Of a DNA stretch of 37,400 nt, positions 1 to 37,400 are shown piece after piece; the first letter of the stretch is position 1; every line of letters begins with the position of its first letter. Under the pieces are notes generated by a model. It had not been told where the DNA came from and made no database searches. It worked only from the letters and a program-made list of their open reading frames with translations. Source of the DNA: Candidatus Pacearchaeota archaeon (GTDB lineage: Archaea; Nanobdellota; Nanobdellia; Pacearchaeales; UBA284); assembly GCA_018304245.1 (NCBI GenBank), contig JAGVWO010000001.1, positions 1-37,400 of the forward strand, written 5' to 3'. A program made the position numbers and the translations under genes.

Positions 1-318
1 TAATATTTGATTATTTTTTATATTTAAATACATATCATTATTATTTTTTTGAGTAGTTATTTCACCAGTAATATTAGCCTTAGTTGCTGTCATTGTTCCA
101 TCTTGTGTTACACTAAAAGGTAGATTATTAGAACCATCTGTTATATAATCTCCACCTGCCCATATTCTTACAGAGTCATCATTTGTACCAGTATTACTAA
201 TACCTGCATTTCCAACATCAATATATTCGAAATCGATACCATTTTCTTTAAGCCAATCAGTCATCTTATGACACCAAGGGCACATTTGGGTCCCATATAC
301 AATAATTGTTTTTGTCAT
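1..318 (-). CDS. Partial CDS (C-terminus runs off the left edge). The N-terminus is glutaredoxin/NrdH-like with a CPWC motif. It continues into a non-glutaredoxin, phage-tail-fibre-like segment.
   Basis: Absent from the ORF track because it runs off the edge. My minus-strand translation from the ATG at 318-316 gives MTKTIIVYGTQMCPWCHKMTDWLKENGIDFEYIDVGNAGISNTGTNDDSVRIWAGGDYITDGSNNLPFSVTQDGTMTATKANITGEITTQKNNNDMYLNIKNNQIL... The first 35 aa or so have the beta-alpha-beta CxxC layout of small glutaredoxins. The rest does not. Confidence 0.45.
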   Translation of the reverse strand, partial: MTKTIIVYGTQMCPWCHKMTDWLKENGIDFEYIDVGNAGISNTGTNDDSVRIWAGGDYITDGSNNLPFSVTQDGTMTATKANITGEITTQKNNNDMYLNIKNNQIL

Positions 319-349
319 ATTTCTTATTGGATTTTTCGATATTTAAATA

Positions 350-1363
350 TTATCCAATTTTATTTTTTAACAGGTTTTCCATTTCTGAATCATTTAATTT
401 AATACTGATTTTCTCTTTATTTTTTTCATCTTTCCAATAATCAATTAAGATATTTTTCTCTGGACTTTTGGAATAATAAGCAGTAAATTTTGCAGCAATT
501 TCAATCTCCCCCTTTTTAGGTTTTTCATTTTTTAAAAGCACCACTGGACTACTTGCTCCGATGATATGGAATAAATATTCTTTTGATTTTTTCAATAAGA
601 AGAGTTTTTCATTTTCTTCTTTATTTCTACCAACAATAAATTTTGTTTTTCCCACTCGAAAGTGTCTCCCTATTTTAAGGAGAGTTAGCTCATTAAAATC
701 TATTTCTGAAATTTTTCTATACTCAAATAAATCTAAAAGTTTTGCTTTAATTGTTTTTTCGCAAAGTAAGCATCCGCCAGCAGGACTTGGATATTCAGTT
801 ATATTATATCTTAGGGCTAATCCAAATTGTTCTTTTCGTTGTCTCCCATGGATAGCCAGTAGCTGGTTTGGATTAACTAAAAATTTTTTTACAATATCTG
901 TTTCTGGGAGGACTTTTGCACTCAAGGGCCTTAATAATTTCCCCTTCAAACCAGATTCTGCTTCGATTATTTTTAAATTATTATATGTTTGACTCATTGG
1001 TCGTTCATCTAAAACCTCCCCAGTAATAATGAAATCAAATTTTTCTTTTTTCATAACTTTTGCAGCTTCTTTTAACATGAAAATCTTGCAATCAATACAG
1101 GGATTTAGTCCCGCACCATAACCGTGTTTTGGTTTTTTCAAGATATTTAGATAATTTTTATTTGAACTTAAATCTACAACAATTAATTTTATTCCAAGTT
1201 TGCTTGCAGATTCTATTGCTTTATCATTTGGAAAAAAAGGAGTTGTAAAATTTATTGCAGTTACTTCTATTTCTTGTTCTTGGATTAGTTTAATTGCAAG
1301 AATACTATCTAAACCTCCAGAAAACATTGCTAATGCGCGTATTTTTTTGTTTTTAGCCACCAT
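350..1363 (-). CDS. PP-loop ATP pyrophosphatase (adenine nucleotide alpha-hydrolase superfamily), ThiI/MnmA-like tRNA sulfurtransferase candidate
   Basis: N-terminal SGGLDS PP-loop motif. It also has NPCIDCKIFMLKEAAK, ITGEVLDERPMSQ and LLRPLSAK, which resemble ThiI/MnmA-type thiolation enzymes. It lies next to the ISC genes. Confidence 0.6.
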   Translation of the reverse strand: MVAKNKKIRALAMFSGGLDSILAIKLIQEQEIEVTAINFTTPFFPNDKAIESASKLGIKLIVVDLSSNKNYLNILKKPKHGYGAGLNPCIDCKIFMLKEAAKVMKKEKFDFIITGEVLDERPMSQTYNNLKIIEAESGLKGKLLRPLSAKVLPETDIVKKFLVNPNQLLAIHGRQRKEQFGLALRYNITEYPSPAGGCLLCEKTIKAKLLDLFEYRKISEIDFNELTLLKIGRHFRVGKTKFIVGRNKEENEKLFLLKKSKEYLFHIIGASSPVVLLKNEKPKKGEIEIAAKFTAYYSKSPEKNILIDYWKDEKNKEKISIKLNDSEMENLLKNKIG

Positions 1364-1413
1364 AGTTATGCTAAACAGACAACCTTTAAATATGTTAATT
1401 TCAGTTTAATTTT

Positions 1414-1872
1414 ATGAAAAAACCAAAAGCAATTGTTATTTATTATTCGAGAACAGGCAATACACAAAAGATTGCTAAAGTATTTGCAAGAACCTTAAAA
1501 TGTAAATTTTTAAATATAAAAGAAAATCCAAAAATAAATTTAGATAAATATAATTTGATTTTTATCGGATCCGGTATTTATGGGATGAAAATTTCTGCAG
1601 AAATAGAAAATTTTATTCAAAAATTAAAAAATAAAGATATGAATGAAAAGAAATATGTTGTCTTTGGTACCTATGGTGGATCAAAAAGGGGAATTAAAGT
1701 AATGAAAGAAATATTAGAACATAAAAACGCAAAAGTAATCGGGCAGTTTGGTTGTAAGGGGCATGATGATTTTTGGCTTTTTAAAATATTTAATGTTAAT
1801 CGAGGAAGACCAGATAAACATGATTTGTTTGAGGCAAAGGAATTTGCCCAATTTATTCTAAAAATCTTCTAA
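1414..1872 (+). CDS. Flavodoxin-like protein
   Basis: The N-terminus IVIYYSRTGNTQKIAK is the flavodoxin FMN phosphate-binding loop pattern. The size is about 150 aa. Confidence 0.7.
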   Translation: MKKPKAIVIYYSRTGNTQKIAKVFARTLKCKFLNIKENPKINLDKYNLIFIGSGIYGMKISAEIENFIQKLKNKDMNEKKYVVFGTYGGSKRGIKVMKEILEHKNAKVIGQFGCKGHDDFWLFKIFNVNRGRPDKHDLFEAKEFAQFILKIF

Positions 1873-1889
1873 TCCAACTAGAATAACAA

Positions 1890-2297
1890 TCATACCTTAT
1901 TTTTCTTTTTATAATTCCTAATCGCTTCATGCAATGCGTCTGCTGCGAGATTTGAACAATGTTCTTTTATTGGAGGTAAGGAATCAAGCGACTTAGAAAC
2001 ATCCTTTCTTGTAATTTTACTTGCTTCATCCAGGGTTTTGCCCTTTGCCAATTCTGTAATCATACTAGATGTTGCAATTGCTGCAGCGCACCCCAGTGTT
2101 TGGAATTTGATATCCTTAATAATTTCTTTCCCTTTATTTTTTCCGCTAGTTGATTTAGCAATTTTAATATAAACTTTCATAACATCTCCACAAATCCTAT
2201 TCCCTACTTGCCCAACACCATCTGCATTTTTTATTTCACCAACATTTCTTGGTTTTGTGAAGTGTTCAATAACTTTTTCAGAATAAACAATCGACAT
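1890..2297 (-). CDS. iscU: Fe-S cluster scaffold protein IscU/NifU-like
   Basis: HFTKPRNVGEI, GNRICGDVMKVYI, FQTLGCAAAIATSS and IKEHCSNLAADAL contain the three conserved scaffold Cys. I prefer the start at MSIVYSEK (ATG at 2297). The ORF-track start at 2327 would overlap the upstream gene. Confidence 0.85.
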   Translation of the reverse strand: MSIVYSEKVIEHFTKPRNVGEIKNADGVGQVGNRICGDVMKVYIKIAKSTSGKNKGKEIIKDIKFQTLGCAAAIATSSMITELAKGKTLDEASKITRKDVSKSLDSLPPIKEHCSNLAADALHEAIRNYKKKNKV

Positions 2298-2319
2298 TTT
2301 ATTTGTTTTAGGTTTAAAT

Positions 2320-2943
2320 TTATACAATTTTTTTTAATTGCCTTATATCTTTAAGAATAAATTTTTCCCTTCTCTTTTTCAAAATATTTTTATCAAAACC
2401 ACATTCTAAAACAACATAATATGCACATTTTGCCTTTTTCCCAATAGATATATCATGGACTTTATCTCCAACATATATAATTTCTTTTGTCTTAATATTA
2501 TTCTTTTTAGCTAAGGAAACTATTAATTGGTCTTTTGTATCGAAATCATCTGCACAATATACCTCATCAAAGAAATTTAAAATCCTTATTTTTTTAAGTA
2601 AAGCAATAATTATCCTTCTTATGGTGTTTGTTAATAAAATAACTTTTATTTTTTTAGTTTTTTTGAAATATTTCAAGGTTTCTTTGATATACGGACAGGG
2701 CTTTACCTTGTTTATTTTTTTCATAATTTGTTCATGTACCTCATGTCTAATCTTTCCATGGGCATCTGTCACACCAAGATTTTGAAAAGTCATTTGAAGT
2801 TTTGGTCCAAGTTTTTTTTCAATTGTTTCAATATCGAAGAAGAGTCTATGTTTATCCAATGCCTGTTTAATGGATGAAATCCAGATTTTTTTAGTATCTG
2901 CCAAGGTTCCGTCAAAATCAAATATAATCGCTTTTATTGTCAT
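2320..2943 (-). CDS. HAD-superfamily hydrolase (phosphoglycolate phosphatase-like)
   Basis: HAD motif I (IIFDFDGTLADT), a downstream LLTN and a YVGDKVHDI motif. Confidence 0.75.
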   Translation of the reverse strand: MTIKAIIFDFDGTLADTKKIWISSIKQALDKHRLFFDIETIEKKLGPKLQMTFQNLGVTDAHGKIRHEVHEQIMKKINKVKPCPYIKETLKYFKKTKKIKVILLTNTIRRIIIALLKKIRILNFFDEVYCADDFDTKDQLIVSLAKKNNIKTKEIIYVGDKVHDISIGKKAKCAYYVVLECGFDKNILKKRREKFILKDIRQLKKIV

Positions 2944-2956
2944 TTTATATATTATG

Positions 2957-3223
2957 TTAGTTTTTACCCTTTTTTACCTTTTGGTTTAGTTCTTTTATTA
3001 AATTTTCAACATTAATCCCATGTCCATCGGCTCCTTGTTCAATTGTTTCAGATATTGCAAAAGGACAACCAATACATGATAAACCGTGTTTAAGAAAAAC
3101 CGGAACAATTTCAGGATGTTTATTTATCGCTTCAGCTATTGTTTGGTGTTTATTTATAATATCTTTTTCTATTTTTTTAGTTTTTATTATATTCTTTTTG
3201 TTTACCATTTTAAATATTACCAC
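2957..3223 (-). CDS. DUF1858-type small redox-disulfide protein (hybrid-cluster-protein-associated family)
   Basis: TIAEAINKHPEIVPVFLKHGLSCIGCPFAISETIEQGADGHGINVENLIKELN matches the CxGC core and layout of this family. Confidence 0.6.
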   Translation of the reverse strand: MVIFKMVNKKNIIKTKKIEKDIINKHQTIAEAINKHPEIVPVFLKHGLSCIGCPFAISETIEQGADGHGINVENLIKELNQKVKKGKN

Positions 3224-4392
3224 TTCCCAAAAGGGCTAATTTTCCTCAATGATTGAACTATTTTTTTTAACTCATCAACAACAAAGTTCATGTCTTCTTT
3301 TGTAGTGGATTTTCCCATCGTTATTCTTAATGAACCGTGGGCTAATTCTGGTTTTAATCCAATTGCCGTTAAAACATGGCTTGGTTTTAATGAATGGCTT
3401 GAACATGCACTTCCAGTACTTACAGCAATTCCCTTTCCATCTAGTCTAATAAGGAGTGCTTCACCCTCCACACCTTCAAAATAAAAATGAATATTATTTG
3501 CAAGCCTTTTTGTAGGATGACCATTTAAATGACTTTTTGGTATTTCTTCTAATATTCTTTTTATTACATTATCTCTTAATTCTTTAAGTCTTTTATTTTC
3601 TTTTTCCATATCTTTATCCATTAAGTATAGGGCTTTTGAAAATCCGACAATGCCCGGAACATTTTCTGTTCCACTCCTAAGATGAAATTCATGACCACCA
3701 CCATGTTGAATCCCTTCTATTTTGACGTCCTGATTAATATAAAGGAGCCCAATTCCTTTTGGACCGTAAATTTTATGTCCAGAAGCACTCAATAAATCTA
3801 TATTCATTTTTTTGATATCTATTTTTTCTTTTCCAAGTCCTTGAACAGCATCTGTATGAAAATATACCTTGTGTTTTTGTTTTTTACAGATTTTTCCAAT
3901 TTCTTCAATTGGTTGAATTGTTCCGATTTCATTATTTGCAAACATAATCGAAACAAGAATTGTTTTTTCAGTAATTGCTTGTTCTAATTCTCTTAAATTA
4001 ATTAATCCGTCTTTATCAACGTTCAAAAAAGTAATATTAAACCCATTTTTTTCAAGCCATAAGCATGGTTCTTCAATTGCGGGATGTTCTATTTTTGTCG
4101 TAATAATGTGGTTTCCTAGATTTTTGTTTGCATAAGCAATACCTTTTATGGCAAGATTATTTGATTCTGTCCCACCAGATGTAAAGATTATCTCATTTGG
4201 TCGTGCATTTATCATTTTAGCAACTTTCTTTCTAGAATCTTCAAGAGATTCTCTAGCTTCTCTTCCGAACGAATGTAAGGAACCAGCATTGCCAAATTTT
4301 TCAGAAAAATAAGGTTGCATTGCCTGCAAAACCTCTGGTGCAACAGGCGTAGTTGCTGCATGATCTAAATATATCTTTTTTTGTTGTGTCAT
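3217..4392 (-). CDS. iscS: Cysteine desulfurase (NifS/IscS class)
   Basis: YLDHAATTP, the PLP-lysine context SASGHKIYGPKGIGLLY and the active-site loop STGSACSS. The start is taken at MTQQKK (ATG at 4392) to avoid overlapping the upstream ORF. Confidence 0.9.
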   Translation of the reverse strand: MTQQKKIYLDHAATTPVAPEVLQAMQPYFSEKFGNAGSLHSFGREARESLEDSRKKVAKMINARPNEIIFTSGGTESNNLAIKGIAYANKNLGNHIITTKIEHPAIEEPCLWLEKNGFNITFLNVDKDGLINLRELEQAITEKTILVSIMFANNEIGTIQPIEEIGKICKKQKHKVYFHTDAVQGLGKEKIDIKKMNIDLLSASGHKIYGPKGIGLLYINQDVKIEGIQHGGGHEFHLRSGTENVPGIVGFSKALYLMDKDMEKENKRLKELRDNVIKRILEEIPKSHLNGHPTKRLANNIHFYFEGVEGEALLIRLDGKGIAVSTGSACSSHSLKPSHVLTAIGLKPELAHGSLRITMGKSTTKEDMNFVVDELKKIVQSLRKISPFGKW

Positions 4393-4394
4393 TT

Positions 4395-4724
4395 TTATTT
4401 CCAATAAAAATATTTATCAATTATCTTCTTAATCTTAATTATGTTTCTTGTTCTAAATACCAAAACAATTCTATCTTTTCCAAAAAATATTTCTAAGTCG
4501 ATAGTCTTATTTTCAGCATGAATGAAATAATCATTTAAAAGAGTTATTTTTTTCTCTTTGTCTGTATGGACATCAGTCATAAATTCATGTAATGGATATA
4601 TTTTAAGTTCAGATAAAATTTCTCGTAAGATAGGAATTGCCATTTGTTTTTTGTCAAATTTTATATGGAAAAAATCTTTTTCTTGACTAAATCCAAATAG
4701 TTTGAGCTTCTTTATTTTTATCAT
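4395..4724 (-). CDS. Hypothetical protein, 109 aa
   Basis: An ORF packed tightly between the HTH regulator and iscS on the same strand. I recognise no motif. Confidence 0.45.
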   Translation of the reverse strand: MIKIKKLKLFGFSQEKDFFHIKFDKKQMAIPILREILSELKIYPLHEFMTDVHTDKEKKITLLNDYFIHAENKTIDLEIFFGKDRIVLVFRTRNIIKIKKIIDKYFYWK

Positions 4725-4730
4725 TTTTAT

Positions 4731-5096
4731 TTAGTATTTTTTATCTCCCTTACATATATCCAGTATTCCTTTATTATATTTTTTGCATGCTTCGCACGCA
4801 AAACCTTTTTCTTTTGCCACCTTAACTAATCGTAAAATTTCACTTAATCCAATGCTATTATTGTCTGCAATTTTGTCAGCTGATTTTTTTATTTCATTAA
4901 CCATCTCTTTATTCATTTTAAGTTTTTCTGCACGTTTTTTGTTAAGATATTGTGAAACAGCTGCTTTGCTCACCCCAATGATACTTCCTGTTTTTTCTAA
5001 GGTTAATTTATGGTTTTTTACAAGCTCTGTAGCAAGATATTTTCTGATTGTTGGGATAATATACCACACTTCAACTTCTTGAGGTAATAAATACAT
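4731..5096 (-). CDS. HTH transcriptional regulator (archaeal COG2522-like) with a C-terminal Cys triad
   Basis: LPQEVEVWYIIPTIRKYLA...LEKTGSIIGVSKAAVSQYLNKKRA is an HTH signature. The C-terminus GFACEACKKYNKGILDIC follows C-x2-C-x10-C. It is the first gene of the minus-strand ISC array. Confidence 0.6.
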   Translation of the reverse strand: MYLLPQEVEVWYIIPTIRKYLATELVKNHKLTLEKTGSIIGVSKAAVSQYLNKKRAEKLKMNKEMVNEIKKSADKIADNNSIGLSEILRLVKVAKEKGFACEACKKYNKGILDICKGDKKY

Positions 5097-5141
5097 TTTT
5101 ATTAATTTCTCCTAAAAAGTTAACAATATTTAACTTTTTAA

Positions 5142-5849
5142 ATGTTTCTGAGAAATCTTTATAATCTTAGGGTTATTAAGTATACAATGAACAAATATAT
5201 TCAGAATATTTCTAGCGAAATGCGGCTTCTTGCAAAACATTTCAATTATTCAGAGAGAACAACATTAAATCGAATGAGGTGCAATAAAGAAGATCCATTT
5301 AGAATTCTTGTTAGTTGTTTGCTTAGTTTAAGAACACAGGATAAAAATACAGAAAAAGCAAGTAATATGCTTTTTGCAGAAGCAGATATGCCAAGAAAAA
5401 TAATTGCTTTACCAATGAAAAAACTTGAAAAATTAATTTATAGTTCTGGCCATTATAAAAAGAAATCAAGAGTTTTAAAATCAGTTTCAAAAGAAATTCT
5501 AACAAGATTTAATGGAAAAGTTCCAAACACCGAAGAAGAATTACTTTCGATTAAAGGGGTAGGAAGAAAGACGGCCAATATTGTTTTATCATTTGCATTC
5601 TGCCAACAAGTTCTACCAATCGATACCCATTGCCATAGGATTCCAAACAGGCTTGGCTGGGTTAAAACAAAAACACCAGAGAAAACAGAATTTGCATTAA
5701 GAGAGATTCTTCCAAAGAAATACTGGATGGAATTTAATGGAATTTTTGTACTATTCGGAAAAACAATATGTCAGCCAATTTCTCCTTGGTGTTCTAAATG
5801 TCCAATACAAAAATATTGTCCGAGAATTAATGTCAAGAGAAGTCGGTAA
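5142..5849 (+). CDS. nth: Endonuclease III (HhH-GPD DNA glycosylase with an Fe-S cluster loop)
   Basis: HhH motif LLSIKGVGRKTANIVL, a catalytic-region D in PIDTHCHRI, and the C-terminal cluster CQPISPWCSKCPIQKYC (C-x6-C-x2-C-x5-C). The true start may be the internal MNKYIQ (5187). Confidence 0.85.
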   Translation: MFLRNLYNLRVIKYTMNKYIQNISSEMRLLAKHFNYSERTTLNRMRCNKEDPFRILVSCLLSLRTQDKNTEKASNMLFAEADMPRKIIALPMKKLEKLIYSSGHYKKKSRVLKSVSKEILTRFNGKVPNTEEELLSIKGVGRKTANIVLSFAFCQQVLPIDTHCHRIPNRLGWVKTKTPEKTEFALREILPKKYWMEFNGIFVLFGKTICQPISPWCSKCPIQKYCPRINVKRSR

Positions 5850-5859
5850 TTATTTTTAA

Positions 5860-7353
5860 TTATCCGCAACTTGCTTCACTAGATGTACTTGAACCTGTTC
5901 CGAAACCTGCTGAAGGGTTTGTTGTTGAAAAAGTCAATGAGCATTCACTTGGTTTGTTGCTTGTAAATGCGTCACATAATGCTTTTGCGACAGTTGTTGG
6001 GTCTCTTGGATAAATGCTTGCTTCTTTGCCATCAAGTATAACTGTTGGAGAACCTTGAACACCATATTTTGTGTTTAATTCTTTATCTGCTTTCATATAT
6101 TCTGCTACTCTTAAATCCATGCATGAATCTAATTTTGATTTATCAAGACCAACCTGGGTAATACATTTTTGTGAGTCTGCTTCACTTCCGGTATTTGAAA
6201 CAAAGCATTCTAAATATGGAATCAATTTTGAATTTTGTTCTTCTCTTACGCAAATCATTCTATTATTGTCTAAATCTTCTTGAGCTCCGTGCATAGTATA
6301 ACCAACAAATCTAACTTCAATATTTGCTTTTCCTTTGAATTTCTCCATTACAGGTAAGATTCCTTTAACCATCTGTGTTCCAAATGGACAATGACTCATT
6401 ATGAAAACCTGCATCGTTGGAGCACCTGAAATGTATCCCTGATTTGAAGAAGCTATTTTTTCTGTAAATTTGTTTTCAAGTTTTAATTTAATAATAATTT
6501 TTTCTCCAGCATATGGAACATTTGCATCAACATATATCTGATTAGTAGAGAATCCAACAACTCTCCCACCAGCATATCCAAAATCAATATTTTGTCCGAT
6601 TATTGGAGTTAATTTAAGATAAATGTTCTTTGAATCAACAGTAACATCCCAGTTTCCATTTTCACTTGGGATAACGGTATTATTTGCTTGCATTTCTAAT
6701 GAAATTTCAGTTATATTAACAGAAGTTACTTTTAATGGGAATAAAGAATTTGGAACAGTTGCCCCAACATTAATTTCCCTACTTAATTCAACTTGATCAT
6801 TTGCAGAACTCAGAACCTTGTATTGAAATGGGTCGGAGTCTAATGAATATGTTCTTCCAACAATTGGTTGTTCATCAAATGCATCTGTAAAATCACTTAA
6901 TCCTATTGTAATTGTTCTTGGAATGGTTCTCTTTCTTTCCATTTCTTGGGTCCTATTTATACTCATATTTAATTCAGGATCATATTCACCAAATGCATCT
7001 TCTGCACTCAAGGTAATTGTTTTTTCCTGACCAATTGCAAGAGAATCAATTTCAGAATCAATTGTTTTGGAATTTAATCCAAGTGTTGATGAAAAAGAAT
7101 CTTCGTTAAATATTGAATTTTCCGTTAAGATACTTGTACCATCTGCTAATTCAAGAGAATAAGAAACATTATATTTTTCTATGCTTTGACTTGGTTTGAA
7201 GGCTATAAATAATAATATTATTGCTACAATAACGAGTAGGATTAATCCTCCAAAAATAAAAAGATTTTTTTTATTTACTCTTTTTTTGTGATGAACTTCA
7301 TGAAATTGATGATGTTCTGCATGTTCATGGTGTTCTGTATGTCCCTCTTCCAT
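5860..7353 (-). CDS. Membrane-anchored extracytoplasmic folding-factor candidate. It has a His-rich N-terminal head, one TM helix, an FKBP/SlyD-like segment and a C-terminal thioredoxin-fold (DsbA/GILT-like) domain with a CPFG motif.
   Basis: The N-terminus MEEGHTEHHEHAEHHQFHEVHHKK is followed by KKRVNKKN and then the TM LFIFGGLILLVIVAIILLFIAF. GQEKTITLSAEDAFGEYDPEL is FKBP-like. MSHCPFGTQMVKGILPVMEKF...GVQGSPTVILDG is thioredoxin-fold-like. Confidence 0.5.
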   Translation of the reverse strand: MEEGHTEHHEHAEHHQFHEVHHKKRVNKKNLFIFGGLILLVIVAIILLFIAFKPSQSIEKYNVSYSLELADGTSILTENSIFNEDSFSSTLGLNSKTIDSEIDSLAIGQEKTITLSAEDAFGEYDPELNMSINRTQEMERKRTIPRTITIGLSDFTDAFDEQPIVGRTYSLDSDPFQYKVLSSANDQVELSREINVGATVPNSLFPLKVTSVNITEISLEMQANNTVIPSENGNWDVTVDSKNIYLKLTPIIGQNIDFGYAGGRVVGFSTNQIYVDANVPYAGEKIIIKLKLENKFTEKIASSNQGYISGAPTMQVFIMSHCPFGTQMVKGILPVMEKFKGKANIEVRFVGYTMHGAQEDLDNNRMICVREEQNSKLIPYLECFVSNTGSEADSQKCITQVGLDKSKLDSCMDLRVAEYMKADKELNTKYGVQGSPTVILDGKEASIYPRDPTTVAKALCDAFTSNKPSECSLTFSTTNPSAGFGTGSSTSSEASCG

Positions 7354-7472
7354 TTTAGTTTAATAAAAATGTGCTTTAAAAATGTTTCTCAAATTTATTT
7401 TAAATTAATAAAAAATTAAAAATAAATTTATAAAGAAGGATTTCCTAAATAAAGAATAAAAAAGAGGTAACA

Positions 7473-8801
7473 ATGCCAGAAGATATAATTATTGGAAGAG
7501 ATGCATCTGATAAAAAGAAATTTGGAGATGAAGGTTTAATTTATCTCGGGAAACACTATGTCAAGATGGGCCAGCTTACTAGTCTTAGTAATCGAGTTAT
7601 GATGGACATTGCAAGGAGCCATGTTGTTTTAGTTTCTGGTAAAAGGGGCAGTGGAAAATCATATTCCTTAGGAGTTATCGCAGAAGAAATTACAAATCTC
7701 CCAGAAGAAGTTGCTAAAAATATTTCTGTTTTGATTTTTGATACAATGGGAATTTTTTGGACAATGGCATATAAAAATGAAAAAGAATCAGAATTAAGAA
7801 AAGATTGGAATGTAGATGCGAAAACACTTCCAATTCAGGTTTTAATTCCACACGGCCATTTCGAAAAATTTAAGGAAAAGGGGATTCATGCAGATGTTGC
7901 ATTCGCCTTAAATGTTCATGACATGACTGCAGATGATTGGATAATTACATTTAACCTAGATTTTATTTCTCCAGTTGGCATTGCAATTCAAAGAGCAGTA
8001 ACAAGATTAACAGAACAATATGAAGATAATTTAATAAAACGATTTGATTTATCAGATATTATTGCAACAATTAAAATTGATCCTAATGCGACATCAGAAA
8101 CAAAAAATGCTGCAATAAATTTATTCGAAGGTGCACAAACATGGGGATTATTTGCAACAAAAAAACAAGAAGGAACATCTGTACAAGAGATTATCAAAGC
8201 AGGGACAACTTCTATTTTAGATTTAAGTGTCTATTCTAGCATAGGGAGTTTTAATGTTAGGGCATTAGTCATCGGTTTGCTTTCAAAAAAAATATTTACT
8301 GAAAGGATGGCTGCAAGAAAAGAAGAAGAAGTTCAGGCAGTTCAACACGGATTAGATTATTTGTACTATAAAGAAAAAAGAGTTATGCCGATGGCTTGGT
8401 TATTAATTGATGAAGCCCATGAATTCTTGCCATTAAATGGAAAAACACCTGCAACAGATGCACTTATTCAATTGCTCAGAGAAGGAAGGCAACCTGGTGT
8501 TTCTTTAGTTCTTGCAACACAACAACCAGGACAAATTCATCACGATGTTATGACTCAATCAGATATTGTAATTTCCCATAGAGTTACGGCCAAACCAGAT
8601 GTAGATGCATTAAATTATATTATGCAGAGTTATTTATTTGCAGATATTAAATCTCAATTAGATAATTTACCAAGATTAAAGGGTTCTGCAATAATTCTTG
8701 ATGATAATTCTGAAAGACTTTATCCAATGAGGGTCAGACCAAGATTCACATGGCATGGTGGAGAAGCACCTACAGCAATTAAAGTAAAGAAGAGAGTATA
8801 G
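7473..8801 (+). CDS. HerA/FtsK-superfamily P-loop ATPase (DUF87/COG0433-like)
   Basis: Walker A (VSGKRGSGKSYSLG), Walker B (WLLIDEAHEF), LATQQPGQI...SDIVISHRV, and the C-terminal RVRPRFTWHGGE typical of HerA-like ATPases. No nurA, mre11 or rad50 is adjacent. Confidence 0.75.
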   Translation: MPEDIIIGRDASDKKKFGDEGLIYLGKHYVKMGQLTSLSNRVMMDIARSHVVLVSGKRGSGKSYSLGVIAEEITNLPEEVAKNISVLIFDTMGIFWTMAYKNEKESELRKDWNVDAKTLPIQVLIPHGHFEKFKEKGIHADVAFALNVHDMTADDWIITFNLDFISPVGIAIQRAVTRLTEQYEDNLIKRFDLSDIIATIKIDPNATSETKNAAINLFEGAQTWGLFATKKQEGTSVQEIIKAGTTSILDLSVYSSIGSFNVRALVIGLLSKKIFTERMAARKEEEVQAVQHGLDYLYYKEKRVMPMAWLLIDEAHEFLPLNGKTPATDALIQLLREGRQPGVSLVLATQQPGQIHHDVMTQSDIVISHRVTAKPDVDALNYIMQSYLFADIKSQLDNLPRLKGSAIILDDNSERLYPMRVRPRFTWHGGEAPTAIKVKKRV

Positions 8802-8811
8802 ACAAAATAAA

Positions 8812-9504
8812 ATGGATAAGAAAGGAATGAATCAAGTCGAATATATTTCTGCAATGATTATTTTTTTATTTGGCGTAGTTGTGATTATCTATTTTGCTCT
8901 GAGTTTTAATTTAATACAACATAAAGATTATCTAACTGCTGTTGAAAATAATTTAAGAAAAGAAATAGAAATAACATATTCAAAATATTATGTAAGTAAC
9001 AATAGGGGGACATGTTTGATTATTTCTTCAGAGGCGATTCCGAAGAATATAGTTAATAATCCAAATAATTTAACGATACTTGATTCTCAAGGAGAAGAAA
9101 AGAGGTTTCAATGGAATGGAAATAATCTTGCAGTAGAGAAAAACAATGGCCAATATATTTTTATAATTTCTCCAAATAGTACCCCTACAACGGGAGTTAA
9201 TTGTGATGAACAACCAACAACACCCAATTTTTCTTTAGAAGAAAAATTTAAAGCAATCAGTTTTGATAAGTTAAAGGAATTTCAAGAAAATTATAGTACA
9301 AATTATGAAATCTTAAAAGAAGTAGTGGCAGAAAATAAGAATTTTAATTTGGAAGTGAGTCCCTGTTTAATTTTTAAGGGGATGACTGTTTCAAGGCATA
9401 TTCCAAAAAATGTGGAAGTGACTGCAGGAGAATTTCCAGTAAAACTATTCATCACTCCAAAAATCATTTGTGACGTTAAAGTTACAATAAAACTTTGGGA
9501 TTAG
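8812..9504 (+). CDS. Pilin-like protein with a class III (prepilin-type) signal candidate, Flp/Epd style
   Basis: In the N-terminus MDKKG/MNQVEYISAMIIFLFGVVVIIYFAL, a basic stretch ends in G. E and Y then fall at +5/+6, followed by a hydrophobic helix (the G/xxxxEY pattern of Flp/Tad-type pilins). The rest is an Asn-rich soluble domain ending KVTIKLWD. Confidence 0.5.
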   Translation: MDKKGMNQVEYISAMIIFLFGVVVIIYFALSFNLIQHKDYLTAVENNLRKEIEITYSKYYVSNNRGTCLIISSEAIPKNIVNNPNNLTILDSQGEEKRFQWNGNNLAVEKNNGQYIFIISPNSTPTTGVNCDEQPTTPNFSLEEKFKAISFDKLKEFQENYSTNYEILKEVVAENKNFNLEVSPCLIFKGMTVSRHIPKNVEVTAGEFPVKLFITPKIICDVKVTIKLWD

Positions 9505-9956
9505 ATAAAATGAAAAAATTAATTCAAAAAGAAAACAAGAATAAAAAAGCATTCATAATTGTGCTTGAAGCAACAATTGCGTTAATGATCTTATTTGGAT
9601 TTTTATTTACCTCATTAGAAAAGCAAAAACAGATTACAAGTACAAGCTATAATAGGGAAGATCAAAATGCAATGTTATTAGATTATATTTCAGAATATTT
9701 AGAGACAGATGAAACATTTAGAAATGATATTAAAAATAACAATATTTGGGAATTAAATTCTTCAATTCAGGCATATCTTTTAACATTTAATAAAGATATA
9801 AATTCGCAAGTTAGAATATGTGAGCCAGATGATGGGTGTGATTCTAAGGACATTCCAAGATTATCTGAGGTTTCAACAACCGAATTTTTAGCTAATTTTG
9901 GAAACAATGAAAAGATAATAACTAAAAAAGTAAAGATTTACCTTTGGGAAAAATAA
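9495..9956 (+). CDS. Second pilin-like protein, a paralogue of the 8812-9504 product
   Basis: The N-terminus reads ...KENKNKKA/FIIVLEATIALMILFGFLFTSL (basic stretch, small residue, hydrophobic helix with an early Glu). The C-terminus KIITKKVKIYLWEK resembles KIICDVKVTIKLWD of the upstream protein. The true start may be MKKLIQ at 9510. Confidence 0.45.
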   Translation: MGLDKMKKLIQKENKNKKAFIIVLEATIALMILFGFLFTSLEKQKQITSTSYNREDQNAMLLDYISEYLETDETFRNDIKNNNIWELNSSIQAYLLTFNKDINSQVRICEPDDGCDSKDIPRLSEVSTTEFLANFGNNEKIITKKVKIYLWEK

Positions 9957-9963
9957 AAACAAA

Positions 9964-10395
9964 ATGACTTTTCAAACATTTGAACACAAGGCAGATATTG
10001 GCATTCGGGGAATTGGTAAGACAAAAGAAAAATCATTTGAAGAATCTGCAAAATGCTTATTCAATGTGCAAGTAGATATCAAAAAAATAAAACCATTAAA
10101 GAAAATCTTAATTAGTGCAAAGGCAGAAAATTTAGAAGAAATTTTTGTAGAATTTTTAAATAAATTAATCACAACATCTGCTATTAAAGAGATGGTTTTT
10201 GGAAAATTCATAGTATATATTAAAGAAAATAAATCAAAAAAACAATTGGAATTAAAAGCAGAAGCATTTGGAGAAAAATTGAATATTACAAAACACAATA
10301 TTAAAGTAGAAGTAAAAGCAGCAACTTATGGGGAATTAAGAGTATATCTAGATAAAGATAAAAATTGGATATCTCAATGTATTGTGGATGTATAA
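9964..10395 (+). CDS. Archease (RtcB activator)
   Basis: The N-terminus FEHKADIGIRGIGKT and the C-terminal VKAATYGEL are archease hallmarks. It lies directly upstream of rtcB. Confidence 0.8.
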   Translation: MTFQTFEHKADIGIRGIGKTKEKSFEESAKCLFNVQVDIKKIKPLKKILISAKAENLEEIFVEFLNKLITTSAIKEMVFGKFIVYIKENKSKKQLELKAEAFGEKLNITKHNIKVEVKAATYGELRVYLDKDKNWISQCIVDV

Positions 10396-10449
10396 ATGAG
10401 ATTTATTATAATATGTGCTATATAGTATAATAATAGGATTAATGTAAAA

Positions 10450-11886
10450 ATGGAAATTTCAAAATTTAAAAAAATAAATAATTATGAGTGGGATATCCAA
10501 AAATCTGGAGAAATGCGAGTTCCAGGAAGAATTTTTGCTTCGCAAAAATTAATTGAAGAAATGGATGATAAGGTTTTTGAACAAACATCGAATGTTGCAT
10601 GTCTTCCCGGAATACAAAAGGCATCAATAGCAATGGCAGATGCACATTGGGGGTATGGTTTTCCCATTGGCGGAGTTGGTGCATTTGATTTAGAAGAGGG
10701 GATTGTTTCCGTCGGGGGTGTTGGATTTGATGGTGGTTGTGGAGTAAGAACAATTAAAACAAATCTTTTTTTAGATGAAGTAAAACCAAAAATAAAATTA
10801 CTTTGTGATTCTCTTTTTAATCATGTTCCAGTGGGTTTAGGGATTCGTGGAAAAATTATGCTCAATAATAGACAAGTCAATGAAGTATTAACAAATGGTG
10901 CAAGATGGGCTGTTGAAAATAATTATGGTGATCAGAAAGATTTGCAATTTTTAGAAGATAAGGGGGAAATAAGTGGAGCAATTCCAAAAAATGTTTCACA
11001 AATTGCAATTCAAAGAGAAAAAAACCAAATAGGGACTCTTGGAAGCGGAAATCATTATCTTGAAATTCAATATGTGGATGAAATTTATGATGAAAAAGCA
11101 GCAAAAATATTTGGTTTAGAAAAAAACCAAATTGTTGCATCCATTCATTGTGGTTCAAGAGCATTAGGTCATCAAATCGGTACAGATTACCTTAAGGTTT
11201 TAGCAGAAGCTTCTAGGAAATATAAAATTCCAATTCGAGAAAAGGAATTAGTTTGCGCTCCGATAAATTCAAATGAAGGACAAAAATATTATTCTGCAAT
11301 GTGTTGTGCATTAAATTATGCTTATGCTAATCGGGAAGTAATCACCCATTTAACAAGAGAAATTTTTGATAAAATTTTTCCACAAAATAAATTAGAAACA
11401 TTATATGAAGTTTCACATAATAGCGCAAAAATAGAGGAACATTTTGTCGACAATAAAAGCAACAAAAAAAAGAAAGTTCTTGTTCATAGAAAAGGTGCAA
11501 CAAGAGCATTTGGACCAGGTCACAATTTAATTCCAAAAAAATATTCTGCTGTTGGACAACCAGTAATTATTGGGGGGAGTATGGGTACAGAATCATATAT
11601 TTTGCATGGAACAAATTTTGCAATGAAAAATTGTTTTGGAAGTTCTTGTCATGGTGCAGGAAGAGCAATGTCAAGACATGCGGCAAAAAAAATAGAACAA
11701 GGATCACATTTAATTTTAGAATTACTTAAGAAAGGAATTTATGTTCGAGCAAGAAGTTTATCTGGTGTTGCAGAAGAAGCACCAGAAGCATACAAAGATG
11801 TAAATAACGTTGTTAATTCAATGCACGATTCGGGAATTGCATTAAAAGTTGTAAAACTAAAACCTATTGGAAATATTAAGGGATAA
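10450..11886 (+). CDS. rtcB: RNA-splicing ligase RtcB
   Basis: MADAHWGYGFPIGGV, GGVGFDGGCGVR, GSGNHYLEIQ, IHCGSRALGHQ, HRKGATRA and SSCHGAGR. At 478 aa the length leaves no room for an intein. Confidence 0.95.
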   Translation: MEISKFKKINNYEWDIQKSGEMRVPGRIFASQKLIEEMDDKVFEQTSNVACLPGIQKASIAMADAHWGYGFPIGGVGAFDLEEGIVSVGGVGFDGGCGVRTIKTNLFLDEVKPKIKLLCDSLFNHVPVGLGIRGKIMLNNRQVNEVLTNGARWAVENNYGDQKDLQFLEDKGEISGAIPKNVSQIAIQREKNQIGTLGSGNHYLEIQYVDEIYDEKAAKIFGLEKNQIVASIHCGSRALGHQIGTDYLKVLAEASRKYKIPIREKELVCAPINSNEGQKYYSAMCCALNYAYANREVITHLTREIFDKIFPQNKLETLYEVSHNSAKIEEHFVDNKSNKKKKVLVHRKGATRAFGPGHNLIPKKYSAVGQPVIIGGSMGTESYILHGTNFAMKNCFGSSCHGAGRAMSRHAAKKIEQGSHLILELLKKGIYVRARSLSGVAEEAPEAYKDVNNVVNSMHDSGIALKVVKLKPIGNIKG

Positions 11887-12026
11887 AAATATTTTCTTGG
11901 ATAAATTCATTCGCCCTCGTGCAAATCTCGCAAAAATGAAATTTGTAGCACAATCAGTAGTGGTCCAGAAAAGTTTAAATACTAAAACTATGAATTATTA
12001 TTGTACGTTTTATTAAAAAAGAGAAA

Positions 12027-15000
12027 ATGGTTTTTTCAAAAAAATTTGACTATCGGAAAAGAACTAAAGAAAGAGATTTATTTTTTGGACTACCCTCAAC
12101 ACCTTTTTTAGTTTTTTTATCATTTATCGCAATATTACTTATATTTAATCTAATTATTATAAACAATTCAATAACTGGAAATGTAGTTAGTGATTTAAAT
12201 TTGAGACACGATTATTATGATTCTTCAAATGCAAGAGTAGATGGAGAATTTTCATTGGCATTTTCACGAGGAGATTTAATACCAAAAAATTCTATAATAC
12301 AAATTCTAATGTCTTCACCAGCTTGTCCACTATATTACGAATGTTCTGATGGAAGCTTGTCAGAATGGCACACCTATGATAAAGTTACGGGTAATTGCAG
12401 AAATATTGTTGCTCCCGATAGTCCATGGGATACATGTCCAGATTTTTCAGAATATACTGGAAACTGTACAACAAGAGGTCATAGATGTTGTAATGTGGGT
12501 TTTGGCCAAGGATTATATTATGGTAATTTAAATTGCGGTGGGACCCAACAATGTTTTGATAGATGTACAGATTACAGAAATGTTTCATTAGAGTCATTTA
12601 TTTTAGCACATGATTCAACAATCCCATATTCTGGAAATTTAACATCTGGAACATATAATAATGTTAATGGCGATGAACCAATTGGAAGTGGAGAGGGATT
12701 TGGATATTGTGGGGGAACTATAATTGTTCCTAAACCTCCGGTTAGCTTATATGCAATTGCACCCATTACTGGGAATTCAATAACAGGGAATGTTCCTGCA
12801 GGATATGTGACAATTAATGGAGATTTATACGTGTCTGCAGTAGATTATAATTATGATACAAAGATATTAAGAATAATTATAGCAAAAACAGATACGCTGG
12901 ACAAATCTGTTGAATTTACAGTTCAAATATATAATAATAATACGGGGGCATTTATAACTTCACAAGATGTTACAATGGGAAGAGTAACGGCAGAGAGTGA
13001 ATTATCATCTACTTCGGGAAATGAAATAATCAACCAAGAAACAATGAATTTTGCTTCTTCTAAAGCAATAGAATTTAATTTAGCTACTTACGTTCTCGCA
13101 GGAAATATCATTAAAATAGTTCTTGACAATCCACCAATGGTTGGAGAGACAAACGAAAACAACAATATAGAATACTATTTTATACTTCCCCAAACAGATT
13201 TGAACATAACTAATGCTAATTATAATTTTAATACAAATACTCTTGATGTTAATGTTAAAAATTGGGGACAAAGCGTTCCAAGCACAACGGCAATATCTGT
13301 TAGTCTTTATGAAAGGGTTGATAGTACAGTAAAGTTTTGTCCAGCTCAAATGACTGCAGCAGTAATTGGAAATATTTGCCTTTTAGAAACACAATATTTA
13401 GATGGATTAAATTATGATGAAACTAAAACAGTTTCATTCAATCAAAATTTAATTAATAAAAACATAACTGTTTCAGTATCTTCAATAGCAGATACAAATC
13501 CAACCAATAATCAATTAAACCTAACAATAGGGACAGCACCAATTCCAGCAGATTTGATTTTAACCGAATTAATTTATGATTACCAAGCAAAACAATTAAA
13601 GGGTAAAATAAAAAATGTCGGAGGATTAACAGCTCAAGCAGGTTCTATTGTTTCTGTTTGTTATGTCGGATTAATATCTGCACCGATAATAGCAAAAGCA
13701 GTAAGTAGTCAGACAACATGTTATAATATAAATTCAATTACTCTTGATTCAATTCCAGCAGGGGGAACTGTTGCAGGATTAGAAGGGAGAGGTATAATTT
13801 TCTATACAGATTTAAACAGAGATTATGAGGGAAAAACAATAAAAATTATAGTAGATTCAACAAATGTTATTGCAGAAGGAACAGTCGGAGAAGCAAATAA
13901 TATTAACGAGACATACATAACACCAATTACACAACTACCAGATATTCAAGTTTTAAATTATGTATATGATTGTAAAATAAAAACAATGGCAATAACCTTA
14001 AAAAATAATGGGGCAAATCCAACAGGACCATTTGTATTATCTTTTTGTACACGTTACGAGGAGGTTATGAGCATAACAACAAAAGCAATAACTGGGATGA
14101 TGATAACACCAAGTCAAGATGCACTATGTGTCCAAACATTAATTCCAAATATAGATGTATCAAGTCTTATAGGTGGAGAGGTACGAACAATCAACGTGCA
14201 AAATACCTTATTTGATGGAACCACATTTACTCTTGATGCAAACCCAAGCAAAACAATATTTGAGTCAGATTATACAAATAATAGATTATCTGTTTCAATC
14301 CCAAGACTTCCAGATTTCGAAGTTTCAAACCCAGTTTATTATCCTGGTTCAAATTACCTATTAGTTAATGTGATGAATAAAGGAACAGGTGCAGGAATTG
14401 CAAATATAACTGTTTGTCAAATGAGAAGAAAATGTATAGATGAGCCAGCAATAGTTGCAACAAAAGCAATACAATCTTTTACACAAGATTTAACAACCTT
14501 AGCCTTGCCTTGTAGACGTTTTGTTATGGTCTGTGAAGATATTAATAGCACCCTTGTCTCATTAAATCCGGGTTTGTCAACCACAGTTTATATAGGGGAT
14601 GCACTTGGATATACATATAACATCAGTGCAGATAGAGAAAATATTGTTTGTGAATTAGATGAAACCAATAATTTTTTAGTATGGCCAACAGGAAGTTGTA
14701 TTGGTGGGGGCGATGAAAATATACAAGATCCATGTTCTGGAACATATAACCCCACACAATTAAATGATACCTGTTTTGATTCAACATACTTAAATGAATA
14801 CTATTGTGAATCTTCTATTTGTATAAATAGAACAGCAAATTGTGCTTATGGTTGTAATATTTCAGCAGGGGTATGTAATCAGGCTCCAGCAGGAAGTTGT
14901 ACAGAGACAGACGGTGGAAACTTTTCATTAATCGCAGGGACATGCTCAGGGGTAAATGGAAACTTTACAGATACCTGTTCGAACACAGCATTAACAGAGT

Positions 15001-16103
15001 ATTCTTGCCTTGAAAATAATTGTGTAGTTAGTACTTACTTAATTAGTAACTTGGTCAGTGGAAATTGCTTCAGTTGTCAAACAACAGCAAATGGTGGGCA
15101 ATGTTCAAATAACACCTATTCGTGTGCTGGTTGGAATAATGTTTATAGTGCAAATCTAAGTGATACTACTATTAACTCTCCTTTTGATATTATAACTCCA
15201 GATTTAGATTTGGGATATTTCATCTTAAACTTTTCATTGGTTGCAGATGGAGTTATTATGGCTTCAGATAACACAACATTTTTCTTAAATGATACAACCT
15301 ACCGTATTTGTGTAGGTAGTACATGTGCTAAGAAAATTGGTATGAATATGGACAGTGATTGTTCTTCCACTTCAGATTGTGGGGGTTCTAGTGGAGGCGG
15401 TGGTGGAGGAGATGATACCACTAGGTGTTATGAAGATTGGAATTGTGGAACATGGAGTTCATGTGGGGCAGAAGGAATAAGAACAAGAAGTTGTACCCGA
15501 TGTACTATGTCAAACACAGAATCAGAAGTTTGTGTATATGGTTGTACAGAAGATTGGGAGTGTGCAGATTGGAGTTATTGTGATGATTCTGGAATCCAAA
15601 CACAAATATGTAATGATAGAAATAGATGTAGTTCAAGAAATTCAGAATATGTACAACAAAGAAATTGTTGCACAGAAAACTGGGATTGTAAATGGGGAAC
15701 ATGTCAAGATGGAAAACAAGCAAAAGTTTGTACAGATAATAATAATTGCGGAACAGGATTTTTGAAACCATTAGATGAAACAAGAGAATGTTCTGGTGGA
15801 TTTGGAATTGATTTAAGCAATGTTCCATTATGGGTAAAAATTGCAGTACCAATAGCAATTATTGGTGGTGTTTTAGTATCATTATTTTTAGTTAAGAGAA
15901 AACCAGTCGGAATAATTAAAGGAAAACCAAAATTAGATGTAGAGAAAATATCACAAACACCATCAGCAAAAGCAAATTATCCTGAATTAACAAATTATAT
16001 TAAAACAGCAAGGGGTCAAGGAATAAATGAAAACGATATAAAAAAGAAACTTCTAGACGCAGGCTGGCCAAAAGATGTTGTTGATTCTGGGTTGAAGAAA
16101 TAA
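12027..16103 (+). CDS. Giant (1358 aa) type-I-like membrane-anchored surface protein. It has an N-terminal signal/anchor, a Cys-rich head, about 5 CARDB-like repeats, Cys-rich CTxxDGG-type modules, three TSP1-like repeats, a C-terminal TM and a short cytoplasmic tail.
   Basis: N-terminal TM FLVFLSFIAILLIFNLIIINN, then SITGNVV. The repeat ends look like CARDB (ETNENNNIEY, DTNPTNNQLNLTI, GEANNINETYI, ESDYTNNRLSVSI, LDETNNFLVWP). There is a Gly run (GGSSGGGGGGDD), a C-terminal TM (WVKIAVPIAIIGGVLVSLFLV) and then KRKP. Confidence 0.8.
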   Translation: MVFSKKFDYRKRTKERDLFFGLPSTPFLVFLSFIAILLIFNLIIINNSITGNVVSDLNLRHDYYDSSNARVDGEFSLAFSRGDLIPKNSIIQILMSSPACPLYYECSDGSLSEWHTYDKVTGNCRNIVAPDSPWDTCPDFSEYTGNCTTRGHRCCNVGFGQGLYYGNLNCGGTQQCFDRCTDYRNVSLESFILAHDSTIPYSGNLTSGTYNNVNGDEPIGSGEGFGYCGGTIIVPKPPVSLYAIAPITGNSITGNVPAGYVTINGDLYVSAVDYNYDTKILRIIIAKTDTLDKSVEFTVQIYNNNTGAFITSQDVTMGRVTAESELSSTSGNEIINQETMNFASSKAIEFNLATYVLAGNIIKIVLDNPPMVGETNENNNIEYYFILPQTDLNITNANYNFNTNTLDVNVKNWGQSVPSTTAISVSLYERVDSTVKFCPAQMTAAVIGNICLLETQYLDGLNYDETKTVSFNQNLINKNITVSVSSIADTNPTNNQLNLTIGTAPIPADLILTELIYDYQAKQLKGKIKNVGGLTAQAGSIVSVCYVGLISAPIIAKAVSSQTTCYNINSITLDSIPAGGTVAGLEGRGIIFYTDLNRDYEGKTIKIIVDSTNVIAEGTVGEANNINETYITPITQLPDIQVLNYVYDCKIKTMAITLKNNGANPTGPFVLSFCTRYEEVMSITTKAITGMMITPSQDALCVQTLIPNIDVSSLIGGEVRTINVQNTLFDGTTFTLDANPSKTIFESDYTNNRLSVSIPRLPDFEVSNPVYYPGSNYLLVNVMNKGTGAGIANITVCQMRRKCIDEPAIVATKAIQSFTQDLTTLALPCRRFVMVCEDINSTLVSLNPGLSTTVYIGDALGYTYNISADRENIVCELDETNNFLVWPTGSCIGGGDENIQDPCSGTYNPTQLNDTCFDSTYLNEYYCESSICINRTANCAYGCNISAGVCNQAPAGSCTETDGGNFSLIAGTCSGVNGNFTDTCSNTALTEYSCLENNCVVSTYLISNLVSGNCFSCQTTANGGQCSNNTYSCAGWNNVYSANLSDTTINSPFDIITPDLDLGYFILNFSLVADGVIMASDNTTFFLNDTTYRICVGSTCAKKIGMNMDSDCSSTSDCGGSSGGGGGGDDTTRCYEDWNCGTWSSCGAEGIRTRSCTRCTMSNTESEVCVYGCTEDWECADWSYCDDSGIQTQICNDRNRCSSRNSEYVQQRNCCTENWDCKWGTCQDGKQAKVCTDNNNCGTGFLKPLDETRECSGGFGIDLSNVPLWVKIAVPIAIIGGVLVSLFLVKRKPVGIIKGKPKLDVEKISQTPSAKANYPELTNYIKTARGQGINENDIKKKLLDAGWPKDVVDSGLKK
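12819..14690 (+). repeat. About five tandem CARDB-like Ig-fold repeat units (coding) inside the giant surface protein
   Basis: Units of about 110-125 aa each begin with [PT]D[LIF]x[VIL]-type strands and a xNxG motif (VKNWGQS, IKNVGGL, LKNNGAN, VMNKGTG). Each ends with an acidic/Asn NN motif. Confidence 0.55.
15426..15795 (+). repeat. Three tandem Cys/Trp repeats resembling thrombospondin type-1 repeats (coding)
   Basis: CYEDWNCGTWSSCGAEGIRTRSCTRC / CTEDWECADWSYCDDSGIQTQICNDRNRC / CTENWDCKWGTCQDGKQAKVCTDNNNC. The shared pattern is C-x-E-[DN]-W-x-C-x(1,2)-W-x(1,2)-C-x(3)-G-x(3,4)-C. Confidence 0.6.
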
Positions 16104-16104
16104 A

Positions 16105-16290
16105 ATGAATTTTAAAAAATACACCATGTTAGATATCTTTCTAACAAAAATTGCAGTATTCTTTGCAACACTAGGCTTTGTTTCACTTATCCCCGGGCTT
16201 GCAAATTTAGTAACAAATACACATTGGGCTATATTTTTAACAATAAGTATAATTCTTGCATTAAAACCACTGATAAAAAGTTTTAGATAA
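16105..16290 (+). CDS. Small two-TM membrane protein (61 aa), translationally coupled to the giant surface protein
   Basis: The ATG lies 1 nt after the upstream stop. There are two hydrophobic segments (IAVFFATLGFVSLIPGL and WAIFLTISIILAL). Confidence 0.4.
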   Translation: MNFKKYTMLDIFLTKIAVFFATLGFVSLIPGLANLVTNTHWAIFLTISIILALKPLIKSFR

Positions 16291-16293
16291 ATT

Positions 16294-17085
16294 TTATTTT
16301 AAAACTGAATGGGCAGATTCGATATATCTTCTAACTTTCTTAAGATTTAATAAATCATCACCATATGCGGGAGTAATTTTATCCCGTAATCCACCTTCAG
16401 CATCAATACAGAAGTTCTTGTTACCAATTCCTTCAATTAGTTCTCTTGTCTTTAAAGAAACATTTTCGCCTGTAAAACCACCAGCAAAACCAATTATTAG
16501 GTTAGGACATTGTTCCATTAACTTAGAATATAAGCTAATGGATGAATCCAAATCAAATTCTAAGCCCCTACCGCCAGAGGGATCAATAAGGACGTAATTT
16601 ATCAAATTTCCGTATTCTTTAATCCCTTTTGTTATTTGGGTTGGTGTTTTTCCATCCATTGCCCTGTGCGATGCTTGAAAAACAATTTGCATATCTGGAT
16701 ATTTTTCTTTTATTTTGGTAACCTGGTTAATATTTGGCCAAACAATATTTAATTGAATTGCTCTGCATAAATCGGTTTCATAAATTTCGTTAAATATTTT
16801 AAAAACCTGGTCGGATAATGAATCAGGTTCCTTTGAATTATAATGGACCATGGTTAAAACCTTGCCCCCTGTTGCTTGCAATAATTTTGGCAAATCTCTT
16901 ATTGGGGGATACCTTCTATTTTGAGTTGATTGCTCATTTAATGTTTTGTAACTTACCAAAAATCCAAGCATCGGAATGTGTGGGGTCTCCATAGAATATT
17001 CTTCTTCAGAAAACTTCCTGCAGATATCTTGTGTTTCCTGAACATTAACCGGACCAGTTATTCCCACATAAGGTTTTATTGTCAT
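16294..17085 (-). CDS. TIM-barrel protein resembling phosphoribosylanthranilate isomerase (TrpF-like)
   Basis: VGITGPVNVQE, IQLNIVWP, VLIDPSGGRGLEFDLD, GFAGGFTGENV and CIDAEGGLRD parallel the TrpF landmarks (ICGIT, QLHG, LLD..GG.G..FDW, LAGGL..ENV, DVSSGVE). No other trp genes are in the window. Confidence 0.4.
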   Translation of the reverse strand: MTIKPYVGITGPVNVQETQDICRKFSEEEYSMETPHIPMLGFLVSYKTLNEQSTQNRRYPPIRDLPKLLQATGGKVLTMVHYNSKEPDSLSDQVFKIFNEIYETDLCRAIQLNIVWPNINQVTKIKEKYPDMQIVFQASHRAMDGKTPTQITKGIKEYGNLINYVLIDPSGGRGLEFDLDSSISLYSKLMEQCPNLIIGFAGGFTGENVSLKTRELIEGIGNKNFCIDAEGGLRDKITPAYGDDLLNLKKVRRYIESAHSVLK

Positions 17086-17142
17086 AACTATTTTGGAGAA
17101 TGTTTAATTATAAATCTTTTGTCTAGAACAACCAAGATATTT

Positions 17143-17760
17143 TCAGTTCCCAAAAACAATTTCATTAACTTCTCTCTTTATATCAAACCAAACATCTTTG
17201 ATTTCTCTACTAGAATCAATGATTTTTATGTTGTCTTTTAAGAATTGGGGAATTGCTAGGAATTTTCTTCTAACTTCTTTTAGAATTTTTTCCTTTTCAA
17301 AATAAGCCATCTTTTCTTTGGTTTTTTCATATTTGTATTTTACCCTCGCAATTCCTATTTTTTCATCTACATCAAGAATAAAAACAATGTCTGGCTTGAT
17401 GAATTGTTCAGAATAAGCTTGCCATTTTTTTGGTTCAAGCTGATAGGCAAGAGTACTATAATAATATCTGTCTAAAATTACAATCTTTCCGTTGTTTAGG
17501 GATTCTTTAATTGTTTTTTCAGATTCTTTTCTATTCTTAGTAAAAAGCTCAACCCATTTATTAGTTTTAACTTTGTTGGAGTCTCTTTTTCTGAGCATTG
17601 ATTCAATTAATTTCCCAGTATCTGAAGATTCATTTGGCTCGCTTAAATAAAAAACCTCCCGACCATGTTCTTTTAAATAATCTAGGAGAAGTTTAGATAT
17701 TGTCGTCTTTCCAGAACCATCTATCCCATCTAAAACAATAATCGCCCCTTTCTTTAACAT
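17143..17760 (-). CDS. tmk: Thymidylate kinase
   Basis: P-loop IVLDGIDGSGKTT, a DRYYYST motif and the expected size of about 200 aa. Confidence 0.85.
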   Translation of the reverse strand: MLKKGAIIVLDGIDGSGKTTISKLLLDYLKEHGREVFYLSEPNESSDTGKLIESMLRKRDSNKVKTNKWVELFTKNRKESEKTIKESLNNGKIVILDRYYYSTLAYQLEPKKWQAYSEQFIKPDIVFILDVDEKIGIARVKYKYEKTKEKMAYFEKEKILKEVRRKFLAIPQFLKDNIKIIDSSREIKDVWFDIKREVNEIVFGN

Positions 17761-17801
17761 CTTTAAGATATGTTTTTAAATTCCTTTTAATTTATAAAGA
17801 T

Positions 17802-18092
17802 ATGGATAAAAAAACAGATATAATCTGCGATAAGAGACTTAGTAAATACTTTGCCATTACTGAAAAAGCCCTATCAATTATAAAAAAGAATATTGTTAAG
17901 GGAAAAGAAAAAGAAGCCAAAGAAATCATAGACATGGCCTCTGCTTATGTTTCGGATGCACATTATTTTAAGGAAGAAAAACATTATGTAAATGCCTTTG
18001 CAGCATTAAATTATGCACATGGTTGGATAGATACAGGAGCAAGACTGGGTATTTTTGATGTTACAGATAATCAATTATTTGTAATTAAATAA
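17802..18092 (+). CDS. DUF357-family protein
   Basis: ASAYVSDAHYFKEEKHYVNAFAALNYAHGWIDTGARLGIFDV matches the conserved core of archaeal DUF357 proteins. Confidence 0.55.
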   Translation: MDKKTDIICDKRLSKYFAITEKALSIIKKNIVKGKEKEAKEIIDMASAYVSDAHYFKEEKHYVNAFAALNYAHGWIDTGARLGIFDVTDNQLFVIK

Positions 18093-18213
18093 AAATATGG
18101 AAAAAAGGCATCCTGAAGGGTAAAAGATGCACAAATAATTGATAATTAATAATTACTCGCGGTTTATCGCCATATTGCCTTCGGGGCGAAAAATTAAAAG
18201 AATATAACATAAT

Positions 18214-18813
18214 ATGGAAAATAAGTTATTTTTTATAGGAAAGAAAGATAAATATATCGAGAATATAGCAAAAGATAAAGGTTATTCGAAGATTTTTTTT
18301 ATAAAAGAGATTAATTCTATAGATAATCTGGAATATGTCGAAAGTGAAAAATATAATTCTTGTTTAATCAATATAGGGGATATTGAGAAATTAAGGAGAG
18401 CAATTGATAAGGCAGAAAATAAATTTGAATTTATTTTTATCTTGGGTTTGGATGATCAGATTAATCGGATTGCCTTAGAAAATCGTAAGGTGGCTGGTTT
18501 AATTTCTCCAGAATTTAATCGAAAATTTGACTACACCCATTATAGGAATTCTGGATTAAATCATGTTTTAGTTAAAATAGCAAAAGAAAACAAAAAACTC
18601 ATAGTTCAAGATCTTTCATTTATGCAAGGCACATTAGACAAAAAAATAAGGGCGCAAATTTTGGGAAAAATATTACAAAATTATAAACTTGCAAGGAAAT
18701 ATAAATTAAATGAACTTTTCATATTGACATTCATTGCATGGTCTGATAAGGAAATTAAAAAATTTGCAGATGTCAAAGAATTTTACGAGGGATTTTTGAC
18801 AGAGATAAAATGA
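18214..18813 (+). CDS. RNase P protein component 3 (Rpp30)-like PHP-fold protein
   Basis: INRIALENRKVAGLISPEFNRK...SGLNHVLVKIAKENKKLIV...RAQILGKILQNYKLARKYKL parallels the archaeal Rpp30 layout (I...E.GVD.IISP..NRK..G.DHVLAK......R...L......L..KYK). Confidence 0.5.
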   Translation: MENKLFFIGKKDKYIENIAKDKGYSKIFFIKEINSIDNLEYVESEKYNSCLINIGDIEKLRRAIDKAENKFEFIFILGLDDQINRIALENRKVAGLISPEFNRKFDYTHYRNSGLNHVLVKIAKENKKLIVQDLSFMQGTLDKKIRAQILGKILQNYKLARKYKLNELFILTFIAWSDKEIKKFADVKEFYEGFLTEIK

Positions 18814-19034
18814 AAAAATATGACCGAGATCAAGCAGAAAAATATACACGGGTTTTTGGAAAATTAGTAGATTTACATGATTTATATGTTGCGAACAAAA
18901 GAGAGATTAAAGAAAAAGATAAAAAAGAAATAGAAAACCTATTTGATGATTTAAGAGATATTCCAGAAGAATTAAAAATAAAAAAATTCAAACAACAATT
19001 AGAAGAACTTGAACAAGAATATAATCGAAAATAA
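18810..19034 (+). CDS. Hypothetical charged coiled-coil protein, 74 aa
   Basis: ATGA start/stop overlap with the upstream gene. It is K/E-rich with heptad-like periodicity and has no recognisable motif. Confidence 0.4.
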   Translation: MKKYDRDQAEKYTRVFGKLVDLHDLYVANKREIKEKDKKEIENLFDDLRDIPEELKIKKFKQQLEELEQEYNRK

Positions 19035-19035
19035 A

Positions 19036-19389
19036 ATGATGGATTTAAGAAATTACAAACAAAGATTACTTGAAACATATGATTTAGAAATAGATAGAAT
19101 CATCAAAGAAATAAAAAAGAATAAAGCAAAACTTGTTTGTTTACAATTTCCAGAAGGATTAAAAGCAATTTCTCCAGAAATTGCAATTGAAATAGAAAAG
19201 AAAACAAACTCTAAGGTTTTAATCTGGCTTGATACCTGTTTTGGGGCTTGCGATACGCCATTAGGTCTAGATACCCTAGGAAATCAAAGATTTCCTGGGT
19301 CCAGAAAAAGTAAAACTTTTTCTCGGGAACTTGGCGTCGACATATTGATTCAATTTGGCCATGCACCGTGGGATGAGAGAAATAAATAA
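19036..19389 (+). pseudogene. dph2: Truncated diphthamide synthase Dph2: N-terminal about one third only (remnant or split-gene fragment)
   Basis: YDLEIDRIIKEIKKNKAKLVCLQFPEGLKAISPEIA...DTCFGACD...GVDILIQFGHA matches the Dph2 domain-1 landmarks (LQ.PEGL, YGACD, D.LIH.GH). The ORF stops 7 codons later, at about 117 aa against about 330 aa for archaeal Dph2. The start is at ATG 19036, 1 nt after the upstream stop. Confidence 0.6.
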
Positions 19390-19425
19390 AGAATTTATTT
19401 AAATGAATTAGTTTAATTATAATTT

Positions 19426-19899
19426 ATGAAGCAATCAATAAGAAAGGGTTTTAGTTTCGGTTTAACTTCTGGAATAATTACAACCCTTGGTTTAATTGTT
19501 GGTTTATATTATGGTACCCAGTCTACTTTAATTGTTATTGGAGGTATTCTTGCAATAGCAATCGCTGATGCGATGTCTGATGCACTGGGGATTCATATCT
19601 CTGAAGAATCTGAGAACAAACATTCTGTAAAAGAAATATGGGAATCAACAATTTCGACCTTCCTATCGAAGCTTGTTTTTGCATTGACATTTATCATCCC
19701 AATTATATTTTTAGAACTTTCTATAGCAATTGTTGTTTGTGTCATATGGGGATTAAGTTTGATGGCAATCTTTAGTTATTATATGGCTAAAAAACAAAAC
19801 ATAAAACCCTATAAGGTTATTTTAGAACATTTAATTATAGCGATTATAGTTATTATTATAACTTATTATGTCGGAAATTGGATAGCAACTTTCGGTTAA
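19426..19899 (+). CDS. VIT1/CCC1-family-like membrane protein (short form, membrane domain only)
   Basis: GLTSGIITTLGLIVGL and IAIADAMSDALGIHISEESE resemble VIT1 motifs (G.NDGL...L..G and A.SMA.GEY.S..SE). There are 4-5 hydrophobic helices. Confidence 0.45.
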   Translation: MKQSIRKGFSFGLTSGIITTLGLIVGLYYGTQSTLIVIGGILAIAIADAMSDALGIHISEESENKHSVKEIWESTISTFLSKLVFALTFIIPIIFLELSIAIVVCVIWGLSLMAIFSYYMAKKQNIKPYKVILEHLIIAIIVIIITYYVGNWIATFG

Positions 19900-19945
19900 G
19901 CCTTTAAGAAAATAGTTTTTTATACTTCAAAAACATAAAATTATT

Positions 19946-20998
19946 ATGCAAGAGTTGGATGGAAAAAAGAAGGTATTGGATTTTTTATGCTTTTTGTTAT
20001 TCCTTTATTTATTCATCTTTTCTTTAGTTTTAATTAAATTTTCTTTCACTGAAGTTGGGGAATATATTCTTCAGATAACAAGAGATAACATAAGTGAAAT
20101 AAATGCTCTAGGTTTTGGTTGGCTCTTAGCTTTAATAATGCAATCAAGTGGGGCTGCAACATCTGCTTTATTAGCTATGAATTTTGCCGGAATTATTGGG
20201 CCAATAGTTTTGATTTATATGGTTATTGGGACAAGAATAGGTACAACATTAACTGCCCTTTTTGTTTCTTTATTTATTTCTGCAAAAAGAAGAGATTTTA
20301 GACACGGATTTGAAATTGGATTAGCCAATCTTGTTTACGCCCTCCCGATTGCTATTTTTATGTTTTTACTCGAATATTTCTTTTCCTTTTTTTCCAAAAT
20401 GGGCAATTATTTTATTGTTTTAGGAGTTCCATTCAAAATTACTTTTATCGAGAATATAACTATGCCCTTAATCAAGCTAATAACATTTATCCCAGAATAT
20501 TTACTAGCTTTTTTAGGAATTTTCCTTTTGATATTTAGTCTTAAAAAAATGCCTGTTTTTATGATGCGTTTATGGGGGGAAGATTATATTCGAAAAAAAA
20601 TTAACAAATATTTTAAAAAGAAACACTTTTCCTTTTTTATAGGGTTTTTAATTGCTGTTTTTTTGACTTCTACGAGCATAACAATTGCCTTGCTTATTCC
20701 TTTAATTATTTCAAGGATCATTAATTTGAAAAAAGTTATCCCATACATTATTGGAACTAATTTAGGCGGGGTTGTTGATGCAATTATCGGAGGATTGGTT
20801 ATAGGTGAAACATCTATCCCTGCAATATTCACCTATGTTTCATTTAGTCTTATTGGTTTATTTTGGCTTTTTAATACTGATTTGATGTTTAAAATAACTA
20901 AATTTATCTCAAAAAGAACGCTCAAAATATCTAAGAAAAGAGCTATTCTCTTTGTTTTATTTTTTATTTTATTGGCTGTTTTTTTAAGTATCATTTAA
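19946..20998 (+). CDS. Na+/phosphate cotransporter family (NptA / Na_Pi_cotrans-like) membrane protein
   Basis: LALIMQSSGAATSALLAM...GTRIGTTLTALFVS and a second half-repeat IIGTNLGGVVDAIIGG resemble the duplicated QSSSA...GANIGTT signature. Confidence 0.55.
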   Translation: MQELDGKKKVLDFLCFLLFLYLFIFSLVLIKFSFTEVGEYILQITRDNISEINALGFGWLLALIMQSSGAATSALLAMNFAGIIGPIVLIYMVIGTRIGTTLTALFVSLFISAKRRDFRHGFEIGLANLVYALPIAIFMFLLEYFFSFFSKMGNYFIVLGVPFKITFIENITMPLIKLITFIPEYLLAFLGIFLLIFSLKKMPVFMMRLWGEDYIRKKINKYFKKKHFSFFIGFLIAVFLTSTSITIALLIPLIISRIINLKKVIPYIIGTNLGGVVDAIIGGLVIGETSIPAIFTYVSFSLIGLFWLFNTDLMFKITKFISKRTLKISKKRAILFVLFFILLAVFLSII

Positions 20999-21144
20999 CT
21001 AATCATTGTGTTTTATGGATAAAAATTTTAATTTTTTAATTATTAAAATAAATTAATAAATTTATCAACGGGCTAATACTATTTTTAAGAGAAAGATTTA
21101 AAAGTTTATAAGAGTATTAATTGATATATTCAAAAGAGGAGACC

Positions 21145-22611
21145 ATGGTTACATCAAACCCCAAAAAACTACTTAAAACGCTTAATCCAAAACAGCAAGC
21201 TTATGTAAATTTGAATTTACCCGATCCTCGAAACGGGGAATATCTTCTCGCGGTTTTTCATTTAGTATCCGGGGGAAAATTAAATATTTTGCAAGCTGCA
21301 ACTGAAATTGCAGCAGAATCTTCTACAGGTACAACATTTAAGGTAAATACCGAAACCCCTTTTTCTAGAGAAATGAATGCTCTTGTTTATCAACTCGATT
21401 TAAAGAGAAATCTTGTTTGGGTTGCTTACCCTTGGAGACTTTTTGATAGAAGAGGAAATGTGCAGAATATTCTAACATATATTGTAGGGAATGTTCTTGG
21501 AATGAAAGAGGTGAGCGCTTTAAAATTATTAGATGTCTGGTTCCCACCCGCAATGCTTGAACAATATGATGGTCCAAGTTATACTCTTGATGATATGCGA
21601 AAATACCTGAACGTCTACAAAAGACCAATTCTTGGAACAATTATAAAACCAAAAATGGGATTAACTTCAGCAGAATATGCAGAAGCCTGTTATGATTTCT
21701 GGGTTGGTGGGGGAGATTTTGTTAAAAACGATGAACCACAAGCAGATCAAGATTTTTGCCCATATGATAAAATGGTAAAACACGTTAAAGAAGCAATGAA
21801 TAAGGCAGTTAAAGAAACTAAAAAGAAAAAGATTCATTCATTTAATGTTTCAGCAGCAGATTTTGATACAATGATTAAAAGATGTGAAATGATTAGAAAT
21901 GCTGGTTTTGAACCAGGAAGTTATGCATTCTTAATTGATGGAATAACAGCAGGTTGGATGGCTGTACAAACTTTAAGAAGAAGATATCCTGACGTGTTTA
22001 TACATTTCCATAGGGCTGGACATGGGGCATTTACAAGACTAGAAAACCCCCTAGGTTTTTCAGTATTGGTTTTGTCAAAATTTGCAAGATTAGCTGGGGC
22101 TTCTGGAATACACACAGGTACTGCAGGTGTTGGAAAAATGCAAGGTTCTCCTGAAGAAGATGTTGTTGCTGCACATAATATTTTACATTTTAAGGCCAAA
22201 GGACATTTCTTTGAACAAGAATGGGCAACAATACCAGAGAAAGATAAAAATGCAATAAACCTTGTTCAGAAAGATATTGCACACCAGGCGATTTTAGAAG
22301 ATGATAGTTGGCGAGGAATGAAAAAATGTTGTCCAATTGTTTCTGGGGGTTTAGATCCAACCTTATTAAAACCATTTATGGACATAATGGGAAACACAGA
22401 TTTTATTACAACAATGGGTGCAGGATGCCATGCTCATCCAGGGGGAACTACGGCTGGAGCAAAAGCATTAGTTCAAGCATGTGAAGCATATGAAAAGGGA
22501 ATTGATATTAAAAAATATGCAAAAAAACATAAGGAATTAGCCGAAGCCATAAAGTTTTTTTCAAAAGGAAAAAGAGAAATAAAACGATCAGAAAGCACAG
22601 AAAGGGGTTAA
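21145..22611 (+). CDS. rbcL: RuBisCO large subunit, form II/III-like
   Basis: GTIIKPKMGL, GGGDFVKNDEPQADQDF (KNDE as in form II rather than the KDDE of form III), IHFHRAGHGAF, GIHTGTAGVGKMQGS and PIVSGGLDP. At about 488 aa it is longer than typical form III. I prefer the ATG at 21145, preceded by GAGGAG, over the track's TTG at 21121. Confidence 0.92.
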   Translation: MVTSNPKKLLKTLNPKQQAYVNLNLPDPRNGEYLLAVFHLVSGGKLNILQAATEIAAESSTGTTFKVNTETPFSREMNALVYQLDLKRNLVWVAYPWRLFDRRGNVQNILTYIVGNVLGMKEVSALKLLDVWFPPAMLEQYDGPSYTLDDMRKYLNVYKRPILGTIIKPKMGLTSAEYAEACYDFWVGGGDFVKNDEPQADQDFCPYDKMVKHVKEAMNKAVKETKKKKIHSFNVSAADFDTMIKRCEMIRNAGFEPGSYAFLIDGITAGWMAVQTLRRRYPDVFIHFHRAGHGAFTRLENPLGFSVLVLSKFARLAGASGIHTGTAGVGKMQGSPEEDVVAAHNILHFKAKGHFFEQEWATIPEKDKNAINLVQKDIAHQAILEDDSWRGMKKCCPIVSGGLDPTLLKPFMDIMGNTDFITTMGAGCHAHPGGTTAGAKALVQACEAYEKGIDIKKYAKKHKELAEAIKFFSKGKREIKRSESTERG

Positions 22612-22720
22612 TTTCTTAGATTTTGAAGAAGAGATAACTTCTTACAAGGATTTACACAAATATTATTTTATATGAAGATTCTCAGAAGGATTTCTTACTC
22701 TTTTAGTATTTTAAAGATAA

Positions 22721-23305
22721 TTATAATTTAATCAGACGATGGATTTTATGTTTTAATTTATCATAAACACAAACATTTGAAACTTCAAATTCCTTTGGTA
22801 CACTATATTTATTAATCAATTTCAAAATCCTTTCTTTATCTTTAAAATCATTTAATTTCACAATAGTCATATGTGGACGATAATACTTAAAATAAAAGGG
22901 TAGTTGATATTTTTTTATCATCTCTTTTTGTTCATTATTTAATTCACATTCAAAATTAATTATTCTTGGAGTAGAAACATATTTTTGAGAAATCTTAACA
23001 GCTTTTTCATGTAACATTTGAAGATAATCATTATTTTGAATAATAAACACAACATGTCCTCTTTGAAAAACTTCAACACCCTTTATATTGAGTTTTAAAG
23101 GTTTAGATTTCGATATTTCCCCTTGGTATTCTTTAATAAATCCACTAATATTTTCTGAAAAGAAGTCTTCCCTTAAGGTAATATGTGGTGGAATGCTTGG
23201 AAGTTCAGTAATATCTGTAAAATCATCCCTCATGCGAGAAATTAGATTTCCAAGAGGTTCATCGGGTAACAAAACAAGAGCATACATCCCTTCCATATAA
23301 TCCAA
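22721..23305 (-). CDS. 2H phosphoesterase superfamily protein (LigT/ThpR-like 2',3'-cyclic phosphodiesterase / 2'-5' RNA ligase)
   Basis: It has two H-x-T-x motifs (PPHITLRE and RPHMTIVK) at the expected spacing. Confidence 0.7.
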   Translation of the reverse strand: MDYMEGMYALVLLPDEPLGNLISRMRDDFTDITELPSIPPHITLREDFFSENISGFIKEYQGEISKSKPLKLNIKGVEVFQRGHVVFIIQNNDYLQMLHEKAVKISQKYVSTPRIINFECELNNEQKEMIKKYQLPFYFKYYRPHMTIVKLNDFKDKERILKLINKYSVPKEFEVSNVCVYDKLKHKIHRLIKL

Positions 23306-23401
23306 TAAATTTTATTTTATTTTAAATCTTTCTGTATTAGAATGGAACCCCCCTCTATTTTATTCAACAAACTTTTTAAGTTCCTTTTTCCATATTTTAC
23401 C

Positions 23402-24013
23402 ATGAATTTTCAAGAAGCTCAGCAATTATTGAAGGAATATGTACACAAACCAGAAATCTTGATGCATTGCCTGGAAGTTTCCATAATCATGCGGTTTTTG
23501 GCTCGTGAATTAGGAGAAGATGAAGAAAAATGGGCAATTGCTGGATTACTTCATGATATAGATTATGAATCATGCTTGAAAACAGAGGACTGTTTTCGGC
23601 ATCCCGAAAGCTCTGAGATTTCGCGATTTTCAAGTTTAGAGGAACATGCAAAAAAAGGAGCTGGAATAATCAAGCAAAAATATCCTAAAATCGAGGAAGA
23701 TATAATTCATGCAATTCTTGCCCATAATGAAGAACATACAAAAACAAAAAGAGAAAACAAATTCGATTTTGCTTTAGCTGCAAGCGATAATATTTCTGGA
23801 ATGATTTTTGCATATGGATTAATGAGAAAATCTCTTGAAGGCATGGAAGTTAAATCATTAAAAAAGAAGATGAAAGAAAAAAGCTTTGCATCAACAGTAA
23901 GAAGAGACTTAATTTATGATATTAATAAGGGCAATATAGATTTAGATAAATTTCTAGAAATTGCAATAAAAGCGATGCAAAGCATCGCTAGAGAAATTGG
24001 ATTTGGGAAATAA
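23402..24013 (+). CDS. HD-domain phosphohydrolase (COG2316-like) carrying a 25-codon in-frame insertion
   Basis: EAQQLLKEYV...LMHCLEVSIIMRFLARELGEDEEKWAIAGLLHDIDYE ... EEHAKKGAGII...IIHAILAHN...KSLKKKMKEKSFA follows the family layout. The start is taken at MNFQEAQ (23402). Confidence 0.75.
   Translation: MNFQEAQQLLKEYVHKPEILMHCLEVSIIMRFLARELGEDEEKWAIAGLLHDIDYESCLKTEDCFRHPESSEISRFSSLEEHAKKGAGIIKQKYPKIEEDIIHAILAHNEEHTKTKRENKFDFALAASDNISGMIFAYGLMRKSLEGMEVKSLKKKMKEKSFASTVRRDLIYDINKGNIDLDKFLEIAIKAMQSIAREIGFGK
23570..23644 (+). other. 75-nt GC-richer, hairpin-rich, codon-phased insertion within the HD hydrolase gene
   Basis: It is flanked by the near-identical direct repeats GAATCATGC (23567-23575) and GAACATGC (23642-23649). 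The terminal inverted repeats are CTTGAAAA (23575-23582) and TTTTCAAG (23627-23634). Internal hairpins are GAAAACAG-agga-CTGTTTTC (23578-23597) and TCGG-catc-CCGA (23596-23607). Confidence 0.4.
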
Positions 24014-24014
24014 A

Positions 24015-24302
24015 ATGAAAAAACAAAAAACACGGGAACCAACCCATTTTGAATTAAGTGTTTATAAAATAACTTCTAAAATTCCAAAAGGTAAGACCAT
24101 GACTTATGGGGAAATAGCAAAGAAACTAAAAACTAGCCCGAGGGCAGTTGGTCAGGCATTAAAAAGAAATCCATTCGCCCCAAGAGTCCCATGTCATAGG
24201 GTAATCATGTCTGATGGGGGTCTAGGTGGATTTTCTGGAAATATTAAGAAAAATATTGAAATTAAAAGAAGATTGTTGATAAAAGAAGGGACAATCAAAT
24301 GA
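24015..24302 (+). CDS. ogt: Methylated-DNA-protein-cysteine methyltransferase, short form (C-terminal catalytic/DNA-binding domain only)
   Basis: Active-site VPCHRVI, with upstream TYGEIAKKL...PRAVGQALKRNP. The start is at ATG 24015, just after the upstream stop. Confidence 0.8.
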   Translation: MKKQKTREPTHFELSVYKITSKIPKGKTMTYGEIAKKLKTSPRAVGQALKRNPFAPRVPCHRVIMSDGGLGGFSGNIKKNIEIKRRLLIKEGTIK

Positions 24303-24832
24303 AAATATACAAACCACGAGAAGATAGTTTTCTTTTGCTTAACGAAATATTAAAGCAAAAAAAGGTTGAAAACGCATTAGATATGGGAACTGGAAGCGGG
24401 ATTCTTGCATTAGAATTAGCAAAAATTTCTAAAAAGGTAATTGCGGTTGATATAAACAAAGAATCAATAAAAGAATTTAATAAAATAATTAAGAAAAATA
24501 AAATAAGCAATATTAAAACAATTAATTCAGATTTATTTTCAAAAGTTTTTGGAAAATTTGACCTAATGGTTTTCAATCCACCGTATATACCTACAAAAAA
24601 AGGGAAAATTGAATTTATAGACTTAGATGGTGGGAAAAATGGAACAGAAATTATTAAAAGATTTTTGAAGGGTGCAGAAGAACATTTAACAAAAGAAGGG
24701 AGAATATTATTATTAACAACATCTTTGAACAAAAATATAGGTGGGTTGTTCAAAAAATATGGTTATTATTATAAAAAATTAAGTGAAAAAAAGATTTTCT
24801 TTGAAAAATTGTTTGTGTGGGAATTAAAATAA
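24299..24832 (+). CDS. Class I SAM-dependent methyltransferase with an NPPY motif, Mtq2/HemK-like (release-factor glutamine N5-methyltransferase candidate)
   Basis: YKPREDSFLL, the SAM motif ALDMGTGSGILALE and the catalytic VFNPPYIP. There is a 4-nt overlap with ogt. Confidence 0.7.
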   Translation: MKIYKPREDSFLLLNEILKQKKVENALDMGTGSGILALELAKISKKVIAVDINKESIKEFNKIIKKNKISNIKTINSDLFSKVFGKFDLMVFNPPYIPTKKGKIEFIDLDGGKNGTEIIKRFLKGAEEHLTKEGRILLLTTSLNKNIGGLFKKYGYYYKKLSEKKIFFEKLFVWELK

Positions 24833-24945
24833 TCCTTTTTCGATAGTTGCCCTGAGAAGTAACTGGCAATTATGAATAATTAATTAAAAATCTATGCCTG
24901 ATATTCGCATTTTGTTTCAGGCGAATAAAGAAATCTAAGAAAAAA

Positions 24946-25359
24946 TTATTTTATAACAATTTTTTCGACATTGAAGAACATTTCGACAGCTTCTGTCAAT
25001 TCCTTTAATCTTATTTTGTCTTTTCCGATTAATCTTGCCTTGACCTTTGGATGAGCATATATAAATAATTCCTTTCCATTCAATTCTAATTTTTTAAATG
25101 TTAAAGGATAAATAAGATTAGTAATAAAACCCGACAAATCTGATTCACTTTGAGATTCCGGTATTGCAATTATTCTAATTTTTCCTATTTTATTTTGCAT
25201 AAAATTAAATCTATCTCCAGAAATCCTTTTTATGCCCGTTTGTGGAATTGCAAAGATTATTACAGAATTATAATCAAAACAACATCTAGCTTTAATTCCA
25301 GTAACTTTTTCAAAAAAATTGATATTTTGAATATCCTTGATATTTAGGGTGCCTTTCAT
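24946..25359 (-). CDS. nusA: Archaeal NusA-like KH-domain protein
   Basis: About 137 aa. Its position immediately downstream of rpoA-rpl30e is as in the canonical archaeal operon. NFFEKVTGIKARCCF... and GFITNLIYP segments are KH-like. Confidence 0.65.
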   Translation of the reverse strand: MKGTLNIKDIQNINFFEKVTGIKARCCFDYNSVIIFAIPQTGIKRISGDRFNFMQNKIGKIRIIAIPESQSESDLSGFITNLIYPLTFKKLELNGKELFIYAHPKVKARLIGKDKIRLKELTEAVEMFFNVEKIVIK

Positions 25360-25370
25360 CGTTGTAAGTA

Positions 25371-25835
25371 TTATTTCTTTTTCTCCTCTTTTTTGTTGAC
25401 TTTCTCTTTTTTCTCAGAGATTTTCTTTCTTTCTTCTATTTTATCTTCTTTTTCTTCTAATTCCTTCCTTGCTTTATTAAGCCTATCTTTTTTTGCCCTA
25501 ATTTCTTTTCTAGAGTCTTCTTTTTCTTCATTTTCAGAAGATTCTTGGCTTTTTGTGAATTCACTTCCTTTTTGTATCCCCAATACAGAAATATTAAATG
25601 GTTTTTTACAGACTTCTTTTAAATGTTCTTTGTCAAGATCTGTTGTTATCATAATAATCTCTTTTGCTCCTTTTTCTAGATCATTCTTAATAGAATCAAT
25701 AAGATCATTAGCTAAATAAATTTTGGAGATATTTCCTTTTTTAATTTCCTTAATAACTGTTTTTGTTCCGAAGAACAATCCACCTTTTTTTACTTCCTTG
25801 TTTAAAATTGTTATATCAAATTGGTTAGTTGTCAT
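25371..25835 (-). CDS. rpl30e: Ribosomal protein eL30 (L30e/L7Ae fold) with a roughly 60-aa Lys/Glu-rich C-terminal extension
   Basis: GLFFGTKTVIKEIKKGNISKIYLANDL is an L30e-type core. Its operon position between rpoA and nusA is canonical. The tail is SQESSENEEKEDSRKEIRAKKDRLNKARKELEEKEDKIEERKKISEKKEKVNKKEEKKK. Confidence 0.7.
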   Translation of the reverse strand: MTTNQFDITILNKEVKKGGLFFGTKTVIKEIKKGNISKIYLANDLIDSIKNDLEKGAKEIIMITTDLDKEHLKEVCKKPFNISVLGIQKGSEFTKSQESSENEEKEDSRKEIRAKKDRLNKARKELEEKEDKIEERKKISEKKEKVNKKEEKKK

Positions 25836-25837
25836 TT

Positions 25838-28800
25838 TTATTTTTTACCCTTGTTTATTGTTTTATTTCCTAGGTTTTCTATTTTCTTAGGAGCTAATGA
25901 GCTTAAATCCTTTTCGGAAAGTTCTACTAAAAGACCTGGAAGGCCTGTTCCAACAGGAACTGGTTGATTTAATATTAAATTTTCAACAACACTGACTAGG
26001 TGATCTGTTGAACCATTAATTGCAGCATTTACAAAATGTTTAATTGGTGTTTCGAAAGATGCTCTTGCCAAAATAGATGATTTATCCTCTATAATTCCTA
26101 TCCTAGTAACTCCTTTGATTTTTCCATTCACAGTCATAGCATCAGCAATAAGTTTTGTGTGTTTTTCACTGATATCAAGCCCCTGTTTTTCAAGAACTTT
26201 TTTAACTTCAACCATGATGGATTCTCTTGCAGCTTCTATACCAAATATTTTTACTATTTCATAAAGATTATTTGTTGTTGTTTTATCTTGGTTTACTTCT
26301 TTTAATTTTAAAACATCTTCTAAATTTGAACCAGCAGTTAAAACAACATATTCATTTTCTCTCTTTACAGGCAATACTTGTTTTATTCCCTTTATTCCAG
26401 AGATCATAATTCCTTTTATTTTTTCTTTTAATTTATATAACTTTTTGAAATCGTCTTCTTTTACTTTTGGAGAAATAGTAATGCTTTCATCATCTTTTCT
26501 CACACTAAGTTCCTTTTCAGCAAGTGCGTTTGCTATTTTTTCACTATTTAAGTGAAATTCTTTCATAGCATCTTTATTTAATTTAACATTAATTTTTCCA
26601 TTATTAAAATCAATAATTATTTCTTTTGCTACATCTATTAATTTAACTTCTTTTATTTTTGCGGCTAATCTTCTTGCACCGTCTTCATTGTTGTGTTCCT
26701 TATCAAGATAGACTTCCATAGATGGTGTTGAAGGGTTCTTTCTTGCATCAAAGATTTCTATCAATCTTGGAAGGCCTGCAGTAACCTGCATCTCAGAAAC
26801 TCCTGCGAAGTGGAAAACATTCAATGTCATCTGCGTAGCTGGTTCTCCAAAGCTTTGTGCAGTGATAACTCCAACAGCTTCTCCTGCAGAAATTTTTCCA
26901 TTTTCTAAATGTTCTTTAGAAACATCTATACCGTCTTCACCATATTCGAATTGAATTACTTGAGCATTTGAATCTCTTACTGTTCCATCATATTCTACCC
27001 TCATATCTTGCAATGCATTTGCTAATCTTCTGTATAAATAACCAGATTTAGGTGTTCTTAATGCTGTATCCATCAGGGAATCTCTTCCAGTAATTGCTGT
27101 AAAGAAAAATTCATCAGGATTTAATCCACTTAAGAAACTACTTTCTACAAATCCACCAGCTCTTGGAGATAAATCATTTTGTTTGTAAAAAGGCAATGTT
27201 CTATTATGATAACCAATATTAATTCTTTTACCCCAAAGGGATTGCTGACCAACTAAGCATGACATCTGGGTTAATTGCAATAAATTACCCCTTGCTCCAC
27301 AAATAGTCATTAAATATGCTGGATTGTCTTTGTTAAGTCCTTTCTTTGCAACTCCACCAATTTTTGTTCTGACTTCGTTTAAAACTTGTAAGATCTTAAT
27401 TTCCCTACTTTCTTCTTCAGTTTTTCCAGGAATAACTTCTAATGATTTGTTATAATATGAATCAATAATTGCATCAACTTTCTTTTCAGAATCTTTTACA
27501 ATTTTTCCAGTTTCATCTTTTACTTCTTTTGTTGTTTTGATGTCTTGTAAAGATAAGGTCAAACCATATTTTGTTAAATATAATATTCCAAGTAAAAAAA
27601 CTTGTCTTAAAAAATTCATGGTTTCGATTCTCCCAACCTGTTTATCTAGTTCCCTAATTAATGCATTTGTTTCAACACCAATGATTTTCTCGTCCATTAT
27701 TCCCGAAATAACTTTTCCATTTTCAATTGAGATGTAAGCACTATTTGGGCAATTTTCTTTTTTACATTTATCATAATAAGGACATTCTTTTCCCTTACAA
27801 CTTTTTGTTTTTGCTTCAAAATTAACCTTAGGCATAATCATTGAAAGAACTTCTCTTCCAGATGGGTTTTCTTTCATTGAAGCAAGTTTATCATCTTTTG
27901 CTCCTGCTAAAATTAAAAGTTGTGTTGCAACTGCTTTTGGAATTTTTTCTTGAGATGTGAGTAAATATAATCCTGTAACAGAATCTTCAACACAACCAAA
28001 TACATTAGCATTAATTTTTGGCGAGATTAAATTTTTTGAAACATCTAATAAAATTTTTGATTCTACTCTAGCTTCTTCAGTTTGTGGGGCGTGAATATTC
28101 ATTTCATCCCCATCAAAATCTGCATTATATGGGAATGCAACTGCTGGGTGAATTCTAAATGTTCTTCCAGGAAGTACTCTTACAGAATGTGCCATTAAGG
28201 ACATTCTATGCAAACTTGGATGTCTGTTAAATAAAACAACATCCTTATCTCGAATATGCCTTTCTACAGTATAGCCCTCTGTAACTTCTTCCATTAATTG
28301 ATCTCTTGTTTCTTCTGTGAGTCTTTTTTTCTTCTCATCTGGTCTAGCAATTCCGGTTGCGCTTGGATAATCTTCTTTTTTTAATAAGGCCTTTAAAGAT
28401 TCTTTATTTTCTGTTGTGACTCTTTCTGGAATAGTTAAAACTCTTGCAACCTCATAAGGAACTCCAACTTCATTTAAACTTAAGAATGGATCTGGACTTA
28501 TTACAGTTCTACTTGAATAATTTACCCTCTTTCCAGCCAAGTTATGTCTAATTCTTCCTTCTTTACCTTTGATTCTTTCAGTAATTGTTTTTAAGGGTTG
28601 CCCACTTCTATGTCTTGCTGGCGGTATATTTGAAATATTATTATCAAAGAATGTTGTAACGTGATATTGTAATAGGTCCCAAAGATCTTCAATAATTACT
28701 TCTGGTGCACCTGCATTAAGGTTTTCCCATAATCTTTGATTACTTCTTACTATATCTGATAATTTGTGTGTTAAATCGTCTTCAGATCTTTCTCCTGTTT

Positions 28801-29407
28801 CTAGGGTGATACTTGGTCTTACAGTTACTGGAGGAACCATTAATAAGGTTAAAACAGCCCACTCTGGTCTGCATGCCCTTGCATTGATTCCTAAGATCTT
28901 AAGATCTTCATCTGAAATTCTAGACAATAATTCTCTTATTTCTGTTGGGAATAATCTTTTTTTGCCGATGTAAAAACTAGAGGGTTTTTCAAGTTTAATT
29001 TTTTCTTGTTCTGCTTTGCAATGTGGACATTTTTTTGCAGTTTTTGCTTTTGCAATTTTTTTATTTTTAACATCTTCTTCAGTAAGTAAAATTCTTCCAC
29101 ATTTTTTACATGTTGCTTTTAAGCATAATTCAATCATTGGTAAGAATTTAATATGTAAAACAGGTCTTGCGATTTCTATAAATCCAAAATGACCAAGACA
29201 AGATTTTAAATCATTTCCACATGTTCTGCATCGTACACCTGGGTTTATAACTCCAAGTCTTAAATCCATTAAACCACCATCAACAGGATATCCATCCATA
29301 TCATACAATTCCGGAGTAACTATCTTTGCGACAGAATATTTTTTAATTTGTTCTGGAGAGAATAAACTAAATTGAATTTCCTTGACTTGTTTTATTAATG
29401 GTATCAT
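25838..29407 (-). CDS. rpoA: DNA-directed RNA polymerase subunit A, with A' and A'' portions fused in one 1189-aa ORF
   Basis: A' landmarks are the zinc region CRTCGNDLKSCLGHFGFIEIARPVLH and the catalytic NADFDGDEMNIH. The A'' landmarks GEAVGVITAQSFGEPATQMTLNVFHFAGV (trigger loop) and FETPIKHFVNAAI lie in the same frame. No stop intervenes. Confidence 0.95.
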   Translation of the reverse strand: MIPLIKQVKEIQFSLFSPEQIKKYSVAKIVTPELYDMDGYPVDGGLMDLRLGVINPGVRCRTCGNDLKSCLGHFGFIEIARPVLHIKFLPMIELCLKATCKKCGRILLTEEDVKNKKIAKAKTAKKCPHCKAEQEKIKLEKPSSFYIGKKRLFPTEIRELLSRISDEDLKILGINARACRPEWAVLTLLMVPPVTVRPSITLETGERSEDDLTHKLSDIVRSNQRLWENLNAGAPEVIIEDLWDLLQYHVTTFFDNNISNIPPARHRSGQPLKTITERIKGKEGRIRHNLAGKRVNYSSRTVISPDPFLSLNEVGVPYEVARVLTIPERVTTENKESLKALLKKEDYPSATGIARPDEKKKRLTEETRDQLMEEVTEGYTVERHIRDKDVVLFNRHPSLHRMSLMAHSVRVLPGRTFRIHPAVAFPYNADFDGDEMNIHAPQTEEARVESKILLDVSKNLISPKINANVFGCVEDSVTGLYLLTSQEKIPKAVATQLLILAGAKDDKLASMKENPSGREVLSMIMPKVNFEAKTKSCKGKECPYYDKCKKENCPNSAYISIENGKVISGIMDEKIIGVETNALIRELDKQVGRIETMNFLRQVFLLGILYLTKYGLTLSLQDIKTTKEVKDETGKIVKDSEKKVDAIIDSYYNKSLEVIPGKTEEESREIKILQVLNEVRTKIGGVAKKGLNKDNPAYLMTICGARGNLLQLTQMSCLVGQQSLWGKRINIGYHNRTLPFYKQNDLSPRAGGFVESSFLSGLNPDEFFFTAITGRDSLMDTALRTPKSGYLYRRLANALQDMRVEYDGTVRDSNAQVIQFEYGEDGIDVSKEHLENGKISAGEAVGVITAQSFGEPATQMTLNVFHFAGVSEMQVTAGLPRLIEIFDARKNPSTPSMEVYLDKEHNNEDGARRLAAKIKEVKLIDVAKEIIIDFNNGKINVKLNKDAMKEFHLNSEKIANALAEKELSVRKDDESITISPKVKEDDFKKLYKLKEKIKGIMISGIKGIKQVLPVKRENEYVVLTAGSNLEDVLKLKEVNQDKTTTNNLYEIVKIFGIEAARESIMVEVKKVLEKQGLDISEKHTKLIADAMTVNGKIKGVTRIGIIEDKSSILARASFETPIKHFVNAAINGSTDHLVSVVENLILNQPVPVGTGLPGLLVELSEKDLSSLAPKKIENLGNKTINKGKK

Positions 29408-29426
29408 TTTTTATTTTAATTATTAT

Positions 29427-31226
29427 TTAATAGTCATATTTATTCTTCAACACAAGGTGTGGGAATAAATGCATAGACAATAGTTCTTCAACTAATAATT
29501 TTGAAGCATAAGATATTTCAACTGGTTCAAGTTTTTGGTTTCCACATAATGGGCAAACTTCTTTGTTTTTTGTTCTGTCTCTAATTCCCATGCTTCCGCA
29601 AGTTGGGCATACAAAAACAACGACGTTATCTGAACTGAATCTTTCTTTTAATAATAATGACGCACCATGAGCAACCAATGCATCTTTTTCCATCTCTCCA
29701 AGTCTCAATGCACCACCTTTTGCTCTTCCTTCAACTGGTTGTCTTGTTAATAAGGTAATTTTTCCAGATGCTCTTACCTGAATTTTATTTGCGACCATAT
29801 ATTTTAATCTCAAGTAATACATGTTTCCGATAAATATCTTTGCTTCTAATGGTTTTCCAGTTATTGGATCATACATTGTTTCTTTTCCATCTGCTCTAAA
29901 TCCTAATTCTTGTAATGTTTTTTCAAGATCTGTTGTATCATTTAATGAAAATGCAGTTCCATCAATAATTTTTCCAGATACACAACCAACTTTTCCAGAT
30001 AACAATTCCATTAGGTAACTTACAGTCATTCTGCTTGGTAAACCATGTGGATTAAATATTAAGTCTGGTTTTATTCCCCTGCTTGAAAATGGAATATCTT
30101 CTTCTTTTGCAATAAAACCTAAAATTCCCTTCTGTCCATGTGGTGTTGCAAATTTGTCTCCGATTTCTGGAATTCTTGTATCTCTTAATCTTGTTTGGAT
30201 AATCTTTCTTCCTTCTTCATCTGTTGTTATAAAAACTGCATCTACAACGCCCTTTTCTCCTTGTTTGATTACAGTAGAATTTTCTTTCTTTGATTTTGCC
30301 AAGGAAATCTCTTCCATTTCCAATAAGAATTTTGGAGGAGATATCTTTCCAATAACAACATCTTCTTCAGACATATCTGCTTCTGGGAAAACAATCCCGT
30401 CATCTTCAAGTAGTCTATATTTCTTTTCTGTTCTATATCCTGTAACATCTTTATTTGGGATGCAAATTTCATCGGACAAATTTCCAGTGTAGAATAATTC
30501 TGTTGAACCATAAGGTCTGAAATATGTTGATCTTGCTAATCCTCTGTCTAAACTTCCTTTGTTAAGTACCAAAGCATCACTCATATTATACCCATCATAT
30601 GGCATAATTGCAACTATGACGTTTTGCCCTGCAGGATAGAAATTTCCATAATCATATACGAAACTTCTTACAATTGGTTTTTGTGGATAATGAAGTATAC
30701 TAACGTCGGTGTCTATTAAATCTAGATAATTTGCGGCATATAATCCAAGAGATTGTTTTTGTGTTTTACTACCTCTTGCAAGTCTGGATGACTGGTCATG
30801 GTTTGCAAATGGAACTAATGATGTAACTAATCCAAACATTGCAATTGGATCTATTTCAGAATGAGTATGTTCTTTTGTTAATTCTTTTTCATACATGGCA
30901 ATAAATAAATTGTCTTCTTCAGAAGCATCAACATATTCAATAATTCCTTGATCAATAAGATCATTCCAAGACATACTGCCAGAATTTACTTTGTCGATGA
31001 TTTCTTGTGTTAATAACGATTTTCCATCTTTTACAATAACAAGAGGTCTAAGAACCCTTCCAATATCTGTTGTAAGCAAGATTGTATTTGTTAAATGATC
31101 AAATCTTGCACCCAATTCTCTAGGGGTTTCACCATCTCGTCTCTTTTCTTTTAAATTTTCAAGAAACTTTGCTGAATCCTCAGTTTCTCCGACGAAATGT
31201 CCGTTGTAAAATATGTCTGTAGCCAT
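29427..31226 (-). CDS. rpoB1: DNA-directed RNA polymerase subunit B' (C-terminal part of split RpoB)
   Basis: GDKFATPHGQKGI, GGALRLGEMEKDAL and the C-terminal zinc ribbon CPTCGS...CPLCG. Confidence 0.95.
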   Translation of the reverse strand: MATDIFYNGHFVGETEDSAKFLENLKEKRRDGETPRELGARFDHLTNTILLTTDIGRVLRPLVIVKDGKSLLTQEIIDKVNSGSMSWNDLIDQGIIEYVDASEEDNLFIAMYEKELTKEHTHSEIDPIAMFGLVTSLVPFANHDQSSRLARGSKTQKQSLGLYAANYLDLIDTDVSILHYPQKPIVRSFVYDYGNFYPAGQNVIVAIMPYDGYNMSDALVLNKGSLDRGLARSTYFRPYGSTELFYTGNLSDEICIPNKDVTGYRTEKKYRLLEDDGIVFPEADMSEEDVVIGKISPPKFLLEMEEISLAKSKKENSTVIKQGEKGVVDAVFITTDEEGRKIIQTRLRDTRIPEIGDKFATPHGQKGILGFIAKEEDIPFSSRGIKPDLIFNPHGLPSRMTVSYLMELLSGKVGCVSGKIIDGTAFSLNDTTDLEKTLQELGFRADGKETMYDPITGKPLEAKIFIGNMYYLRLKYMVANKIQVRASGKITLLTRQPVEGRAKGGALRLGEMEKDALVAHGASLLLKERFSSDNVVVFVCPTCGSMGIRDRTKNKEVCPLCGNQKLEPVEISYASKLLVEELLSMHLFPHLVLKNKYDY

Positions 31227-31263
31227 TTTATTTTAATTATTAGTTTGTGTTTTCGTGATTTAA

Positions 31264-32739
31264 TTAACTGATTTTAACTCTTTTTAATCCAAATTTTTCA
31301 AGTCCATTTATTATTTCATCATCTGATTGTTTAGCTATTGTACTAACCCTTGCTAATAACGCTAGATTTTTTCTTAAACCAATAGGCGTACCTTCAGGAG
31401 TTTCAGTTGGACAAAATCTCCCGTAATGGGTTGGATGCAATGTTCTTGCTTTGAAATTTTCTTGTTCTGTTGGAAGTAAACTTGTAACTCTTTGTAATTG
31501 AGACAAAACAGATAAACAATTTGTTTTATCCATATTTTGAGTTACACCGGTTTTTTCTCCAATCCATGAACCTGTTGCAAATGCACTCTCAATCCTATGT
31601 GAAAATAATGTTGATTTTGCAATACTTTTTATTGAATAGAATTTTTTCTTTTTGGCAATTTTTTGTAAATTGTGTTGCAGGTCTCTTATAAGAATAGTTA
31701 AATTAACCCTGAATAAATCTGCTAATAAATCTCCAGATAATCTGACTCTTTTGTTGGCATAATGATCTTTGTCACTTCTTAATTTAAGTTCTTTAGCAAC
31801 TAAAAATTGTTTAACCAATTTAATAAGAGTAACTGCTTTTTCTTTTCTGAAATCTGCTTTTGTTCCAATATGTGGCAAGAAAGCAGAATCAATTCTTGCT
31901 CTTACTCTGTCCAGAATTTCTTTATCTGTACCCTGAATAGACATCTTTTCAGCAATTGCCTTCAAAGCATCTTCCTGGCTTTGTATTTTTACATGTTCGT
32001 ATAAGTTAACAATAACAGTATCTGATTCTTTTCCAATTAATGAAGCTATTTCAGAATCTTTGATTAAACCAAGAGCTTTTGCAACTAAAATTGCAGGCAG
32101 GTTTTTGAATCTTGAAAATGAAACAAGCAATAATCCGTCGTTGGATTCATTGATAGATACTGGGATTCTATAACTTCCTCTTTGTGAAAATAATCTTAAT
32201 GTTAATCCCTTTATTGTTTCTTCGATAAATGCTTGATTTTGAGCGAGATCTTCAATCATTGTTAAAACCCTTTCATTACCATTAACAATGAAATATCCGC
32301 CAGGATCTGCAGGATCTTCATAATTGTTCATGATTTCTCCCTTAGATAATCCGTTTAAATTACAATATTTACTCTTAATCATTATTGGAATTTTTCCGAT
32401 TTCAACTTCAGAATATTCTTTTTTCCCAACACTTATTTCAAGATACACTGGGGCTGAATATGTTATTTTTCTTAATCTTGATTCAATAGGGAAAATGTTT
32501 TTTATACTTCCATCTGATTCTACAATTTGGGGTTTTCCCACCCTAATTTTTCCTAACCAAAGATCTATTTCTTCTCTTGGAATGTCTTCATTAAGCATAT
32601 TCACAATTTGTTGTAATCTTCTTTCTACAAAATCATTGAAGGAGATAATATTTGATTCGACCAATGAATGTTCCTTTAAGTATAATCTAATAAGAGAATG
32701 TTGACTGCTAGTTGTTTGTATCTTATTTTCGTATGACAT
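31264..32739 (-). CDS. rpoB2: DNA-directed RNA polymerase subunit B'' (N-terminal part of split RpoB)
   Basis: FIVNGNERVL, DHYANKRVRLSGDLL and RTLHPTHYGRFCPTETPEG. The start is taken at MSYENK (ATG 32739), directly after the rpoH stop, rather than the overlapping track start at 32796. Confidence 0.92.
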   Translation of the reverse strand: MSYENKIQTTSSQHSLIRLYLKEHSLVESNIISFNDFVERRLQQIVNMLNEDIPREEIDLWLGKIRVGKPQIVESDGSIKNIFPIESRLRKITYSAPVYLEISVGKKEYSEVEIGKIPIMIKSKYCNLNGLSKGEIMNNYEDPADPGGYFIVNGNERVLTMIEDLAQNQAFIEETIKGLTLRLFSQRGSYRIPVSINESNDGLLLVSFSRFKNLPAILVAKALGLIKDSEIASLIGKESDTVIVNLYEHVKIQSQEDALKAIAEKMSIQGTDKEILDRVRARIDSAFLPHIGTKADFRKEKAVTLIKLVKQFLVAKELKLRSDKDHYANKRVRLSGDLLADLFRVNLTILIRDLQHNLQKIAKKKKFYSIKSIAKSTLFSHRIESAFATGSWIGEKTGVTQNMDKTNCLSVLSQLQRVTSLLPTEQENFKARTLHPTHYGRFCPTETPEGTPIGLRKNLALLARVSTIAKQSDDEIINGLEKFGLKRVKIS

Positions 32740-32740
32740 T

Positions 32741-32950
32741 TTATTCAACCACGACCCTGTAGTAGGCAATTTTTTTACCGTCAGATTTTCTTTCAATTTT
32801 TATAAAATCTCCAACAACACACCCTTCTGGAAGTGCAGGGTCTTCTGCCTTAATTTTAGGCAATTGTAACGAAGTTATGTTAAGTTTAGAAAGTAATTCT
32901 TTAGCTTCGCTGTCTTTTAGTTTTGTGTGTTTTGGTTGTAGAATATGCAT
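32741..32950 (-). CDS. rpoH: DNA-directed RNA polymerase subunit H (Rpb5 C-terminal domain homologue)
   Basis: HILQPKHTKLKDSEAKELLSKLNI...LPKIKAEDPA...GDFIKIER...YYRVVV is the typical RpoH pattern. It is the first gene of the operon. Confidence 0.85.
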   Translation of the reverse strand: MHILQPKHTKLKDSEAKELLSKLNITSLQLPKIKAEDPALPEGCVVGDFIKIERKSDGKKIAYYRVVVE

Positions 32951-33094
32951 TTTATCGTCTATAAATTAAATTATTAAGGTGGGATATTTATGGCTAACAG
33001 GTATATTTTATTGAGAAAAAATACCTTTTTAAATGTTTCGGTAAAATAGGGAAAAAGAGACAATCTTTAAATAAATTGGGGAATATTTAAATTG

Positions 33095-33508
33095 ATGAAA
33101 AAGGACAAGAAAGAAGGTAAAAATCAAAATTCTACTGTTCCAAAAGCAATATTTTGGACGCCAAGGATATTAGCAATGTGTTTTATTCTCTTTGTTAGTT
33201 TATTTGCTTTAGATATTTTTGAAATGAATCTTGGGTTTTGGGGAACAATTGTTGGTTTATTCATGCATCTTATTCCTTCATTTGCCTTAATAATTATTTT
33301 AATAATTTCATGGAAATATGAAATCGTTGGAACAATTGCATTTATTCTCGCAGGAATATTTTATATTATCATGGTCTTTATGAATTCATTTGAATGGTAT
33401 ATGCTTTCTTGGATTTTAACGATAGCTGTTCCATTGATTTTAACAGGAATTTTATTCTGGGTTAATTGGCACTTAAAAAGAAAGAATAAAAAAAGTAAGA
33501 GAAAATAA
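33095..33508 (+). CDS. Hypothetical 4-TM membrane protein
   Basis: It has four hydrophobic helices and a basic C-terminal tail (KRKNKKSKRK). I prefer the ATG at 33095 to the TTG at 33092. Confidence 0.45.
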   Translation: MKKDKKEGKNQNSTVPKAIFWTPRILAMCFILFVSLFALDIFEMNLGFWGTIVGLFMHLIPSFALIIILIISWKYEIVGTIAFILAGIFYIIMVFMNSFEWYMLSWILTIAVPLILTGILFWVNWHLKRKNKKSKRK

Positions 33509-33550
33509 GGTTTTAAAAACCTTTAAATAAACCTAAAATTTTCAAACCCT

Positions 33551-33904
33551 ATGGAGTCTTGGAATGGTCTTTCAACACATATAAATTTAAGGAATTGTGA
33601 TCCTAACTTAATCAGAAATCCAAAAGAAATAACCTCATTTATAACAAAATTATGTTCAATTATTAAAATGAAAAAATATGGGAAAACACAAATAAAAAGA
33701 TTTGGCAAGGGTGATTTAGAGGGATATTCCGCATTCCAGTTTATAGAAACATCTAATATTTCGATACATTTTGAGGAAGCAAAGAATAATGCCTTTATCG
33801 ATATTTTTAGCTGTAAAAAATATGATTTTAAAAAAGCAGCAAAATTTTCTAAAGATTTTTTCAAAGCAAAAAAAGTTTCATTTAAAATTTTACATAGGGT
33901 CTAA
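33551..33904 (+). CDS. speH: S-adenosylmethionine decarboxylase proenzyme-like (small pyruvoyl type)
   Basis: GLSTHINLRNCDP, then YSAFQFIETSNISIHFEEAKNNAFIDIFSCKKYD. This parallels the family pattern (ESH-ISIHTWPE...DVFTCG) including the Glu-Ser processing site region. The antisense ORF 33523-33864 is rejected. Confidence 0.55.
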   Translation: MESWNGLSTHINLRNCDPNLIRNPKEITSFITKLCSIIKMKKYGKTQIKRFGKGDLEGYSAFQFIETSNISIHFEEAKNNAFIDIFSCKKYDFKKAAKFSKDFFKAKKVSFKILHRV

Positions 33905-33982
33905 ATTGAATTAAAAAGAATTCAAAAGAATTTAAAAAATTCAAAGAGAAACCTTTATAATTTATATTAAATATTCTCTTTT

Positions 33983-34900
33983 ATGAATCTTAAAGCTGTA
34001 AAACCGATAAAAATAGAGAAAAATATCAAAGCAAGCGAATTAGTATCAAGAATGAAAGAAACAGGGTTTAATGCAAAATTTCTTGCAGAATCTGTAGATA
34101 TTCTTGAAGAAGCAATTAAAGATAAAGAATGTAAAATTTTCTTTGGATTAGCTGGCGCAATGGTTCCTGCAGGCATGAAACAAATACTTATAGAAATGGT
34201 TGAAAAAGGATATATTGATGTTTTCGTAAGCACGGGGGCTAATTTAACTCATGATTTAATAGAGGCCTTGGGTTTTAATCACTATCAGGGAGAAGAAAAA
34301 GCAAATGATGCCAAATTAAAAAAAGAGGGATATGATAGGATATACAATATATATATGAAAAATAATGTTTATGAGAAACTTGAATCTTGGTTTGAAGAAA
34401 ATTTTGATAAATTAAACTCTGAAACAAATACCGAATTTCTTAATAAAATTGGTAAATTATTAAAAAACACAAATTCAATCTTAGGAACATGTTATAAAAA
34501 AAATATTCCAATATATTGTCCAGCATTAAGTGATTCTGGAATAGGTTTAATGATTTGGAACATGATGATTAGGAAAAAGAAACCCCTGATGAGCGAATAT
34601 AATGATTTAAGCAAAATTATTGATTTTGCTTGGACAAATAAAAAGAAGGCAGTTTTTTATGTTGGTGGTGGAACACCAAAAAATTATATTCAACAAGCAA
34701 TGCAATTTTCAACAGCAGCAAAATATGGCGTCCAAATAAAAGTCGATGATGCAAGTTTTGGTGGTTCAAGCGGTGCCCCATTAAGGGAGGGAATAAGCTG
34801 GGGTAAAATGGAAGAAAAAGCAAAATTCATAGATGTTAATTGCGATGCAACAATCGCGCTCCCCTTAATTTATTCTGCTTTATTAGATAGATTGAGATAA
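33983..34900 (+). CDS. dys: Deoxyhypusine synthase
   Basis: FFGLAGAMVPAGMK, VSTGANLTHDLIEALG, GGGTPKNYIQQ and EGISWGK (catalytic Lys region). Confidence 0.9.
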   Translation: MNLKAVKPIKIEKNIKASELVSRMKETGFNAKFLAESVDILEEAIKDKECKIFFGLAGAMVPAGMKQILIEMVEKGYIDVFVSTGANLTHDLIEALGFNHYQGEEKANDAKLKKEGYDRIYNIYMKNNVYEKLESWFEENFDKLNSETNTEFLNKIGKLLKNTNSILGTCYKKNIPIYCPALSDSGIGLMIWNMMIRKKKPLMSEYNDLSKIIDFAWTNKKKAVFYVGGGTPKNYIQQAMQFSTAAKYGVQIKVDDASFGGSSGAPLREGISWGKMEEKAKFIDVNCDATIALPLIYSALLDRLR

Positions 34901-34952
34901 TTTTCCGAGATGATTTAATAATTTTTTGTCACTAAGTAGTTACTACCAAACG

Positions 34953-35010
34953 AAATATTTATAAAGGGGCATATGTTACTAATAAGTAAGTACAAAACAC
35001 AAGGTGTTTT
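34953..35010 (+). promoter_or_regulatory. Candidate trmB-family promoter: a TATA-like box followed by a perfect palindrome near the predicted transcription start
   Basis: AAATATTTATAAAGG lies at about 34953-34967. AAAACAC-aag-GTGTTTT lies at 34994-35010, 13 nt before the ATG. A second small palindrome, GTAGT-t-ACTAC, sits at 34936-34946 upstream of the TATA box. Confidence 0.3.
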
Positions 35011-35022
35011 GGTTATAATAAA

Positions 35023-35817
35023 ATGTCAACAAATAAAAACGAATTAGTAAAGAAAATAAAATTCCATTTCGGATTAAACATATACGAAAGTAAAGTTTAT
35101 GTTGCATTATTAGCAAAAAATGTCGCTTCTGTTGGAGAAATAGCTGAATCATCTGGCGTTCCAAGAAGCAGAGTTTATGATGTTCTTGAATCACTTGAAA
35201 AACAAGGATTCGCAGTAATGAGGCTTGGAAAACCTGTAAAATATATTGCAGTTAAACCAGGCGTAGTTATTGATAAAATGAAAAATAACTTAATGAAAGA
35301 AGCAGAAGAAAGAGTTGGCTTGATGTCAACAATTAGAGATACTCCAGAATATAGGGAATTAGAATTATTGCACAATACAAGAATAGCTCCTTCAAATATC
35401 CCTGATTTGAGTTCTGCTATTAAAGGAAGACAAAATATCTATACTCATATGAAAGAACTTTTAGCTGGTGCAGAAAAAGAAATTGTTATTGTAACAAGCG
35501 TAGAAGCACTAAAAAATAAAGTTTCTTTTTTGAAACCAATCTTTGAAGATTTAAAAAAGAAAGGGATTGTAATAAGGGTTGCTGCAAGTTCTCATTTAGA
35601 CTCTGAAAAAGAATCAGTAAGCTTGAGCAAAGAACTTGGAATTCCTGTAAGAAAAGTTAGATTAAATTCAAGATTATGTTTAGTTGATGGAACTAAATTA
35701 CTTATGTTTTTAACTCCCCATTCAGAAGAAGAGGAAAAAGACTTTGCAATTTGGGTAAATAGTGAATATCTTTCCCAAGCACTGTCAACATTCTTAAATC
35801 CTATTTGGAAGAAATAA
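35023..35817 (+). CDS. TrmB-family transcriptional regulator
   Basis: The N-terminal winged helix LNIYESKVYVALLAKNVASVGEIAESSGVPRSRVYDVLESLEKQGF is the classic TrmB signature. The C-terminal sensor-like domain is about 150 aa. Confidence 0.8.
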   Translation: MSTNKNELVKKIKFHFGLNIYESKVYVALLAKNVASVGEIAESSGVPRSRVYDVLESLEKQGFAVMRLGKPVKYIAVKPGVVIDKMKNNLMKEAEERVGLMSTIRDTPEYRELELLHNTRIAPSNIPDLSSAIKGRQNIYTHMKELLAGAEKEIVIVTSVEALKNKVSFLKPIFEDLKKKGIVIRVAASSHLDSEKESVSLSKELGIPVRKVRLNSRLCLVDGTKLLMFLTPHSEEEEKDFAIWVNSEYLSQALSTFLNPIWKK

Positions 35818-35836
35818 ATTTTCTCCTTTTTATAAA

Positions 35837-36244
35837 ATGTGTCACGAAAGAAAAAATATATTGCGTAACGATACCATTGCAAGAAAAAAAGGTATGATTC
35901 CCTTATTGGGCGATAGCGAGAGAGAAGATCTTACAAGAAGAGTAAATGATGATCATCACGCAACCGTAACTTATTTTAAAAGAATTGAGAATCATTATGA
36001 TGGGTATCTCAAACATAAAGAAATTTTAAATGAAATAAGTAAAGATAAGAAAAAAGAATCTACCCATTATGTTGGAGAATTAGAAAGAAGTGCATCAACA
36101 CTAGTACATCAATGTATGGCATTTAATGGCTTTTCTCAAAGAAATTATAAAATATTAAATTATCTTTTAAAGAAAAAAGATAAAAATTTGAATGAAGTTT
36201 TAGATGAAATTAAGGAAAGATATGGTTTTAAATTCCATATTTAA
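35837..36244 (+). CDS. Hypothetical protein, 135 aa
   Basis: ORF only. It is charged and helical-looking and I recognise no motif. Confidence 0.35.
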   Translation: MCHERKNILRNDTIARKKGMIPLLGDSEREDLTRRVNDDHHATVTYFKRIENHYDGYLKHKEILNEISKDKKKESTHYVGELERSASTLVHQCMAFNGFSQRNYKILNYLLKKKDKNLNEVLDEIKERYGFKFHI

Positions 36245-36290
36245 TTTATAGAAAAATAAAAAAAAGAAAAAAATAAAAAAAGAATTCAAT

Positions 36291-36470
36291 TTACCTCTTT
36301 TTCTTTTTACTGTAGTTTCTCATAAGCTTGCCAATACCAATCACGGTTACAGCTAAAGCAATTATCCAAGGTTGCCATACAGTTACTAATTCTCCTGTAA
36401 TGACGCCCAATTGAACAAGTAAAAGCCATACACCAATAACGGTTACAAGCCATGCGGTCAATTTTGCCAT
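36291..36470 (-). CDS. Small (59 aa) two-TM membrane protein, called in a different frame from the track ORF 36307-36513
   Basis: My translation is MAKLTAWLVTVIGVWLLLVQLGVITGELVTVWQPWIIALAVTVIGIGKLMRNYSKKKKR. The ATG at 36470 is preceded by AAAAAGGAGGTAAG. The track ORF in the other frame is Cys/Arg-rich and lacks an RBS. Confidence 0.5.
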   Translation of the reverse strand: MAKLTAWLVTVIGVWLLLVQLGVITGELVTVWQPWIIALAVTVIGIGKLMRNYSKKKKR

Positions 36471-36475
36471 TCTTG

Positions 36476-36523
36476 CTTACCTCCTTTTTAATTAAATAAT
36501 ATGGGATATTCAACTTTTTAAAG
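36476..36523 (-). promoter_or_regulatory. Promoter/RBS module copy 1 (TATA-like CTTTAAAAAGT plus AAAAAGGAGGTAAG)
   Basis: The 14-mer AAAAAGGAGGTAAG (36476-36489, minus) and the 11-mer CTTTAAAAAGT (36513-36523, minus) both recur upstream of the next gene. Confidence 0.35.
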
Positions 36524-36588
36524 ATTGTCTAATGGGAATTAAAAGAATAAAAAAGAAAAAAAGAATAAAAAAAGAAAAAAATAGATTC

Positions 36589-36918
36589 TTAAGCTTTTGA
36601 CAAACTAAATACGGATTTTAAAGCAACGATTATTGTTGCTGGTACGAAAATAGCCATCAAGTTCATTAAGAAAACAGATACATAAGCTAATTGTGAGAAA
36701 ACATTTCCACTTAACGCACTAACAATTACTAAGATTGTACCTGCGAATAAGAAAGGTTTTACTTCAGCATCGGTTATATTTAGTAATCCAATGATGATAC
36801 CTAGCGCAAAGAAAAGCCAGGTTAACCACATTCCTGCACCTAAAAATGCAAAAACAATGGCAAAGATTACCCCGATAAGGAAAGCCCATGCACCAATCAG
36901 ATTGGTTTTTTTAGCCAT
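36589..36918 (-). CDS. Hypothetical 4-TM membrane protein, 109 aa
   Basis: It is hydrophobic throughout. The ATG is preceded by an identical AAAAAGGAGGTAAG, and the minus-strand sequence downstream is T-rich. Confidence 0.55.
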   Translation of the reverse strand: MAKKTNLIGAWAFLIGVIFAIVFAFLGAGMWLTWLFFALGIIIGLLNITDAEVKPFLFAGTILVIVSALSGNVFSQLAYVSVFLMNLMAIFVPATIIVALKSVFSLSKA

Positions 36919-36969
36919 CTTACCTCCTTTTTATTTAATTAAATATAGATGGTTTTACACTTTTTAAAG
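36919..36969 (-). promoter_or_regulatory. Promoter/RBS module copy 2
   Basis: It has the identical 14-mer (36919-36932) and 11-mer (36959-36969), and the shared AATTAAATA, in the same order as copy 1. Confidence 0.35.
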
Positions 36970-37073
36970 TTTTCAATCATCTTTTGTCTTTCTTCAGTTT
37001 TTAATCCACTATGATAAATTCCACAATCTTTCCTTTCCTTTAAAAGAATTAGATTGTATATTTTTTCTGCCAT
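36939..37073 (-). pseudogene. 44-codon ORF resembling a fragment of a superfamily-2 helicase C-terminal domain (probable remnant)
   Basis: My translation is MAEKIYNLILLKERKDCGIYHSGLKTEERQKMIENFKKCKTIYI*. The segment YHSGLKTEERQKMIENFKK resembles the conserved 'YH.G....eR..v...F' segment of RecQ/DEAD-type helicases. It overlaps the promoter module of the downstream gene. Confidence 0.25.
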
Positions 37074-37144
37074 TTTAGTTTATTGAATACTGCTAATCTG
37101 TCGACCCTGTCCGCCTATAGCGGGCTATTTTAATTTATAGCATA

Positions 37145-37399
37145 TCTAGGTAGGCGTTGCAATAGGAGCACTGGCCGGAGCTCCGCCAGCTGGCGGATTT
37201 CCCCTCTTCGATACATCTATTTTTTTCCCAGCTATAATGCCATTTCTTATCAAAAGATTATGTATGGTATCGGTCGCCTTAGCGCCCTTCGAAATCCAAT
37301 ATAAAATTCGCTCTTTATCAAGCCGGATTTTATCTTTATGCCTAGTATCGTGATTCCCGACAATTTCAATAAACTTCCCGCTTTTTGTGGAATTGCGAG
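37145..37399 (-). CDS. rpsP: Bacterial-type ribosomal protein bS16, C-terminal part (N-terminus runs off the right edge)
   Basis: My minus-strand translation from the window end is SRNSTKSGKFIEIVGNHDTRHKDKIRLDKERILYWISKGAKATDTIHNLLIRNGIIAGKKIDVSKRGNPPAGGAPASAPIATPT*. It aligns by eye with E. coli bS16 (DSRNARNGRFIERVGFFNP...[21 protein letters not shown]). The region is visibly GC-richer than the rest of the window. The printed sequence appears to end at 37399. Confidence 0.8.
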
Positions 37400-37400
37400 A

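Follow-up and report, generated by a model that had tools for sequence, protein, structure and literature searches.

Results

Gene content of the window and layout of its ends

The window, which is the whole 37,400-nt stretch of DNA analyzed, was archaeal in gene content over its bulk, with genes for a split RpoB, RpoA, deoxyhypusine synthase, TrmB, RtcB and a RuBisCO large-subunit homologue. RNA polymerase subunit A (25838-29407, minus strand) was encoded by a single open reading frame (ORF) of 1189 aa with Rpb1 domains 1-5, in which A' and A'' appear to be fused. RNA polymerase subunit B (29427-32796, minus strand) was split into ORFs of 510 and 599 aa, and the same split was present in the independent contigs L001 and L002. 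Searches of the window for tRNA genes and Rfam RNA returned no matches.

The right end consisted, in this order, of piece A (to 36977), piece B (36963-37077) and piece C (37062-37400), with two joints (36977/36978 and 37061-37078) and sequence of a third origin lying between them. A further foreign piece occupied the left end. The features were as follows:

1 to 229: foreign left tail (piece D), 27.8% G+C over 1-209, with a 20-nt overlap with archaeal sequence at 210-229
210 to 36977: piece A, genuine DPANN (Pacearchaeota-like) archaeal sequence, on the basis of archaeal genes and identity to independent contigs
36939 to 37073, minus strand: artefactual 44-codon ORF, made of a MAEK start, about 32 helicase codons and archaeal intergenic DNA
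36963 to 36977: A/B joint, 15 nt (TTTAAAGTTTTCAAT) common to the native archaeal sequence and the helicase gene of contig L011, by base-by-base comparison
36963 to 37077, minus strand: piece B, internal 115-nt fragment of a superfamily 2 (SF2) helicase gene (389 aa, ResIII and Helicase_C)
37062 to 37077: B/C joint, 16 nt (TTTTTCTGCCATTTTA) common to the helicase gene and the khpA start region
37062 to 37400, minus strand: piece C, Candidatus Giovannonibacteria DNA, 100% identical over 339 nt to contigs L012 and L013
37062 to 37073, minus strand: first 4 codons of khpA, in piece C
37074 to 37145, minus strand: rpsP-khpA spacer, in piece C
37146 to 37400, minus strand: last 84 codons and stop of rpsP (bS16), in piece C, with the frame open to the window edge

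Positions 36978-37400 contained only a 38-codon helicase fragment, the 4 khpA codons and the truncated rpsP. No integrase or recombinase, no repeats at the joints, no att duplication and no intact cargo genes were found in 36978-37400. The G+C content changed from 0.305 (A) to 0.262 (B) and to 0.416 (C) across the two joints. Genes were broken at every joint, namely the helicase gene (38-codon internal piece), khpA (4 codons) and, at the left end, a glutaredoxin gene (codon 36).

The bS16 fragment and its source

The rpsP frame at the right edge (37146-37400, minus strand) read SRNSTKSGKFIEIVGNHDTRHKDKIRLDKERILYWISKGAKATDTIHNLLIRNG...PT-stop (84 aa) and ended in ...RLDKERILYWISKGAKATDTIHNLLIRNG...PT-stop. 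The fragment matched the Pfam family Ribosomal_S16 (PF00886; E 2.2e-9; 37.5 bits against a cut-off of 27) at profile positions 18-62 of 62, and thus passed the profile threshold for bS16. The gene was incomplete in the window, which held only the last 84 of 108 codons, the frame leaving the window at 37400. The full-length protein (P0001, 108 aa) contained the window fragment at 100% identity and matched solved bS16 chains (E about 1.2e-15), with all 58 of its PDB matches being bacterial, mitochondrial or chloroplast bS16. The closest organism-named bS16 (94% identical) was from Giovannonibacteria; organism-named matches were all from CPR/Parcubacteria, and none was archaeal. Archaea are not known to have bS16, and these match lists agree with that. 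An exact protein look-up found no record of the 84-aa fragment. Exact patterns taken from piece C and from the archaeal side had no match among the species-representative genome contigs that were scanned.

The full-length protein was located on two NCBI contigs, L012 and L013 (GCA_001778815.1 and GCA_001780755.1), both with the gene order L32, NusB, RNase III, SMC, bS16, KhpA, a 93-aa ORF and TrmD. KhpA and TrmD proteins identical to those of both contigs are named by NCBI as Candidatus Giovannonibacteria. Compared with this rpsP-khpA-trmD cluster of Giovannonibacteria (Parcubacteria, CPR), window positions 37062-37400 were a 100% identical partial copy (255 nt of the rpsP 3' part, the spacer and the khpA start), lacking rpsP codons 1-24 and the whole of khpA beyond its first 4 codons. 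The bacterial context of rpsP (khpA and trmD) was present on L012 and L013 and not in the window, where the archaeal surroundings of rpsP are a consequence of the false join. On the native contigs, a 93-aa ORF separated khpA from trmD, and rimM was not seen in the precomputed annotation. A Y1 transposase (IS200-like) gene was called upstream of rpmF in L012 (297-971) and was not called in the near-identical L013; L012 also had a LAGLIDADG_2 ORF downstream of trmD.

The G+C content of piece C (0.416) agreed with that of L012 and L013 (0.42) and differed from that of positions 1-36977 (0.305). In a sliding scan of the left part (36,639 stretches of 339 nt), G+C never reached 0.416 (maximum 0.404; z = 3.1).

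These results bear on several points of a preliminary description made from the sequence alone. Its reading of the right edge as the C-terminal 84 residues of a minus-strand bS16 was borne out by the PF00886 match (E 2.2e-9) in the frame 37146-37400. The rise in G+C that it saw relative to an archaeal part of about 30% was confirmed by the comparison of both sides that it had proposed (0.305 and 0.416), no archaeal stretch of 339 nt having a matching value. The GC-rich, hairpin-like words that it quoted are located in the Giovannonibacteria rpsP-khpA spacer and the 3' end of rpsP. Its guess of a CPR-like bacterium agreed with the 100% DNA identity of piece C to Candidatus Giovannonibacteria contigs. 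As to the bacterial neighbours that it expected beyond the edge, trmD was found (together with khpA), on the native contigs and not behind archaeal genes; rimM was not seen in the precomputed annotation of these contigs.

Archaeal sequence and its continuation

Independent contigs were colinear with the window over 210-8048, 11121-23569 and 30589-36977 (99.3-100% identity), and the sequence from 210 to 36977 can be read, within these three checked stretches, as that of one archaeal genome. The last archaeal protein (109 aa, 36589-36918) was located by exact look-up in ten places (ENA, JGI and Logan), on ten archaeal contigs of up to 39.8 kb and of four assembly kinds as judged by their names, with MEGAHIT-style k141, SPAdes-style NODE, ANAN16 scaffold, JGI and Logan names among them. 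One of these contigs (L009) was a strain variant, whose identity to the window varied between 97.5% and 98.3% from stretch to stretch, and the other nine were 99.3-100% identical over the parts compared.

The match to the window ended at base 36977 in all ten contigs, which then read TAGAAAATAA followed by tRNA-Cys(GCA). The point of divergence between A and B was 10 nt from the 3' end of tRNA-Cys. The longer contigs extended to tRNA-Lys(CUU) and a TFIIS-type zinc ribbon, an identical protein being named by NCBI as "transcription factor S [Candidatus Pacearchaeota archaeon]", and the longest four reached a TYW2/Trm5 methyltransferase gene. Logan contigs on the archaeal side also fitted the window to 36977 and then continued with unrelated sequence (TAGAAAATAAGCACGGGCAGGGAATTGAAC...). 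The junction was absent from all ten independent archaeal contigs, including the strain variant.

Strain variation was considered as a cause of the divergence and was ruled out by the abrupt change from 100% identity to unrelated sequence, and by the exact sources that both foreign pieces have elsewhere.

Scaffold L003 (ANAN16 sample SAMN03842451) was 99.3% identical to the window over 33519-36977, with one gap. At 6675-6803 of this scaffold a 42-aa gene was called, compared with a 135-aa ORF in the window (~35837-36244), which suggests a strain-level frameshift or indel in this hypothetical gene.

The helicase fragment and its source

The pattern taken from 36978-37061 matched one JGI contig, L011 (Ga0209518_1007477, 7.6 kb, positions 1-7617, 24% G+C). 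Piece B was an exact copy of L011 5813-5927, inside the ORF at L011 5552-6721 (minus strand). The replication module on L011 comprised an RFC-like AAA ATPase, a clamp-like protein (weak DNA_pol3_beta_3 match), AAA_24, a phage metallopeptidase, the ResIII/Helicase_C helicase and a small TrmB-like wHTH protein. The piece B pattern was absent from IMG/VR by exact pattern search, and the label "virus-like" for L011 comes from its gene content. Its composition would fit a host among either DPANN archaea or CPR bacteria.

Contigs of runs X4, X7, X8 and X21 covered piece B and followed L011 on both sides with no loose ends. The Logan contigs of the likely source run (X1/X3) did not include piece B, in keeping with a very low depth of this piece there. 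The piece C contig of X1/X3 stopped exactly at 37400, and the left foreign tail was present in X1 alone among the four runs compared at that end, which makes the sample behind these runs the probable source.

The two joints of the right end

The words shared at the joints were AT-rich and are expected by chance in a metagenome of such size. With 2 x 345 Mb and 30-40% G+C, about 4-18 chance occurrences were expected for the 15-nt word of the A/B joint, and about 0.6-1.2 for the 16-nt word of the B/C joint.

The start of khpA (6400 in L012) corresponded to window position 37073, and the first four codons (MAEK) of the 44-codon ORF beginning there were common to Giovannonibacteria khpA and the helicase. 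The 44-codon ORF had a weak Helicase_C match (E 1.4e-3), and exact look-up among 153 billion gene positions found no record of its chimeric product elsewhere. In the seven runs with a contig reaching the joint, position 37062 was preceded by ...TACAAATTCCAGAAATTCCTGGTCTCCGAA, which is the khpA sequence of L012. The piece C contig of X4 started at 37081, short of the joint.

The preliminary description was correct in reporting a junction, and misplaced it at about 37085: the changes of origin are at 36977 and about 37062-37077, and there are three parts instead of two.

Depth and k-mer content across the joints

Logan contigs of eight runs were placed on 36600-37400, the runs that contain this stretch being groundwater and soil metagenomes; X3 was apparently the same data as X1, filed twice. 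No contig from the eight runs spanned either joint of the right end, where absence from Logan contigs, from which rare variants are dropped, is not proof of absence from reads. No contig was placed on 36978-37061 with the window as reference; this placement missed the contigs of X4, X7, X8 and X21 that contain piece B, and zero depth over 36978-37061 is thus weak evidence on its own. For the region 36930-37110 in these four runs, contigs covering 36978-37061 appeared with L011 as reference.

Word depth within the same runs was 6.2-6.8 for A and 2.9-3.8 for C. In X7, X8 and X11, piece C was present at a depth of 5.8-11.4, and no contig was placed on A. All three source organisms co-occurred in X4. 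For the 31-mers of 36700-37400, the runs with the largest share had 0.81 of those sampled, compared with 0.83 expected from A and C alone; for those of 36950-37090, no run exceeded 0.70, compared with 0.77 expected from B alone. These shares fit an absence of joint-spanning words from all indexed runs.

The right end thus presented a different continuation of each side elsewhere, short shared words with no record spanning them, and discordant depth and composition, as in assembly chimeras.

Left end of the contig

In contig L015, as in Logan contigs of X1, X2, X4 and X5, the match to the window began only at position 210; before that position these contigs carried the remainder of a 79-aa glutaredoxin gene. 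The left joint cut this gene after codon 36 and left a fused open frame at 1 to 318 (minus strand; MTKTIIVYG...DVG, then NAGISNTGTNDD...). Pieces 1-131 and 109-229 were found only in X1 among the four runs compared there, on separate contigs with a depth of 2.7-2.9 that diverged from the window after 229. The 106-aa glutaredoxin fusion and the 44-aa "helicase relic" ORFs are artefacts.

Discussion

Origin of the right end

The right 423 bases of the window are foreign to the archaeal genome, and the contig is very probably a computational chimera. The right end combines DNA of three organisms, namely a Pacearchaeota-like archaeon, a virus-like element and a bacterium of the Giovannonibacteria. 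The bS16 fragment belongs to an ordinary ribosomal protein gene of a CPR bacterium, truncated by the contig end, and the window has no archaeal bS16 gene, no inter-domain transfer and no integrated element. Of the two origins that the preliminary description had left open, the archaeal-bacterial chimera agrees with the different continuation of the ten archaeal contigs and with the exact sources of the foreign pieces; the real inter-domain junction, by transfer or through an integrated element, is contradicted by its absence from all ten.

The genuine Pacearchaeota-like sequence stops at 36977; the 115-nt helicase fragment was attached to it by a chance overlap of 15 nt, and the 339-nt Candidatus Giovannonibacteria fragment was added to piece B by one of 16 nt. 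The joins probably stem from a step in which contig ends are extended or repaired with reads of low depth and overlaps of about 15-20 nt suffice. The length of piece B (115 nt) is that of one 150-nt read after quality trimming.

Judging from their accessions and record names, scaffold L003 and the Giovannonibacteria contigs seem to derive from the aquifer study of Anantharaman et al. (2016). In that study, 150-nt paired reads were quality-trimmed and assembled by IDBA-UD with k from 40 to 100, detected errors were repaired by Velvet re-assembly of nearby reads, and scaffold ends of selected genomes were extended by mapped reads (PMC5079060). The assembly of the window may have passed through the same pipeline. 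Overlaps as short as 15-20 nt do not suffice for a graph with k >= 40, and a repair, gap-closing or end-extension step is therefore proposed. The occurrence of three false joins at both ends of one contig likewise points to a systematic step rather than to biology.

The contig resembles known chimeric metagenomic contigs and contaminated ends of metagenome-assembled genomes in that organisms are joined at a short word with discordant G+C and depth, in its broken genes, in the divergent continuations of independent contigs, and in the short foreign pieces at contig ends. It differs from them in having three joints in one contig, two of them about 100 nt apart, and in its overlaps (15, 16 and 20 nt), which are shorter than the usual k-mers of assemblers and thus again indicate gap-closing, repair or end extension and not the primary de Bruijn graph.

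Alternative explanations

The joints might also have been formed physically during library preparation, by template switching or ligation at microhomologies, and then assembled faithfully, which would equally be an artefact. Short microhomologies of 15-20 nt, as at the present joints, are also typical of PCR template-switch chimeras, and the co-occurrence of all three source organisms in X4 is compatible with this origin. It would need two independent events 100 nt apart and a third one at the other end of the contig, and the pattern of the joints is better matched by a systematic end-extension routine. Moreover, a lone chimeric molecule would seldom survive de Bruijn assembly at k >= 40 and depth filtering (PMC5079060). 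An origin in library preparation is accordingly considered improbable.

A real junction, in which a mobile element with a helicase fragment and a captured Giovannonibacteria rpsP was inserted beside tRNA-Cys as a transfer from CPR to DPANN, is more improbable still. The divergence 10 nt from the 3' end of tRNA-Cys is in a classical neighborhood of integration, piece B comes from a virus-like contig, and these groundwater samples contain CPR bacteria together with DPANN archaea. Against this, the insertion was found in none of the ten independent contigs of the same population, the 97.5-98.3% identical strain variant included, and the supposed insert amounts to a gene-internal stretch of 115 nt plus 339 nt from a different genome. 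Piece B is exact over its 115 nt and piece C is 100% identical to its source, which leaves no sign of amelioration or of residence in a genome of 30% G+C. There is no integrase and there are no repeats at the joints, only broken genes, and the two-fold difference in depth and the comparable foreign tail at the other contig end also argue against a real junction. Viral or mobile-element integration at archaeal tRNA genes is similar in the departure from the native sequence 10 nt beyond tRNA-Cys, followed by virus-derived DNA, and unlike the present case, where integrase, att duplication, element body and independent assembly support are lacking and 115 nt of a helicase gene are all that there is.

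An integrated element at tRNA-Cys was considered separately and was excluded for practical purposes, given the gene-internal fragment, the lack of element features and the lack of independent support.

A mosaic insertion of the virus fragment and the Giovannonibacteria rpsP at tRNA-Cys in an archaeal sub-population too rare for the other assemblies is given the same very small probability as the real junction. If true, it would be direct evidence of a very recent flow of DNA from CPR through a virus to DPANN.

A genuine bS16 of the archaeon itself, vertically inherited or long established, has adjacency within a single contig as its one supporting point and can be dismissed, as Giovannonibacteria contigs contain the fragment with the same DNA sequence, organism-named matches are all CPR/Parcubacteria with none archaeal and PDB matches bacterial or organellar, its G+C (0.416) is not that of the archaeal part (0.305), and the true archaeal continuation is known.

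Implications

To claim a bS16 gene for an archaeon would be striking, but the claim is wrong in this case; the value of the finding is in quality control. Positions 1-209 and 36978-37400 of the window come from other organisms and need to be trimmed before the contig is used for gene content, horizontal gene transfer or phylogenomic analyses. As this contig has a foreign tail at either end, the ends of further contigs in its assembly may carry such tails as well.
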